In this document: piece by piece, positions 1 to 64,000 of the stretch | Layout of the letters: every line of letters begins with the position of its first letter | How positions within the stretch are numbered: the first letter of the stretch is position 1 | NCBI GenBank assembly: GCA_963835575.1 | Contig: CAWIGG010000004.1 | Span: 1,000,016 to 1,064,015 of the forward strand | Length of the DNA stretch: 64,000 nt | From: an uncultured Spirochaetota bacterium | GTDB taxonomy: Bacteria; Spirochaetota; Brevinematia; Brevinematales; JAOACQ01 | Direction: 5' to 3' | The notes under the pieces: model-generated | What the model saw: the letters and a program-made list of their open reading frames with translations, nothing else | Told to the model about the DNA's origin: nothing | Database searches by the model: none | Program-made: the position numbers and the translations under genes

Positions 1-242
1 AATTGAAAAAACTCGGGGCGGAAGTCAAAGAATCCGCCGCCGGCCTTGATATATTTCCGAAAAATAATTATAATCATGCTCTTATTGAAACCTATAATGA
101 TCACAGGATAGCAATGGCTTTTTCCATTGCCGGGCTTAAAATTGAAGGTGTGGAAATTTCCAATCCTTCATGCGTGTCGAAAACATTTCCCGATTTTTAT
201 GAATATTTCGGAAGTGTATTTAATAATCAGCATAATTTTTGA
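1..242 (+). CDS. aroA: 3-phosphoshikimate 1-carboxyvinyltransferase (EPSP synthase), C-terminal fragment entering from upstream
   Basis: ORF 3..242. It has the EPSPS C-terminal motifs ETYNDHRIAMAFSIAGL and PSCVSKTFPDFYEYF. The true start lies outside the window. Confidence 0.85.
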   Translation, partial: LKKLGAEVKESAAGLDIFPKNNYNHALIETYNDHRIAMAFSIAGLKIEGVEISNPSCVSKTFPDFYEYFGSVFNNQHNF

Positions 243-282
243 CATTTTTTTAAAAACAAGTGTATAATAAAAAATGCTACGA

Positions 283-355
283 GCCCATATAGCTCAGCTG
301 GTAGAGCACCTCCATGGTAAGGAGGGGGTCGGCGGTTCAATCCCGCCTGTGGGCT
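283..355 (+). tRNA. tRNA-Thr (anticodon GGU)
   Basis: Hand-folded cloverleaf. Acceptor GCCCATA/TGTGGGC, D arm GCTC..GAGC, anticodon stem CCTCC/GGAGG with loop ATGGTAA, T arm GGCGG TTCAATC CCGCC. Confidence 0.85.
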
Positions 356-473
356 AATGTGTGTAACAGGCTGCCGGTTGAAAATTGGGCTTGAAGGGAT
401 CGCTTAAAACCAGCGGCTTGTTGAAGATATATATAAATTTTTATATTAATGCAAATAGAGATGGAGTGTTTTT

Positions 474-626
474 ATGCAGATTGTTACGTTGGAATGCGAA
501 ACCTGCGGAGAAAGAAATTACACAACGAATAAAACGAAAGAAATGGTCCAGCAAAGGGTAAAATTGAATATTAAAAAGTACTGCCCGCGCTGCAGAAAGC
601 ATACGGTTCATAAAGAAGTAAAATAA
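474..626 (+). CDS. rpmG: 50S ribosomal protein L33
   Basis: 50-codon ORF below the ORF-track cutoff: [50 protein letters not shown]. It has the CxxC...CxxC zinc ribbon typical of L33. It sits between tRNA-Thr and tRNA-Trp/secE, the usual neighbourhood. Confidence 0.85.
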
Positions 627-633
627 AGCGGAA

Positions 634-657
634 AGCTAAAAGCTAAAAGCTAAAAGC
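634..657. repeat. Tandem heptamer (AGCTAAA)x3; one arm of a long imperfect inverted repeat whose partner is at about 708-745
   Basis: gaaAGCTAAAAGCTAAAAGCTAAAAGCggg read directly. The reverse complement of 708-745 reads gctcaaagctgaaagtcagaaagcaaaaagccggg. Related AGCTGA/AGCTAA-rich strings recur at 12.55-12.62 kb and 13.43-13.51 kb. Confidence 0.6.
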
Positions 658-751
658 GGGCAGGGAGAAATTTCCTGAAAGCAAGCGATAGTTTTTTATT
701 ATGTATTCCCGGCTTTTTGCTTTCTGACTTTCAGCTTTGAGCTAATAATAT

Positions 752-824
752 AGGCCTGTAGCTCAATTGGCAGAGTAGCGGTCTCCAAAACCGTTGGTTG
801 GGGGTTCGATTCCCTCCAGGCCTG
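752..824 (+). tRNA. tRNA-Trp (anticodon CCA)
   Basis: Cloverleaf. Acceptor AGGCCTG/CAGGCCT, anticodon stem GCGGT/ACCGT with loop CTCCAAA, T arm GGGGG TTCGATT CCCTC. It lies directly upstream of secE-nusG, as in many bacteria. Confidence 0.85.
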
Positions 825-841
825 ATTACTAGGAGTTTAAT

Positions 842-1084
842 ATGGCGACTTTGATATATTGGATTATAATTGGAGCCGGGGTTCTCATTGTCGGAATTGT
901 ACTGATTGTACAAAGGGCTTTTGTCAAGGAAAGCCTGGATGAGTTGAAAAAAGTTACCTGGCCTTCCAGGGAGCTGGCGCTGACTTCCGCTACTGTAACG
1001 ATTATTTTCGTTGTTGTGTTTTCGCTTATGCTGGCTGTACTGGATTATGTCGCTAATTTAGTTGTAAAAGGCATGGTTAGATAG
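842..1084 (+). CDS. secE: preprotein translocase subunit SecE
   Basis: 80-aa ORF with hydrophobic helices. The KESLDELKKVTWPSR motif is followed by a C-terminal TM segment. It lies immediately upstream of nusG. Confidence 0.8.
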   Translation: MATLIYWIIIGAGVLIVGIVLIVQRAFVKESLDELKKVTWPSRELALTSATVTIIFVVVFSLMLAVLDYVANLVVKGMVR

Positions 1085-1085
1085 A

Positions 1086-1649
1086 ATGGCAAGAGGATGG
1101 TTTGTAATTCAGGTCTATACCGGATATGAAAAGAGGACAACGAATGATCTGCTTGCGAAAAAAACCAATGGGTCTCTCAAGGATATTTTGCTGGATGTGA
1201 AAATCCCCGAAGAAGAATATGTAGTTGAAAAGAAAAATAAAAAAGTCGTTAAGAAAAGAAATCTTTATCCTGGTTATATATTAGCCGAGCTGGACCTTCC
1301 CGACGATGATGCAGTCTGGAAGAAGGTTTATTCCGAGATCCGCTCTATTACGGGAGTGGGTATGTTTTTAACGGCCGGGGGCGGGAACAAAAGGCCTTCC
1401 CCGCTGGCTTATGATGATGTAAAGTCCATCTTTGAAAAAACAGGCGAGATTAAACCGCATCTGGCAAAACTGGAATCGGGATTTTCTATCGGCGATAAGG
1501 TCAAGATCAATGAAGGTCCTTTCAAGGATTTTGAGGGCGAGGTCCAGGAAATCCATAATGAGAAGAACAGCCTCACTTTAAGGGTTGAGATTTTCGGACG
1601 GCTGACGCCGGTAGAGCTGGATTTCAATCAGATCCAGCGGATTTCATAG
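1086..1649 (+). CDS. nusG: transcription termination/antitermination factor NusG
   Basis: N-terminal [13 protein letters not shown] (NGN domain) and C-terminal KOW-like [21 protein letters not shown]. Synteny secE-nusG-rplK. Confidence 0.9.
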
Positions 1650-1671
1650 AGGTGAAAGAAGGAGAATTCAA

Positions 1672-2106
1672 ATGGCACCGAAAACAAAAAAGTTAAAAGC
1701 GATTGTAAAATTACAGATTCCCGCAGGGCTTGCCAATCCGGCTCCGCCTGTCGGGACGGCCCTCGGACCTCATGGCATTCCTTTAATGGATTTCTGCAAG
1801 CAGTTTAATGACGCGACAAAAGATAAAGCGGGTTTTATTATTCCCGTTGTTTTAAGCGTTTTTGAGGACAGGACGTTTACTTTTATAACCAAGACGCCGC
1901 CTGCTTCCAATCTCATTAAAAAAGAGCTGGGCCTTGAAAAGGGTTCTTCCGAATCCAATAAGCAGAAGGTCGGGAAGATCACGATGGAACAGTTGAAAAA
2001 GATCGCGCAGATCAAGATGCAGGATTTGAACGCGAAGGACATAGACGCGGCGGCCAGGATTATCGGCGGGACCGCCAGAAATATGGGTATAGAGCTGGAG
2101 GGGTAA
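1672..2106 (+). CDS. rplK: 50S ribosomal protein L11
   Basis: [34 protein letters not shown] is the canonical L11 N-terminal domain. Confidence 0.95.
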
Positions 2107-2820
2107 ATGAAAAGTTTAGTCAAAAACGGCGTTATTTTTAAAGGCGGGAAAAGATACCTGTCTTTGATAGAAAAAAACGACCTCTTCAAGGCTTACGCGT
2201 TTGATGAGGCCTGCAAGATGGTCAAGACATTGGCCACAGCCAAGTTTGATGAATCGATAGACCTGAGCTATAAGCTCAATATCAAGCAGAAGCACACGAT
2301 CCGCGATGTGGTTGTACTTCCGCATTCCATCGGGAAAAAGATACGGGTGCTTGTTTTCGCCGCGGGAGATAAGGCGGCGGAAGCCCAGCAGGCCGGCGCG
2401 GACTTTATCGGCGGGGAAGACCTTGTCGAAAAGATATCCCAGGGCTGGCTTGAATTTGACGCTGTGCTGGCGACGCCGGATATGATGAAGATCCTGAGTA
2501 AAGTAGCCCCGATATTGGGCCGGCGTAAAATGATGCCGAACCCGAAAACCGGAACTGTTACAATGGATATAACCCGTGTCGTGAAAGAATCAAAAGCCGG
2601 AAAGGTCGAGATCCGGGCCGATAAAACCGGGAATGTTCATGTCGTAGTCGGCAAGAAATCTTTGTCCGATCAGGACCTCTTTGAAAACGCGTTTGCCATT
2701 CATAAAGTCCTGATAAAGAATAAGCCTGCGGATTTGAAAGGGGATTATATAAAAACCATGGCCCTGTCCTCAACGATGAGCCCCGCCGTTCAGGTGGATT
2801 TCAAAAAAATTGCCGTATAG
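2107..2820 (+). CDS. rplA: 50S ribosomal protein L1
   Basis: GKRYLSLIEK..., DLSYKLNIKQKHTIRDVVVLPH and AGADFIGGEDLVEKI motifs, in the rplK-rplA order. The exact start codon is uncertain because the N-terminus is longer than typical. Confidence 0.88.
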   Translation: MKSLVKNGVIFKGGKRYLSLIEKNDLFKAYAFDEACKMVKTLATAKFDESIDLSYKLNIKQKHTIRDVVVLPHSIGKKIRVLVFAAGDKAAEAQQAGADFIGGEDLVEKISQGWLEFDAVLATPDMMKILSKVAPILGRRKMMPNPKTGTVTMDITRVVKESKAGKVEIRADKTGNVHVVVGKKSLSDQDLFENAFAIHKVLIKNKPADLKGDYIKTMALSSTMSPAVQVDFKKIAV

Positions 2821-2857
2821 AATCCCGGTTTAAAATTGAGTTATAAGGAAGGTTTGT

Positions 2858-3376
2858 ATGCCGAATCCAGAAAAAATAAAGTATGTGGAAGCGATAAAAG
2901 AGGACCTGAAAGGGATTGACGGCCTGGTGCTGGCCGATTTTAAAGGCCTGACTGTTCTGGAGCAGGATGATCTGAGAAAAAAAGTTGATAAGGAAGGCGG
3001 TTCGGCCAGGGTTATCAAAAACACGCTCTTAAAAAAGGCCTTTGATGATTCAAAGATCGAAGGCTTGAACGATTTCTTGATCAACAACACCATCGTTTTT
3101 TCTTCAAAGACCGATATTATGCGGCTTCTTAAAATCGTCTCGGATTTTTCCAGACAGCATGACAAGTTTACGCTTAAGGGCGGTTATCTTGACGGCAGGG
3201 CATATGATAAGGCCGGTGTTATCGTGATGGCCCAGATGCCTTCAAGGAAGGAATTGCTCGGTCAGATTGCCGGCAATATGTACGCGATGGTCGGGAATGT
3301 TGTCGGGGTACTGGACGCTATTGTGACCAAATTTGTTGGTACAGTTGAAGCGCTTGAAAAAAAGAAAGAAAACTAA
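2858..3376 (+). CDS. rplJ: 50S ribosomal protein L10
   Basis: 172-aa ORF between rplA and rplL. L10-like N-terminal region (KIKYVEAIKEDLKGIDGLVLADFKGLTV). Confidence 0.88.
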   Translation: MPNPEKIKYVEAIKEDLKGIDGLVLADFKGLTVLEQDDLRKKVDKEGGSARVIKNTLLKKAFDDSKIEGLNDFLINNTIVFSSKTDIMRLLKIVSDFSRQHDKFTLKGGYLDGRAYDKAGVIVMAQMPSRKELLGQIAGNMYAMVGNVVGVLDAIVTKFVGTVEALEKKKEN

Positions 3377-3405
3377 GCTTATAAAATAATAGAAGGAGTA
3401 CAAAT

Positions 3406-3792
3406 ATGGCTGAAAATAAGATTCAGGAAGTCATCGATTTAATTTCTAATATGACTGTATTAGAATTGAACGAACTCAGAAAGGCGATGGAAGAAAAGTT
3501 TGATGTAAAAGCGGCTGCTCCGATGGCCTTCGCGGCTCCTGCGGCCGGCGCCGGCGCTGCTCCTGCTGCGGAAGAAGCTTCTACGGTTTCTGTTTTCATT
3601 AAAGATGCAGGCGCCAAGAAGATTGAAGTAATTAAAGTTGTCAGAAATATTACAGGACTTGCTTTGAAAGAAGCGAAGGAACTGGCTGAAGGCGGCGGAA
3701 AGTCGGCTGTTAAGGAAAACATTTCCAAAGCGGACGGCGATAAGCTCAAAAAAGAGCTTGAAGAAGCCGGAGCTGTCGTTGAGGTTAAGTAA
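3406..3792 (+). CDS. rplL: 50S ribosomal protein L7/L12
   Basis: Ala/Pro-rich hinge ([22 protein letters not shown]) followed by [27 protein letters not shown]...[11 protein letters not shown]. Confidence 0.95.
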
Positions 3793-3916
3793 GCATTTCT
3801 TACCCATACTGTTTCATCTCTTATTTAATGTAGTCAAATGTTGAGTTGTATCTTCCCCTTCTTATTAAGGAAGGGGAAGTTGTGTTTATTTTATAAATAA
3901 GGCAGGGGAGTAATAT

Positions 3917-6900
3917 ATGGTAGTGAGTCAAGAAAGGATTACATTCGCGAAGAATAAAGACAGAGCGCCTCTTCCCGATCTGCTTGATATTCAATTAAGG
4001 TCCTTCAAAGATTTTCTCCAGATTGATAAAAAACCCACCCAGAGGGAAAGCAAAGGCCTGGAGCATGTTTTCAGGAGCTTTTTTCCCATCGAAGGCGCTA
4101 ACGGCGAGATCATTATTGAATATGTCAGTTATGAAGTGGGCGCGTGCAAATATACGGAAGACGAGTGCTTCGATAAAAATCTGACTTACAGCGTTCCCGT
4201 CAAGGCGATATTCCGTTTGATCGACAGGAAAACAGGCGAAATAAAGGAAAAAGATATATACATAGGCGATTTTCCCCTGATGACGAAGAGGGGGACATTT
4301 ATTTTTAACGGCGCCGAACGGGTTGTCGTGAACCAGATCTATAAATCGCCCGGCGTTCTTTTCAGCTATAAAAACAAGGAATTTTCCTCAAAAATCGTGC
4401 CTGAGAAAGGTTCCTGGCTCGAATTTATTATAGACACGAAAAAGGACCTGATGTATGTCCGTATCGACTCGAGAAGAAAAGTCCTGGTTACCATGTTCCT
4501 CAGGGCCCTAGAGCTGAGCACGGCCGATATCATCAACGCATTTTTCAAAATCAGGAAGATTGACCTTTCCAGGATCGAGAAGGATGAGGCCATCACGCGT
4601 CTGGTCGGCAAGTATGTGGCCGAGGACGTTCTGGACGAAGAGAATAATATTATGATAGGAGCTGTCGAAAAACTCTTCCCGAACAGCATCAACCAGCTCT
4701 ATCAGAAAGGGAAGACGATCATTAAAATTATCGATCCCAAATCGGTCATAGAAAACAGGCCGCTCATCAATACCCTCGAAAAGGATGACACCAAGGACGC
4801 TGTTAATAAGGCCATCAAAAAGATTTACAGCATTCTTCATCCCGGCGAAGCGGCGCCTCTTGAAAGCATCGTGAAGGAACTCCATAATATGTTCTTCAGC
4901 CCCAAGATGTACGACCTGGGCGAAGTCGGCCGGTACAAACTGGTACTCAAGCTCTATCCCGAAATAACGCAGGACGAGAAGAACGCCCTGATCGAGCAGA
5001 GGACGCTGTCCTTTGAGGATATCAACAGGACGCTGTCGCATCTTGTCAAGGTTTATAATAAACAAACAAACCTGGACGATGTCGATCATCTGGGCAATAG
5101 AAGGGTCCGGAACGTGAATGAGCTTCTTGTGAACCAATTGATCTCCGCTTTTACGAAAGTGGAAAAATCGATCCATGAAAAGCTTTCTTCAAGGGAAATA
5201 GAAGACCTGACGCCCCAGAGCATCATCGCGATCAAGCCCATTGTCTCGGCTTTGAATGATTTCTTCGGGATGAGCCAGCTTTCCCAGTTTATGGACCAGA
5301 CGAACCCGATTTCCGAATTGACGCATAAAAGAAGGCTCTCTGCCCTCGGCCCCGGCGGCCTCTCAAGGGACAGGGCCGGATTTGAAGTCCGCGACGTTCA
5401 TAATACGCATTACGGCAGGGTCTGCCCCATTGAAACGCCGGAAGGCCCGAACATCGGCCTGATTGTTTCTCTGGCGACATATGCTAATGTTAACAACTAT
5501 GGATTTCTCGAAACCCCCTATGTGGTCATTAAGAACAGAAAAGTAACGGATGAGATCCGCTATCTATCGGCCACTGAAGAAGAAAATTATTATATAGCCC
5601 AGGCCAACGCGAAGCTCAACGCCAAAGGCGAAATCGTGGAAGATTTTGTCCAGTCACGATATAAAGTGGAATTCGAGCTGGCCCCGAGCGATAAGATCCA
5701 GCTGATGGACGTTGCGCCGAAACAGATCCTTTCCGTATCGGCTTCCATTATTCCCTTTATCGAGCACGACGACGCCAACCGCGCCCTGATGGGCTCGAAC
5801 ATGCAGAGACAGGCTGTTCCTCTTCTTGCATCCGACGCGCCCATCGTGGGAACAGGTATGGAATATTATGTGGCGAGGGATTCACGCGCTGTTGTTCTCT
5901 CCGAAGTGGACGGCAAAGTCTTAAAAGTGGATTCGCAGGCCATCACGGTCCATGAAAACCGTAAGGGCGACGTGACATATAATCTTGTCAAGTTCAGAAG
6001 GACCAATCAGGATACAAGCTTCAATCAGAAGCCGATCGTCGATGAGGGCGATATTGTCAAAAAAGGGACTGTCCTCGCGGACGGTTTCGCGAGCGCGGGC
6101 GGAGAACTGGCGCTGGGTAAAAATATCCTCGTCGCGTTCATGCCCTGGAACGGCTATAATTATGAAGATGCGGTGCTCATCAGCGAAAAACTTCTTAAAG
6201 ATGATGATTTTACTTCCATATACACGACGGTTTTTGAATGTAAAGCCCTGGAAACCAAGCTGGGCAGCGAAGAGATAACCAATGAGATCCCCAATGTAGG
6301 CGAGGACGCCGTCAGGAACCTGGATGAAAACGGGATCATCCGCGTCGGGGCATATGTCAAACCCGGCGATATACTGGTCGGCAAAGTAACTCCGAAAGGC
6401 GAGCCGACGGAAACCCCTGAGTTCAGGCTTCTCCATGCCATCTTCGGCGAAAAGGCCAAGGACGTCAGGGACACATCGCTGCGCGTGCCGCATGGCGAAG
6501 GTGGCGTTGTCGTGGATGTCAAAGTGTTCAGCGCAGACAAGGGCGACGAGCTGGCGCCCGGAGTGCTCAAGCTTGTCAAAGTCTATATGGCAAAGAAAAG
6601 AAAAATAAAACCCGGCGATAAAATCGCGGGACGCCATGGAAATAAAGGTGTCATTTCCCGCGTTCTGGCGGAAGAGGATATGCCTTATCTGCCTGACGGG
6701 ACGCCGGTTGATATCGTATTGAACCCTCTCGGCGTGCCGAGTAGAATGAATATCGGCCAGCTTTTTGACAGCCTTCTGGGACTGGCGGGCTGGAAACTGG
6801 GCGTGCAGTATGAATGCCCCGTTTTCGAAGGCGCGACACTGGAAGAAATTGAAAAGCAGCTCGAACTGGCCAATGATAAAACGAAAAAGGAAATCATAAA

Positions 6901-7447
6901 GGAAAGGAAGAATTACGGCGAATCGGACAGGGAAATACACCGCTATTATGAAAGGATCAAGCTTCAGAAAGACGGCAAATTCCTGGTCAGGGACGGCAAA
7001 ACGGGCGACTTATTTGAAAAGCCCGTGTTTGTCGGCGTGATGTACATTATGAAGCTGCACCATATGGTGGATGATAAGATACACGCGCGCTCCGTCGGCC
7101 CGTACTCGCTTGTGACCCAGCAGCCGCTGAGAGGAAAGGCGAACTTCGGAGGGCAGAGGCTCGGCGAAATGGAAGTCTGGGCGCTGGAAGCTTACGGCGC
7201 GGCGAACCTTTTACAAGAGATGCTGACAATAAAATCGGATGATACGGACGGAAGGGTGAGGATTTACGAAGGCGTCATCAAGGGCAAGTACACGGCTTCG
7301 CCCGGTATTCCGGAATCGTTCAATGTGCTGGTCCAGGAACTCCGCGGTCTGGCGCTGGACATCCAGGTTTATGACAAGAACGGAAAAAGGGTCCCTCTGA
7401 ACGATAAGGAAAAAGAATTGATCGATATGAAGGTGCATTTAATATAA
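3917..7447 (+). CDS. rpoB: DNA-directed RNA polymerase subunit beta
   Basis: 1176-aa ORF with conserved beta motifs: GNRRVRNVNELL, RLSALGPGGLSRDRAGFEVRDVHNTHYGRVCPIETPEGPNIGLI, GRHGNKGVISRV, KLHHMVDDKIHARS. Confidence 0.97.
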   Translation: MVVSQERITFAKNKDRAPLPDLLDIQLRSFKDFLQIDKKPTQRESKGLEHVFRSFFPIEGANGEIIIEYVSYEVGACKYTEDECFDKNLTYSVPVKAIFRLIDRKTGEIKEKDIYIGDFPLMTKRGTFIFNGAERVVVNQIYKSPGVLFSYKNKEFSSKIVPEKGSWLEFIIDTKKDLMYVRIDSRRKVLVTMFLRALELSTADIINAFFKIRKIDLSRIEKDEAITRLVGKYVAEDVLDEENNIMIGAVEKLFPNSINQLYQKGKTIIKIIDPKSVIENRPLINTLEKDDTKDAVNKAIKKIYSILHPGEAAPLESIVKELHNMFFSPKMYDLGEVGRYKLVLKLYPEITQDEKNALIEQRTLSFEDINRTLSHLVKVYNKQTNLDDVDHLGNRRVRNVNELLVNQLISAFTKVEKSIHEKLSSREIEDLTPQSIIAIKPIVSALNDFFGMSQLSQFMDQTNPISELTHKRRLSALGPGGLSRDRAGFEVRDVHNTHYGRVCPIETPEGPNIGLIVSLATYANVNNYGFLETPYVVIKNRKVTDEIRYLSATEEENYYIAQANAKLNAKGEIVEDFVQSRYKVEFELAPSDKIQLMDVAPKQILSVSASIIPFIEHDDANRALMGSNMQRQAVPLLASDAPIVGTGMEYYVARDSRAVVLSEVDGKVLKVDSQAITVHENRKGDVTYNLVKFRRTNQDTSFNQKPIVDEGDIVKKGTVLADGFASAGGELALGKNILVAFMPWNGYNYEDAVLISEKLLKDDDFTSIYTTVFECKALETKLGSEEITNEIPNVGEDAVRNLDENGIIRVGAYVKPGDILVGKVTPKGEPTETPEFRLLHAIFGEKAKDVRDTSLRVPHGEGGVVVDVKVFSADKGDELAPGVLKLVKVYMAKKRKIKPGDKIAGRHGNKGVISRVLAEEDMPYLPDGTPVDIVLNPLGVPSRMNIGQLFDSLLGLAGWKLGVQYECPVFEGATLEEIEKQLELANDKTKKEIIKERKNYGESDREIHRYYERIKLQKDGKFLVRDGKTGDLFEKPVFVGVMYIMKLHHMVDDKIHARSVGPYSLVTQQPLRGKANFGGQRLGEMEVWALEAYGAANLLQEMLTIKSDDTDGRVRIYEGVIKGKYTASPGIPESFNVLVQELRGLALDIQVYDKNGKRVPLNDKEKELIDMKVHLI

Positions 7448-7451
7448 TACA

Positions 7452-7485
7452 CCGGTAGAGACGTTGCATGCAACGTCTCTACCGG
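7452..7485. repeat. Perfect 34-nt palindrome in the rpoB-rpoC spacer (GAGACG...CGTCTC hairpin family)
   Basis: CCGGTAGAGACGTTGCA|TGCAACGTCTCTACCGG; the two 17-nt halves are exact reverse complements. The core GTAGAGACGT...ACGTCTCTAC is shared with three copies inside the rhs ORF. Confidence 0.9.
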
Positions 7486-7513
7486 GACAACATTAAAATA
7501 AAAGGAGATAAAC

Positions 7514-10500
7514 ATGAAGGGATCGACCAGTTTTGGAGCGATATCCATTCAGCTTGCTTCTTCTGAACTTATCAAGAGTCTATCCTACGGCGAGGTCAAG
7601 AAGCCGGAAACAATAAATTACAGAACGCTCAGGCCCGAGCGGGAAGGCCTTTTCTGTGAAAAGATCTTCGGACCGACAAAGGACTATGAATGTTCGTGCG
7701 GGAAATTCCGCTCCATCCGCTACAAGGGCATTGTCTGCGACAAGTGCGGCGTGGAAGTGACGGAAGCGAAGGTCAGGCGCTACAGGACAGGCCATATCGA
7801 GCTGGCTGCGCCGGTGGCCCATATCTGGTACTACAGGATTGTGCCGAGCAAGATCGCCCTTCTCCTTGAAGTCGCTCCCGCGGATATCCAGAGCATCCTT
7901 TATTTTGAAAAGTATATTGTCATCGATCCGGGCGAGACGGACCTGGAACAGAACCAGGTGCTGACGGACGAGGAATTTGAGGAATACAAGGAGAAATATA
8001 AAGAGGCTTTTACGGCCGACACGGGGGCCGTGGCCATTAAAAAGATCTTAAAGAACCTCGATCTGGACGTCCTGATCGATATGCTTCGCAATCATGTGGA
8101 CAGCAAACTGAAAGTGGACAAAAAGGTATTAAAGAGGCTGGAGCTTGCCGAGGAGATCCGGAAGTCCAATAATAAGCCCGAATGGGTGGTACTGGACATT
8201 ATTCCCGTCATTCCGCCGGATTTAAGGCCGATGGTTCCGCTGGACGGGGGACGGTTCGCCACTTCCGACATTAATGATTTATATAGAAGGCTCATCAACA
8301 GGAATAACCGTTTGAGGAAACTCAAATCGGTTAACGCGCCCGATATCATCATCAAGAATGAAATGAGAATGGTCCAGGACGCCGTTGATTCGCTTTTTGA
8401 TAATTCAAGGCGCTCACACCCCGTGACGGGGAACGGCGACAGGCCGCTCAAATCACTGTCCGACATATTGAAAGGAAAACAGGGGCGTTTCAGACAGAAC
8501 CTTCTCGGAAAGAGAGTGGACTACTCCGGACGTTCCGTTATTATAGTAGGCCCGAACCTCAAGCTGCACCAGTGCGGCCTGCCGAAACTGATGGCGCTTG
8601 AGCTTTTCAAGCCCTTTGTCATGCGCGGGCTGGTCGAGCAGGGTTACGCTCATAATATCAAAGCCGCCAAGCGGATGATCGAAACGGAGCATGAACTGGT
8701 ATGGGGAATTCTGGAGAATGTCGTCAAAGGGCATCCGGTGCTGTTAAACCGCGCTCCGACGCTCCACAGGCTCGGCATCCAGGCCTTTGAGCCGATCCTG
8801 ATCGAAGAAAAAGCCATTCAGCTTCATCCCCTTGTCTGTCATGCCTACAACGCGGACTTCGACGGCGACCAGATGGCGGTCCATGTCCCTCTGACGCCTG
8901 AAGCCCAGATCGAGGCGTGGCTTTTGATGCTTTCATCGAGGAACCTGCTGAACCCGGCAAACGGAAAACCGATCGTCTATCCGACGCAGGACATGGTGCT
9001 CGGGATTTACTACCTGACAAAACCGGAAGGCGATGTCCCGAAACGGTACAAGCATTTTGACAATATAGAGGAAATATTTCTGGCCATTGAAACAAGAAAC
9101 GCGCAGTATAACCAGAGGATAAAATTTAAAAAGAACGGCAAATGGATAGAAACGACATACGGCAGGGTGATCTTTAATGAAGTTATTCCCGCACAGATGG
9201 AATTTATCAACGACACGCTGACAAGCAAGAAAATAGAAAATCTGATCGCCGCCTGCTACAAACTTTATGGGATCAAGGAAACAGCGCAATTGGTGGACGA
9301 TCTGAAAACACTCGGGTTCAAATATTCGACAATTTACGGCGTGACCATTTCCGTATCGGATGTGGAAATTCCGGAAGAGAAGTATGAGATCGTTGAGAAG
9401 ACCGAGAAAGAAGTGGAAAAGACGGAAGACAACGCCCGGAAGGGTTTGATCACGCATGATGAAAAATACAACCAGGTGATCGACCTCTGGGCCAGCGCCA
9501 ACGAAAAAGTAAAAAAGCTGGTCGAGGCGAAATTGAAGGAAAGCGACAAAGGCTTCAATTCGCTTTACGCGATGATGGACTCCGGCGCGAGAGGCTCGAG
9601 GGAACAGATCCGCCAGCTGGCGGGAATGAGAGGCTTGATGGCAAAACCGTCGGGCGAAATCATCGAGCTTGCCATTAAATCGAATTTTAAAGAAGGGCTT
9701 TCCGTGCTTGAGTACTTTATCTCGAGCCACGGCGCGAGAAAGGGTCTGGCCGATACGGCTCTCAAGACGGCGGACGCCGGCTACCTGACAAGAAAGCTGG
9801 TTGATATCTCGCAGGATGTCGTGGTCACGGAAACAGACTGCGGCACTGTCAAGGGTATTGATATTTCCTCGATAAAGGAAGGCGACGAAGTGATCAAGCC
9901 TTTAAAGGAAAGGATCCTCGGACAGACTGTCGTGTCGAATATTTACGACCCGCGCAACGGTAATCTGCTTGTTCAGGCCAATGATCTGCTTGATGAGGAA
10001 AAGACCAAACTGATAGAAGATTCGGGGATTGAAACAATAAAGATCCGCAGCGTGCTGACATGCGAAGCGGCACATGGCGTATGCGGAAAATGCTACGGCT
10101 GGGACCTCTCCGCGCGTTCGCTTGTGAATATCGGCGAAGCCGTGGGAATCATAGCGGCGGAATCGATCGGCCAGCCCGGCACACAGCTGACGATGAGAAC
10201 ATTCCATATCGGCGGTACGGCGGCGACGCAGCTTGAGGAAAGCGAATTGAAGCTGACTTACGATTCCTATATTGTCGACCTGCCCGAAAACCTTATTTCC
10301 AAGGAAATGGACGGGCTTGAAAAAGTGATCGTTCCCAGGAAGTCTTATGTCAGGGTCAGGAAGATCGTCCAGGTATTCAACAGGGCGGACATTGACAATA
10401 AGAAGGAACTGCCGTCGCTCAACGGCAAGGAATTCCTCAGCGAAAAAACCGTTTTTGTTTTAAAAGACGGGACCGAGGTGAAATTCGGAAAGAAAATCTT

Positions 10501-11596
10501 TGTCGTCATCAAGGACAAGGATGTTTATATACTGGAAAGCTCTATAAATGAATATCCCGTAAAGATCGGCTCGTTCATCTATGTCAAGCAGGGGCAGGTG
10601 GTGAAAAAAGGCGAGAAGATCGCCGACTTTGACCCGTATAACGAAGTATTCATCAGCGAGCATGACGGTATTGTCGGGTTCGCCATGGAAAAATCCGGCG
10701 AAGAGGAAGAAAAGAATAAAAATATTCTGGTCATCTATAGCGATAAAAAGAAAGAATTGGAAAGGTTCGTTCTAGTCCACGGTACAGCGCTGGCCGTTCC
10801 CGAAGGGGACAAGGTCCGCCGCGGCGATATCGTGGCGAGAAGGCCTGTGGCCAAGAGAAGAACAAGAGACATCATCGGCGGTCTGCCGCGCGTGACGGAA
10901 CTGTTTGAATCGAGGAAGCCGAAAAACATCGCGGTCATCTCTAAGATCAACGGTATCGTGGAAGATATCGAGCAGAAGAAGGGAAAATACATCATTCTGA
11001 TAAAGGGCAGCAACGGCATAAGCTTCTCGCATGTCGTGCCGACGGGCAAGAACATCTTCGTGAGGATCGGCGACAAAGTCCAGGCGGGAGAATCGATCTG
11101 CGACGGCGTCGTCAGCTCGCATGACATCCTGAAGGTCCTCGGCTATACGAAAGTGAACGAATTCCTTCTGAACGAGATCCAGTCCGTTTACCGCCTGCAG
11201 GGCGTGGACATCAACGAAAAGCACATCAGCGTGATCATCCGCCAGATGCTCAAAAAGGTTGAGGTAGTCAACCCCGGCGATACGGAATTCATCACCGGTC
11301 AAAATATCGACAAGAGCAAGTTCTACAAGGAAAACGAAAAGATCTCCAGCCAGGGCGGCCAGGCCGCGAAGGCGCGTCCGATCCTGATGGGCCTCACCAA
11401 GGCCTCGCTCTTTACCGAAAGCTTCCTTTCGGCCGCGTCGTTCCAGGAAACGCCCCGGGTGCTCTCGAGCGCCGCTTTGAAGAGCGCGAGGGACAAGCTC
11501 GAAGGCCTGAAGGAAAACCTCGTGATCGGCCAGCTCATCCCGGCCGGCACGGGCATCAAGAACTACCAGGGAGTCAAGATCAAGATACCGGATTGA
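7514..11596 (+). CDS. rpoC: DNA-directed RNA polymerase subunit beta'
   Basis: 1360-aa ORF with the zinc-binding [23 protein letters not shown], the catalytic [12 protein letters not shown] motif, and the [17 protein letters not shown] and trigger-loop regions. Confidence 0.97.
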
Positions 11597-11607
11597 TTGG
11601 GTTTCAC

Positions 11608-11678
11608 CACGAAGACACGAAGAACACGAAGAAACACCAACAGGGTAGCACGCGAATTCATGCGAATAGACGCGAATA
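11608..11678. repeat. Two short tandem repeat blocks: (CACGAAGA-like)x3 and (CGCGAAT-like)x3
   Basis: caccacgaagacacgaagaacacgaagaaacacc and gcacgcgaattcatgcgaatagacgcgaataag read directly. Both motifs reappear in frame inside the rhs genes (37066, 37319, about 48.13 kb, 61821). Confidence 0.8.
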
Positions 11679-11739
11679 AGAAAGAATGGAGAGGTTTAAC
11701 AGGAAGGCGGGAAGAATTCTTATGTTATATATAAATTTA

Positions 11740-11765
11740 CAGGGACGCTGAATGAAGCGTCCCTG
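11740..11765. terminator. 10-bp stem hairpin between convergent rpoC and the 11802..12137 gene
   Basis: CAGGGACGCT-gaatga-AGCGTCCCTG. There is no clean U-tract on either strand, so a terminator role is only suggested by its position. Confidence 0.4.
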
Positions 11766-11801
11766 ATCTGCGTACGGGGGAATATAAATTTTGCGGATCA
11801 A

Positions 11802-12137
11802 TTATTGATTTTTATAAAAGATGAAAAATGTGTAGAAGCTGTTCCCTCTTGGAATATCGGCGCAGTAGGCTGTTTTCAATTCATAGCCTTTAGAGGCCAT
11901 ATCCAGTAATAATTTTGTAACGGAGACATATTTTATAGTCTCTCTTTTCGCAATACCGTAATCAATTTCCGCTTCTCCGGACATTTGATAGACACCCATA
12001 GAGCCAAGCCCGGCAAAGTCATGATTAAATTTAACTATGCATATTTTGCTTTCACCGTCTGCAGAGAGCATAATTAAAGGGAATAACGTTAATATGCATG
12101 CCAGGACCACAACTCTTAAAATAGATTTTTGACTCAT
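11802..12137 (-). CDS. hypothetical secreted protein
   Basis: 111-aa ORF with an N-terminal signal-like segment (SILRVVVLACILTLFPLIMLSA). A GGAGGAAT sequence lies just upstream of the ATG on the minus strand. No recognisable domain. Confidence 0.55.
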   Translation of the reverse strand: MSQKSILRVVVLACILTLFPLIMLSADGESKICIVKFNHDFAGLGSMGVYQMSGEAEIDYGIAKRETIKYVSVTKLLLDMASKGYELKTAYCADIPRGNSFYTFFIFYKNQ

Positions 12138-12546
12138 TTTATTCCTCCTAAAGTATTTTCCTGTTTTAGAATAAATTTTACTCTAACAAGCTGGATATCA
12201 TTTTCGCAGCAGTCAAATTTGTTATCGGAAAGACATAAAATCCATCGGGTATTCCTAACCGTTAACTTTAATCAGCTTCCCGGGATTTTTGAATTGTTGT
12301 AACTTAATGTATATAATACTCCGAAGATCCGGATATTTTGCAAATTAAAAAAATATTTTTATAATTCATAAATGATTTCTGTAATTAAAATTTGACCATG
12401 CGTCTTCCCCTGCAGGCTGCCTCCTGCGGTGTTACCTTTATGGGTACGCTTCGGCAAGCTGCGCATCAGTGCGGGTCACGCCGCAGGCAAAAAGAAAGGA
12501 CTGGGTGTTCGATTATTATCTGAAAAAAGAGGAACGGCAGTTATCG

Positions 12547-12586
12547 GTTGGCTATTAGCGGTTAGCAGGAAACGGATGGAAGCTGA
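12547..12586 (+). repeat. Left copy of a 40-nt direct repeat flanking the first TA module
   Basis: GTTGGCTATTAGCGGTTAGCAGGAAACGGATGGAAGCTGA matches 13450..13489 with one mismatch (A/T). Confidence 0.8.
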
Positions 12587-12691
12587 TGGCTAGAAGCTGA
12601 CAGCTAAAAGCTATATGTGGTGTTCGACTATTATCTGAAAAAAGGAGACTAGCCGTTAGCTGTCGGCAATTAATTTTCAGCAGCTTTTTAT

Positions 12692-12720
12692 TTGACAATA
12701 TAACCAAATGGTTATATTGT
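12692..12720 (+). promoter_or_regulatory. Sigma70-like promoter with embedded palindromic operator for the TA operon
   Basis: TTGACA (12692-12697), a 17-nt spacer, then TATTGT. The spacer is the inverted repeat ATATAACCA-aa-TGGTTATAT (12698-12717), a layout typical of autoregulated TA operators. Confidence 0.6.
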
Positions 12721-12736
12721 TTATAAAGGATAAGAT

Positions 12737-13090
12737 ATGAAAGTCAAATTTTATATTAATTCCGCCGGGAAATTTCCTGTGCTGGATTCTATTAATGTGT
12801 TGGGCAAAGAGGATCAAGTAAAGATCATTGGTTGTCTTGAAAATATTCAGCAATTAGGCTTTAACTGTCCCCGCGTAGAATTCAGGCAGATTGAAGGCAA
12901 ACTCTGGGAAATTAAAATCAGGATCCAAAGCGGCGGTTATAGAATTTTTTATTTATCTATTAATAAAGATATAATTGTGTTATTGCATATGTTTAAGAAG
13001 CAGGGGCAAAAAACACCGGCAAAAGATATAAAAACAGCCATGAATCGTTTAAAGGAGGTGATTGATAATGAAGCCGATTACATTAGATGA
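12737..13090 (+). CDS. type II toxin, phage Gp49-like / HigB-RelE superfamily
   Basis: 117 aa. Small basic protein with the ...WEIKIRIQSGGYRIFYLSINKDIIVLLHMFKKQGQKTP... pattern typical of Gp49/DUF891-type toxins. It overlaps the downstream HTH gene. A paralog lies at 54549. Confidence 0.75.
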   Translation: MKVKFYINSAGKFPVLDSINVLGKEDQVKIIGCLENIQQLGFNCPRVEFRQIEGKLWEIKIRIQSGGYRIFYLSINKDIIVLLHMFKKQGQKTPAKDIKTAMNRLKEVIDNEADYIR

Positions 13091-13367
13091 AGTCATCCGG
13101 GAGAATTTAAAAAATGAAGAATTTGCCATTTTATATGAAAAAGAAAAAATAATAAACAAAATAGCCTGCGCGGTTGTGGACATGAGGCAGAGACAGGGAT
13201 TAACTCAGGAAGAATTGGCTGAAAAGGCCAATACATCGCAGCCGGTTATCGCAAGGCTGGAAAGGGGAGCCGATTCAAGAATCCCGTCATTAGAACTATT
13301 AGGCCGTATTGCGCATGCTCTTGGTAAAGAAATAGTCATAGATTTTAAAACTACTTCACAGCATTAG
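13068..13367 (+). CDS. HTH (XRE-family) antitoxin
   Basis: The LTQEELAEKANTSQPVIARLERG helix-turn-helix. I prefer the ATG at 13068 over the TTG at 13062 given in the ORF track, because AAGGAGG lies 9 nt upstream. The gene overlaps the toxin stop. Confidence 0.75.
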   Translation: MKPITLDEVIRENLKNEEFAILYEKEKIINKIACAVVDMRQRQGLTQEELAEKANTSQPVIARLERGADSRIPSLELLGRIAHALGKEIVIDFKTTSQH

Positions 13368-13449
13368 TAATTATTCATTAGTCATTAAGCTTTACTTGTC
13401 CTATGGAAATATTAATTTTGACTGAAGAAATAGAGGTTAGCTGATAGCT

Positions 13450-13489
13450 GTTGGCTATTAGCGGTTAGCAGGAAACGGTTGGAAGCTGA
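13450..13489 (+). repeat. Right copy of the 40-nt direct repeat flanking the first TA module
   Basis: GTTGGCTATTAGCGGTTAGCAGGAAACGGTTGGAAGCTGA; see 12547..12586. Confidence 0.8.
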
Positions 13490-13773
13490 CAGCTAATAGC
13501 TAATTGTTCCCTCCGTTCCCGAGGCCATTTTCCTCCTGGCTTAAATCTGCAAATAAAACATCTCAATTTCAAGGCGTGTTATCCGCTATTATAATAGAAG
13601 ACTGAAGTACATGTTTTTGACACGGATGTCAAAACCGACGCATAAAGTCATTGGACGGCGAGATAAGGAGGCTATTTCAATGAGGGATCGTTTTATAAAA
13701 CCGGATAACACACATCCATACAAACAGACAGCTTAGTATGAAAATGGCCTCGACCTGTTTTCTTTCTTTAGCG

Positions 13774-13809
13774 CGATATTTCTTTCTTTTCGAAAAGAAA
13801 GAAATATCG
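13774..13809. repeat. Perfect 36-nt palindrome just outside the putative IS left end
   Basis: CGATATTTCTTTCTTTTC|GAAAAGAAAGAAATATCG; the halves are exact reverse complements. Confidence 0.85.
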
Positions 13810-13817
13810 TGATCCCC

Positions 13818-15574
13818 GATTGCCGGTCGTGGCAAAATAGTTGCCGCCGTTGCCTGTCGGTTTTTATAACATGCTTCATGGACATACGGCAGGGTTCCCG
13901 TTAAAATAAAACGGGAGAAAAAGATGGCAAGATTTGAAAAGAACAGCCTGGAGCAGGGTGAGTTCCTCGCGATCAATATAGGCGAGCAGTTTGATGAGAA
14001 TTCCAGAGAATTTATACTAAAAGAATTCATCAAAAACCGTATTAAACTGGAGGATTTCGCGGCTTACTATAAGAACAACCATAGAGGCAGAGAGATTAAA
14101 AATCCTCGGGATGTGATCTGTGCGGTACTCTACGGTTACATTACGGGAAATCGTATCAGCCGAAAGATAGAAGATTTGCTGAAAAAACACATTGGGTTTA
14201 TGTATGTTTCAAACCGGCTGAAAATTGACCATTCGGTAATTTGCGAGTTCAAGGTACTTTTTCAGGAAAAGATCGAGGAGTTGTTCAGCCAGCTTTTATA
14301 TATACTCAACGAAATGGGGTCTATAGATTGGGACATGGTAGTGGGTGACGGCACAAAGATCAAGGCCTACGCGAGTAAGAATAAGAATGTGGGAAAGAAA
14401 CATACCCGGAAGCTGATGGACACTTACCAGAAGATGGCGGAAAAGATTGTGAAACAAGACCTGGAACTGGAAGAATCTTACCGGGAAGGCAAGCTGGAGC
14501 AGCCTTATTACGAAGCGGAGAAGAAGCGGGTATCAAGGCGGAAAAAGATTTACGATAGTGTTTTGAACCAAATCGATGAATACAAAAAACAGGTAGAGAG
14601 AGGGGAAAAGACAGACGAAGAATTCACCAACCTGACTGATCCCGAAAGCAAGCTGATGTCTGGAAATCCGCATAGTGTGTTTATACAGGGATATAATTCG
14701 GCGATGATGGTCAGTAATAATGATGTGATTATAGATTTTGAAGCAATCACAACACCGGAAAAACAGCATACGGAAGAAATGGTAAAGAGGGTGGAACAGA
14801 AAAAAGCGGAATTAAAAGTTGATAAGGCTAGCAAATACCTTTTTGATTCGGGTTTTCAGGACATGGAAGAGACAATCCGGATGGTGGAGGAAGGAAAAGA
14901 CCTTTATGTGGATACGAAAGAGCGGGATTTCAGTGATAAATCACAGAAGCGAAGAGACTTTAAACTGGAAAAGATTGATGACGAATATATCCTGGGATGC
15001 CGGGGCGGCCGTAAGGAAAATGGGTATTTAGATCGAAATAACCAAAGATATACATTTTTGTATTCACGGAAGGGCTGTGAAAGATGTCCATTTTTCAGTG
15101 AGTGTTATAAAAACATCAAACCGAAAACACAGCAAAAGACAGTAATTTTCAGTGAGTTTGAATTGAATAATCGGTCTAAGATTGATGCTTATTTAACAAA
15201 ACTTTACAGCGAAGAAGGGCAAAAGATATACAACCGCAGGATAGGTAAAGAACACGTATTTTCAAACATCAAAACACAGAAGGGTTATGTTCAGACAGTT
15301 TACAGAGGTCAACGGAAAGTGAATTTGGAGCTATGCTGGGTATCCCTTGCGCATAATTTTATGAAATATGCCCAATATTTGAGAAAATAGAGAGGATTTT
15401 GTATAGTCTGAGTATCGATTATTCGAAATTTATTATTAAAATCAGCTAAGCTGACAAAATTTTTATTTGCCCGCTTATTGTAAGGGGCTGGTTTGACTCC
15501 GAAAATGAAATAACCGACAGGCAAGCTGGACAAAAGAAAGTGAACAACCTCTGGCAATAATTGCCAAGCCAATA
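13818..15574 (+). mobile_element. IS1182-family-like insertion sequence (boundaries approximate)
   Basis: A single 488-aa transposase gene. Imperfect terminal inverted structure: the left end GATTGCC..GGCAAAATAGTTGCC..TTGCCTGTCGGTT matches the reverse complement of the right end AACCGACAGGCAA..GGCAATAATTGCC..AAGCCAAT. Exact termini and target duplication were not resolved. Confidence 0.5.
13924..15390 (+). CDS. transposase, IS1182/IS5-like DDE type
   Basis: N-terminal transposase domain pattern (VICAVLYGYITGNRISRKIEDLLKKHIGFMYVSNRLKIDHSVICEFK). A Cys pair before the C-terminus (CERCPFFSEC). C-terminal GKEHVFSNIKTQKGYVQTVYRGQRKVNLELCWVSLAHNFMKY, typical of this DDE group. Confidence 0.75.
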   Translation: MARFEKNSLEQGEFLAINIGEQFDENSREFILKEFIKNRIKLEDFAAYYKNNHRGREIKNPRDVICAVLYGYITGNRISRKIEDLLKKHIGFMYVSNRLKIDHSVICEFKVLFQEKIEELFSQLLYILNEMGSIDWDMVVGDGTKIKAYASKNKNVGKKHTRKLMDTYQKMAEKIVKQDLELEESYREGKLEQPYYEAEKKRVSRRKKIYDSVLNQIDEYKKQVERGEKTDEEFTNLTDPESKLMSGNPHSVFIQGYNSAMMVSNNDVIIDFEAITTPEKQHTEEMVKRVEQKKAELKVDKASKYLFDSGFQDMEETIRMVEEGKDLYVDTKERDFSDKSQKRRDFKLEKIDDEYILGCRGGRKENGYLDRNNQRYTFLYSRKGCERCPFFSECYKNIKPKTQQKTVIFSEFELNNRSKIDAYLTKLYSEEGQKIYNRRIGKEHVFSNIKTQKGYVQTVYRGQRKVNLELCWVSLAHNFMKYAQYLRK

Positions 15575-15650
15575 CTCTGGAGATTATTATATCAAAATCG
15601 AATCGGGTCAAAATTTTAAAAAATAAATTTTTAAAAAGTCAAATATTTAT

Positions 15651-15679
15651 TTGACAGACTTAAAATTACAAATTAGAAT
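15651..15679 (+). promoter_or_regulatory. Near-consensus sigma70-like promoter upstream of the giant S8 protease gene
   Basis: TTGACA (15651-15656), exactly 17 nt, then TAGAAT (15674-15679). It is preceded by the palindrome GTCAAAT-attt-ATTTGAC. It would leave a leader of about 190 nt. Confidence 0.6.
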
Positions 15680-15875
15680 ACTTCCTGTAAACGGAGCCGT
15701 GCTCCGAAAATATTTTTGCTGAAAATTTCATTTTTTCCAGGTCGGGGGAGTATTCTTATAGAGAGAAATTGAAAAGCGGGCAGCTTAAATAACCCCGTTC
15801 ATAAGGCGGTATTATTTATGCTGCCGCTCTCTCATATGATAAATTTGTCGAAAGACAAAATGGCCGGAGAAAAGC

Positions 15876-18800
15876 GTGAAGCGGTGGGCGGTATTTTTAA
15901 TTTTCTTTTTATTCTTTTCCTGCGACAAAATGGCCCGGGACCAGGGGGCGAAAAAACCGGAAGGCCGTTCCGACAGGGCAGCCCTGACGGAAAACGGCGG
16001 CAGGCCTCTTTTGAATGAAAAAAATGAGGAAGCGGCGCGGTTTTTAGAAAAATATCCTGTACGGAAAGGGTTTGAAAACGGGAAAGAGATTATTGCGATT
16101 GGAAATGTCAAATTCACTGGAATCGGCTTCAATAGCAGCCTCGTCAAAAAAGATCCGGAAAGCTACATCATCGAAATCCGTCAATATAATGATGAATACA
16201 AAGGTTATCTTGCCAAAAACGGGATAGTCATCGGCTATTATGTCCCGGATAACGAATTGATCGTCAGATGCCCGAAGGACATTCAGGAACTCAGACGGCT
16301 CAATGGAATAAAAAGCGTCATACCCTACCAGCCGTTCATGAAAATCGCGGAAGCCGACGGCGATACCGCCGGGATAAAAAAGGCCAAGGTCATGCTGTGG
16401 GAAAAAGCGGACAGGGCCTGGTTTGAGGAATACAGCCGGAAGAACGGCGTCCGAATCATGGCAAAAGCCGGCAATGATTATATGGTTGAAACGGAAGACA
16501 TCAAGCCCCTGCTCTTTGAGGACAGGGTCCTGAGGGTGGAAAAGTACAGGGAGCCGGCCGTGTTTTCATTTTCGGCGAATGAGATTGAAAAAGTTCTTAC
16601 TATAAATAACCCGGCTTACTTAAGGGACGCTCCTGTTGCCGTTTCCGTTTTTGACGTCGGTGTGGACAGTTCGCAGAACAACCTTTCGGGCGCGCTGAGA
16701 AATGTCTTTGACACGGCCCTGGACGGCGACAAGGGCGAGTTTGTATCCCACGGCACGCATATCAGCGGCATCATCGCCGGGCGGGGTAATAACTCCATGG
16801 GCGGCGTATCCGGCGTCAACCCGGAAGCGAAGATTGATTTTTACGCCATGGGCGACAGCCTGAAGGGCCTCATCATACCGCCGTCGATGGCGGACCTTTT
16901 CAATACATCGATCAATAATAACGCATATATCGCCAATTTAAGCTGGGGAACATATGACGATGGAAACGAGGGGCGGTACCTGTCCATCAGCCGCGATATC
17001 GACGAATTCATTTATGAACACCCCGGATTTATCATAATCGCCGCGGCGGGAAATAACGGCGTCAGCATCGCGTCGCCCGCGACGGCTAAAAACGTTATTT
17101 CAGTCGGCGCCCTGGACGGGAATGCCCTGGCTTCCTACTCCCCGACTAACTTCTGTTATGACGGAAGGGTCAAGCCGGACATCACGGTACAGGGCAGCGC
17201 GGTTAATTCGCTGAACCTGAACAACGGCTACATCGTTTTAAACGGCACAAGCCAGGCGGCCGCGCTTGTCAGCGGGTTCGTATCGAAGATCTATTACGGG
17301 ATGAAAATGGACTTCGGCATCAGCCCGACGCACAGCGCCGTCAAATCCGTACTGGCCGCCAGTTCCGGGGACGCTGAAACAAAAAACGGCTACGGGTACG
17401 GCAAACTCTTCTTCAACACGCCTTTCTCAAAAAAATATTATGATATAGAGAACCTGGAAGGCCCGTCCGGCGTAATGGAATTTTCCAGATGGCTGACGAA
17501 CGGCGACGAGATCAGGGCCGTACTTTCATGGACTGACCCGCCGGCGTATGAATTCGCCCTTTACGCGCTGATCGACAATTATGAACTGGAGATCGAGACG
17601 CCCGATGGAGAGAAGATAAGGACGGGCGATCCGCTGGATAATATCAAAAAAATCACTTACCATACAACAAAGGCCGGAGTTTACTTCTTCAGGATCATTC
17701 CCGCCGGCGTCCCTCTGCCGGTCAGGGACATGACGCTGGTTGTGAGGAGCCTCGCCGGTGTTATTGAAAACCCGCCGCAGGAAACCAATCAGAACCCGAA
17801 CCCTGTTTCGGGCGGACCGCAGAGTTCGGGCAATTTGCTGGCCGATCAGGTCCTGCATGACGCTCCTTCTGATATTCAGAGCGAGGTCCAGACCATGCTT
17901 CAGGAGAACGGAAGCTCGAGCTCTCCGGCGATGAACCCGCAGAGCGGAAATAACGGCCAGACCGGCGGTGTTCCAGCCGATCCCGGCACAGCGCTCGGCG
18001 GCCTTTCCAGCGCATCGAACGCCGCGGCGGAATATCAGTTATACAGGAAATACGGAATCAACGCCTATTCCCTGCGCGGCCTTGGATTCGATGACGTCGA
18101 CTTCATCGGAGCGACTTTCAGCATTTCCAATCTGCCGGACCAGTATTTTACGGTACCGGTCAAAAGCTTTACGAATGCAAATGATACGAACGAAGGTTAT
18201 AAAAAGGTCCAGCTCAATATCCCGGACAGCTCGGCGATCCTGAACTCTTCCCTTCTTGTCAAAAACGACAATACGCAGGAGACCAACGCTGTTTCCGTCA
18301 AGTTCATCCTGGACAGCACAGCGCCCTCTTTCGGGGACCGCGATCCTTTGAATAACGGTATATTGACTTCGCCTTCAGCCTGGATCGAGATCATCGATAC
18401 ACAGAGCGGCGTGGACACAAATTTTACCGTCAGCGTGAACGGCGCGGCCCTTTCGAACGGCCAGTACGATTATAATTACGGGAATAATAAATTGACGCTT
18501 TATCTCGATAGGGTCCTTGTCCTGACGAACGTGAATATAGTTGACGTCCGGCTCATCAATGTCTGCGACATGGTCGGCAACGCGGCGCCGGCCGAGGAGT
18601 GGAAGTTCATCACATACATAACGAACAACACGACGCCTCCCGCGAAGCCGGAAGGGCTGACGGCCCATGTCTCGAACAGGACGGTATTCCTGGACTGGCA
18701 TGCGAACCGCGAGACGGATTTAAAAGGGTACAAAGTCTATCTTGTCAAGGGCGATTACAGTTCGTCAGAGCCGCTGACGGCGGCCCCTATCGCGCAGAAT

Positions 18801-21800
18801 CATTATGAGATAAACAGGCAGAATGTGGAAATCGCCGGCGTGACGGCTCTGGACCAGGCGGGGAATGAAAGCGAAACGGCCTATGTCGATGTGAGCTATA
18901 TTGATATGAATTACCCGCCGGATATTTTCATTAAAAACGTGCCGGAAAGGACTAACGGGAATGTCATCGCCGATATTCAGATACGGGATGACGGATATAT
19001 CGCCATGACGAACGTCATACTGGACGCGCAGAACCTGTACGGGACCTGGTCGAACCAGGACGGCTATTTTACGATAGACGGGAACGGACCTCATACCCTG
19101 ACGGTGATTGCCCGCGATGACGACGGGAATACCGTGACGAACGCGGTCTCGTTCGAGATCGATAAAAACGCGCCCAATCCGCCGGATTTTGTGACGTGGC
19201 AGGCGCAGAGGAAGAACGTCCTCCTGACATGGGGCGAAGTGAATAAAAACGGAAATAACTGCAGTTACCGGGTTTACCTGAATAATCAGAACCTTGAGGA
19301 AAACTGGCCTTTGAGCAATTATACAATCTCGCCGGCAGATTACGGACGTTTCTCTATAGGCGTGAGCGCCGTCGACAGCCTGGGCAATGAAAGCGCGGTA
19401 AAGTACGTCATCGCCGATACGGAAACAGGCATTGCCGTCAATATCGGCGGAACTCTTGTCAGCGGGAATATCCATGTCGAAGCGGATGCGCTTCTCGCTT
19501 CAACGCGCTATGACAGTCTCGGCGTCCGGTTAAGCAGCGGGAACAGCGTGAAAAACTGGGATTTCGCCGGCACGAATTATATCAATGAGGATTTGAGTTT
19601 AGCGGGCATACCCGACGGGGATTATACATTGACCGTCTTTGTTTCCTCAAACGGCGCGCCGGTCAATACGGCCGCGTTTAATACAAACATCACCGTGGAC
19701 CAGACGCCTCCGGTCATAGTTCTTGCCGACGGGAACATAACGAACACGGCGCCTTTTATGATCACGCGCAGCGATCATGTGGAAATGATCGTGAGCGACG
19801 CGCATTACCAGTCCTGCCTTGTGAACACGGGAAATTCGGCGCCCCTCTATTATTACACAAATCATATCGGCCTTTCCATCGCCGGGGAGGCTTATATCAG
19901 CGTCCGGGCGTCCGACGCGGCCGGCAATACGCTCGAAAAGAGCTTCCGGATCGTAAGCGATACGGAGCCGCCGCTGATCGACATCGCGTACGCAGACGGC
20001 TTTATTTTTGGAAGGATTAACGACGCTTATCTAAAAGGCTACAGCCTGTATTCCGGGATGGGGCCCGATTCCATGACAAACCTGTTCTATTCCTCCGATT
20101 TTCCCGCGGACGGGATCATCTCTTCCGTTCCCTTTGGGAGCAGTACCGTAGAGGCGGTCGCATTCGACATGGCGGGGAACACAAACACGGCTTTTGTCGA
20201 TATTCCCCAGAGTAATACAACAAACGCGCCGGACTCGATCGACGAGATCCTGGTGAATAACGGGAGCGGCGTTTACTTTAACGCCCGTTCAATAGATATT
20301 TCATTCAGGGGCAGCCTGGGCGGCTTTGTCCGCTTTGATGTCTTTCAGAATAACAATCCGCTCGTTTCCTCGGGCGATATTCTCCAGCAGAGCTATACCG
20401 TCAGCGGGCTGAACGACGGGGAATACACGCTCCGCGTGAGCGGCTCGGGGCTCTGGAAGGAAAAGAATATCGTGATCGACACGCTGGGCCCTGTTATCGT
20501 CATCGGCACCAACGCTTTCGCGGGGCAGAAGATAAGCTCCGCCGTATCGATCAATGAGCCCAACCCGGCAAACACGGAATACTGGATCATGAAAGAAGGG
20601 AGCGGCCTGGACCTGCGGCTCGCGGACCCGGACGAGCTTTTTGAACAGGGCCTGTACACCATTCAGGTCAACTGCTCCGACCTCGCCGGCAACACTGCCG
20701 AGAATACCGGGCTGGTGGAAGTCATCGACGCGAGGACGAACTGGCTCGCCGCGCACTTCACCGGCATTACGGACGGCGGATTTTATAATTCGCCCGTCAG
20801 GCTCGGCATACTGGAAAAGGACACGGCCGTACAGTACCGGGTGAACGGCCTTCCGGGCGGGGATTATCTCGACAAAGAAGGCGTCTATTACATAGATGTC
20901 TCGGCCCGCTCGCTTGTATCGAACATGATCTACACCAACAGCGCCGGCATTACTCTTGATTTTACGCCGCCCCTTATCGTCTGCTCCATTACGGACGGAG
21001 GGTATTATCCCGCGCTTCCGCCCGTTTTCATCGACGACCGCTATTTACTGGACAAAGACATCCGGATAGACGGCATGAGCTATTCGAACGGCGATATCGG
21101 CGACGGCCTTCATTCCATCATGGTCCGGGCATGGGACAGGGCGGGCAACTCGAACAGCTTCGCGGCTTCCTTTAATATAGACACGGAACCGCCCTCGGTC
21201 AGCGTCCAGCCTGCGGACGGTTCCTATACGCAGATAAATTTAACGGTCAGCGCGGACGACGGCGGCGGGATCGCCGGCATGGAATACTCCGTCAACGGGA
21301 AAAGCTTCCCGGCGAACGGCTCTTTTGACAGCGAGGGCGATTATTTCCTGACCGTGACGGCTTCCGACAGGGCGGGCAACCAGACCTCCGTTTCCAGGTA
21401 TTATTCCATCGACAGGACGCCTCCGGTGATCGCGCTGAATATAGAAGACGGCGGGTATTACGGAACAAACCTTGTCGTTGCAGGAATGAACCAGGACCTT
21501 CATCCTTCAACGCTTGATATTTACATAGACGGGTTGAAATACACCGGCTTCGGGATCAATACCGAAGGGCCGCATACCCTCCGCGCGGCGGCTTCCGACA
21601 GGGCCGGCAATTCCTCCGTGAAAGAGGCGCGTTTTATCATCGACGGGACGCCGCCTTTGATCTCTGTGAGCGGCGTCGAAAATAACGGCGCGTACAAAAT
21701 GCCGGTTTCTTATTCCGTCAGCGTTTCCGACCCGAATATCGACAGCTCTGAAATCCTTCTGGACGGCGAGACGGCGCCGATGACGGGCTCCGCCGGCACG

Positions 21801-24800
21801 GAAGGCGACCATCTCCTGAGGATCACGGCAAGGGACAAAGCCGGCAATACAAGCATAAAGGAGATCAATTTCTACTGCGGCGAAACACTGCCTCTGCTGG
21901 CGATATCGGGCGTGCAGAACGGGATGAGCTACGGCGGCGCCGTGGAATACAGGGTCGAAAAAACAACGTCGGATGTTTTCGACATCCATGTCGTTCTGAA
22001 CGGCGCGGACGCTGCGGAGAACGGCTCCTGCGCAGACGAGGGGACATATACGCTGACGGCGAGTGCGCATGACGCAAGCCTGAATTACTTTGAAAGGACA
22101 ATCCGTTTTAATATCGATAAAACGCCCCCGCGATTTGTCATAACCGGGATTTCTGACGGCGGGTTTTATAACCATCCGGCCGTCTACAGCTTCGGCGCGC
22201 TGGACGCTAACGGCGCGGACATCGCGGCGTACCATAACGGGGCTCCTATACCTGCGAACGGGACGCTGGACGGCGAGGGGGGCCATTCCGTCCGGCTTAC
22301 GGCTTCCGACATGGCCGGGAACAGGAGCGAAACGAACATCTCTTTTGTCATCGACAGGACCGGGCCGCGCATCAGCATCATAGGCGCGGAGGACGGCGTC
22401 ATATACAGGACAAGCCGGTATATCGAGATCGGCATCGACGAAGCGAACCTCGATCATTATTCGGTAAAGATAAACGGCGACGAGACGAACGCGACTAATC
22501 TCCTGATCTCCGCGGACGGGACATTCAGCCTGGATGTGACGGCGTACGATAAAGCGGGCAACACGGCGGAGGAGCAGGCGAAATTCATGGTCGATTTGAC
22601 CCCCCCGCAGATCAGCCTGGAAGACTTTTCGCCATGCATGAATAACCTCAACGCCGGGATCCATATCGCGGACAGCGAGGTTTTCAATCAATTTTATATC
22701 TACCTGAACGGATCGACCGTCATGCGGGCGTCGAACATCGCGGCGGCCGAAACCAATATTTACCTGAGGGACCTTATGATAAACGGCAGTCCGGCCGTAA
22801 GCGGGGACGGGAATTACACGCTGGAAGCCATAGCGATAGACAGGGCGGGCAACCCGGCCGACACGCGCGTCCAGGGCTTTATTTACGACACAACCCCGCC
22901 GGCGCTGTATTCGCTCTATCCCCCGGACGGCGCGGTGCTGACAAGGGCGGACGTCAGGGCCGTCGTGATGGACCAAAATCTTCAGAGCGCCTCTGTCTAT
23001 TTGAACGGCTCGCTCGCGGCGAGCGTGAACAGCGATACGAACATGATCACGCTTCTGCCCGGAGCTGTCACGGCCGAGGGCGTCTACCATATGCAGGTGT
23101 CCGCGATTGACAAAGCGGGCAATCAGTCCGCCACAAACACCGTTTTTATCATTGATAATACGCCGCCAATCATAACCGTGAACGGCATTACGCCGGGCGG
23201 CTGGTACAACGGAGGCAGGCCCATTACTATTACTAACCTGGACGCGAACCTCGGGGCGTATTACATCACCGACGATTGCCATTACACAAACGGCTGGACG
23301 CCATACGCCCATTCAGGCAGCAACGCTGACGGGGTATATTCTTTCAATTCCGCGAATGAAGGCGCCCATACTTTAACGGTGACGGCCAGCAACAAGGCGG
23401 GCTTAATAACGACGACAAATATTGTTTATTATATTGACGAGCATAGCCCGGAATTATGGATAAGAGGCGGCGTTGATATTACGAATGGCGGGTTCTACCG
23501 CAATGATCCGGGTTTAACCGCCGAAATATTTGATAACATGAACAGTTATGCAATTCCGAATGCCATAGAATCAATCAACCTATGGGTGTCTTACAGTAAT
23601 GCCGCAGGATGGGCCGATTATGAAAACTGGACAAATCTCGGAACATATACCCTCGCTCTTTCCGTGAACAAAACTTACAATATCGGCGCCAGGGCTGTTG
23701 ATAAAGCCGGGAACGCGTTAATAACCAACATAATTATTACTTTAGATTCAATCCCGCCGGATATCGCCGTTACAGGCGTTACAGACAGCGGGAAATATAA
23801 CAGCAACAGGTTTATAAACGTTACGCTTTCGGACGATTACCTGGACCCCACCCGGTGCCTTGTCCGGCTTGACGGCGCCGATCAGGGGCCTCTGGCGCTG
23901 GCCGGAAGAGACCTGACAATGAACGTTCCGGACAGCCGGGAATCAAGCAATAAGGAACTGTTTGTCGAGGCCTTTGACAGGGCGGGGAATTCGAACATCA
24001 GGGACATTCATTACATGCTCGATATGACCCGGCCGTCTGATGTGGTTTTTGCAGGCATCACCAACGGCGCGCTGACGAACGGCGGCTGGCTCGGTATGAC
24101 GTCCGCGGACGCGTGCTCGGGAGTGGAATGGCTTTTCTATACGATAAACGGCATTGAATTCTCTAATAATAATTCGGCATGCAGTAATCATTTCGGAACG
24201 AACGATTCCCCGGCCGCTGTTTTTGATAATAACGGCACGAACAATATAAGCGCTTACGCTGTTGATTACTGCTCGAACCATTCCGCGACAAACTATATGT
24301 CATTCATGTTGGACACGATTTCGCCGCAAGTCGCAATAGAAGGCTGGGACAGCATCAGCAATTATTATTCTACAAATAATATTACACAGAATATCGATAC
24401 GAATACCAGTTTCCGGTTCCGGGTTATAGTCAATGACAATTATCTTCTGAATACGGTCACCGTCTTTGAAAATTCAAACCCGCTGGGCACACTGTCTATA
24501 ACCGGCTCCTCTTTCACGAATGTTTATACCGGGCACACATTTGACGGGAATTGCGGGCCTTTTGACATCACTGTCAACGCTTCCGACAGGGCCGGAAACC
24601 TGACAACCAATAAAACATTTAAATATAGTTTTCAGGATGATACACCGCCGCAAATTATTGTCATGAACTCAAACCAGTTGGTCCAGGACAGCGGTTTTTA
24701 CGCCTCAAGGACGAATTTTACGGGCCTTGTCCAGATCTATGATTCCGGAGGAATTGACTATTCAACTCTCAGGCTGTCCGGTTCAAGATACCAGTCCGGC

Positions 24801-25403
24801 GACAGCGCGACGAACGCGTTTTCTTCATTCAGCCTTGTTTCGAACAGCTGGTCCAACTGCACCGTCATTGTTCCCTGCGGCGGCAATAATATGCAGGAGA
24901 CGGTTTACCAGCTGTCTGTTGAAGTGTCAAACAAGAGCAAATGTTTTACCAGCAACGATATCATGTTCCTGGTGGATGAAAAGCCGCCGGAAGTTACAGT
25001 TTCAGGATTTTCTCATTACGGAGGTGTTACAAACTCAATGATCTGTTATATGGGCGGCTCATGTTCTATATATGATATAGCTCAAAATAGCAGTTTTTGT
25101 TATAACGGGCCCCAAAGCTGTCCTGTAACTATTGAAGTTTTCGATTCATTAAGCTGTCATGGTTCTTTTAACTTTTCTGCCATTAATAGTAATAACACGG
25201 TTTCTTTTAATATTGCTCCCACATATAGCGTGGTAGAAGGAGGCATGTTTAATTTTGGCACACTCAATTATGCGTATAGTTTAAGAATAATTGACGCTGT
25301 CGGGAACACAAATTATTTAAGTGACTCTGATACGAGTTATTGGATTATTTCAAATACAACATGCGGTAATTCATCTGGGAGCGGGGGGGGGAGTGGTCTG
25401 TAA
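15876..25403 (+). CDS. giant surface lipoprotein: subtilisin-like (S8) peptidase followed by about 20 Ig-like repeat domains
   Basis: GTG start with GGAG 9 nt upstream. Lipobox FLFFSC. S8 triad contexts VSVFDVGVD (Asp), HGTHISGIIAG (His) and NGTSQAAALVSG (Ser). Then repeated modules of about 90-100 aa of the form D.TPP.I......DG.Y.........G.H.L.V.A.D.AGN......F.ID. Confidence 0.85.
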   Translation: MKRWAVFLIFFLFFSCDKMARDQGAKKPEGRSDRAALTENGGRPLLNEKNEEAARFLEKYPVRKGFENGKEIIAIGNVKFTGIGFNSSLVKKDPESYIIEIRQYNDEYKGYLAKNGIVIGYYVPDNELIVRCPKDIQELRRLNGIKSVIPYQPFMKIAEADGDTAGIKKAKVMLWEKADRAWFEEYSRKNGVRIMAKAGNDYMVETEDIKPLLFEDRVLRVEKYREPAVFSFSANEIEKVLTINNPAYLRDAPVAVSVFDVGVDSSQNNLSGALRNVFDTALDGDKGEFVSHGTHISGIIAGRGNNSMGGVSGVNPEAKIDFYAMGDSLKGLIIPPSMADLFNTSINNNAYIANLSWGTYDDGNEGRYLSISRDIDEFIYEHPGFIIIAAAGNNGVSIASPATAKNVISVGALDGNALASYSPTNFCYDGRVKPDITVQGSAVNSLNLNNGYIVLNGTSQAAALVSGFVSKIYYGMKMDFGISPTHSAVKSVLAASSGDAETKNGYGYGKLFFNTPFSKKYYDIENLEGPSGVMEFSRWLTNGDEIRAVLSWTDPPAYEFALYALIDNYELEIETPDGEKIRTGDPLDNIKKITYHTTKAGVYFFRIIPAGVPLPVRDMTLVVRSLAGVIENPPQETNQNPNPVSGGPQSSGNLLADQVLHDAPSDIQSEVQTMLQENGSSSSPAMNPQSGNNGQTGGVPADPGTALGGLSSASNAAAEYQLYRKYGINAYSLRGLGFDDVDFIGATFSISNLPDQYFTVPVKSFTNANDTNEGYKKVQLNIPDSSAILNSSLLVKNDNTQETNAVSVKFILDSTAPSFGDRDPLNNGILTSPSAWIEIIDTQSGVDTNFTVSVNGAALSNGQYDYNYGNNKLTLYLDRVLVLTNVNIVDVRLINVCDMVGNAAPAEEWKFITYITNNTTPPAKPEGLTAHVSNRTVFLDWHANRETDLKGYKVYLVKGDYSSSEPLTAAPIAQNHYEINRQNVEIAGVTALDQAGNESETAYVDVSYIDMNYPPDIFIKNVPERTNGNVIADIQIRDDGYIAMTNVILDAQNLYGTWSNQDGYFTIDGNGPHTLTVIARDDDGNTVTNAVSFEIDKNAPNPPDFVTWQAQRKNVLLTWGEVNKNGNNCSYRVYLNNQNLEENWPLSNYTISPADYGRFSIGVSAVDSLGNESAVKYVIADTETGIAVNIGGTLVSGNIHVEADALLASTRYDSLGVRLSSGNSVKNWDFAGTNYINEDLSLAGIPDGDYTLTVFVSSNGAPVNTAAFNTNITVDQTPPVIVLADGNITNTAPFMITRSDHVEMIVSDAHYQSCLVNTGNSAPLYYYTNHIGLSIAGEAYISVRASDAAGNTLEKSFRIVSDTEPPLIDIAYADGFIFGRINDAYLKGYSLYSGMGPDSMTNLFYSSDFPADGIISSVPFGSSTVEAVAFDMAGNTNTAFVDIPQSNTTNAPDSIDEILVNNGSGVYFNARSIDISFRGSLGGFVRFDVFQNNNPLVSSGDILQQSYTVSGLNDGEYTLRVSGSGLWKEKNIVIDTLGPVIVIGTNAFAGQKISSAVSINEPNPANTEYWIMKEGSGLDLRLADPDELFEQGLYTIQVNCSDLAGNTAENTGLVEVIDARTNWLAAHFTGITDGGFYNSPVRLGILEKDTAVQYRVNGLPGGDYLDKEGVYYIDVSARSLVSNMIYTNSAGITLDFTPPLIVCSITDGGYYPALPPVFIDDRYLLDKDIRIDGMSYSNGDIGDGLHSIMVRAWDRAGNSNSFAASFNIDTEPPSVSVQPADGSYTQINLTVSADDGGGIAGMEYSVNGKSFPANGSFDSEGDYFLTVTASDRAGNQTSVSRYYSIDRTPPVIALNIEDGGYYGTNLVVAGMNQDLHPSTLDIYIDGLKYTGFGINTEGPHTLRAAASDRAGNSSVKEARFIIDGTPPLISVSGVENNGAYKMPVSYSVSVSDPNIDSSEILLDGETAPMTGSAGTEGDHLLRITARDKAGNTSIKEINFYCGETLPLLAISGVQNGMSYGGAVEYRVEKTTSDVFDIHVVLNGADAAENGSCADEGTYTLTASAHDASLNYFERTIRFNIDKTPPRFVITGISDGGFYNHPAVYSFGALDANGADIAAYHNGAPIPANGTLDGEGGHSVRLTASDMAGNRSETNISFVIDRTGPRISIIGAEDGVIYRTSRYIEIGIDEANLDHYSVKINGDETNATNLLISADGTFSLDVTAYDKAGNTAEEQAKFMVDLTPPQISLEDFSPCMNNLNAGIHIADSEVFNQFYIYLNGSTVMRASNIAAAETNIYLRDLMINGSPAVSGDGNYTLEAIAIDRAGNPADTRVQGFIYDTTPPALYSLYPPDGAVLTRADVRAVVMDQNLQSASVYLNGSLAASVNSDTNMITLLPGAVTAEGVYHMQVSAIDKAGNQSATNTVFIIDNTPPIITVNGITPGGWYNGGRPITITNLDANLGAYYITDDCHYTNGWTPYAHSGSNADGVYSFNSANEGAHTLTVTASNKAGLITTTNIVYYIDEHSPELWIRGGVDITNGGFYRNDPGLTAEIFDNMNSYAIPNAIESINLWVSYSNAAGWADYENWTNLGTYTLALSVNKTYNIGARAVDKAGNALITNIIITLDSIPPDIAVTGVTDSGKYNSNRFINVTLSDDYLDPTRCLVRLDGADQGPLALAGRDLTMNVPDSRESSNKELFVEAFDRAGNSNIRDIHYMLDMTRPSDVVFAGITNGALTNGGWLGMTSADACSGVEWLFYTINGIEFSNNNSACSNHFGTNDSPAAVFDNNGTNNISAYAVDYCSNHSATNYMSFMLDTISPQVAIEGWDSISNYYSTNNITQNIDTNTSFRFRVIVNDNYLLNTVTVFENSNPLGTLSITGSSFTNVYTGHTFDGNCGPFDITVNASDRAGNLTTNKTFKYSFQDDTPPQIIVMNSNQLVQDSGFYASRTNFTGLVQIYDSGGIDYSTLRLSGSRYQSGDSATNAFSSFSLVSNSWSNCTVIVPCGGNNMQETVYQLSVEVSNKSKCFTSNDIMFLVDEKPPEVTVSGFSHYGGVTNSMICYMGGSCSIYDIAQNSSFCYNGPQSCPVTIEVFDSLSCHGSFNFSAINSNNTVSFNIAPTYSVVEGGMFNFGTLNYAYSLRIIDAVGNTNYLSDSDTSYWIISNTTCGNSSGSGGGSGL

Positions 25404-25566
25404 ATTCTGTTTTTAATGAAGAGAGCATCTTGTTTTTGGAGGTCTGCCGAAAACTGTGCGAGGGCAGGCAGTAAAAGAGAAGACAAGACACTTGCAATGA
25501 CAGACATGGCGGCGAGACACTTAGATTAAAGTTTACAATTAAACAAAATAGAGGAGGACACATTTT

Positions 25567-26154
25567 ATGGATTGGAGAAAAACAGCTTTAGTTACCGTGG
25601 TTATGGGGACAATATTGGTGTTATTGACAGTATCATGCGCCTCGGCGCCCGGTGGAAGCGGGAACGGAGGCGGGAGTTCCGGCGGCCTTGACCTGACCGG
25701 TGAATGGTTAGACCCGCAAGTGGATCAAATGACAAACGGAACTATTTATACAAATTACTTTGGAGCTTTTATCGGTGATACTCTTGAAATAAAGAGCGAT
25801 AATAATATAAATTTAAAATTTTATAATAATATTGGGTCAATAAATCTTATTTATACGGCGACAAATTACGCTAAAATCGTTGTAGATGAAGCCAATAAAA
25901 CTATTACGCTTTGCGGGAATGGCCTTTTTACGAATATATATATTGATCCATTTGAAACTAATACTAATATCTATTATTTTACCAATACTTGGACCTGTAC
26001 AACAATATCATCTACAACAATTCATATTACGAATGTTGTGAAGAACAGATCTTATTTAATGTATGATGATGTGGCTTCGAATTTTGTAACTAATTTTAAT
26101 AGCGTGGGTTATGGAAGCGAATATTTATTTACTGAAGAGGGTAAGCTGCCTTAA
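25567..26154 (+). CDS. hypothetical lipoprotein
   Basis: Signal peptide plus lipobox (ILVLLTVSCAS), then a Gly/Ser linker. GGAGGA lies upstream of the ATG. No recognisable domain. Confidence 0.6.
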   Translation: MDWRKTALVTVVMGTILVLLTVSCASAPGGSGNGGGSSGGLDLTGEWLDPQVDQMTNGTIYTNYFGAFIGDTLEIKSDNNINLKFYNNIGSINLIYTATNYAKIVVDEANKTITLCGNGLFTNIYIDPFETNTNIYYFTNTWTCTTISSTTIHITNVVKNRSYLMYDDVASNFVTNFNSVGYGSEYLFTEEGKLP

Positions 26155-26218
26155 TTCGAAAAAATTGAATTTTTAACGGAATTGAGAACGGGTATTACTA
26201 TAAAGTTTGATTTATGTA

Positions 26219-26416
26219 CAGACAGATTGCTTTGTGCGGAAGCCGACGGCGAGGGAGAAAGCATGGCGCTCGTAATGACGGAGCCGGTGCGGAGCGGCGG
26301 CGTGGAAGTTTTTTTTGCTTGCAATGATGCGGTATGTGCTGAGACGGAGCACAAAAACGTCATTGCGAGAGGAGGGATTTCTGCTGTGACGAAAGCTGGC
26401 GCACGAAGCAATCTGT
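26219..26416 (+). repeat. Nested-palindromic element, copy 1 (198 nt, long variant)
   Basis: Outer arms CAGACAGATTGCTTtGtGC ... GCGCACGAAGCAATCTGT. Inner arms GCTCGTAATGACG ... CGTCATTGCGAG. Confidence 0.85.
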
Positions 26417-26458
26417 AAGGAAAAATAGGAGAGTAAAATAAAAGGGAAAGGCGGATAT

Positions 26459-26728
26459 GTGTATATCCTGGCAGCAAAATATAATAAATTGCTTTATACC
26501 GGTGTAACAAATGATTTGAAAAGAAGGGTATATGAACATAAATCCGGGATTGAAAAAGGATTCTCAAAAAAATACAATGTTAACAAACTTGTTTACTATG
26601 AAAAGTTTGATAGTATCACTCAAGCCATTAGCAGGGAAAAGCAGATAAAAGGCGGCTCAAGGGAAAAGAAGGTTGAGTTAATAGAGAAGATGAATCCTGG
26701 ATGGAAAGATATGTATGATGAGTTATAA
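26459..26728 (+). CDS. GIY-YIG nuclease family protein (UPF0213/YhbQ-like)
   Basis: 89 aa. VYILAAKYNKLLYTGVTNDLKRRVYEHK matches the GIY...YIG...R..EH signature. GTG start as in the ORF track. Confidence 0.8.
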   Translation: MYILAAKYNKLLYTGVTNDLKRRVYEHKSGIEKGFSKKYNVNKLVYYEKFDSITQAISREKQIKGGSREKKVELIEKMNPGWKDMYDEL

Positions 26729-26743
26729 AGGACTCATTTTGTG

Positions 26744-26825
26744 CAGACAGATTGCTTCGCACTGGTGTCAGCGGCGAAGGAGACAGCATGGCGCTCGCAA
26801 AGACGCGATATGTGCCGAGAAGGCC
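26744..26825 (+). repeat. Nested-palindromic element, copy 2 (5' half only)
   Basis: It begins CAGACAGATTGCTTCGCAC, has the inner arm GCTCGCAAAGACG, and lacks the 3' arms. Confidence 0.7.
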
Positions 26826-26845
26826 GAAAAAGCCACCTTTATGTA

Positions 26846-26995
26846 CAGACAGATTGCTTCGCATGAAGGTCGGCGGCAAAGGAGAAAGCATGATGCTCGC
26901 AATGACACGGTATATGCTGAGACGGAATACCAAAGCCGTCATTGCGAGTGGAGAGATTTCTACTGTGACGAAAGCTGGCGTACGAAGCAATCTGT
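26846..26995 (+). repeat. Nested-palindromic element, copy 3 (150 nt)
   Basis: CAGACAGATTGCTTCGCAT...GCTCGCAATGACA...CGTCATTGCGAG...GCGTACGAAGCAATCTGT. Confidence 0.85.
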
Positions 26996-27020
26996 AAGGA
27001 AAAATAGGAACTTTTATGTA

Positions 27021-27169
27021 TAGACAGATTGCTTCGCGCTGGAATCAGCGGCGGGGGAGACAGCATGACGCTCGCAATGACGCGGCATTCGCAGAAACGG
27101 AGCAAAAAAACGTCATTGCGAGTGGAGGGATTTCTGCTGTGCCGAAAGCTGGCGCACGAAGCAATCTGT
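27021..27169 (+). repeat. Nested-palindromic element, copy 4 (149 nt)
   Basis: TAGACAGATTGCTTCGCGC...GCTCGCAATGACG...CGTCATTGCGAG...GCGCACGAAGCAATCTGT. Confidence 0.85.
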
Positions 27170-27194
27170 CGGCAAAAGAAACAGGTTTTATATG

Positions 27195-27343
27195 CAGACA
27201 GATTGCTTCGCGCTGGAATCAGCGGCGAGGGAGGCAGCAGGGTGCTCGCAATGACGCGGTATCCGCAGAAACGAAGTACAAAAACGTCATTGCGAGGGGA
27301 CGGATATCTTCCGGGCCGATGGCTGCAATCCGAAGCAATCTGT
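27195..27343 (+). repeat. Nested-palindromic element, copy 5 (149 nt)
   Basis: CAGACAGATTGCTTCGCGC...GCTCGCAATGACG...CGTCATTGCGAG...CCGAAGCAATCTGT. Confidence 0.85.
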
Positions 27344-27368
27344 CGGTAAAAGAAACAGGTATTATATG

Positions 27369-27450
27369 CAGACAGATTGCTTCGCGCGGAAGCCGGCGGC
27401 GAGGGATCAAGCATGGCGCTCGTAATGACGGGCGTTGTGCGGAGAAGGGG
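27369..27450 (+). repeat. Nested-palindromic element, copy 6 (5' half only)
   Basis: CAGACAGATTGCTTCGCGC...GCTCGTAATGACG, then it ends. It overlaps the artificial upstream extension of ORF 27377..28495. Confidence 0.7.
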
Positions 27451-27469
27451 TTTGACAGGAGTATATTGT

Positions 27470-28495
27470 ATGAATAAACTGTTTATTTTATTGTTGACGT
27501 TATTATTCATATGCGGTTTTATTTACCCGGGTGAGCTTTTTTTGAAAGGGGACTACTCCTTATACAAGATTTACAGCCTGGAGGGCGCGTCGGGGCCGTT
27601 CCCCCCGTCCAATGCGCCGCTGCTGTTATTTGACGGGAGGAAGGACACGGCCGTGTTTGTCAGCACATACAAATACCCGAAGAGCTTTTGGGTTGTTTTC
27701 GGCAGTCCGGTGGAATTCAGCCGGATAGCCCTTTACGGAGGATTTCAGAAAAGCGGAACGGATTTCTATTATTACGCCCGGCCGAAGGCGGTGAACATAT
27801 ACTCGTATGATCCGAAGAAAAAGGAGAAGCGCGGGGCGCTCATCACGAACATAGTCATGGAAGACACGATGGGGGGGCAGGCCGTGGATTTCGAGGGCGT
27901 CCTGACCGAACCGGGGCTTGTGTTTGAGGCCGCGTCGTACTATCCCAGCACGAACTGCTCCTGCATAAGCAGGCTCGCATTCAGCGAGGTCGAGCTGTAC
28001 TACGGGGATGAAAAATACCGGGTCCTGAATTTTGACGCCGCCTCGAAGGAATACAAAAGGACATGCAGGAATGACAGGCTGAGCGAGATGAAGGGCTTCT
28101 TTTCGGTCCTGAGGAAGGCGGAATTCTTCACCAACGCCGATGCCGTCTTAAGCCTCTGGGGACAGCTGGGAGTAAAGAAAAGCGATATTTACATCTATAA
28201 ACAGGCCGGGATGAACGAAATGGCGATGCTGGAGCTGACGTTCAACGGGGAAGGCGGGTATTCCGGGAAGGTCCTCGCCGGCCGGAACGGCGGCAGGTTC
28301 GTCGAGATCAAAAACAACGGAAGAGCGACGGGGCGTTTTCATCTGGCGGAATCCGTCGAACTGGGAAGCTGGAAGATCGACGAGGACGGCGCCATCTGGG
28401 TCCAGGCCGGCCGCGGGCCGTGGAAGGCCTGCACCGGGACGGGATATTTTGAGGGTACGGACATCGGGGCGTTTGAAAGCGTGACGTACCCGTGA
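27470..28495 (+). CDS. hypothetical secreted protein
   Basis: I place the start at the in-frame ATG 27470 (MNKLFILLLTLLFICGFIYPG, a clear signal peptide). The track start 27377 lies inside repeat copy 6. Function unknown. Confidence 0.65.
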   Translation: MNKLFILLLTLLFICGFIYPGELFLKGDYSLYKIYSLEGASGPFPPSNAPLLLFDGRKDTAVFVSTYKYPKSFWVVFGSPVEFSRIALYGGFQKSGTDFYYYARPKAVNIYSYDPKKKEKRGALITNIVMEDTMGGQAVDFEGVLTEPGLVFEAASYYPSTNCSCISRLAFSEVELYYGDEKYRVLNFDAASKEYKRTCRNDRLSEMKGFFSVLRKAEFFTNADAVLSLWGQLGVKKSDIYIYKQAGMNEMAMLELTFNGEGGYSGKVLAGRNGGRFVEIKNNGRATGRFHLAESVELGSWKIDEDGAIWVQAGRGPWKACTGTGYFEGTDIGAFESVTYP

Positions 28496-28496
28496 G

Positions 28497-28535
28497 ACCA
28501 CCCCCGACCCCTCCTCAATGAGGAGGGGAGTCAGG
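28497..28535 (+). repeat. CCCCTCCT/AGGAGGGG hairpin element, intergenic copy, forward orientation
   Basis: ACCACCCCCGACCCCTCCTcaatgAGGAGGGGAGtcagg, starting 2 nt after the stop of the upstream gene. Confidence 0.85.
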
Positions 28536-28547
28536 CATATTATATAG

Positions 28548-28581
28548 CTCCCCTCCTTTTTAAGGAGGGGGTAGGGGTGGT
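28548..28581 (-). repeat. CCCCTCCT/AGGAGGGG hairpin element, intergenic copy, reverse orientation
   Basis: The reverse complement reads ACCACCCCTACCCCCTCCTtaaaaAGGAGGGGAG. It forms a convergent pair with 28497..28535, directly upstream of the DUF559 gene. Confidence 0.85.
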
Positions 28582-28605
28582 GTATAATATAATCAGGAAA
28601 GTTAT

Positions 28606-29034
28606 ATGAATTTTAAAATTAATAATAGAAAAGAATTAAAAGAAAAGCGCAGATTATTAAGGAATAATTTGACATCAGCAGAAGCAAAACTATGGAAATA
28701 TTTGCAAGGGAAAAAGCTGGATGGACGGAAATTCCGCCGTCAGCATAGTGTTGGTTATTATATTCTGGATTTTTATTGTCCGGGTGAAAAGTTATGTGTG
28801 GAATTAGACGGTATGGGACATTGTAGTAATGAAGGCCATGAATATGATATTGTACGAACAGAATATTTGAATAGTTTAAATATAAAAGTATGCAGAATTG
28901 AAAATAAGAGGGTGTTTGAAAATTTAGATGGAGTTTTAATGGAAATAAGCAGTTATTTCAAAACTACTCATGATTCGTCATCAGGAGAAAATAAGGCAGG
29001 TTGTTGTTTGCCGGAGGAATTGAATGAAGAGTAA
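28606..29034 (+). CDS. endonuclease-domain protein (DUF559, Vsr-like fold)
   Basis: LTSAEAKLWKYLQGKKLDGRKFRRQHSVGYYILDFYCPGEKLCVELDG..H....EYD..R..YL is the DUF559 signature as I know it. The 3' end overlaps the rhs start by 11 nt. Confidence 0.75.
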   Translation: MNFKINNRKELKEKRRLLRNNLTSAEAKLWKYLQGKKLDGRKFRRQHSVGYYILDFYCPGEKLCVELDGMGHCSNEGHEYDIVRTEYLNSLNIKVCRIENKRVFENLDGVLMEISSYFKTTHDSSSGENKAGCCLPEELNEE

Positions 29035-32000
29035 ATCGCTAGCTGCAGCGCTCTTATTAACGTGTTTTCTTGTTCTTGTCTACGCGGGGACAAAGATCGC
29101 GCTTCAGATAAACGGCAAAAAGGTGGACATCGCGGCTCAGAACGACAGCAGGAACCCGTACCTTTACAATACGCGCCTCAGGGACATACAGGCAAAGCTG
29201 AATAAAGTCCTCTCTTTCAACCTGACGAATTACGCGCCGATCGAGGAAAACGGCTTTTATAATAAAGAAACGGAAGCGGCGCTCGAGCAGTTCCGGGAGA
29301 TGTACTACAAAAAATACAGCCTCCAGCGCTACTACGCGTTCAGCGCGGAGGATGCCGTGGAGCCTTCGTCTGTTGAAGGACTCCTGGACCGGGAAATACC
29401 GGCGGCGGCGGATTTCGCCCGCGAATACCAGGAGGGGATGAAGCTCAAGAACGGCGACCCTGCGAAGTACTACGGAAATTCCGCGTGGGACGAGGTCCTC
29501 AGGATCGAGAAGGGCATGGACGGCGATACCGTCGATCCCGTAACGGGCGAGCTTTCGAAAACCATACCGCTCTACCAGACGCCGGCCGGGAACGACCATC
29601 TGATGCCGATCCAGCTGACCGCGAGGTACGGATCGCAGTACTCGGGGAACTGCGGCCTGGGCGACAACTGGTACCTGACGGAGAGCTATTCCCTCTGGTT
29701 CAGCTACGAGAAGAACGAGATGATCGTCCAGGACGGGAGCGGCATATCGCAGAAGTTTAATTTTACAAACGGCGGCTTCTCGCGCGATACGAACAACAAT
29801 ACCGACGGGGGGCTGTTCCTCAATGTTATGCTGGACGGGGCGCTGGGCACGGAAGGCAGTACGATCTGTGTTATAACGGCGAGGGGCGAAACGATGATAT
29901 TCGAGTGCGCCGACAACAAAGGCCAGGACTCGGTATCCAATGTCATCGAGTCGATCTCTACAAATAGTCTCGAGGTTTACGGCTACTGTATCGTGGAAGA
30001 CCTGAGGATATATGAAGTGACCAATTATACGAGAGATTTTATGTGGTCATTAAAAACCAATATATCGGTGAGCAATTACGGGCCGACCATAAAAATGGGA
30101 TTGTACGCCGATTCCTCCAATGCCCTGGATATGACTATGACCAACTCGGCATATACCAATTTCAGCGATTGGTTAAATAATGGCCATCAGACGGTCACCG
30201 GACAGAAAATGATCTGCGATAAGGAGGAATTCAAAAATAAAGTATGGAAATTGAGCGACACGTCCGAGGGCGGATGGAGCGTGAGCTATTACGCGGCGCC
30301 CCTGGCGACTAACGCTATTGAGTTTGTAACAAACTGGATCTGGGGGGGTGCGCCGCTTTCCAACTGCACGCAGTCAGACACAAATTTTGACATGCGCGTC
30401 AAGGTAAATACAAACATCGTTTACACGCAGGGCACAAGCTATTCCTTCCGGAGACAGCCCATGGGGCAGGCCGGTATTTACGCCGGCTATGTGCTGACAA
30501 ATTCGATGAACCGGTTCGGGTCGGTAAAAAGCTACAGTTATGACGGCTTTCAGAAGCTGTTGAGCATCAATTCCTATTCCCCCGGCGGAACGGAGATAGA
30601 CGGCGTAAGCATTACCTACTCCCCGGCGGGCGAAAAAGGATTTATCAAAGTGATAACAACCGGGCTTGCGTCCTCCGCGAACGGCGTCATCACATTCAGC
30701 TATACGGGAAACCAGCCCGACCACCAGCTGCTTGATACCGCCGTAGTTATGATGGACGGAAAGGCGGACGCGCACAGGATGGCCTATCATTCCGAGCTCC
30801 TTTTCGGGCCGGGGTCGCCGGATGGGGTGAAGCTCAGCAATTCGATTTTCAGCAATTACAGCGCGCTGACGAACAGCTTTACCTACATAACAAATGAAAT
30901 ATCATTTATAACCAGTAATATAGGGGAATTGGTCCAGCAGAATTATGTCTATTTCTGGGAAATGTACACGAACATTACCGAAACGATAACCCATAACGGG
31001 ATAAATACTACTACAAATATTTCATCGAGTTTGTTCTACGATGATAAATATTATAATAATTCAAAAGACTACTATGACCTTCTTGTCCAGTTTATGGAAA
31101 GCCAGCTGCCCGACCTCATCAGCAATATCAGCAGTCTGACGGACCAGATCTCGAACTACAACAGCGGCGATCTCTTCCCGCGCCTGGCCCTCCTGGATTC
31201 TCATATCGACAGCGCCGGCCCATGGCAGGAGTACCGCTACGGCAGTTTCGACACGAACATGTTCGGCGTCACGAACAGGGAGAGCGCCTTCAGGACGACC
31301 ATCGTGCGGAAGCAGGGCGCGGAATGCCGGCTGGATTACTCCGGCGGCTATACGGAGTACCATAATTTCAGCGGCAATACTTTTAAATTTCATTATGATA
31401 TAAACCAGACGAATTACGACGAAAGGCATGTGGACCGCATTGTTTACCCGGACAATTCAACCGTATCCTTCGGCTATGATAAGAAGGGGAATATCACGGC
31501 CGTGACGAACGAGATTAATAACGCCTATTCATACGGCTATGACGATTTCGGCAATGTGACGAATAAGAGCATGCCCGGGCGGAATTGGTATTATGAATAT
31601 AACAGCGTGATCGGCAGATACCTGGGCCGCCCGACGAAGATAGTCCAGCCCGACCATACGGTTTACACTATGGCTTATGACGAAAACGGTGAAATGACGA
31701 ACCAGACGCTCAAAGCAAACGATGCGGACCAGGGGAAAACCCTTGTCCAGGTCTTTTTCTCGCCGCTGTCCGCCAACGGGTTTGTCAAGACAAACAGGGA
31801 CATGTACGGAAGCGAGACTGTTTACACATACGACGGCAGTCACAGCCCGGTCAGCGTTAAAAATCCCGACGGGGGCGTGACCGCCTATATTAACGACTCC
31901 TTCGGAAAGCCGCTGATCGAGAATAGAAGTAATCTGGTAACAAACATCTGCGTTTATGATTCGAGAGGGAACATCGTCGAGCAGGGCATAGCAGGGCTGA

Positions 32001-35000
32001 ACCACAGCTTCACGGAATACGACGCCGCCGGAAGACGCCTGTCCTCGACGGACCCTATGAGCAATAAAACAATCTATGAATACGGCGCCGGGAACAGCCT
32101 CGCCGGGGTCATTTTCCCCTCGGGAGAGGAAGTCCGCTATTCTTACGACGGCGACGGGAACAAAACGAACGAGGCGTATTACGCGCAGTCCGGCTTTACC
32201 ATCGCGAATAAAAGCATCGTCTACGCGTACGATCCGGAGTACAGGCTGACGAACAAGGCCCTTGTCCAGGACGGCGAGACGTTCAATTATTCCTTCCAGT
32301 ACGACGCCGCCGGCAATATGACCCTCCAGACGGCTGAAAGCGTTCTGCCGGACGGGAATGTCCCTGCCGGCGTCAGCAACAGCTACGCCTACGACGCCAT
32401 CAGCATCCTGACAAATCAGAGCGATTTAATATCAGGGAAAAACATCTCGTATTATTACGATCCGATGGGAAGGCTGACTTTTGAAAACCGGACTGTGACG
32501 AACGGGAGCGGGTACGGATTTTCATTGTCCAATACATACGACATCCTGGGCCGGAACACGGCAAGTTTTAGTTTCACGAACGGGGCCGCCGTCATAATGA
32601 CGTCGAATGACTATCAGGACAATGACCGCGTAACCGTTAAAATCGACCGGTACGGCAATCAGTCCGTGAATTACATGGACTTCCGCAATAACGTGACGAA
32701 CCTGCAGTACTCTGTATTCAATCCGCTGACGGAAGAAAATGAGCTTTATACGCATTCCTATATTTACGACACCCTGGGGAATAAAACAGAGGAAATATAC
32801 CCCGACGGCACGCGCCAGAAATGGCAGTTTGTTTTCGGGAACCGGCTTTTAAAGGAAAGCGGCCGGTATTCGGACGAAAGCGCCGCGGCCTGGAAGACTT
32901 ACTCCCGCGACGCCGCCGGACGCGTGACGGCCGTCAATGATTTTGAGAATAAAACATGGGGAAAATCATACAACAGCCTGGGCCGGCTCAGTTCCGAAAC
33001 CGATCCGGACGGCAGGCAGATTTTTTATATCACGGACCTCTGGGGCAATCCCATGACGGTCCAGCAGGGAAGCCGGCGCAGGGATATTTCCTATAATATC
33101 CTCAACAAGCCCGTTACGGTAAACTACGGGGACGGCGCGGCCGACTCCGCCCTTTATGACGCGATGGGGAATGTTGTTCAGTCTATGCCCGGCGGAGCGT
33201 CCAACCTGCAGACAGTCTCGAGATATGACAACGAGGGGAAAAAGACATATGAAGCCGGCTTCGGCCTCGAAACATACTTCGCCTACGACGCGCAGGGAAA
33301 TTTGATATATAAAAAGGCGGCCACGGCCCCCTCCAACCACCCCCAGCCCCTCCTTAATAAGGAGGGGAGTAGAACTTGGACTTATGCGTATGACGCCTGC
33401 GGCAGGATTACGGAAGAGCATTTACCGGACGGAACGTTCATCAGCCATGACTATGCCGTTTCGAACGGCCTCCTGATTGAGACCGTCTCCGGGCCGAAAA
33501 GGCATAATACATCCGCCGCGGACACGACGGTCAACACATACGACCAGATGGACCGCCTGATACGCAGCCAGGTCTGCGACGATGGACTGGAAGCGGCCTG
33601 CGATATCGGCTTCTTCGCCGGGAAGGGGCTTATCTCCGGCAAGGTGTTCGACAGGGCCGGCCTTCCCGTCAAAGAGGTGCGTCCGGGAAATAAGATAAAG
33701 AATTATAAATACTCGCCGGAAGGCCGGGTGACGAACGAGGAAAACGAGGCCGGCGAAGTGAAAAGTTCCGTTTATGATAAAAACGGTAATCTGACATATA
33801 TGACGGATTTCGACGGGAACAGCTTCAGCAACACCTATTATAATTCCGGTAAATTAATGAAATCATTAGAGCCGGGCAATGCCGTCACTTCTTATTATTA
33901 CGACGCGTACGGGAACATGAATAAGAAAGTACTGCCGGACGGCAGTACATGGCTTTTCGAGACCGACGCGAGGGGAAGGACCGTAAAGGAAACAAACCCC
34001 TTCGGAGGCACCGCGGCGTTCGAGTACGACGCGCTGGGCAGAAAAATGGCCGAAACGGGCCCCGGCGGAAGTTATACCGCCTATGATTATGACGGGAACG
34101 GAATACCGACGGGCATAGAGACGCAGGGCAACGACGGGGAAAACGCAGTCAAGATTTCAGCTGCTGTGGACGGGTTCGGGGAGACGAATAGGGTGGAATA
34201 CCCAACCACCCCCAGCCCCTCCTCAGGCAAGGAGGGGAGTCAGGGTCTGATTGTAACATATCAATATGATAATATGGGGCGGGTGACGAATAAAACAACC
34301 ACCCCCAACCCCCTCCTTAATAAGGAGGGGAGCAGGACCACACGCTATAAATATAGAGAAGATGGAAGGCTGAAAAGGACGGATAATCCGGACGGGACGG
34401 CCGAAATGTACGCCTACAGCGCGGCGTGGCTGCTGACGAACAGGACCGTCCTGGGGGATACTAATAAGGGCGATTTGCCGCCGAAAAGGGTGACGGCGTA
34501 TTATTACGGCGGGTACGGGGACGGAGACGTACGGCCGTACGTCTCTACGGGAGGGTTCGGCGATGTTGAATGCGCTGTTGATTACCGCGGAATTGTCACG
34601 GCGTCGTATTACGATAAGGCCGGGCGGCTGACGAACCGCTCCGAAACGGCGGGGACGGAACCGAGGAATACCATAACGATTTACGGGCTTACTAATATAA
34701 ATAATCTCTTTTATCGGACAATGGAAACATGGAAAGAGGAGACGCACAGCCGTGCGTCTCTACAGATGGAATGGTCAAAAACCGTGACTGATTTCAGGGG
34801 GAATGTCCTGAAGGTTTACCGGATGGAAAAGGGGCAGGAACTGCTGACGGCCGATAACACATACAACGCGGCGGGAAAATTGGTTTCTGAGGTCCGGCAG
34901 GAGGACCTGGGCAGTCCCGAGACAAGATACGAATACGGCGCGAACGGCGCGCTTTCGAAAAAAACGGAGCCCTCGGGACTGATCACCGAATACAGTTACG

Positions 35001-38000
35001 ACAGCGCGGGAAGGATAACGGAAACGAGGGAGTATCCCGCGGACAATTATTCACAGGCGAGGAAAACGGATTATCAATATCACCAGAACGGAAGGCTGAA
35101 GCGCAAAGTATTGTATGATTTTTCCGGCCCGGCGCTGGAGGACACGTCCTATTCCTACGACTTCCGGGGGAACGTCATTAATAAAACGGACAACCTAAGG
35201 AATACCGCTTTTATAACTTTTTATAACGCCTACGGCGAGAAAACAGAGGAAAGCACACTCTGGAACGGAGAGTCATCGGACAGGCATTACAGCTATGACG
35301 CCGCCGGAAGACTTTATCAGACCACCGGCGAACTGGGCAGTGTGACGACTTATACATACGGGGATTTCGGGCAGACGGCGACGAAGGGGATATCGTACAG
35401 AGGAGACGTACAGCCGTACGTCTCTACGAGTTATTTTTATGATTCACGGGGAAATGTAATTACAGAAACCGTATATGGGATGACCCCCTCCGGCTCCCCC
35501 TCAGGCAAGGGGGAGAGCCGGCTATTGTCTTATACCACGAGCTATCAGTACGACGGGTGGGGGAACCGCACAAACACCGTATATCCCGACGGGAGTTTTG
35601 AAACATCCGAATATGACGGGTCCGGGCAGAAGATAAACGAGACCGACAGGTACGGATACCGGACGGCGTATGAATACGATGAGAACGGCAGGGAGACAAA
35701 ACGGACATCCGGCACGCCCAACGGGAACCTGATAACTGAGACAGTTTACGATAATTCCGGGCGGAAGATTTCAGAGACAAGCCATGGGGAAACGGGACCC
35801 TCAAGGACCGCGCAGTATCAATATGACAGTTCGGGAAGGCTGATCAATCAGCAGATTGGGGACGTGTCATCCTCGACAGGGTACGACGCCTTCGGGAATA
35901 AAACATGGACAACCACCCCCGGCCCCTCCTTAAATAAGGAGGGGAGCAGTACCTGGTATTACCAGTACGACGCGGCGGGAAGGACGACCGTCAGCATCGA
36001 CGGAGAGGGGAACAGGACGGAGACGAGCTACGGATTTGACGGCGATTGGAGGCTGACGGTAACTACCACCCCCAACCCCTCCTCAGGCAAGGAGGGGAGC
36101 CGGAAAATTATTTATGACGGGTTCGGGAATAAGATTGAGGATGTTGACGCGAACGGGAACAGCGAATATTACCAATATAACGCGGCCGGCAAGCCGACGG
36201 TATATACCGACAGGAACAGCAATCAGACTGTATATATTTATGACTCTCTGGGAAGACAGACCGCGACTGTCGACGCGAACGGGAGCGTATTGTCGAACGT
36301 GTACGACAGCTTTAATAATATAATTGAGGTCGTTGACAAGGAAGGGCGCCATCTTTACAGGGAATTCGACTGGGCGGGAAGGATGATATGGACGAAAGAC
36401 GCCTTAGGTAATGAGGCGAGATACGAATACACAACCACCCCCAAACCCCTCCTTGGCAAGGAGGGGAATCCGCTTGGGTATGAGGTTGAGGTCTTCACAG
36501 ACGCGGAGGGGAACAAAGCAACCACATATAAATACGGCAAGATGACGCTGGCTGTTCAGGACGCGCTAGGCAATATCACGAGCTATCAATACAACGCCTT
36601 CGGCGAATTAACGGCGACGGTCGACCCGAAGGGGAATACGACAAGTCTTACATATGACTTGCGGGGCAACAAAACAGGTGAAACAACGGCTTTAGGCTTC
36701 AGCACGACATATCAATATGACAATAACGGCAACGTGATAAATGAGATCAACGGCGAGGGCTGGATAAAAACGACATACAACAGGAACAACCAGCCAGTGA
36801 GAAAAGATTATAGCGATGGAAACACAAAAAACTTCCTCTACGATTCTTTGGGAAGGTTGACAAGAGCGCGGGACAATTTCAGCGACTATTCATATCTTTA
36901 TGATAATAATGGAAGCTTGACTAACAGGTATGATAATATCAATAAAGAGACGCTGGCGTATGAGTATGACGGGAACGGGAACCGCGTTAAAATGACTGCT
37001 CAAGATAAGATTGTAAATTATGATTATGACGCTTTAAATCAAATTAAGAAAGAAACGGTATTAACCACGAAGATCACGAAGGACACGAAGGAAGAAATTA
37101 ATGTGGCCTCCGGCTTCATAACGAACCTTTCAATTGATTACAGTTATTCTCCTATGGGGAGGGTCACGAATAAGACATATTCTTCGGGGCTGGTCGTCAA
37201 TTATGAATATGACCCTATTTACAGGCTGATGAAAATAAACAACACGACCAATGGATTGTTTTTATCATCGTTCGGGTATACATACGACAAAGTGGGGAAC
37301 AGGACAAAGGAAACGGCCCGCGAATCCACGCGAATAGGCACGAATGGGGATGGTTCGGCCTCCGGCGGGGAACGGGTGTCGGCGTTTCTTTATGATAAGG
37401 CGTACAGGCTTGTCAAGGCCGATTATAGTGAAGGTAAGTTCGAGGAATTCGAATACGACAATTCAGGTAACCGGCTAAGGAAGACTTCAAATTTAGACGG
37501 CTCTAATACCGTTACGACCGGCTATGTCATCGACAACGACAACAGACTCCTCTGCGAACAGAAGCCTTCCGGCAATATCAGCTTTATTTATGACCGCGCT
37601 GGACGGATTATCAAGAAAGTAGAAGGGGATAAAGTAGAACGCTATCAGTACAACCAGCGCGACTTGATGACGAAGTACACCGTCGAGCAGAACGGCAGTA
37701 TCACTTCCGTAAGTGAATACACCTACGACATCAACAACCTCCGCACCGTTAAGAAAGAAACCCCTGAGACGCCGGGAAGTGTCGGAGATAACACAACACG
37801 CTTTACCTATGACGGAGACAATATATTATATGAAGGCCCGTCTTTTTATTTGAATAACATCTTTATCAATAGTTACGAAGCGGAAATACAGCCGCTGAGG
37901 ACGGCGGTCTATGTAAAGGACGCGCTGGGAAGCGTGAGGGGCGAAATCTACGACAACCCGCTCCCGCCTGTAGAGTCTGGCGGCTCTGGAATCGCGCTGA

Positions 38001-39832
38001 AAGAATTTAATTATACCGCCTTCGGGGAAATGCTGGCTATAGGCGATCAGATTGCAATAGACAACGATGCTAAAAAAGGCATTTCTTATACTGGACATTA
38101 TTTTGATAAAGACACAAAATTATACTATGCCCGCGCCCGCTACTACGATCCGGGCATAGGGCGGTTTATTACAAGTGATCCGATTCAAGACCCATCGAAG
38201 AGATATGCTCCCGCCGGGCTGAACAGGTATGTTTACGGAGATAACTCGCCTCTGCGTTATATCGACCCTGAAGGCCAATTCGGGTTGGACGATCTCATAG
38301 CAGGAATCGTGGGCGGAATTATCGGAGCGATCAGTAATGTTATTGCTGATATAGCCAGCGGGGACTATAAGGACATTCTTCTTGATTCCATACTCGGCAG
38401 TACGGCTGGATTTATAAACGGCGTGGTGGAGCATTATGGAATACCGATGTATATATCGTTCAACACAAGGGGATTCGGCGCCGGAGTGGGCTACAACTTA
38501 GGCGGGGTTGTCAGCGTCGGCGCGGGAATTCATTCAGACTGGAGCGGACAGAATTACGGTTTCAGCGTAAACGCCGGACTTGGCGGTGTTGATAAGTACA
38601 AAGGCCTTAGTCTGGGATTCTCGGCGGGCATTGACTACGGCCCTGAAGGCCAGAAGAGCTACTTCGGGTTTAACGCCGGCGCAGGATCGATTAATTTCGG
38701 CGCTAACTGGAATTATGTTAACGGGCAATACGCCGGTTTCGGGGTTAACGGCGGTTTTGGCGGGGACATCGGTAAAGGTTATTCACTCGGACTTAACCTT
38801 GGAGCGAACTTTGACGCGAAGGGCAATTACTCAGGCGGCAGCGCAGGAATAAATATCGGGTATAATGAGAGGATTAAAGATTCAAAGGATTCAATGCAGT
38901 ATAACGGAAGTCTGGGCATAAATTTCAGCGCGGACGGAAAAGTAACTCCTTACGCTAATTTTACCGCGACGAGGTGTATTAATATTCAGAAGAATGCTGA
39001 AACGGGGAAGAAAGCCGGGAATAAGACGGCTAACGAAATTGAAATGGAGCGGCAGGGCTTGCAGCGGGATATGGCCGAGAGAATGAAAACAACTGTAATG
39101 AGTATGGAAGCCGGGATGGAAAGACCGGAAACGCCGGGAATGATGGTAATCGGCCAGAGTGTGAACGATGCCAATGACAACCAGACTGCGGGCGATGCGA
39201 TGACTGCCGGGAACGAGAAAGTGGCGGCGGCGAAAGCGGCGTATAATCAGGAAAAACAGCAGGCTATTCAGAACGGGACGCTGGGGCAATTCTATAAACG
39301 GGAAATGCTTGAAAATCTTACTTTTAACCAGGATACAGGATATTGGGTAACAACAATAGACGGGCAGACAATAAATATCGGCAGAACAAATATTGATTTA
39401 GATTTCAGCACAACCGCAACCTATACTTTAGATCAAAGTAAGGAACATATCTACACGGTTGTTTCAAATATGACTGATGATGCAATTATTGGGTTTGCCA
39501 ACTTCACAAACCATAATGAAGGCTTCGTTGTTACCAGCATGTGGCGAAATACTAATGATCCTCATGGTCATGGGACTGCTTTTGATATGGTATTCGGAAA
39601 TAACACACCTGTTTATGCGGCTGAAGGTGGTATAGTAACTACTGCTGGGAATTATGGAGGAGCCGGAATTATGATTACAATTAGCGGGACAGATAATTTA
39701 AAATACACTTATATGCACAACAATCAGCTATACTATAGTGTAAATGCAAATGTTGATGCTGGGAATAAAATTTCTTTATCGGGTGGTACGCCAAATTATG
39801 CGCCACATTTACATTTCCAAATTGGTAGATAA
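29024..39832 (+). CDS. RHS/YD-repeat polymorphic toxin with C-terminal M23-family peptidase tip
   Basis: 3602 aa. N-terminal signal peptide and a PG-binding-like segment (ENGFYNKETEAALEQF). Dozens of YD repeats (Y.YD..GN...). RHS core end YYARARYYDPGIGRFITSDP...GLNRYVYGDNSPLRYIDPEG at about 38.1-38.27 kb. Then a Gly-zipper/Gly-rich segment and a tip ending ...GHGTAFD...YMHNN...APHLHFQIGR (M23 metallopeptidase-like). Confidence 0.9.
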   Translation: MKSKSLAAALLLTCFLVLVYAGTKIALQINGKKVDIAAQNDSRNPYLYNTRLRDIQAKLNKVLSFNLTNYAPIEENGFYNKETEAALEQFREMYYKKYSLQRYYAFSAEDAVEPSSVEGLLDREIPAAADFAREYQEGMKLKNGDPAKYYGNSAWDEVLRIEKGMDGDTVDPVTGELSKTIPLYQTPAGNDHLMPIQLTARYGSQYSGNCGLGDNWYLTESYSLWFSYEKNEMIVQDGSGISQKFNFTNGGFSRDTNNNTDGGLFLNVMLDGALGTEGSTICVITARGETMIFECADNKGQDSVSNVIESISTNSLEVYGYCIVEDLRIYEVTNYTRDFMWSLKTNISVSNYGPTIKMGLYADSSNALDMTMTNSAYTNFSDWLNNGHQTVTGQKMICDKEEFKNKVWKLSDTSEGGWSVSYYAAPLATNAIEFVTNWIWGGAPLSNCTQSDTNFDMRVKVNTNIVYTQGTSYSFRRQPMGQAGIYAGYVLTNSMNRFGSVKSYSYDGFQKLLSINSYSPGGTEIDGVSITYSPAGEKGFIKVITTGLASSANGVITFSYTGNQPDHQLLDTAVVMMDGKADAHRMAYHSELLFGPGSPDGVKLSNSIFSNYSALTNSFTYITNEISFITSNIGELVQQNYVYFWEMYTNITETITHNGINTTTNISSSLFYDDKYYNNSKDYYDLLVQFMESQLPDLISNISSLTDQISNYNSGDLFPRLALLDSHIDSAGPWQEYRYGSFDTNMFGVTNRESAFRTTIVRKQGAECRLDYSGGYTEYHNFSGNTFKFHYDINQTNYDERHVDRIVYPDNSTVSFGYDKKGNITAVTNEINNAYSYGYDDFGNVTNKSMPGRNWYYEYNSVIGRYLGRPTKIVQPDHTVYTMAYDENGEMTNQTLKANDADQGKTLVQVFFSPLSANGFVKTNRDMYGSETVYTYDGSHSPVSVKNPDGGVTAYINDSFGKPLIENRSNLVTNICVYDSRGNIVEQGIAGLNHSFTEYDAAGRRLSSTDPMSNKTIYEYGAGNSLAGVIFPSGEEVRYSYDGDGNKTNEAYYAQSGFTIANKSIVYAYDPEYRLTNKALVQDGETFNYSFQYDAAGNMTLQTAESVLPDGNVPAGVSNSYAYDAISILTNQSDLISGKNISYYYDPMGRLTFENRTVTNGSGYGFSLSNTYDILGRNTASFSFTNGAAVIMTSNDYQDNDRVTVKIDRYGNQSVNYMDFRNNVTNLQYSVFNPLTEENELYTHSYIYDTLGNKTEEIYPDGTRQKWQFVFGNRLLKESGRYSDESAAAWKTYSRDAAGRVTAVNDFENKTWGKSYNSLGRLSSETDPDGRQIFYITDLWGNPMTVQQGSRRRDISYNILNKPVTVNYGDGAADSALYDAMGNVVQSMPGGASNLQTVSRYDNEGKKTYEAGFGLETYFAYDAQGNLIYKKAATAPSNHPQPLLNKEGSRTWTYAYDACGRITEEHLPDGTFISHDYAVSNGLLIETVSGPKRHNTSAADTTVNTYDQMDRLIRSQVCDDGLEAACDIGFFAGKGLISGKVFDRAGLPVKEVRPGNKIKNYKYSPEGRVTNEENEAGEVKSSVYDKNGNLTYMTDFDGNSFSNTYYNSGKLMKSLEPGNAVTSYYYDAYGNMNKKVLPDGSTWLFETDARGRTVKETNPFGGTAAFEYDALGRKMAETGPGGSYTAYDYDGNGIPTGIETQGNDGENAVKISAAVDGFGETNRVEYPTTPSPSSGKEGSQGLIVTYQYDNMGRVTNKTTTPNPLLNKEGSRTTRYKYREDGRLKRTDNPDGTAEMYAYSAAWLLTNRTVLGDTNKGDLPPKRVTAYYYGGYGDGDVRPYVSTGGFGDVECAVDYRGIVTASYYDKAGRLTNRSETAGTEPRNTITIYGLTNINNLFYRTMETWKEETHSRASLQMEWSKTVTDFRGNVLKVYRMEKGQELLTADNTYNAAGKLVSEVRQEDLGSPETRYEYGANGALSKKTEPSGLITEYSYDSAGRITETREYPADNYSQARKTDYQYHQNGRLKRKVLYDFSGPALEDTSYSYDFRGNVINKTDNLRNTAFITFYNAYGEKTEESTLWNGESSDRHYSYDAAGRLYQTTGELGSVTTYTYGDFGQTATKGISYRGDVQPYVSTSYFYDSRGNVITETVYGMTPSGSPSGKGESRLLSYTTSYQYDGWGNRTNTVYPDGSFETSEYDGSGQKINETDRYGYRTAYEYDENGRETKRTSGTPNGNLITETVYDNSGRKISETSHGETGPSRTAQYQYDSSGRLINQQIGDVSSSTGYDAFGNKTWTTTPGPSLNKEGSSTWYYQYDAAGRTTVSIDGEGNRTETSYGFDGDWRLTVTTTPNPSSGKEGSRKIIYDGFGNKIEDVDANGNSEYYQYNAAGKPTVYTDRNSNQTVYIYDSLGRQTATVDANGSVLSNVYDSFNNIIEVVDKEGRHLYREFDWAGRMIWTKDALGNEARYEYTTTPKPLLGKEGNPLGYEVEVFTDAEGNKATTYKYGKMTLAVQDALGNITSYQYNAFGELTATVDPKGNTTSLTYDLRGNKTGETTALGFSTTYQYDNNGNVINEINGEGWIKTTYNRNNQPVRKDYSDGNTKNFLYDSLGRLTRARDNFSDYSYLYDNNGSLTNRYDNINKETLAYEYDGNGNRVKMTAQDKIVNYDYDALNQIKKETVLTTKITKDTKEEINVASGFITNLSIDYSYSPMGRVTNKTYSSGLVVNYEYDPIYRLMKINNTTNGLFLSSFGYTYDKVGNRTKETARESTRIGTNGDGSASGGERVSAFLYDKAYRLVKADYSEGKFEEFEYDNSGNRLRKTSNLDGSNTVTTGYVIDNDNRLLCEQKPSGNISFIYDRAGRIIKKVEGDKVERYQYNQRDLMTKYTVEQNGSITSVSEYTYDINNLRTVKKETPETPGSVGDNTTRFTYDGDNILYEGPSFYLNNIFINSYEAEIQPLRTAVYVKDALGSVRGEIYDNPLPPVESGGSGIALKEFNYTAFGEMLAIGDQIAIDNDAKKGISYTGHYFDKDTKLYYARARYYDPGIGRFITSDPIQDPSKRYAPAGLNRYVYGDNSPLRYIDPEGQFGLDDLIAGIVGGIIGAISNVIADIASGDYKDILLDSILGSTAGFINGVVEHYGIPMYISFNTRGFGAGVGYNLGGVVSVGAGIHSDWSGQNYGFSVNAGLGGVDKYKGLSLGFSAGIDYGPEGQKSYFGFNAGAGSINFGANWNYVNGQYAGFGVNGGFGGDIGKGYSLGLNLGANFDAKGNYSGGSAGINIGYNERIKDSKDSMQYNGSLGINFSADGKVTPYANFTATRCINIQKNAETGKKAGNKTANEIEMERQGLQRDMAERMKTTVMSMEAGMERPETPGMMVIGQSVNDANDNQTAGDAMTAGNEKVAAAKAAYNQEKQQAIQNGTLGQFYKREMLENLTFNQDTGYWVTTIDGQTINIGRTNIDLDFSTTATYTLDQSKEHIYTVVSNMTDDAIIGFANFTNHNEGFVVTSMWRNTNDPHGHGTAFDMVFGNNTPVYAAEGGIVTTAGNYGGAGIMITISGTDNLKYTYMHNNQLYYSVNANVDAGNKISLSGGTPNYAPHLHFQIGR
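33336..33369 (+). repeat. CCCCTCCT/AGGAGGGG hairpin element in frame inside rhs (encodes NHPQPLLNKEGS)
   Basis: ACCACCCCCAGCCCCTCCTtaataAGGAGGGGAG. Confidence 0.85.
34205..34239 (+). repeat. CCCCTCCT/AGGAGGGG hairpin element in frame inside rhs (TTPSPSSGKEGS)
   Basis: ACCACCCCCAGCCCCTCCTcaggcaAGGAGGGGAG. Confidence 0.85.
34298..34332 (+). repeat. CCCCTCCT/AGGAGGGG hairpin element in frame inside rhs (TTPNPLLNKEGS)
   Basis: ACCACCCCCAACCCCCTCCTtaataAGGAGGGGAG. Confidence 0.85.
34524..34548 (+). repeat. GAGACG...CGTCTC hairpin element in frame inside rhs (GDVRPYVST)
   Basis: GAGACGTAC-ggcc-GTACGTCTC-TAC. Confidence 0.85.
34739..34763 (+). repeat. GAGACG...CGTCTC hairpin element in frame inside rhs (ETHSRASLQ)
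   Basis: GAGACGCAC-agcc-GTGCGTCTC-TAC. The stem carries a compensatory T/C : A/G change relative to the other copies. Confidence 0.85.
35403..35427 (+). repeat. GAGACG...CGTCTC hairpin element in frame inside rhs (GDVQPYVST)
   Basis: GAGACGTAC-agcc-GTACGTCTC-TAC. Confidence 0.85.
35482..35515 (+). repeat. Variant C-rich/G-rich hairpin in frame inside rhs (TPSGSPSGKGES)
   Basis: GACCCCCTCCGGCTCCCCCtcaggcaaGGGGGAG. Same loop as the 34205 and 36065 copies, with an altered stem. Confidence 0.7.
35912..35946 (+). repeat. CCCCTCCT/AGGAGGGG hairpin element in frame inside rhs (TTPGPSLNKEGS)
   Basis: ACCACCCCCGGCCCCTCCTtaaataAGGAGGGGAG. Confidence 0.85.
36065..36099 (+). repeat. CCCCTCCT/AGGAGGGG hairpin element in frame inside rhs (TTPNPSSGKEGS)
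   Basis: ACCACCCCCAACCCCTCCTcaggcaAGGAGGGGAG. Confidence 0.85.
36434..36468 (+). repeat. CCCCTCCT/AGGAGGGG hairpin element in frame inside rhs (TTPKPLLGKEGN)
   Basis: ACCACCCCCAAACCCCTCCTtggcaAGGAGGGGAA. Confidence 0.85.
37066..37092 (+). repeat. (CACGAAG-like)x3 tandem repeat in frame inside rhs (TKITKDTKE)
   Basis: CACGAAGATCACGAAGGACACGAAGGA; same motif as the intergenic block at 11608. Confidence 0.8.
37319..37345 (+). repeat. (CGCGAAT-like)x3 repeat in frame inside rhs (ARESTRIGTN)
   Basis: CGCGAATCCACGCGAATAGGCACGAAT; same motif as the intergenic block at 11651. It is conserved at the equivalent position of both tip cassettes (about 48.13 kb minus strand; 61821 plus strand). Confidence 0.8.
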
Positions 39833-39848
39833 TGGGAGGATACCTTTA

Positions 39849-40613
39849 ATGAAACACTTTCTAATTTTTTGCCTGATTTTTATTTTTGCCGAATTGTACA
39901 GCCAAGTCAAGTTAAATGTGGTAGCAAAGACAGGTTTGTTTTTGAGAGATAAAGCAGATAAAAATGGAAAGATATTAACTCAAGTTCCCTATGGTTCTTC
40001 TGTGGATGTAATCAAAAAAGACAGAAAATTTACATTTGATAATATTAATGGTAATTGGGTATTTGTTGAGTACAACAAATTAAAAGGTTATATTTTTAGT
40101 GGTTATTTGTCTGACTTGCCTGCACCAATCATAAATAGTAGCATTAAGGACTATTTTATAAAGCAGATAAAAGTTGAAAAAGTTATTAGCTCCAACTTTA
40201 TTATTTACAATGAAACCAATCATTATACGAATGCCAGTTATGTAACCGTGCTTTTTGGATATGATATTGTCCAAGATTATGTGGATGCGGGAATTAAAGA
40301 AGGAGAATACGAAGCGGGATTGTATTATAGCACATATTTGTTCAAAAAAAGAAAAATAGAGGAAGTTTTTGTTGTCTTAAAAGCTCTGGGGTTTTGTAAA
40401 TACATTGACTATTTTCCAATAAGTACAATTAATTTTCCTCAAAAAGATAAAGAAAGGTATTTAATTGATAAAATTCAAGTGAAGCGTAAAAGTAATAGGA
40501 TTGAAGAAATCAAGGTAATTGATTATCCCATGTCAGGTCATAGAGTTATCCAAACTTTAAAGGTTACAAACAATAATGATGTGGTGTATATTTGGGACGA
40601 GTATGGAGATTAG
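39849..40613 (+). CDS. putative cognate immunity protein, secreted, SH3-like domain
   Basis: I start it at ATG 39849 (MKHFLIFCLIFIFAELYSQ, a signal peptide) with GGGAGGA 8 nt upstream. The ORF-track extension to 39744 overlaps the toxin. The segment GLFLRDKADKNGKILTQVPYGSSVDVI...NWVFVEYNKLKGYIFSGYL resembles bacterial SH3. Its position right after the toxin tip supports the call. Confidence 0.7.
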   Translation: MKHFLIFCLIFIFAELYSQVKLNVVAKTGLFLRDKADKNGKILTQVPYGSSVDVIKKDRKFTFDNINGNWVFVEYNKLKGYIFSGYLSDLPAPIINSSIKDYFIKQIKVEKVISSNFIIYNETNHYTNASYVTVLFGYDIVQDYVDAGIKEGEYEAGLYYSTYLFKKRKIEEVFVVLKALGFCKYIDYFPISTINFPQKDKERYLIDKIQVKRKSNRIEEIKVIDYPMSGHRVIQTLKVTNNNDVVYIWDEYGD

Positions 40614-40625
40614 GAAAAACAAAAG

Positions 40626-40659
40626 ATTGAAAGCCCGTAGTGGCTACTTTCAATTTTTC
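40626..40659 (+). terminator. Hairpin plus T-tract after the immunity gene
   Basis: ATTGAAAG-cccgtagtggcta-CTTTCAAT followed by TTTTCA. The loop has internal CC/GG pairing. Confidence 0.55.
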
Positions 40660-40910
40660 AAGTAAGAAATTATAAATGAAAGGGGAAATAAAGTAAAAAA
40701 GAGCGGCAGAAAGGAGAGCAAGCGGAGGGGGTTAAGCCGGTTTCCGGACGGGAATCGGTAAAACCGGATGCTTCAGGTCGCAGGCTGGACGGAGCCGGTT
40801 GATAAGACAGACTGAAGTAAAACGGATGAAGAAGCACGAAGCGATCCGGCGGTTTATGAAGGATTATTTTGACATCCGGGTGAAGGATTGAGATTATTAA
40901 AGACAGATAG

Positions 40911-40943
40911 AAGCCCCGCCGGTAGTTCCGGCGGGGCTTTTTT
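40911..40943 (+). terminator. Strong Rho-independent terminator
   Basis: AAGCCCCGCCGG-tagtt-CCGGCGGGGCTT (12-bp perfect GC-rich stem) followed by TTTT. Confidence 0.8.
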
Positions 40944-41029
40944 GTCATCTCCCCGGCTGGATCGCGCTGATCCGGCTGACCGGGTTGGCCGGATCGGGAG
41001 AAACCGGCGGCTTCTATAGTCCGGATGAT

Positions 41030-41058
41030 TTGACAAAACCATTGCATCGGGATATTAT
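41030..41058 (+). promoter_or_regulatory. Near-consensus sigma70-like promoter inside the IR arm, pointing at the ankyrin gene
   Basis: TTGACA (41030-41035), exactly 17 nt, then TATTAT (41053-41058). GC-rich GATCCGG/CCGGATC palindromes lie just upstream. Confidence 0.65.
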
Positions 41059-41118
41059 TTATTGCTTTCAGATCAAGGGGCTTATGTTCTTATCATTGAG
41101 GTGAGAGTGGGGAAATGG

Positions 41119-41144
41119 GCGATGGCTAAACCGTCGCTTTTTTT
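41119..41144 (+). terminator. Intrinsic terminator/attenuator between the promoter and the ankyrin ATG
   Basis: GCGATGG-ctaaa-CCGTCGC (7 bp with one G-U pair) followed by TTTTTTT. It lies about 60-85 nt downstream of the predicted start site and 22 nt upstream of the ATG at 41166. Confidence 0.55.
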
Positions 41145-41165
41145 ATTTATAGAGGAAAAATAATT

Positions 41166-42092
41166 ATGAAAAAAAGAAACATGAAATACCTTAGACCCAG
41201 TATCAATATCATTACCTCAATGCTGACTCTATTATCCATGGTTTACTTACTTTTTGTAGGATTTGGAATTAAAATAATTGAAAACGACACAGAAGGGATA
41301 ATTGCTATCGTTGCAGGTTTTATAGTTTCTATCAGTTTCATTTACTGGCTATTTTTTGTTTTAATTCTTAATTTAATTCAATTTACAATCAACATTTTTA
41401 ATTCTAAAAGTATATCAGAAGAAACTGCTAATATTCATGACGCCGCTCTTAATGGAGATTTAGAAACTGTTAATAGATTAATAAAAAATGGAACTGCTGT
41501 AAATGCCACAAACGATAAAGGGTTTACTCCTCTTACTATGGCAGCCTTTAATGGACATATTAATATAGTAAAAGCCTTGTTAAATGCAAAAGCCGACATT
41601 AATGCAAAAAATAAGAAAGGGGTAACTTCACTAATGGGTGCAACTTATAAAGGCCATTCTTATATTGCGTGGACTTTACTATCAGCCGGAGCTGATGTGA
41701 ACAAAAAGTCTGAAGTGGGAACAACTGCTTTAATAGGATCGGCAGATAAAGGAAATTATGAAATAATGAGGATTCTTCTAAATGCCGGAGCAGACCCAAA
41801 TGAGAGCGATAATAACGGTCTTACAGCTTTGATGATTGCAGGTTCATACGGATATACCGATATTGTAAAAATATTAATCGAAAAAGGAGCTAATGTAAAT
41901 GCCTATGATGCTGGTGGAGCAACTCCTTTGATGGGGCCATCAGCAAATGGACATGCTGAAATAGTTAAACTTCTCTTGGAAGCAGGAGCTAAAAATGACT
42001 ACAAAACTATCGACGGATTAACTGCGCTACAACTTGCAAAAAGTAACAAACACTTTGATATAGTTGATCTCCTGAAAAATTCTAGGAGTTAA
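41166..42092 (+). CDS. membrane-anchored ankyrin-repeat protein
   Basis: Two to three N-terminal hydrophobic helices, then about 6-7 ANK repeats (e.g. GFTPLTMAAFNGHINIVKALLNAKADINAKN, GLTALMIAGSYGYTDIVKILIEKGANVNA). Confidence 0.85.
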   Translation: MKKRNMKYLRPSINIITSMLTLLSMVYLLFVGFGIKIIENDTEGIIAIVAGFIVSISFIYWLFFVLILNLIQFTINIFNSKSISEETANIHDAALNGDLETVNRLIKNGTAVNATNDKGFTPLTMAAFNGHINIVKALLNAKADINAKNKKGVTSLMGATYKGHSYIAWTLLSAGADVNKKSEVGTTALIGSADKGNYEIMRILLNAGADPNESDNNGLTALMIAGSYGYTDIVKILIEKGANVNAYDAGGATPLMGPSANGHAEIVKLLLEAGAKNDYKTIDGLTALQLAKSNKHFDIVDLLKNSRS

Positions 42093-42188
42093 TTCTTTGG
42101 AGTTTAAATATTCAATGTTAAATAACTTTACATGGCAATAACAATCTTTTTAAAACCATTTGTTTCTATGGGGAATATTAGCGAAATT

Positions 42189-42938
42189 TTATTTAATAAA
42201 CACAGCAAAGGGAAAATAGTAATTTCTTCTTCCTTTGATTAATTCTGGTGTTTGTCTTCCAGATGTTTCTGATATAACTTTTCTATTAGCTAAATCAAAA
42301 GCATCAACTATATCAATAACTCTATAACCATCTTGTGAAAGATCATAATTATCAATATTCATTTCTGAGATTAAGCTACTTGAGAAATATCCGCCTTTTG
42401 AATCTTCCCCTGCACTTTCGTCAATGCGGCATGAATTGATTTGAATTAATCCAGTTTCACAATGTTCAAGATATTTTTCAAAATAATAGCGGGAATAAGT
42501 TGAATCCTGAGACCTACGTTCGCTAAATGACAATTTATATGAATCTTGGATGATTTCCTTAAGTTTTGTTCTACAGCAATCCAATATTAACAATTGTTTT
42601 TTTGCTCCTTTAGTTAATTCTTTATAATCAATATTTTCATTTTGATTTAATTCTAGCATTGTTGTATTTCTTGATTCCGAAAACCAACCATGTCCACAAA
42701 AAACTATAAACGCATAATCTGCTGTAGATTGTATATTAGCTATTGTGCTGATGACTTGATTTTGAGATGGTTTTACTTTTGCAATAATTTCACTAGAATT
42801 CCAAGCGCCACCTATTGGGGATTTTAAAAAAGATTCATAATTTTTAATATCAGCAAAAACACCCGGACAATAATTTTTTGCATTTTCTTCACCAGGATTG
42901 CCAATTAGTAAAGCATATTTTTTAATACTCATTATCAA
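42189..42938 (-). CDS. caspase-like (peptidase C14 / CHAT-type fold) protease
   Basis: 249 aa. ALLIGN at the N-terminus, catalytic His context FIVFCGHGWF and catalytic Cys context QLLILDCCRTK, with spacing as in caspase/metacaspase p20 domains. Last gene of a three-gene minus-strand operon. Confidence 0.7.
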   Translation of the reverse strand: MIMSIKKYALLIGNPGEENAKNYCPGVFADIKNYESFLKSPIGGAWNSSEIIAKVKPSQNQVISTIANIQSTADYAFIVFCGHGWFSESRNTTMLELNQNENIDYKELTKGAKKQLLILDCCRTKLKEIIQDSYKLSFSERRSQDSTYSRYYFEKYLEHCETGLIQINSCRIDESAGEDSKGGYFSSSLISEMNIDNYDLSQDGYRVIDIVDAFDLANRKVISETSGRQTPELIKGRRNYYFPFAVFIK

Positions 42939-42951
42939 CCTCCAACTAATT

Positions 42952-43398
42952 TTATATTATAAAGGAGTTTATATATTTTTGAAATTTTAAATCATAACCA
43001 ACTATATTTTCAATTATTCCGCTTGGATTCTTCCACCAATTTTTATGTCTTATTGCCATTTCTTGAACACTTAAAAACGATTCTATTTTACTTTTACTTC
43101 CTTTAAAATATTTCCATAGATTTTCCAACAAATTAAATACAATGCAACAATAATTATCATAACGCATATATCTTTCTTCTTTTGGATTATTATTATCAAT
43201 CCATTTGCTACAAAAATCATTATCTTCTAAATATGGATATTCAATTGCGATCTGATTTATTTGCAAAATTTGGTTTTCAAGCCACAATTCATATTGCTTG
43301 GCAATTGATTTTCTTACTGTGTAATAAGAAACAATCCAAGCTATAATTGAAGAAACAACAGCAGATATTAAAGTAGATATCGGATTCCAGTCAATCAT
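42952..43398 (-). CDS. hypothetical protein with a single N-terminal TM helix
   Basis: 148 aa. ISTLISAVVSSIIAWIVSYY is a TM anchor. The remainder is Trp/Tyr-rich and soluble. The gap to the caspase-like gene is 13 nt. Confidence 0.6.
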   Translation of the reverse strand: MIDWNPISTLISAVVSSIIAWIVSYYTVRKSIAKQYELWLENQILQINQIAIEYPYLEDNDFCSKWIDNNNPKEERYMRYDNYCCIVFNLLENLWKYFKGSKSKIESFLSVQEMAIRHKNWWKNPSGIIENIVGYDLKFQKYINSFII

Positions 43399-43446
43399 AA
43401 TTTCCTTCCTATCTTTTAAATTAGTTTTTGCCGCAAATCATGATAA

Positions 43447-44256
43447 TTATTTGATTTTAAGTAAAATCCCATTTATAAAAACAAATGAGCTGATCATAAA
43501 GATGATATTAACAATTATATACAAGAATTGAGATTTATAAATTTTACCTATTTTCTCTAATAAGGATATAATCTTTTGATTATTTTTAGAAAAATCGCTG
43601 AAATCTAATATTAGCAAAATTGCATCATATAGAGTTCTCATCAAATTATAAAAAATAAGCAATATTAATAAAACAACACCAATAAATTGCCAAAGTAAAT
43701 AAACTAAGGCCGGACTATTCCATAAGGTAAAAATCACTCTCCAATTATGAGTAATCTCTTTTTTCATAGCCAATAAATTTGAGTTATGCTTTAAAGGATT
43801 ATCAAAGAAATACAAACTTATCAGTGCAAATAACCAAATTATCAACATTAATTTCTGCCTTAATTTTATATCAGAAATATTTTTATCTTTGTTTTTAAGA
43901 AAAATCAAATTTGTTGTTATTGAATAAAGAATTCCAAAAACAGCTAAAACTATAATAATTGAAAATATAATTGATTTGTTTATAAGTAAAAAGATGGAAC
44001 CCGCTATGAGAAATAATAAAAATAATGTCATGTAAACAAATATATTATCTTTTGTATAATTATAGGAAATTGTAATTTTTACTTTATATTCATATATTCT
44101 TTGATATATTAATCGAGTTGATAAAACTATATTTTCTTGTTTTTTGTTTTTATCCAAAAGCTTGAAAACAATTATATCAATTGGAATGAATAAAACAGCA
44201 CTGATCAATCCGGCTAAAATAGGGTCAATATTTTTACTTAACCAATCAACTATCAT
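43447..44256 (-). CDS. hypothetical multi-pass membrane protein
   Basis: 269 aa with about 6 hydrophobic segments. Very AT-rich coding sequence. First gene of the operon, downstream of the mirrored promoter/leader. Confidence 0.6.
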   Translation of the reverse strand: MIVDWLSKNIDPILAGLISAVLFIPIDIIVFKLLDKNKKQENIVLSTRLIYQRIYEYKVKITISYNYTKDNIFVYMTLFLLFLIAGSIFLLINKSIIFSIIIVLAVFGILYSITTNLIFLKNKDKNISDIKLRQKLMLIIWLFALISLYFFDNPLKHNSNLLAMKKEITHNWRVIFTLWNSPALVYLLWQFIGVVLLILLIFYNLMRTLYDAILLILDFSDFSKNNQKIISLLEKIGKIYKSQFLYIIVNIIFMISSFVFINGILLKIK

Positions 44257-44326
44257 AATAAAACTCCTTTTGAATATTCGGTTTATTTAAAAATTCATTT
44301 TGAAGACTTGTAACTCCTCTATAAAT

Positions 44327-44352
44327 AAAAAAAGCGACGGTTTAGCCATCGC
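44327..44352 (-). terminator. Mirror copy of the leader terminator/attenuator, upstream of the membrane-membrane-caspase operon
   Basis: Minus strand GCGATGG-ctaaa-CCGTCGC plus T7; identical to 41119..41144. Confidence 0.55.
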
Positions 44353-44412
44353 CCATTTCCCCACTCTCACCTCAATGATAAGAACATAAGCCCCTTGATC
44401 TGAAAGCAATAA

Positions 44413-44441
44413 ATAATATCCCGATGCAATGGTTTTGTCAA
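44413..44441 (-). promoter_or_regulatory. Mirror copy of the TTGACA-17-TATTAT promoter, pointing at the 43447..44256 operon
   Basis: The plus strand shows ATAATA (44413-44418) and TGTCAA (44436-44441). Confidence 0.65.
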
Positions 44442-44518
44442 ATCATCCGGACTATAGAAGCCGCCGGTTTCTCCCGATCCGGCCAACCGGATCAGCGCGA
44501 TCCAGCCGGGGAGATGAC

Positions 44519-44550
44519 AAAAAATCCCCGCCGGAATGCCAGCGGGGCTT
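44519..44550 (-). terminator. Mirror copy of the GC-rich terminator (slightly diverged)
   Basis: The minus strand reads AAGCCCCGCTGG-cat-TCCGGCGGGGAT followed by TTTTT. One stem position becomes a G-T pair relative to 40911..40943. Confidence 0.65.
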
Positions 44551-44847
44551 CTATCTGTCTTTAATAATCTCAATCCTTCACCTGGATATCGAAATAATCC
44601 TTCATAAACCGCCGGATCGCTTCGTGCTTCTTCATCCGTTTTACTTCAGTCTGTCTTATCAACCGGCTCCGTCCAGCCTGCGACCTGAAGCATCCGGTTT
44701 TACCGATTCCCGTCCGGAAACCGGCTTAACCCCCTCCGCTTGCTCTCCTTTCTGCCGCTCTTTTTTACTTTATTTCCCCTTTCATTTATAATTTCTTACT
44801 TGAAAAATTGAAAGTAGCCACTACGGGCTTTCAATCTTTTGTTTTTC

Positions 44848-45612
44848 CTAATCTCCATACTCGTCCCAAATATACACCACATCATTATTGTTTGTAACCT
44901 TTAAAGTTTGGATAACTCTATGACCTGACATGGGATAATCAATTACCTTGATTTCTTCAATCCTATTACTTTTACGCTTCACTTGAATTTTATCAATTAA
45001 ATACCTTTCTTTATCTTTTTGAGGAAAATTAATTGTACTTATTGGAAAATAGTCAATGTATTTACAAAACCCCAGAGCTTTTAAGACAACAAAAACTTCC
45101 TCTATTTTTCTTTTTTTGAACAAATATGTGCTATAATACAATCCCGCTTCGTATTCTCCTTCTTTAATTCCCGCATCCACATAATCTTGGACAATATCAT
45201 ATCCAAAAAGCACGGTTACATAACTGGCATTCGTATAATGATTGGTTTCATTGTAAATAATAAAGTTGGAGCTAATAACTTTTTCAACTTTTATCTGCTT
45301 TATAAAATAGTCCTTAATGCTACTATTTATGATTGGTGCAGGCAAGTCAGACAAATAACCACTAAAAATATAACCTTTTAATTTGTTGTACTCAACAAAT
45401 ACCCAATTACCATTAATATTATCAAATGTAAATTTTCTGTCTTTTTTGATTACATCCACAGAAGAACCATAGGGAACTTGAGTTAATATCTTTCCATTTT
45501 TATCTGCTTTATCTCTCAAAAACAAACCTGTCTTTGCTACCACATTTAACTTGACTTGGCTGTACAATTCGGCAAAAATAAAAATCAGGCAAAAAATTAG
45601 AAAGTGTTTCAT
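44848..45612 (-). CDS. second, identical copy of the secreted SH3-like immunity protein
   Basis: Translation identical to 39849..40613. Confidence 0.7.
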   Translation of the reverse strand: MKHFLIFCLIFIFAELYSQVKLNVVAKTGLFLRDKADKNGKILTQVPYGSSVDVIKKDRKFTFDNINGNWVFVEYNKLKGYIFSGYLSDLPAPIINSSIKDYFIKQIKVEKVISSNFIIYNETNHYTNASYVTVLFGYDIVQDYVDAGIKEGEYEAGLYYSTYLFKKRKIEEVFVVLKALGFCKYIDYFPISTINFPQKDKERYLIDKIQVKRKSNRIEEIKVIDYPMSGHRVIQTLKVTNNNDVVYIWDEYGD

Positions 45613-45628
45613 TAAAGGTATCCTCCCA

Positions 45629-48174
45629 TTATCTACCAATTTGGAAATGTAAATGTGGCGCATAATTTGGCGTACCACCCGATAAAGAAATTTTATTCCC
45701 AGCATCAACATTTGCATTTACACTATAGTATAGCTGATTGTTGTGCATATAAGTGTATTTTAAATTATCTGTCCCGCTAATTGTAATCATAATTCCGGCT
45801 CCTCCATAATTCCCAGCAGTAGTTACTATACCACCTTCAGCCGCATAAACAGGTGTGTTATTTCCGAATACCATATCAAAAGCAGTCCCATGACCATGAG
45901 GATCATTAGTATTTCGCCACATGCTGGTAACAACGAAGCCTTCATTATGGTTTGTGAAGTTGGCAAACCCAATAATTGCATCATCAGTCATATTTGAAAC
46001 AACCGTGTAGATATGTTCCTTACTTTGATCTAAAGTATAGGTTGCGGTTGTGCTGAAATCTAAATCAATATTTGTTCTGCCGATATTTATTGTCTGCCCG
46101 TCTATTGTTGTTACCCAATATCCTGTATCCTGGTTAAAAGTAAGATTTTCAAGCATTTCCCGTTTATAGAATTGCCCCAGCGTCCCGTTCTGAATAGCCT
46201 GCTGTTTTTCCTGATTATACGCCGCTTTCGCCGCCGCCACTTTCTCGTTCCCGGCAGTCATCGCATCGCCCGCAGTCTGGTTGTCATTGGCATCGTTCAC
46301 ACTCTGGCCGATTACCATCATTCCCGGCGTTTCCGGTCTTTCCATCCCGGCTTCCATACTCATTACAGTTGTTTTCATTCTCTCGGCCATATCCCGCTGC
46401 AAGCCCTGCCGCTCCATTTCAATTTCGTTAGCCGTCTTATTCCCGGCTTTCTTCCCCGTTTCAGCATTCTTCTGAATATTAATACACCTCGTCGCGGAAT
46501 AATTCGCGTAAGGCGTTACCCTCCCATCCGGGCTGACGTTAATCCCTATGCTTTCATTATGAAGCATCGAATCATTAGAGCCTTCAATCCCCTGCCTGTA
46601 CCCGATGTTTACGCCGAAGTTCGCTCCGGCATAATTGCCTTTAGCGTCGAAGTTCATTCCGAGGCTAAGGCCCGCATTGTAGCCTTTGCCGACATCACTG
46701 CCGATGCTTCCGTTAAATCCGTACCCCGCATACTGGCCGTTCTGGAAATTCAGTCCCGCGCCAACGCTTACCGCTCCGAATCCGGCGCTGAAGCCTATGT
46801 TGCTGCTGTTTGTACCGTTAGAATAGTAATCAACACCCGCCGAAAATCCCATGTGGAACCCGCTGTAAGGGTCGGCGCTTCCAAGCCCGGCGTTCACGTT
46901 GAAACCGAAATTAGAATTGTCCCATTTCCCATGAACTCCCGCGCCAACTGTAACGGCATTGCCAATAGAATAGCCGACTCCGGCGCTGTATCCTCTTGTC
47001 GAGAGACTTATATACAGTGGTATTCCATGCCCCGTCATTTCCATTGATGCCGCGCCTGAAAAAGCCCCAAGATTCAGATTCATGAAGTAGTCCCGCCGAA
47101 ATTCATTGTCCCGTTTAACAGATCGCCTATATTTGTTATCGCCGCATTTATAGTCCCGATTACTCCGCCGACTATCGCAAGGAAAAGTTCATATATAAAT
47201 TTTCCTTCGGGGTCGGTGTAACGGAAAGGATTGTTGTTGCCATAGACATATCTGTTTAATCCGGGGGGTGAATACCGCAAATCGGGGTTACTGACAGGAT
47301 CGCTTGAGATAAACCGGCCCGCGCTCGCGTCATAATAGCGCGCGCGGTTATAATAAAGCTTTGAATCCTTATCGAAATAAGAACAGGTATAGGAAATTCC
47401 CTGTTTAGCATTGCCGTCAATAGTTATCGCCGAGGTTTTCCCCAAAGGCGGTGTAATCGAAAGTCTATGAAAGAGAATGAAACCGTAGTGGTATATGATA
47501 GTAATGGGGTTGTCATATATCTCGCCCCTCACGCTCCCGAGGGCGTCCTTGACATAAACGGCCGTCCTCAACGTCTGTATTTCTGCTTCGTAACCGTTTA
47601 TCATAATATTATTGAGATAAAAAGACGGGCCTTCATATAATATATTATCGCCGTCGTAAGTGAAGCGGGTTGTATTGTCCCCCATACTTCCGGCGGTCTC
47701 CGGCGTTTCTTTTTTCAATATTCTTAAATTATTAATATCGTAAGTGTATTCTGAAAAAGCGACTATTTCCCCGTTCCGCTCAATGGTGTATTTCGTCATC
47801 AAATCGCGCTGGTTATACTGATAGCGTTCTACTTTATCCCCTTCGGTCTTCTTGACCAGCCTTCCGGCTCTGTCATAGATATAAGAAATGTTACCCGAAG
47901 GCTTTTGCTCACACAATAAGCGATTGTCGTTATCATAGACGTAGTTTATGGTAACAGTATTGCTCCCATCTAAATTCGACGTCTTTTTCAGCCGGTTACC
48001 TGAATTGTCATAAGCGAATTCCTCAAACTTTCCTCGGTCATAATCGGCCTTGACAAGCCTGTACGCCTTATCATAAAGAAACGCCGACACCCGTTCCCCA
48101 CCGGAGGCCGAACCATCCCCATTCGTGCCTATTCGCGTGGATTCGCGGGCCGTTTCCTTCGTCCTGTTCCCCAC
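45629..48174 (-). pseudogene. orphan rhs tip cassette 1 (inverted), disrupted: core fragment plus a copy of the M23 tip
   Basis: Split into ORFs 47080..48174 and 45629..47083 (4-nt overlap, frame change) at a point where the main gene is continuous. The conserved F-x-Y-T-A-F-G-E motif is out of frame: frame c reads TFDYTAFGENLGDNY flanked by stops at about 47.42-47.47 kb. There is no promoter or start of its own. The last 0.87 kb (from TRCINIQKNAETGKK) is identical to the main gene. Confidence 0.75.
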
Positions 48175-48348
48175 TTTGTCATATTGATATTCTTTTTCTC
48201 TCCCCCATGCGCGTTAAGAAAACAATTCAGGGCTGCCGGAAAAATTATTAATTATTGGCCGGTGGTACTCCCGCTTTTTAAGACCCGCGCACTCAAGCCC
48301 GCGTCCCTGGGAAAAGCCGGCAAACCATAGCCTGAGAGCTATAACCGC

Positions 48349-48386
48349 AAAAAACGGGAGGAATGAGATTAAGCCTCATTCCCCCC
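48349..48386 (-). terminator. Terminator after the 325-aa recombinase gene (left copy)
   Basis: Mirror of 61582..61619: GGAATGAG-gcttaat-CTCATTCC with GC extension, then TTTTTT. Confidence 0.65.
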
Positions 48387-48432
48387 GCCGGAAATAGTTT
48401 ATCAAACTGATTTGAAAAAGGCAAGAAAAGAT

Positions 48433-49410
48433 TTAATTGTTTTCGGGACGCGCCTCATCACCGTCATTGACGAGCATACCGGTACAGCGGGGATGCGTTT
48501 TTTCATAAACCTTCCGCAGATCAACGGGCATGACGCGGGAATAAATCTGAGTGGTGCTGAGGAAGGCATGTCCTAAAAGTTCCTGAACATAGCGGATGCT
48601 TGCCCCGTTGGCGATTAAATGGGTGGCGCAGGTATGGCGCAGGGTATGAGTGGAAACCCTCTTTTTAATCCCCGATTTCAGGACGTAGTTATGCAATGCG
48701 GCGCGGAAAGTTCCGGGGACAAGGCTGTCTCGTCCGACGGTGAAAAACACATTTTCGTTAGCCGCATTATTGCAATAGAGAGGCCGGACTTTATCAAGAT
48801 ACAGCTTGAGGAACCTTTTGGCCTGTTTTGTGATGGGTACAACCCGGTCTTTAGAACCTTTGCCCTTGATGAAAAGGTAGGGGCCTTCAAGGTCGAGGTC
48901 GTTGAGTTTAAGGGAACAAAGTTCCGCGCTTCGGATTCCGCTTCCGTAGAATATTTCAAGGATGGCCCTGTTGCGAAGCCCGACCGGATGTTTTATATTC
49001 GGCTGTCGGAGCAGGAGCTTCATTTCCTCGACGGAAAGGATGTCTTTAGGAAACGGGCGTTCAACGCGTTCCAGCGGAATATTGCGGGCGGGGTTTATGA
49101 AGATCATATCATTATTTTCAAGGAAGGAAAGCCAGAGGCGGAGGAAACTTGTCTCAGTCCTGCGGTAGCTGTCGCTGAAGGGCTTTCCGTTTTTCTTGCG
49201 GTGGTTTTTGAGGGAAAGGATGAATTTCTCAATATGTTCTGTTTTAATGTCCGTAACGTCCCGGACGGAAGGGGTGCACCCCAAAGATTCGAGGAACGGG
49301 AAAAGGTGATTGAAGAAAGTGTCAAACCTCAAGATTGTGGCCCCGCTCAAGTTCCTTTTTCTGAGGTGTTCGATGAACTTTTCCCTTGCGATGTAAATGG
49401 ATTTATTCAT
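48433..49410 (-). CDS. tyrosine recombinase (XerC/XerD-like), 325 aa
   Basis: C-terminal catalytic motifs HTLRHTCATHL (HxxR) and LLGHAFLSTTQIYSRV (catalytic Tyr), plus the earlier GSGIRSAELCSLKLNDLD (Arg box). Confidence 0.88.
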   Translation of the reverse strand: MNKSIYIAREKFIEHLRKRNLSGATILRFDTFFNHLFPFLESLGCTPSVRDVTDIKTEHIEKFILSLKNHRKKNGKPFSDSYRRTETSFLRLWLSFLENNDMIFINPARNIPLERVERPFPKDILSVEEMKLLLRQPNIKHPVGLRNRAILEIFYGSGIRSAELCSLKLNDLDLEGPYLFIKGKGSKDRVVPITKQAKRFLKLYLDKVRPLYCNNAANENVFFTVGRDSLVPGTFRAALHNYVLKSGIKKRVSTHTLRHTCATHLIANGASIRYVQELLGHAFLSTTQIYSRVMPVDLRKVYEKTHPRCTGMLVNDGDEARPENN

Positions 49411-50719
49411 GATTTTCCTCCTGCGTGTTCTCTTGAGATATTATCTCTCTTGGATGGAATGCCCGGAGCATGCGTTTAAGGTCTCCTTTTACCACTCTTG
49501 TGTAGGTTTCCGTCGTGTCGAGGCTTGTGTGCCCCAGCATTTCCTGAATATAGCGGATGTCCGCGCCGTTTTTAAGCATGTGGGTTGCGCATGCATAGCG
49601 GAAGGAATGAGGGATGAGGTGTTTTTTGATCCCGGCCTTAAGGGCGTATTTTTTTATCAGGCTTCCGATGAGGTTAACTGTCATCCGCTTTTTGAAAACG
49701 GAGAGAAAGAGGGCTTTGAGGTGCACCTCTTCATCCGGGTTATGAGGCGTGCCTTCCGGGCGTTCTTTCAGGTAATCCCGGATGCGGGAAAGGGCGATGT
49801 CATTGATCGGGACAGCGCGGTCTTTTTTATTCTTGCCTTTGTAAACGGTGATAAGTTTTTCGGTAAAATCGACGTTCCCGATATCGAGGTTAACCAGTTC
49901 TTTGACCCGGATTGCCGAGCCGTAGAGCGTTTCAATGATGGCGATGTCGCGGGAGCCGTAAGGCACGCCCCTGTGGCTTTTCATTTCGATAGAGCTTATA
50001 AGGCGGTCGATTTCGGCGAGGGTGGGGATATCGCGGGATATCCGCTTCGGGACTTTTGGGATTTCCACGGATTTTGAAGGGTCTGTAAGGATGATATTTT
50101 CGGAGCAGAGGAACTTGAAGAAGTTGCGGACATTCACAAGGATATTCGCGCGGGTGGTAACGTTGTAAGGCTTTTGTATTTTGCTCTTTCCCCGGCTTCC
50201 TTTGTAAACGAGGAGATAAAGGGCATAGCCGGAAACAACTTTTTTATCTACCCGCGCGATGTCCGTTATATTATTATTTTCAAGGTATTCCAGAAAGCGC
50301 CGGATGAGCGAGCGGGTAATATCAAGGGTGCGTTCGGAAACTTCCTTTGACGAGGAGATACGGCGGATATATCTTTCGAGAAGTTCCGTAAAGGGAATTG
50401 CGTTCGGGGAAACGGAATCTCTTGAAGCTCCCGGAATAAAGTTCTTCCATTCGAGGAACCGGACGAACTCGCGGGTCTTAAAGTACCCGGTTTTATTGGG
50501 TTTATGGGAACTCCACTCCCCGGTCCCGTGTTTAATCATGGCGAGATATTTATCCGACTGTTCCCTTGTGAAGCCGGAAAGCGGCATATTGTTCTTCTCA
50601 AGATATTCCAGAAGCTTCCGTGCGTAAAGGGCCTTATGCTTCAAGACATTTTCCTTTAACGGCTTAAAAGCCTTCGCGTGTGTAATGTACTCTTTCAGTA
50701 CGGCGTCTTTATCAATCAT
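49403..50719 (-). CDS. tyrosine recombinase, 438 aa, long N-terminal region
   Basis: GSAIRVKELVNLDIGNVD, HSFRYACATHML and MLGHTSLDTTETYTRV motifs. It overlaps the downstream recombinase gene by 8 nt. Confidence 0.88.
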   Translation of the reverse strand: MIDKDAVLKEYITHAKAFKPLKENVLKHKALYARKLLEYLEKNNMPLSGFTREQSDKYLAMIKHGTGEWSSHKPNKTGYFKTREFVRFLEWKNFIPGASRDSVSPNAIPFTELLERYIRRISSSKEVSERTLDITRSLIRRFLEYLENNNITDIARVDKKVVSGYALYLLVYKGSRGKSKIQKPYNVTTRANILVNVRNFFKFLCSENIILTDPSKSVEIPKVPKRISRDIPTLAEIDRLISSIEMKSHRGVPYGSRDIAIIETLYGSAIRVKELVNLDIGNVDFTEKLITVYKGKNKKDRAVPINDIALSRIRDYLKERPEGTPHNPDEEVHLKALFLSVFKKRMTVNLIGSLIKKYALKAGIKKHLIPHSFRYACATHMLKNGADIRYIQEMLGHTSLDTTETYTRVVKGDLKRMLRAFHPREIISQENTQEENHE

Positions 50720-50840
50720 ACGGTAATACCTCCTTTCAAAATATTTTGGCTCTGCCTCTCCCCCCGCTCCTACCGCTCACACTCGATTCAAGCCTTATTT
50801 TACAAAGGTTTGAAGCTCAAAAGTGTGAGCGCTCGCAGTT

Positions 50841-53723
50841 TCACACACTCACACGGTCGGCAGAGCGAAGCCGGAGTGACATTTCTTCCGGCGTGGGGAT
50901 TCTATCAAGCATTAAACGCTCCATTTCTTCTTCCAGAATGATCCTGTAAGCGTGGGTCTGGCCTCTGAAAGAACCCGATATGATTTCCAGAAACTCATAG
51001 TCGGCGAGAATCCCGGTATATTTCCTCACTTGAAAATGGCTCCAGCCGGAGTATTCCCATACCATCTTCCTGGTAAAGAGAATGTCCTTGACAGGCTTGT
51101 TATTCTCCCCGGATATCTCCGATACCATCTCCCTGATTATTCCATAAAGGTCTCTGGCGTTTTTCGGAATATCGGAAAGGGTGTTCGAGAGGATCCCGCT
51201 TTTGACGAGAAGGTCATAGGTTATTTTATAGTCGTCGAGGCTGGCTTCGATGTACTCAAAGGTTTCTTTTGCCGCCGCGTCCTCAATCGTTTTCCTTTCC
51301 CGCCGGTATTGATTGAAAAAAGTAACGGCGTTAAGCACCTGAATGAATTTCATCTGATCGCGCCGGGCTTCCAGCCTTCTTTCAGGGAATCCCATCAGTT
51401 CGGCGTAAGGATTGATGACTAAAACCGGCTTTAAAAGCTTCTGCGCGGCCTTATGCTTTTCAATGATAGCGGGGATTTTCCGCTTTATGAGGAAGCCGGC
51501 CGGGGTTTGAAGGAATCTCTGATACTCAAGGATTCTTGCCGTCTGTTCCTGCGTTTCATCGACAAAGAGGACAAGGCACCGGTTAAGGTTTTCAGGATTG
51601 AGGTTTTCAATCCTGCTGGCCGTCTCGATGTAGGCGATCGGCCCCTTTGTTTTTATTTTGACGCTTTTCATCTGTCCCGTTTTCTCATCTTTCATCGTAA
51701 CAAAGCGGGTGATCTCCTTACTTGAGATAAGTTCCCTTAACGGGTACTCTATATTTTCATTGCCCTTGCTTTCTCCGAGGCAGACGAACTTATGGCTTAA
51801 ATCGGAAGCGTAGTAGAGTGCTGTGTCCGACGCGCTGGATATGGCGACGACTTCCTCATCAGGCAGGAGCTTCCTGACTGTCTCCACAAGCTTGGTTTTA
51901 CCGGCGGAAGAACGGGAAATGATAATGCTGGCCAGAGGTTCTTCCATCTTCCGGGAAGCGGCGATGAGATAGACAAGGATTTTATTCATTTCCTCCCCGA
52001 TGTAGCCCAATGTCGATAAATCGTTTCTCACTTCCTCAAGGAGGGAAGGACTTTTGAGAAGTTCCAGCCCTATGGCTTTTTCCTCGTCCGAGAGGGAAAC
52101 TTCCACCGCCCCGGCCTTTGAAAGTATCTGGTTATCCCGGAGCCTTTCCAGCCTGTCGAGGATCGTTTCAAGGTGTGAAAGGATTGTTTCAAAGGAAACC
52201 TCGAAGCGCGCCCCGATAGTGTTCGCGAAGGCGGCGCGCATCCGGGCGGAGTAAAGGTTCACGCTGTCATAGAAGAAGTTTTCCTCTTTAAGGTGATGGA
52301 CGCGGACTCCGGCCTTGAGGCTATTTTCAAAATCTTCCTTTATTCCCCTGAGCCGATAAGTAAAGCCGTCGATAGTGAATTCATAATCTCCATTCGGAAG
52401 CTGTTTCATTTCGTTTGATTGTACTTCTTGAGGCGGACTCTCTTCTATTATATTAGAAGCTGGCGCGATGTTTTGAGGCGGAGCTGTGAACCGCGTTTCT
52501 TGAGGTATTACCGGAGGTATCACTTCTTCAACAAGCCGTTTCATTTCTTCGGGGGTGGCCTTACCTGCCGGAATAGATAAAATTTTCTGAGCTATATCAT
52601 CAATGCCCTGCGCTTCCTCGATTAATCTTTTGAGTGAGAGTCCGCCTTCCTCGATGGATGAAATCTTCATCAAGAGTTCATTAATGTCTTTGACTTTGAG
52701 GCCGCGCGTCTCCTCTGGAATAGTCAGGGTAAAGACATGGGAAAAGCCTTCTTTCTTAATCCGTTCGGAAAGCTTTTTTGAAGCGAACTTTCCCGCCCCG
52801 TCATTATCATAGGCTATGATTATTTTGCGGGTATTGTTTTCCTCCATAAGTTTGAGGTGGTTTTCGGTAAAGCCCTGAATTCCGAAAGAAGCCGTTACGT
52901 TCAGGAAGCCGAGCCGGACACAGGACAGCGCGTCAATGACGCTTTCGGTTATTATGATTTCCTCATACACCTTGAAAGCTTTTGAGTTGAACACCCCTTC
53001 GTGTTTTCCCTTAAGGTAGCGGTGCTTGATCTTGGCTTCTTCATTGATAGAGCGTCCATAGATTTCAACAACGCGGTTTTCCCCGTCCATAATCGGAAAG
53101 ATGATACAGCCTTTGAATAACTCAAAGACGCTTTCCTTTCCGGATTTGTTTCTAAGTCTGCCGATGATACCGAGGCTTTCAAGGATTTCCAGCTCTTCGC
53201 CGGTCTTTGAAAGCGTTTCCGGTATGTTGCCTTTAGAAAATCCGAGTTTAAAGGTATTTATTATTTCCGGCGTTCCGATTCCTCTTTGTTCAAGGTATTT
53301 TAGAGCCTCTGGACTTTCTAAAAGGTTTTTATGATAGATTTCAGCAAGTCTTTCAAGAATCGGGATTCTTTTATTCTTATCAAGGCTTACAGGCTCCGGC
53401 GCGGTTTCTTTCTTAAGAGATACTTTCACTTTTTTAACCGGCTCTTGAATGTTCAAATTACCGGCAAGATAATTTACCGCCTCATTGAATTTGAGGCCGC
53501 GCCTTTTCATCACATAGCTGAATATATCCCCGCCCTGTTCACAGCCGAAGCAATGGTAAAGCTGTTTTTCTGTATCGACGGAAAGCGAAGGCGTTTTATC
53601 ATCGTGAAAGGGACAGAGCGTCATAAATTTTCCCTGCCCCGCCGGGATGAGGTCATGCCCCTCCCGCCGGAGGTATTCCTCCAGCGGGAGAGAGTTCTTG
53701 ATTTTCTCTTTAATGTTTTCCAT
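50841..53723 (-). CDS. primase-helicase-like protein (zf-CHC2 + Toprim + P-loop NTPase)
   Basis: DnaG-type zinc finger CPFHDDKTPSLSVDTEKQLYHCFGCEQGGDIFSYV. Toprim ITESVIDALS...IIIAYDNDGAGK. Walker A-like SRSSAGKTKL and Walker B-like CLVLFVDE in the C-terminal half. Confidence 0.85.
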   Translation of the reverse strand: MENIKEKIKNSLPLEEYLRREGHDLIPAGQGKFMTLCPFHDDKTPSLSVDTEKQLYHCFGCEQGGDIFSYVMKRRGLKFNEAVNYLAGNLNIQEPVKKVKVSLKKETAPEPVSLDKNKRIPILERLAEIYHKNLLESPEALKYLEQRGIGTPEIINTFKLGFSKGNIPETLSKTGEELEILESLGIIGRLRNKSGKESVFELFKGCIIFPIMDGENRVVEIYGRSINEEAKIKHRYLKGKHEGVFNSKAFKVYEEIIITESVIDALSCVRLGFLNVTASFGIQGFTENHLKLMEENNTRKIIIAYDNDGAGKFASKKLSERIKKEGFSHVFTLTIPEETRGLKVKDINELLMKISSIEEGGLSLKRLIEEAQGIDDIAQKILSIPAGKATPEEMKRLVEEVIPPVIPQETRFTAPPQNIAPASNIIEESPPQEVQSNEMKQLPNGDYEFTIDGFTYRLRGIKEDFENSLKAGVRVHHLKEENFFYDSVNLYSARMRAAFANTIGARFEVSFETILSHLETILDRLERLRDNQILSKAGAVEVSLSDEEKAIGLELLKSPSLLEEVRNDLSTLGYIGEEMNKILVYLIAASRKMEEPLASIIISRSSAGKTKLVETVRKLLPDEEVVAISSASDTALYYASDLSHKFVCLGESKGNENIEYPLRELISSKEITRFVTMKDEKTGQMKSVKIKTKGPIAYIETASRIENLNPENLNRCLVLFVDETQEQTARILEYQRFLQTPAGFLIKRKIPAIIEKHKAAQKLLKPVLVINPYAELMGFPERRLEARRDQMKFIQVLNAVTFFNQYRRERKTIEDAAAKETFEYIEASLDDYKITYDLLVKSGILSNTLSDIPKNARDLYGIIREMVSEISGENNKPVKDILFTRKMVWEYSGWSHFQVRKYTGILADYEFLEIISGSFRGQTHAYRIILEEEMERLMLDRIPTPEEMSLRLRSADRVSV

Positions 53724-53734
53724 GCTGTCCTCCC

Positions 53735-54100
53735 TTATTTCCAGATAACAAGGAACCGGACGGAGAGTTCAAGGCAGATGCGGAGCGTTGAGCCTGTGCC
53801 TCTGGAAATGCCATCCCAGAACAGGACAACAAAATCGCAATATTTTACCAGCTCCCTATTTCTGACAATGCCCGCAGACCGTCCGTATTTATGCCACAGG
53901 GCCGGAAACACTTTCAAGTCCAGCGCATGGGCGCGGGCATACCGCTCCGCGAGGGCGTCAGCGCCTTGAGGACATCCGCCCGACACCACAACATCGGCGC
54001 AGGACAAATCCAGAGCGTCGAGCGTTTTCTCAAGCTTCGCATAGTCGGTAAAAGAACGCGAGCCGACAACCCCGATTTTCACATAGTTTTTATTTTCCAT
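53735..54100 (-). CDS. SLOG-fold protein (DUF2493 / DprA-like Rossmann)
   Basis: 121 aa. IGVVGSRSFTDY...VVVSGGCPQGADALAERYA...GRSAGIVRNRELV...VLFWDGISRGT matches the DUF2493 pattern as I know it. Confidence 0.7.
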   Translation of the reverse strand: MENKNYVKIGVVGSRSFTDYAKLEKTLDALDLSCADVVVSGGCPQGADALAERYARAHALDLKVFPALWHKYGRSAGIVRNRELVKYCDFVVLFWDGISRGTGSTLRICLELSVRFLVIWK

Positions 54101-54299
54101 TTATTCCTCCCGCCTTCATGCTGGCCGCTATGCCGCTTTTGAAGACGCCCGGTCGTACCCCCGCTGATACCCTTTTGTCAAGTACTTTTTTAGATTTATT
54201 TTACTGATACTTTCAGTACAAAGACTTGAAAAAAGAAAATATCCGGCCTTTGATTAAAAGCCTTAATGACTTTCATAACTAAACACAAACAGGCCATGT

Positions 54300-54345
54300 C
54301 GTTTTGGCATGGGTTTTGACATTCGCAGAAACCCATGCCAAAACG
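54300..54345 (+). repeat. Covarying hairpin H1 (17-bp perfect stem, conserved loop)
   Basis: CGTTTTGGCATGGGTTT-tgacattcgcag-AAACCCATGCCAAAACG. Confidence 0.9.
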
Positions 54346-54378
54346 GAGAAAGCTTTAGAATGGAATAATAAGACATCT

Positions 54379-54426
54379 CCGTTCCGGCATATTTTTTGAC
54401 GGCCGCAAAAAGATATGCCGGAACGG
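54379..54426 (+). repeat. Covarying hairpin H2
   Basis: CCGTTCCGGCATAT-tttttgacggccgcaaaaag-ATATGCCGGAACGG; the inner TTTTT/AAAAA extends the stem. Confidence 0.85.
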
Positions 54427-54503
54427 TGTTACCTCAATTCTTAAAATTATTAGTTTATTAACAATTCAATAATGTCTTTAAGTGTTTTGCAGACTCTTAT
54501 TAT

Positions 54504-54532
54504 TTGACAAAATATCCATATGGGTATATATT
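54504..54532 (+). promoter_or_regulatory. Sigma70-like promoter with palindromic core for the second TA operon
   Basis: TTGACA (54504-54509), 17 nt, then TATATT (54527-54532). The spacer contains CCATATGG with imperfect flanking symmetry. Confidence 0.6.
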
Positions 54533-54548
54533 ATTTTAGGATTGAAAG

Positions 54549-54929
54549 ATGGAATTAAAATTTTTTACGTCAAAAGATGGAAAACAACCTGTTCTTGATT
54601 TCATACGTTCTTTAGAAAAGCCGGACCGTGCTAAAATATACGGATGTCTTGACAGTATAGAAATGTTAGGTTTTGAAACACCCAGAGTAGAATTCCGGCA
54701 AATTGAAGGAAAGCTCTGGGAAATCAAGATAAAGACTGTTTCGGGCGGATATAGAGTATTTTATATATCCATCCATCATCATATCCTTGTTTTACTTCAC
54801 GTTTATAAGAAACAGTCGCAAAAAGCGCCAGCAAAAGAAATAAAGACAGCGAAAACCCGTTTAAAGGAGGTAATTGAAAATGAGGGCGATTACATTAAAG
54901 GAAGCGATAGCGGAAGAAATGAAAGATGA
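54549..54929 (+). CDS. type II toxin, Gp49-like / HigB-RelE superfamily (paralog of 12737..13090)
   Basis: PRVEFRQIEGKLWEIKIKTVSGGYRVFYISIHHHILVLLHVYKKQSQKAP is closely parallel to the first module. Confidence 0.75.
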   Translation: MELKFFTSKDGKQPVLDFIRSLEKPDRAKIYGCLDSIEMLGFETPRVEFRQIEGKLWEIKIKTVSGGYRVFYISIHHHILVLLHVYKKQSQKAPAKEIKTAKTRLKEVIENEGDYIKGSDSGRNER

Positions 54930-55176
54930 GGAATTCGCAGTCCTTTTTGAGAATGAGAGAATAATAAATAACTTAGCTAAAACTATAGTGGAGATGAGGC
55001 AAAAAAGAGGCTTGACACAAGCTGAATTAGCCGAAAAAGCCCATACTACACAGCCGGTAATAGCTCGTCTGGAAAAAGGTTCTGATTCGCGGATTCCATC
55101 ATTGGAGCTTTTAAACCGAATTGCTCATGCGCTTGGCAAAGAAATATTCATTGATTTTAAGCCAGACCATCATTAA
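54880..55176 (+). CDS. HTH (XRE-family) antitoxin (paralog of 13068..13367)
   Basis: GLTQAELAEKAHTTQPVIARLEKGSDSRIPSLELLNRIAHALGKEIFIDF. I prefer the ATG at 54880 (AAGGAGG 9 nt upstream) over the TTG at 54874. Confidence 0.75.
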   Translation: MRAITLKEAIAEEMKDEEFAVLFENERIINNLAKTIVEMRQKRGLTQAELAEKAHTTQPVIARLEKGSDSRIPSLELLNRIAHALGKEIFIDFKPDHH

Positions 55177-55305
55177 AACACTCTTCTAAAAACAGTAAAG
55201 CCCTGTTCTTTTTAAAAGCTAAAGTATAATCGCTTTAATATAAGGACAGGGCTTTTTTATTTAAAATGGAAAGTCAGCCTCTCATTTAAAACAAAAAGAT
55301 TACTT

Positions 55306-55350
55306 CACTCTGGTATGGGTTTTGCATCCGCATAAACCCATACCAGAGTG
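55306..55350 (+). repeat. Covarying hairpin H3
   Basis: CACTCTGGTATGGGTTT-tgcatccgcat-AAACCCATACCAGAGTG. Confidence 0.9.
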
Positions 55351-55411
55351 CCGAAAGCTTTTCGCAGTAAAAAAGGAGTTTTCTAATTATGAATAGACAA
55401 ATAGTCGTCTT

Positions 55412-55457
55412 CACTTTGGCACGGGTTTTGACATTCGCACAAACCCGTGCCAAAGTG
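55412..55457 (+). repeat. Covarying hairpin H4
   Basis: CACTTTGGCACGGGTTT-tgacattcgcac-AAACCCGTGCCAAAGTG. Confidence 0.9.
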
Positions 55458-55550
55458 CTGATGGCCTTTCTATTATAATAATAAATGGGTATTATTCATT
55501 AGACAGAAGCCTTTCTTCATCGCCTTATGTTTTTAAAAAAAGCCCTCTTC

Positions 55551-55594
55551 GCCCTGGCATAGTTTTTGACGTCCGCAAAAAACTATGCCAGGGC
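55551..55594 (+). repeat. Covarying hairpin H5
   Basis: GCCCTGGCATAGTTTTT-gacgtccgca-AAAAACTATGCCAGGGC. Confidence 0.9.
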
Positions 55595-55867
55595 GTACAA
55601 ATCTTTTCAAAACGAAAAAGAGAAATTTATCAAAATCCTTTGTTCAAAGGCGGTTATCAACAAACCTTTGTTTTTAAAGAAAGAATTAATTATCTAACCG
55701 TTCACTTTTAAAACATTCCTTGTTATTAAATGCAAGCCATGTGTTTTCAATCCCGTATCAGTAAAATAAATCTAAAAAAGTACTTGACAAAAGGGTATCA
55801 GCGGGGGTAAAGGGGTTTCCCGTCTTCAAAAGCGGCATAGCGGCCAGCATGAAGGCGGGAGGAATAA

Positions 55868-56233
55868 ATGGAAAATAAAAACTATGTGAAAATCGGGGTT
55901 GTCGGCTCGCGTTCTTTTACCGACTATGCGAAGCTTGAGAAAACGCTCGACGCTCTGGATTTGTCCTGCGCCGATGTTGTGGTGTCGGGCGGATGTCCTC
56001 AAGGCGCTGACGCCCTCGCGGAGCGGTATGCCCGCGCCCATGCGCTGGACTTGAAAGTGTTTCCGGCCCTGTGGCATAAATACGGACGGTCTGCGGGCAT
56101 TGTCAGAAATAGGGAGCTGGTAAAATATTGCGATTTTGTTGTCCTGTTCTGGGATGGCATTTCCAGAGGCACAGGCTCAACGCTCCGCATCTGCCTTGAA
56201 CTCTCCGTCCGGTTCCTTGTTATCTGGAAATAA
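55868..56233 (+). CDS. SLOG-fold protein (DUF2493-like), right copy
   Basis: Translation identical to 53735..54100. Confidence 0.7.
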   Translation: MENKNYVKIGVVGSRSFTDYAKLEKTLDALDLSCADVVVSGGCPQGADALAERYARAHALDLKVFPALWHKYGRSAGIVRNRELVKYCDFVVLFWDGISRGTGSTLRICLELSVRFLVIWK

Positions 56234-56244
56234 GGGAGGACAGC

Positions 56245-59127
56245 ATGGAAAACATTAAAGAGAAAATCAAGAACTCTCTCCCGCTGGAGGAATACCTCCG
56301 GCGGGAGGGGCATGACCTCATCCCGGCGGGGCAGGGAAAATTTATGACGCTCTGTCCCTTTCACGATGATAAAACGCCTTCGCTTTCCGTCGATACAGAA
56401 AAACAGCTTTACCATTGCTTCGGCTGTGAACAGGGCGGGGATATATTCAGCTATGTGATGAAAAGGCGCGGCCTCAAATTCAATGAGGCGGTAAATTATC
56501 TTGCCGGTAATTTGAACATTCAAGAGCCGGTTAAAAAAGTGAAAGTATCTCTTAAGAAAGAAACCGCGCCGGAGCCTGTAAGCCTTGATAAGAATAAAAG
56601 AATCCCGATTCTTGAAAGACTTGCTGAAATCTATCATAAAAACCTTTTAGAAAGTCCAGAGGCTCTAAAATACCTTGAACAAAGAGGAATCGGAACGCCG
56701 GAAATAATAAATACCTTTAAACTCGGATTTTCTAAAGGCAACATACCGGAAACGCTTTCAAAGACCGGCGAAGAGCTGGAAATCCTTGAAAGCCTCGGTA
56801 TCATCGGCAGACTTAGAAACAAATCCGGAAAGGAAAGCGTCTTTGAGTTATTCAAAGGCTGTATCATCTTTCCGATTATGGACGGGGAAAACCGCGTTGT
56901 TGAAATCTATGGACGCTCTATCAATGAAGAAGCCAAGATCAAGCACCGCTACCTTAAGGGAAAACACGAAGGGGTGTTCAACTCAAAAGCTTTCAAGGTG
57001 TATGAGGAAATCATAATAACCGAAAGCGTCATTGACGCGCTGTCCTGTGTCCGGCTCGGCTTCCTGAACGTAACGGCTTCTTTCGGAATTCAGGGCTTTA
57101 CCGAAAACCACCTCAAACTTATGGAGGAAAACAATACCCGCAAAATAATCATAGCCTATGATAATGACGGGGCGGGAAAGTTCGCTTCAAAAAAGCTTTC
57201 CGAACGGATTAAGAAAGAAGGCTTTTCCCATGTCTTTACCCTGACTATTCCAGAGGAGACGCGCGGCCTCAAAGTCAAAGACATTAATGAACTCTTGATG
57301 AAGATTTCATCCATCGAGGAAGGCGGACTCTCACTCAAAAGATTAATCGAGGAAGCGCAGGGCATTGATGATATAGCTCAGAAAATTTTATCTATTCCGG
57401 CAGGTAAGGCCACCCCCGAAGAAATGAAACGGCTTGTTGAAGAAGTGATACCTCCGGTAATACCTCAAGAAACGCGGTTCACAGCTCCGCCTCAAAACAT
57501 CGCGCCAGCTTCTAATATAATAGAAGAGAGTCCGCCTCAAGAAGTACAATCAAACGAAATGAAACAGCTTCCGAATGGAGATTATGAATTCACTATCGAC
57601 GGCTTTACTTATCGGCTCAGGGGAATAAAGGAAGATTTTGAAAATAGCCTCAAGGCCGGAGTCCGCGTCCATCACCTTAAAGAGGAAAACTTCTTCTATG
57701 ACAGCGTGAACCTTTACTCCGCCCGGATGCGCGCCGCCTTCGCGAACACTATCGGGGCGCGCTTCGAGGTTTCCTTTGAAACAATCCTTTCACACCTTGA
57801 AACGATCCTCGACAGGCTGGAAAGGCTCCGGGATAACCAGATACTTTCAAAGGCCGGGGCGGTGGAAGTTTCCCTCTCGGACGAGGAAAAAGCCATAGGG
57901 CTGGAACTTCTCAAAAGTCCTTCCCTCCTTGAGGAAGTGAGAAACGATTTATCGACATTGGGCTACATCGGGGAGGAAATGAATAAAATCCTTGTCTATC
58001 TCATCGCCGCTTCCCGGAAGATGGAAGAACCTCTGGCCAGCATTATCATTTCCCGTTCTTCCGCCGGTAAAACCAAGCTTGTGGAGACAGTCAGGAAGCT
58101 CCTGCCTGATGAGGAAGTCGTCGCCATATCCAGCGCGTCGGACACAGCACTCTACTACGCTTCCGATTTAAGCCATAAGTTCGTCTGCCTCGGAGAAAGC
58201 AAGGGCAATGAAAATATAGAGTACCCGTTAAGGGAACTTATCTCAAGTAAGGAGATCACCCGCTTTGTTACGATGAAAGATGAGAAAACGGGACAGATGA
58301 AAAGCGTCAAAATAAAAACAAAGGGGCCGATCGCCTACATCGAGACGGCCAGCAGGATTGAAAACCTCAATCCTGAAAACCTTAACCGGTGCCTTGTCCT
58401 CTTTGTCGATGAAACGCAGGAACAGACGGCAAGAATCCTTGAGTATCAGAGATTCCTTCAAACCCCGGCCGGCTTCCTCATAAAGCGGAAAATCCCCGCT
58501 ATCATTGAAAAGCATAAGGCCGCGCAGAAGCTTTTAAAGCCGGTTTTAGTCATCAATCCTTACGCCGAACTGATGGGATTCCCTGAAAGAAGGCTGGAAG
58601 CCCGGCGCGATCAGATGAAATTCATTCAGGTGCTTAACGCCGTTACTTTTTTCAATCAATACCGGCGGGAAAGGAAAACGATTGAGGACGCGGCGGCAAA
58701 AGAAACCTTTGAGTACATCGAAGCCAGCCTCGACGACTATAAAATAACCTATGACCTTCTCGTCAAAAGCGGGATCCTCTCGAACACCCTTTCCGATATT
58801 CCGAAAAACGCCAGAGACCTTTATGGAATAATCAGGGAGATGGTATCGGAGATATCCGGGGAGAATAACAAGCCTGTCAAGGACATTCTCTTTACCAGGA
58901 AGATGGTATGGGAATACTCCGGCTGGAGCCATTTTCAAGTGAGGAAATATACCGGGATTCTCGCCGACTATGAGTTTCTGGAAATCATATCGGGTTCTTT
59001 CAGAGGCCAGACCCACGCTTACAGGATCATTCTGGAAGAAGAAATGGAGCGTTTAATGCTTGATAGAATCCCCACGCCGGAAGAAATGTCACTCCGGCTT
59101 CGCTCTGCCGACCGTGTGAGTGTGTGA
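56245..59127 (+). CDS. primase-helicase-like protein, right copy
   Basis: Translation identical to 50841..53723. Confidence 0.85.
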   Translation: MENIKEKIKNSLPLEEYLRREGHDLIPAGQGKFMTLCPFHDDKTPSLSVDTEKQLYHCFGCEQGGDIFSYVMKRRGLKFNEAVNYLAGNLNIQEPVKKVKVSLKKETAPEPVSLDKNKRIPILERLAEIYHKNLLESPEALKYLEQRGIGTPEIINTFKLGFSKGNIPETLSKTGEELEILESLGIIGRLRNKSGKESVFELFKGCIIFPIMDGENRVVEIYGRSINEEAKIKHRYLKGKHEGVFNSKAFKVYEEIIITESVIDALSCVRLGFLNVTASFGIQGFTENHLKLMEENNTRKIIIAYDNDGAGKFASKKLSERIKKEGFSHVFTLTIPEETRGLKVKDINELLMKISSIEEGGLSLKRLIEEAQGIDDIAQKILSIPAGKATPEEMKRLVEEVIPPVIPQETRFTAPPQNIAPASNIIEESPPQEVQSNEMKQLPNGDYEFTIDGFTYRLRGIKEDFENSLKAGVRVHHLKEENFFYDSVNLYSARMRAAFANTIGARFEVSFETILSHLETILDRLERLRDNQILSKAGAVEVSLSDEEKAIGLELLKSPSLLEEVRNDLSTLGYIGEEMNKILVYLIAASRKMEEPLASIIISRSSAGKTKLVETVRKLLPDEEVVAISSASDTALYYASDLSHKFVCLGESKGNENIEYPLRELISSKEITRFVTMKDEKTGQMKSVKIKTKGPIAYIETASRIENLNPENLNRCLVLFVDETQEQTARILEYQRFLQTPAGFLIKRKIPAIIEKHKAAQKLLKPVLVINPYAELMGFPERRLEARRDQMKFIQVLNAVTFFNQYRRERKTIEDAAAKETFEYIEASLDDYKITYDLLVKSGILSNTLSDIPKNARDLYGIIREMVSEISGENNKPVKDILFTRKMVWEYSGWSHFQVRKYTGILADYEFLEIISGSFRGQTHAYRIILEEEMERLMLDRIPTPEEMSLRLRSADRVSV

Positions 59128-59248
59128 AACTGCGAGCGCTCACACTTTTGAGCTTCAAACCTTTGTAAAATAAGGCTTGAATCGAGTGTGAGCGGTAGGA
59201 GCGGGGGGAGAGGCAGAGCCAAAATATTTTGAAAGGAGGTATTACCGT

Positions 59249-60565
59249 ATGATTGATAAAGACGCCGTACTGAAAGAGTACATTACACACGCGAAGGCTT
59301 TTAAGCCGTTAAAGGAAAATGTCTTGAAGCATAAGGCCCTTTACGCACGGAAGCTTCTGGAATATCTTGAGAAGAACAATATGCCGCTTTCCGGCTTCAC
59401 AAGGGAACAGTCGGATAAATATCTCGCCATGATTAAACACGGGACCGGGGAGTGGAGTTCCCATAAACCCAATAAAACCGGGTACTTTAAGACCCGCGAG
59501 TTTGTCCGGTTCCTCGAATGGAAGAACTTTATTCCGGGAGCTTCAAGAGATTCCGTTTCCCCGAACGCAATTCCCTTTACGGAACTTCTCGAAAGATATA
59601 TCCGCCGTATCTCCTCGTCAAAGGAAGTTTCCGAACGCACCCTTGATATTACCCGCTCGCTCATCCGGCGCTTTCTGGAATACCTTGAAAATAATAATAT
59701 AACGGACATCGCGCGGGTAGATAAAAAAGTTGTTTCCGGCTATGCCCTTTATCTCCTCGTTTACAAAGGAAGCCGGGGAAAGAGCAAAATACAAAAGCCT
59801 TACAACGTTACCACCCGCGCGAATATCCTTGTGAATGTCCGCAACTTCTTCAAGTTCCTCTGCTCCGAAAATATCATCCTTACAGACCCTTCAAAATCCG
59901 TGGAAATCCCAAAAGTCCCGAAGCGGATATCCCGCGATATCCCCACCCTCGCCGAAATCGACCGCCTTATAAGCTCTATCGAAATGAAAAGCCACAGGGG
60001 CGTGCCTTACGGCTCCCGCGACATCGCCATCATTGAAACGCTCTACGGCTCGGCAATCCGGGTCAAAGAACTGGTTAACCTCGATATCGGGAACGTCGAT
60101 TTTACCGAAAAACTTATCACCGTTTACAAAGGCAAGAATAAAAAAGACCGCGCTGTCCCGATCAATGACATCGCCCTTTCCCGCATCCGGGATTACCTGA
60201 AAGAACGCCCGGAAGGCACGCCTCATAACCCGGATGAAGAGGTGCACCTCAAAGCCCTCTTTCTCTCCGTTTTCAAAAAGCGGATGACAGTTAACCTCAT
60301 CGGAAGCCTGATAAAAAAATACGCCCTTAAGGCCGGGATCAAAAAACACCTCATCCCTCATTCCTTCCGCTATGCATGCGCAACCCACATGCTTAAAAAC
60401 GGCGCGGACATCCGCTATATTCAGGAAATGCTGGGGCACACAAGCCTCGACACGACGGAAACCTACACAAGAGTGGTAAAAGGAGACCTTAAACGCATGC
60501 TCCGGGCATTCCATCCAAGAGAGATAATATCTCAAGAGAACACGCAGGAGGAAAATCATGAATAA
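59249..60565 (+). CDS. tyrosine recombinase 438 aa, right copy
   Basis: Translation identical to 49403..50719. Confidence 0.88.
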   Translation: MIDKDAVLKEYITHAKAFKPLKENVLKHKALYARKLLEYLEKNNMPLSGFTREQSDKYLAMIKHGTGEWSSHKPNKTGYFKTREFVRFLEWKNFIPGASRDSVSPNAIPFTELLERYIRRISSSKEVSERTLDITRSLIRRFLEYLENNNITDIARVDKKVVSGYALYLLVYKGSRGKSKIQKPYNVTTRANILVNVRNFFKFLCSENIILTDPSKSVEIPKVPKRISRDIPTLAEIDRLISSIEMKSHRGVPYGSRDIAIIETLYGSAIRVKELVNLDIGNVDFTEKLITVYKGKNKKDRAVPINDIALSRIRDYLKERPEGTPHNPDEEVHLKALFLSVFKKRMTVNLIGSLIKKYALKAGIKKHLIPHSFRYACATHMLKNGADIRYIQEMLGHTSLDTTETYTRVVKGDLKRMLRAFHPREIISQENTQEENHE

Positions 60566-61535
60566 ATCCATTTACATCGCAAGGGAAAAGTTCATCGAAC
60601 ACCTCAGAAAAAGGAACTTGAGCGGGGCCACAATCTTGAGGTTTGACACTTTCTTCAATCACCTTTTCCCGTTCCTCGAATCTTTGGGGTGCACCCCTTC
60701 CGTCCGGGACGTTACGGACATTAAAACAGAACATATTGAGAAATTCATCCTTTCCCTCAAAAACCACCGCAAGAAAAACGGAAAGCCCTTCAGCGACAGC
60801 TACCGCAGGACTGAGACAAGTTTCCTCCGCCTCTGGCTTTCCTTCCTTGAAAATAATGATATGATCTTCATAAACCCCGCCCGCAATATTCCGCTGGAAC
60901 GCGTTGAACGCCCGTTTCCTAAAGACATCCTTTCCGTCGAGGAAATGAAGCTCCTGCTCCGACAGCCGAATATAAAACATCCGGTCGGGCTTCGCAACAG
61001 GGCCATCCTTGAAATATTCTACGGAAGCGGAATCCGAAGCGCGGAACTTTGTTCCCTTAAACTCAACGACCTCGACCTTGAAGGCCCCTACCTTTTCATC
61101 AAGGGCAAAGGTTCTAAAGACCGGGTTGTACCCATCACAAAACAGGCCAAAAGGTTCCTCAAGCTGTATCTTGATAAAGTCCGGCCTCTCTATTGCAATA
61201 ATGCGGCTAACGAAAATGTGTTTTTCACCGTCGGACGAGACAGCCTTGTCCCCGGAACTTTCCGCGCCGCATTGCATAACTACGTCCTGAAATCGGGGAT
61301 TAAAAAGAGGGTTTCCACTCATACCCTGCGCCATACCTGCGCCACCCATTTAATCGCCAACGGGGCAAGCATCCGCTATGTTCAGGAACTTTTAGGACAT
61401 GCCTTCCTCAGCACCACTCAGATTTATTCCCGCGTCATGCCCGTTGATCTGCGGAAGGTTTATGAAAAAACGCATCCCCGCTGTACCGGTATGCTCGTCA
61501 ATGACGGTGATGAGGCGCGTCCCGAAAACAATTAA
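60558..61535 (+). CDS. tyrosine recombinase 325 aa, right copy
   Basis: Translation identical to 48433..49410. Confidence 0.88.
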   Translation: MNKSIYIAREKFIEHLRKRNLSGATILRFDTFFNHLFPFLESLGCTPSVRDVTDIKTEHIEKFILSLKNHRKKNGKPFSDSYRRTETSFLRLWLSFLENNDMIFINPARNIPLERVERPFPKDILSVEEMKLLLRQPNIKHPVGLRNRAILEIFYGSGIRSAELCSLKLNDLDLEGPYLFIKGKGSKDRVVPITKQAKRFLKLYLDKVRPLYCNNAANENVFFTVGRDSLVPGTFRAALHNYVLKSGIKKRVSTHTLRHTCATHLIANGASIRYVQELLGHAFLSTTQIYSRVMPVDLRKVYEKTHPRCTGMLVNDGDEARPENN

Positions 61536-61581
61536 ATCTTTTCTTGCCTTTTTCAAATCAGTTTGATAAACTATTTCCGGC

Positions 61582-61619
61582 GGGGGGAATGAGGCTTAAT
61601 CTCATTCCTCCCGTTTTTT
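61582..61619 (+). terminator. Terminator after the 325-aa recombinase gene (right copy)
   Basis: GGGGGGAATGAG-gcttaat-CTCATTCCTCCC, then GTTTTTTG. Confidence 0.65.
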
Positions 61620-61778
61620 GCGGTTATAGCTCTCAGGCTATGGTTTGCCGGCTTTTCCCAGGGACGCGGGCTTGAGTGCGCGGGTCTTAAAAAGCGGGAG
61701 TACCACCGGCCAATAATTAATAATTTTTCCGGCAGCCCTGAATTGTTTTCTTAACGCGCATGGGGGAGAGAAAAAGAA

Positions 61779-64000
61779 TATTCATACGATAAAGTGGGGA
61801 ACAGGACGAAGGAGACGGCCCGCGAATCCACGCGAATAGGCACGAATGGAAACGGAGGGAATGAGGGCACCTCCGGCGGGGAACGGGTTTCGACGTTCCT
61901 TTATGACAAGGCGTACAGGCTGGTTAAGGCTGACTATAGCGAAAGCAAGTACGAGGAATTTTCTTACGATAATTCAGGGAACAGGCTGAAAAAAACTTCG
62001 AATTTAGACGGTTCGAATACTGTTATTACCGCCTACGTTTATGATAACGACAACCGCTTACTTTGCGAACAGAAGCCATCCGGTAATATTTCCTATATTT
62101 ATGACAAAGCCGGAAGGATTGTCAAAAAAACCGATGGGGACAAGACAGAACGTTACACCTACGACCAGAGGGATTTATTAAAGAAATTTACAGTAGAACA
62201 AAATGGGAACATAGTTTCTGTTTTAGACTACACCTATGACATTAATAATTTGCGCACCGTCAAGAAAGAAACACCGGAGACACCCGGAAGTATGGGTAAT
62301 TCTGAAATAAAATTTGTCTATGACGGGAATGATATCCTCTTTGAAGGCGGGACTTTCCATCTGACGAAGGTTGATCAGCGAAGCGGATATGAAGCCGAAA
62401 TCCAGCCTTTAAGGATAGCCGTCCACATAAAGGACGCTAACGGAAGTATCAGGGGTGAATTGTACGATGCTCCAATAACCATTGAGACAAAAACGTTTTC
62501 ATATCAGACATTCAATTTTACCGCCTTCGGCGAGCAGATGAAACTCGGCGACGAGAGCGAGGGCGAAAAGGACGGCTTAAGTTTTAAAGGCCATTACTTT
62601 GACCATAGCTCCGGCCTTTACTATGCCGTCGCGCGTTTTTACAATCCCGATACTGGACGCTTTATTTCCCCCGATCCTATCAGCGATCCTTCAAAACGCT
62701 ATTCGCCAGCCGGTTTAAACCGGTATGTCTATGGCATCAACAATCCTTTAAAATATTCCGATCCCGACGGTCAATGGGCCTTCTTCGATGACATTGCCGC
62801 GTTAATAATCGGCGCGGTAGTAGGTGCTATAAACAACATAATAACCGATATAACGAGTGGCGACTGGAAGGATATACTGGCCGATTCCATCCTTGGATCG
62901 GTAAGCGGTGCGGTGAACTTCGAGCTTCAGCATAACGCCATACCGGTTTATATAGGACTCTCGACAAGAGGCTATAGTGCCGGGGTTGGTTTCGGGTTAG
63001 GCGGCGGCGCGTTCAATGTCGGGGCGGGCTTCCATTCCGACTGGAACGGCCAGAATTACGGATTCAGCGCCAGTGCGGGTGTGGGAATGCCCGGAGGGGC
63101 TGGATTCGGGGTCTCCATCGGGGCGGACTACAGCCGGGAGAATGGATGGACAAGCAATATCGGGGCGAACGTAAGCCTCGGAATGACAAAGAATAGCACG
63201 CTGAATCTCGGCGCAAGCCTGAATTTCGACAGCGAGGGAGTGGCCGGAGGCGGCTTCACATTCGGAATGAGCGAGAGGGGAGCGGCGGACGCAAAAACCG
63301 GGGCTTATGATGTAATGGGAGCGACGGCGGGTATAAACACAGACAGATATGGAAGAGCGAGCGAAAGCCTCGGCCTGACGTACGGCCATAACGAGCTGAC
63401 GAAGGACAGCAACGGCAAATACACCAAAGATTATATGAGTTACAATTACGGGTACGGGATAAACGTCAGCGCGAACGGGAAGGTAACGCCATACGGGAAT
63501 TATTCGGCTTCGCTGTATATGGCAAAGCAGGATAATGCCGAGACGAAGAAAATGACTGACACCGGGGCGATGAAGAAGAAAGCGGATGAAGCGAAAAATC
63601 CATACGATCAATATACCTCGATGTATGGAAAGACCGAAATGACTTCCGAGCAGATCAATTTATTAAACGACTACCAGAGACAGGTTCAAGCGGTTCAGCA
63701 TGAAGTAAACAGCCAGCTTGTTCAGGAACAAGAGAATCAAAAAATTCAGGGCAAGCAGTTTGCGCAAGATATTTATGGCGGGATATTGAGAGAGAATGAA
63801 CAGGAATTACAAGCGGGGAATTCATATAAAGATCAAATGACGCATTTTACGGATGATGGCGAGGAGTATGTCAGCGTAGTTATAAAAGGGGTGAAGTTAA
63901 GTTTCGCGAAAGCGGAATTTTATATTCCAGATGACCCTAACAGTACGGAAATTACCGGTCTTGTAGATGGACGCACATGCACAAATATTTATTACGCCAT
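61779..64000 (+). CDS. orphan rhs tip cassette 3 (direct orientation), open to the window end, with a different C-terminal tip
   Basis: Hand translation in the frame starting at 61779. It reads YSYDKVGNRTKETARESTRIGTNG...YDNSGNRLKKTSNLDGSN...RFYNPDTGRFISPDPISDPSKRYSPAGLNRYVYGINNPLKYSDPDGQW, then a Gly-rich segment and a tip unlike the M23 tip (...QLVQEQENQKIQGKQFAQDIYGG...). An in-frame stop lies at 61752 and there is no ATG, so it has no start of its own. It is missing from the ORF track because no stop occurs before 64000. Confidence 0.8.

Follow-up and report, generated by a model that had tools for sequence, protein, structure and literature searches.

The locus described here poses the question of what is accomplished by five hairpins that lie between two inverted copies of a mobile element. 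The window, by which we mean the whole 64-kb stretch of DNA analysed, contains an inverted repeat of 6,029 bp with 100% identical arms (48119-54147 and 55821-61849), and the hairpins were confined to the unique centre of 1.5-2 kb between the inverted element copies. Apart from the hairpins, the locus is organised as follows:

48119-54147, minus strand: left element copy, of which the outermost 71 nt are Rhs-derived
48433-49410, minus strand: Xer-like recombinase of 325 aa, left copy
49403-50719, minus strand: Xer-like recombinase of 438 aa, left copy
50841-53723, minus strand: DnaG-type primase with a P-loop domain, 960 aa, left copy
53735-54100, minus strand: SLOG/YAcAr protein, left copy
54148-54155, with its partner at 55810-55820: short A/B patch in the SLOG promoter region, the sole difference between the arms
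54156-54210, with its partner at 55755-55809: inner 55-bp inverted repeat, bearing the -35 box of the SLOG operon and bounding the invertible centre
54504-55262, plus strand: gene module between H2 and H3 (promoter, toxin, antitoxin, terminator)
54504-54532, plus strand: module promoter, TTGACA-17-TATATT
54549-54929, plus strand: Gp49/HigB-type toxin
54874-55176, plus strand: HTH antitoxin
55190-55262, plus strand: T-tailed terminator hairpin of the toxin-antitoxin operon, preceding H3
55821-61849, plus strand: right element copy, 100% identical to the left and inverted, with genes at 55868-56233, 56245-59127, 59249-60565 and 60558-61535

The hairpin-bearing head is the most AT-rich part of the locus, with a GC content of 0.37-0.39 compared to 0.47-0.49 in the arms. 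Within a genome, the two inverted element copies are 100% identical. The A/B patch was kept different between the arms in all three genomes compared (the window and the related loci L007 and L009), with its order swapped in L009. All five hairpins reported in a preliminary description of this DNA were recovered, and all are indeed located within the unique segment between the element copies (54148-55820):

54300-54345, plus strand: H1, perfect 17-bp stem (CGTTTTGGCATGGGTTT / AAACCCATGCCAAAACG) with the 12-nt loop TGACATTCGCAG, scoring 87.8 bits on the covariance model
54379-54426, plus strand: H2, 19-bp stem with one T·G and the nearly palindromic loop GACGGCCGCA
55306-55350, plus strand: H3, perfect 17-bp stem with the 11-nt loop TGCATCCGCAT
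55412-55457, plus strand: H4, perfect 17-bp stem with the loop TGACATTCGCAC
55550-55595, plus strand: H5, perfect 18-bp stem with the loop GACGTCCGCA

The perfect 17-bp stems that had been described for the whole family were thus found in H1, H3 and H4, but not in H2 and H5, and the proposed loop consensus TGAC(A/G)T(T/C)CGCA needs amending, as the loops of H2 and H3 depart from it. The compensatory pairs GGCATGG/CCATGCC, GGTATGG/CCATACC and GGCACGG/CCGTGCC had been quoted correctly. Folded as single-stranded DNA, each of the hairpins reached -20 to -22 kcal/mol, and when 200 dinucleotide shuffles per hairpin were used as the reference, the fold-energy z-scores were -6.1 for H1, -6.5 for H2, -8.8 for H3, -6.5 for H4 and -9.4 for H5, with none of the 200 shuffles folding as well as the real hairpin in any of the five cases. 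The start-to-start spacings of 80, 925-927, 106-107 and 138 nt place the hairpins in two clusters in the window, H1-H2 and H3-H5, and all copies share one polarity with the exception of two loop flips, which are described below. With the covariance model, the H2 loop obtained a higher score on the minus strand. A CRISPR array was rejected, as the copies are only 60-81% identical, their spacing is uneven and the window contains no cas genes.

The covariation of the hairpins is far beyond chance. It was assessed on 16 copies, comprising H1-H5 and 11 copies from two related metagenome contigs of the same architecture, which gave 272 scored stem cells (17-bp stem across 16 copies). Two-sided compensatory changes were present at 10 of the 17 stem pairs and 95.6% of the stem cells were paired, leading to a covariation score of 0.414 compared to 0.189 ± 0.019 in shuffles, none of which (0 of 500) reached the observed value; the score fell to 0.07-0.16 when the partner columns were slid by 1-3. 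Pairing beyond this stem was weak, both for an outer AAAAG/CTTTT helix and for a 3-bp extension with a 2-nt bulge (40-75% for the outer helix with bulge), with unconvincing covariation, and these extensions were discarded. In orthologous loci the stems were 92-97% conserved, compared to 62-86% for the surrounding spacers. Among paralogous copies, the apical loop (TTTTGAC-N3-CGCA-N-AAA) and the sub-apical TTT/AAA were conserved, while the base of the stem varied yet remained perfectly paired, and two stem boxes, GGCA/TGCC and TTT/AAA, were kept in paralogues differing at other stem positions. Such conservation of loop and boxes within variable stems points to a sequence-specific constraint. Moreover, no open reading frame of at least 70 aa on the list of reading frames runs across H1-H5. 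The earlier proposal of selection on a folded nucleic acid rather than on a peptide is supported by this strong covariation in a non-coding region, by the higher conservation of stems than of spacers, and by a three-fold larger sample; the covariation claimed from five copies withstood the alignment of additional ones. Besides selection, template switching in quasi-palindromes could help to keep the pairing perfect.

The pattern of variation also bears on whether the sites are recognised as duplex DNA, either as lox/FRT-like cores for the Xer-like pair or as sites resembling iterons or operators, to which the replication protein or the HTH antitoxin would bind. Perfect inverted arms around an asymmetric centre of 10-12 bp have the layout of a tyrosine-recombinase core, half-sites might be provided by the invariant boxes GGCA/TGCC and TTT/AAA, and two paralogous recombinases would suit a site with differing inner arm ends. 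However, such half-sites give no reason for 10 of the 17 arm positions to vary and yet stay symmetric, and the centre exceeds the 6-8 bp overlap of known tyrosine-recombinase sites. Exchange within the spacer should furthermore create hybrid hairpins with unlike arms, which were found in 0 of the 16 copies, and we regard duplex recognition as improbable.

The preliminary description had allowed for RNA or single-stranded DNA, and the evidence leans to DNA. G·U cells were scarce (approximately 5 of 272, and 5 of the 17 non-Watson-Crick cells), the polarity of the hairpins does not follow the orientation of adjacent genes, and two loops were flipped in place: the loop of H2 is present in L009 as its exact reverse complement, and a variant of H3 with a flipped loop occurs in a freshwater-sediment contig (run X3). 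Taken together, the flips and the scarcity of G·U indicate that the hairpins form at the DNA level, and the flips indicate folding in vivo. The stems would fold equally well as RNA and the region lies between active-looking promoters, as might be expected of small RNAs, processing or stabilising stem-loops, or terminators. Against such RNA-level action, which we hold to be very improbable, T-runs begin only 7-8 nt beyond the stems and none follows a stem directly on either strand, while the toxin-antitoxin operon possesses a canonical terminator before H3 and other genes in the window use T-tailed terminators. A scan for intrinsic terminators called none of the hairpins. In L009, hairpin polarity was unchanged although the neighbouring module sits on the opposite strand, and the flipping of loops likewise speaks against a role in RNA. 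The Rfam scan of the window at the gathering threshold returned two tRNAs only, and on the centre, at gathering or permissive thresholds, only sub-threshold matches to generic hairpins (microRNA precursors) were obtained. The TTGACA in the loop was also considered as the -35 box of a promoter, and rejected since no -10 box is found at the right spacing.

The distribution of the family proved to be narrow. Within the 64-kb window and 33 kb of related loci, every copy detected with the covariance model lay in the central segment of the window, of L007 or of L009, and nothing in the rest of the window scored better than E = 6. A strict search for the pattern of loop and stem boxes gave four matches in GTDB representatives, none of which is a hairpin, and none in IMG/VR or the JGI metagenomes; relaxed searches gave 15 matches in GTDB, all below 19 bits on the covariance model, and 19 in the JGI metagenomes, all due to chance with the possible exception of L038. 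No description of the element or of its hairpins was found in the literature. The family is new and private to its lineage, and consists of cis-acting signals made of folded DNA. More distantly, relatives carrying the same gene module at 42-50% identity (L017 and L010) again have structured DNA just upstream: L017 has an ORF-poor head of 1.8 kb that is densely filled with nested hairpins, ACATTC being present in the loop of two of them, and L010 has a hairpin with the loop TTTTGACGG, similarities that in both cases are short and were found post hoc.

These searches can be set against a reading of the hairpins as palindromic repeats, selfish or neutral and akin to miniature inverted-repeat or REP elements, that spread locally, are kept perfect by template switching or hairpin repair and matter only as fragile breakpoints. 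The in-place flips of H2 and H3 are classic products of intra-hairpin template switching, which also restores the symmetry of the arms; in addition, genomes differ in how many hairpins they have and in which ones, every unit is bordered by A-rich and T-rich sequence that is loosely conserved, and more distant relatives do not keep the family. The generic REP-like repeat that the preliminary description had itself envisaged was nevertheless not borne out, with no copies elsewhere in the window, the 33 kb of related loci or the three public collections, and REP/BIME elements were dismissed in the absence of dispersed copies in the scanned sequence and of an HUH/RAYT gene in the window. No RAYT or IS200-type mobilising enzyme is encoded nearby, the stems of orthologues are more conserved than their spacers, and the conserved loop and boxes imply a sequence-specific constraint. 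On balance, this explanation appears unlikely.

The proteins of the flanking element offer a further lead. The 960-aa protein combines a CHC2 zinc ribbon with a Toprim primase core, and reading of its sequence revealed Walker A- and B-like motifs; in relatives, a domain is found that takes its name from a Methanothermobacter plasmid protein. Both recombinases retain the catalytic set R-K-H-R-H-Y and belong to an Xer/IntI-like group. Their best matches were XerC/XerD models at 201-236 bits, below the equivalog cut-offs of 330-371, and with the IntI model TIGR02249 they scored 111 and 100 bits in two split stretches each, compared to a cut-off of 265. The neighbours first described as a primase-helicase and recombinases had been recognised correctly, and can be specified as a DnaG-type primase with Walker-like motifs and two catalytically complete Xer-like tyrosine recombinases. 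For the SLOG and toxin proteins no exact database record was found, and the 438-aa recombinase has no close relatives in GTDB. Defence-system models matched only generic primase and HTH domains, and a PDB sequence search with the C-terminal half of the primase gave no match. In all relatives the recombinases abut an Rhs fragment, and since the replicon is always found in this position, it may deliver new Rhs toxin tips. From the CHC2/Toprim core, the Walker-like motifs and the plasmid-protein domain of the relatives it follows that the element must contain an origin of replication.

We infer that the hairpins are cis-acting DNA stem-loops belonging to an Rhs-associated integrative replicon, in whose AT-rich and non-coding head they lie. 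Our tentative proposal for their function, to which we assign a probability of roughly 0.3, is that they are folded single-strand origin or priming signals for the primase-helicase of the element. The head would be unwound, or pass through a single-stranded state, upon which each 46-nt unit would snap into a stable hairpin that resists coating and displays the conserved apical loop. The folded units would then act as redundant origin or priming signals for the primase-helicase, with H1-H2 forming one cluster and H3-H5 the other, in the space between two replication operons that are transcribed divergently. We further infer that the primase-helicase reads the hairpins, the output being priming or origin firing. 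The location of the hairpins between two divergent SLOG-primase operons, where the locus is richest in AT, speaks for an origin. The structured DNA upstream of the gene module in L017 and L010, the flipped loops together with the scarcity of G·U, and the stronger conservation of orthologous stems compared to spacers also count in its favour. A conserved apex on a free, perfectly paired base fits the recognition of a displayed single-stranded loop. This pattern of conservation is also in keeping with G4-type ssi signals and with single-strand origins in rolling-circle plasmids. A conserved loop or motif with a free stem is likewise seen in ssiA/ssiB of RSF1010 (PMC8567376).

Other observations count against an origin. 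All copies have one polarity, though the flanking replication operons are mirror images of each other. Arrays of this kind are absent from the ParA-type relatives L018 and L123, and DnaA boxes are not enriched in the centre. The likeness of the loop motif to L017 and L010 is short and was noticed post hoc. P4 and PICIs, which are known primase-helicase replicons, use duplex iterons and not hairpins. Finally, an origin alone does not predict gene modules that vary from one genome to another and have hairpins at or close to their borders, as described next.

H1-H2 and the right-hand hairpins are common to the window, L007 and L009, the copy number differs among the three genomes (5, 5 and 6), and the content between these hairpins differs. 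The window has the Gp49/HTH module, L009 has PIN_2 and a 72-aa ORF on the other strand, and L007 has Gp49/HTH, a hairpin, the 72-aa ORF and three different hairpin units in this order. It is thus the gene modules that vary from genome to genome, and hairpins lie at or close to their borders. Such differences could arise if the hairpins were attC-like sites, that is, folded single-strand substrates of the Xer-like pair with crossover at the base of the stem, in an integron-like array without an integron integrase whose units are inserted, excised and reordered. This is a close rival of the priming proposal, which we rank only slightly below it. In its favour, an indel of approximately 46 nt in the window has its start precisely at the 3' base of H2, orthology is lacking for the right-hand units of L007 (spacer identity of 43% compared to 78% in the arms), and copy number varies. 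The uniform polarity is that of a cassette array, the recombinases are catalytically complete and Xer/IntI-like, and the lack of hybrids with unlike arms is expected if exchange takes place outside the stem. On the other hand, H3 keeps its base and 3' flank unchanged whichever module precedes it and resembles a fixed platform rather than a cassette-borne site, and divergence of the Gp49/HTH module has kept pace with that of the arms (78% vs 78%), so that there has been no recent exchange. The recombinases moreover already have an evident task at the opposite end of the element, where they abut the Rhs fragment at a junction without hairpin-like sequence, and the relatives L010 and L018 lack arrays.

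The sites themselves also deviate from canonical attC, which was rejected given the lack of IntI and of the boxes, the perfect 17-19 bp stems and the 46-nt unit, shorter than attC. The hairpin base reads C-R-Y-Y-Y-Y-G-G ... C-C-R-R-R-R-Y-G, with no AAC/GTT triplet in the orientation required for R''/R' boxes (RYYYAAC/GTTRRRY), the stems lack the extrahelical bases that guide strand choice, and conservation is reversed, with a conserved apex and a variable base. Sites of the dif/pdif type were rejected as well, with arms of 17 bp around a centre of 10-12 nt and proteins below the XerC/XerD cut-offs. The broader notion of an integron-like cassette platform of an origin separate from integron integrases, in which the Xer-like pair on an Rhs-associated replicon recognises perfect, loop-marked hairpins and captures, shuffles and discards modules such as toxin-antitoxin pairs, we view with slightly more reserve.

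To our knowledge, few folded-DNA signals have been described, and most of these come from model plasmids, phages and integrons. The present hairpins constitute a new family with strong covariation, whose host is an uncultured, deep-branching bacterium of freshwater sediment and which is linked to a single kind of mobile element. If they are priming sites, they provide a defined substrate for an uncharacterised family of DnaG-type primase-helicases; if they are recombination sites, they would form the first cassette array operated by Xer-like enzymes.

Compared to known systems, REP/BIME elements share the short palindromic units, the compensatory stem changes and, at times, the clustering, but they are dispersed in tens to hundreds of copies and linked to RAYT, whereas the hairpins here occupy, within the sequence scanned, a single segment of 1.5-2 kb per genome. 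Hairpin-loop inversion and quasi-palindrome template switching, as seen in chloroplast genomes and at E. coli hotspots, likewise flip loops in place with stem and flanks unchanged, and let palindromes correct themselves; this is, however, a mutational process and not a function, which explains the flips and part of the pairing but not the conserved loop or the restriction to one locus. With the sites of XerC/XerD (dif, pdif and the folded attP of CTX phage) the locus shares an Xer-like pair and small modules, often toxin-antitoxin, bounded by short palindromic sites, and cases are known in which Xer enzymes act on a single strand in folded form. The format of 17-(10 to 12)-17 instead of 11-(6 to 8)-11, the lack of dif-like sequence and the single polarity, in contrast to the alternating pdif modules, set the hairpins apart. 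Integron arrays resemble the locus in that hairpins of folded DNA, all of the same polarity, lie at or close to the ends of small modules with promoters, toxin-antitoxin included, with Xer/IntI-like tyrosine recombinases adjoining the array and a content that varies between close genomes; as in such arrays, sites of one polarity (bar the two loop flips) accompany differing modules in the three genomes. The differences lie in the missing IntI, R''/R' boxes and extrahelical bases, in units of 46 nt compared to approximately 55-140 nt, in conservation of the apex rather than the base, and in the inverted enzyme-gene copies that flank the array on both sides. From the ssi/sso signals (ssiA/ssiB of RSF1010, read by the primase RepB', G4-type ssi, and ssoA/ssoU), the hairpins differ in sharing no sequence similarity, in a DnaG-type primase with a P-loop domain instead of the RepB' type, and in numbering five to six, all of one polarity and distributed on both sides of a toxin-antitoxin operon. 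Nonetheless, those signals too are hairpins of approximately 40 nt or larger that work only when folded, with a free stem sequence and a conserved short loop or adjacent motif, located in cis to the replication genes of their own replicon and possibly in several copies, and the present locus has the corresponding structure, namely stable hairpins with a conserved loop in cis between two primase operons.

The five hairpins of the preliminary description (H1–H5) were all recovered at the places given there, and every one of them lies within a 1,673-nt unique centre that separates the two arms of a large inverted repeat.

Hairpins of the family in the window
54300-54345, + strand, H1, perfect 17-bp stem
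54379-54426, + strand, H2, 19-bp stem with one T·G pair
55306-55350, + strand, H3, perfect 17-bp stem
55412-55457, + strand, H4, perfect 17-bp stem
55550-55595, + strand, H5, perfect 18-bp stem

Loops of 10–12 nt close the stems, and no ORF of at least 70 aa crosses any of the five. Folded as single-stranded DNA, each hairpin reached about −20 to −22 kcal/mol, which is 6–9 sd below dinucleotide shuffles. The conserved apical loop proposed earlier held in part, as TTTTG(A)C-N3-CGCA-N-AAA is common to the family, with H2 and H3 deviating somewhat.

The arms, or element copies (48119-54147 and 55821-61849), form a 6,029-bp inverted repeat of 100% identity, each carrying the same four genes.

Proteins encoded once per arm
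SLOG/YAcAr protein, 121 aa
Primase, 960 aa, CHC2 zinc ribbon and DnaG/Toprim primase core, with Walker A- and B-like motifs recognised by eye from the sequence
Tyrosine recombinase, 438 aa
Tyrosine recombinase, 325 aa

Both recombinases possess a complete set of catalytic residues and are Xer-like; their scores fall short of the cut-offs for XerC and XerD, and by a wide margin of that for integron integrases. The centre is bounded by a 55-bp perfect inverted repeat (54156-54210 / 55755-55809) and holds a Gp49/HigB-HTH toxin-antitoxin operon with its own strong promoter and a T-tailed terminator preceding H3. The sole difference between the arms is an 8–11-nt patch in the SLOG-operon promoter region (54148-54155 / 55810-55820). 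Its two versions (8–13 nt), one belonging to each arm, are kept different in all three genomes compared below amid homogenised surroundings, and the longer version resembles sequence in the distant relative L017. The arms also contain hairpins of their own, likewise present in the close relatives L007 and L009: one just 3' of the 325-aa recombinase gene and followed by T's (48355-48387 / 61581-61613), which is probably a terminator, and one at the SLOG/primase gene junction (53661-53690 / 56278-56307).

Several familiar classes were considered for H1–H5 and rejected. No T-run adjoins any stem, a terminator scan called none of the five, and the toxin-antitoxin operon already has its own terminator. 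The repeats are dissimilar to one another, irregularly spaced and without cas genes, unlike CRISPR arrays; no Rfam family describes them, and they are neither canonical attC nor canonical dif sites.

Two 90%-identical relatives of the 438-aa recombinase were found in an ENA metagenome, on L007/L008 and L009, where inverted element copies (L007, 1-4550 / 6561-11110; L009, 69-4408 / 6083-10422) likewise flank a centre of 1.7–2.0 kb. Within any one of the three genomes the two copies match at 100% identity, whereas the arms are only 78–85% identical between genomes, which indicates that they evolve in concert within each genome, as a large inverted repeat. In L009, the two promoter patches have traded places with respect to the centre, which implies at least one inversion of the centre through the 55-bp repeat. 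Inversion relative to the flanks was seen, in different genomes, both for the centre by itself and for the centre together with the patch.

Covariation was measured on the 17-bp stem in an alignment of 16 hairpins from the window, L007 and L009, in which 95.6% of cells were paired. Changes on both sides occurred in 10 of the 17 stem pairs and on one side only in one or two. The covariation score was 0.414, compared to 0.189 ± 0.019 in shuffles (none of 500 reached the observed value), and fell to 0.07–0.16 when the stem partners were slid, so the compensatory changes first noticed among five copies are borne out. The closing C-G, a GG/CC doublet within a GGCA/TGCC box, the TTT/AAA just below the apex and the C...CGCA of the loop were invariant. 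Between orthologous loci, stems were 92–97% identical, compared to 62–86% for spacers and 68–85% for loops. An outer helix and a bulged extension were also tested, and both were unsupported. That the hairpins are duplex binding sites is improbable, since such sites leave the symmetric covariation unexplained.

In L009, the H2 loop is that of the window reverse-complemented exactly, between unchanged flanks, and a flipped H3 loop was found in a sediment contig. Flips of this in-place kind are diagnostic of template switching within a hairpin and demonstrate that the sequences fold as DNA in vivo. As template switching can help keep stems perfect, the perfect pairing cannot be read as a record of selection alone. 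G·U pairs made up about 5 of the 272 stem cells (5 of the 17 non-Watson–Crick cells). This scarcity, the two loop flips and a polarity that does not follow the strand on which the neighbouring module lies (L009) argue that the hairpins are probably not RNA, and we consider RNA roles slightly more improbable than duplex binding.

A covariance model of the 16 aligned hairpins found the family only in the three central segments, with six hairpins in L007 and five in L009, and detected nothing else in the 64-kb window, the L007/L009 flanks or the more distant relatives. When GTDB representative genomes, IMG/VR and JGI metagenomes were scanned by pattern, the matches were all due to chance and formed no hairpin, with one possible exception (L038). 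Copies were thus confined to central segments across the window, relatives and public collections, unlike the generic dispersed repeat against which the preliminary description had cautioned. That a selfish or neutral palindrome was amplified locally is unlikely in view of this strict confinement and the conserved loop and boxes.

The possible exception, L038, is a 2.9-kb metagenome contig without clear genes, with very long hairpins at 694-809 and 1009-1069. Their loops read TTTTG..GCGCA.AAA, one stem base (ACTTTGGCA) resembles H4, and the contig scores 36 bits on the covariance model. In L017 (50% identity), 1.8 kb of ORF-poor DNA upstream of the SLOG gene (1-1800) is packed with nested hairpins, larger than and unrelated to H1–H5, with arms of 14–35 nt, many of them perfect; this head has no Rfam match. 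ACATTC occurs in the loops of two of these hairpins, and a hairpin loop in the relative L010 reads TTTTGACGG; these may be taken as weak, post hoc hints of a loop motif in common. The host is an uncultured bacterium from freshwater sediment. Among 185,579 species representatives, none has an RpoB more than 59% identical to that of the host, which is therefore a deep, unrepresented lineage. The window opens (1-11596) with two tRNAs and a putative nusG, ribosomal protein L11-L1-L10-L7/L12, rpoB and rpoC cluster, assigned from position and ORF lengths, with the rpoB ORF alone checked by similarity.

In a three-way alignment of the centres, H1 and H2 are common to all, and the content beyond them differs. 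H2 is followed in the window by Gp49/HTH and then H3–H5, in L009 by PIN_2 and a 72-aa ORF on the opposite strand and then H3–H5, and in L007 by Gp49/HTH, a hairpin, the 72-aa ORF alone and three hairpin units, to which H4 and H5 are not orthologous. The hairpins therefore lie at or near the borders of units that differ between genomes. An indel of about 46 nt in the window starts exactly at the 3' base of H2, and the base and 3' flank of H3 are unchanged behind different modules; the borders do not all fall at one fixed nucleotide. The Gp49/HTH module has diverged to the same extent as the arms (78% identity both). A second Gp49/HTH pair (12737-13367), which shares 71% DNA identity with the central pair, is flanked by AGCT-rich direct repeats of 62–65 nt, with no hairpin of the H1–H5 family in the region (12504-13501).

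Relatives at 42–50% identity keep the module order (SLOG or ParA, primase, two recombinases), and an RHS-repeat ORF directly follows the module wherever the relative's sequence extends far enough (L011, L013, L018 and L123); the stretches concerned in the window are 47080-48189 and 61779-62296. L123 has tandem repeats of the entire unit, with an Rhs fragment, a phospholipase-like domain and ankyrin repeats as part of it. In the window, both arms run at their outer ends into sequence homologous to position 37277, in the main 3,602-aa rhs gene. On this basis, the Xer-like recombinases most plausibly serve integration at rhs, and the element has the look of an integrative replicon whose insertion into rhs genes brings new C-terminal toxin tips. 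The hairpins are located at the opposite, replication-and-maintenance end.

The rhs region has repeats of its own. A second, nested palindrome spans 37277-48189, with its centre near 42733 and inverted repeats of 97% identity at 38789-40942 and 44519-46672. Here a second, inverted set of the C-terminal M23-peptidase tip of the 3,602-aa Rhs protein and of its SH3 partner is present, and the two sets enclose ankyrin-repeat and caspase-like genes, which suggests that Rhs tips are switched or displaced by inversion. Seven copies of a 45-nt repeat (CCACCCCC..CCCCTCCTT-loop-AAGGAGGGG) occur at 28493-36475, most in frame within the rhs ORF and encoding a P-L-L-N-K-E-G-S-like peptide, with a conserved 9-bp stem and a variable loop. 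Just upstream of the large rhs gene (26212-27456), a unit of about 174 nt recurs in tandem, in 3–6 copies of 66–88% identity.

The data show the structure, covariation, distribution and modularity of the hairpins, whereas each step of their function is inferred. We tentatively favour, at a probability of roughly 0.3, that the hairpins act as folded single-strand origin or priming signals, because a conserved apex sits on a free but perfect stem, because they occupy AT-rich DNA with a primase operon diverging on either side, and because the heads of relatives are structured. Although the conservation pattern is reversed, the stems are perfect and the evident role of the recombinases is at rhs, the modular turnover, single polarity and neighbouring Xer-like pair would suit attC-like recombination sites, a reading that is only slightly less probable.
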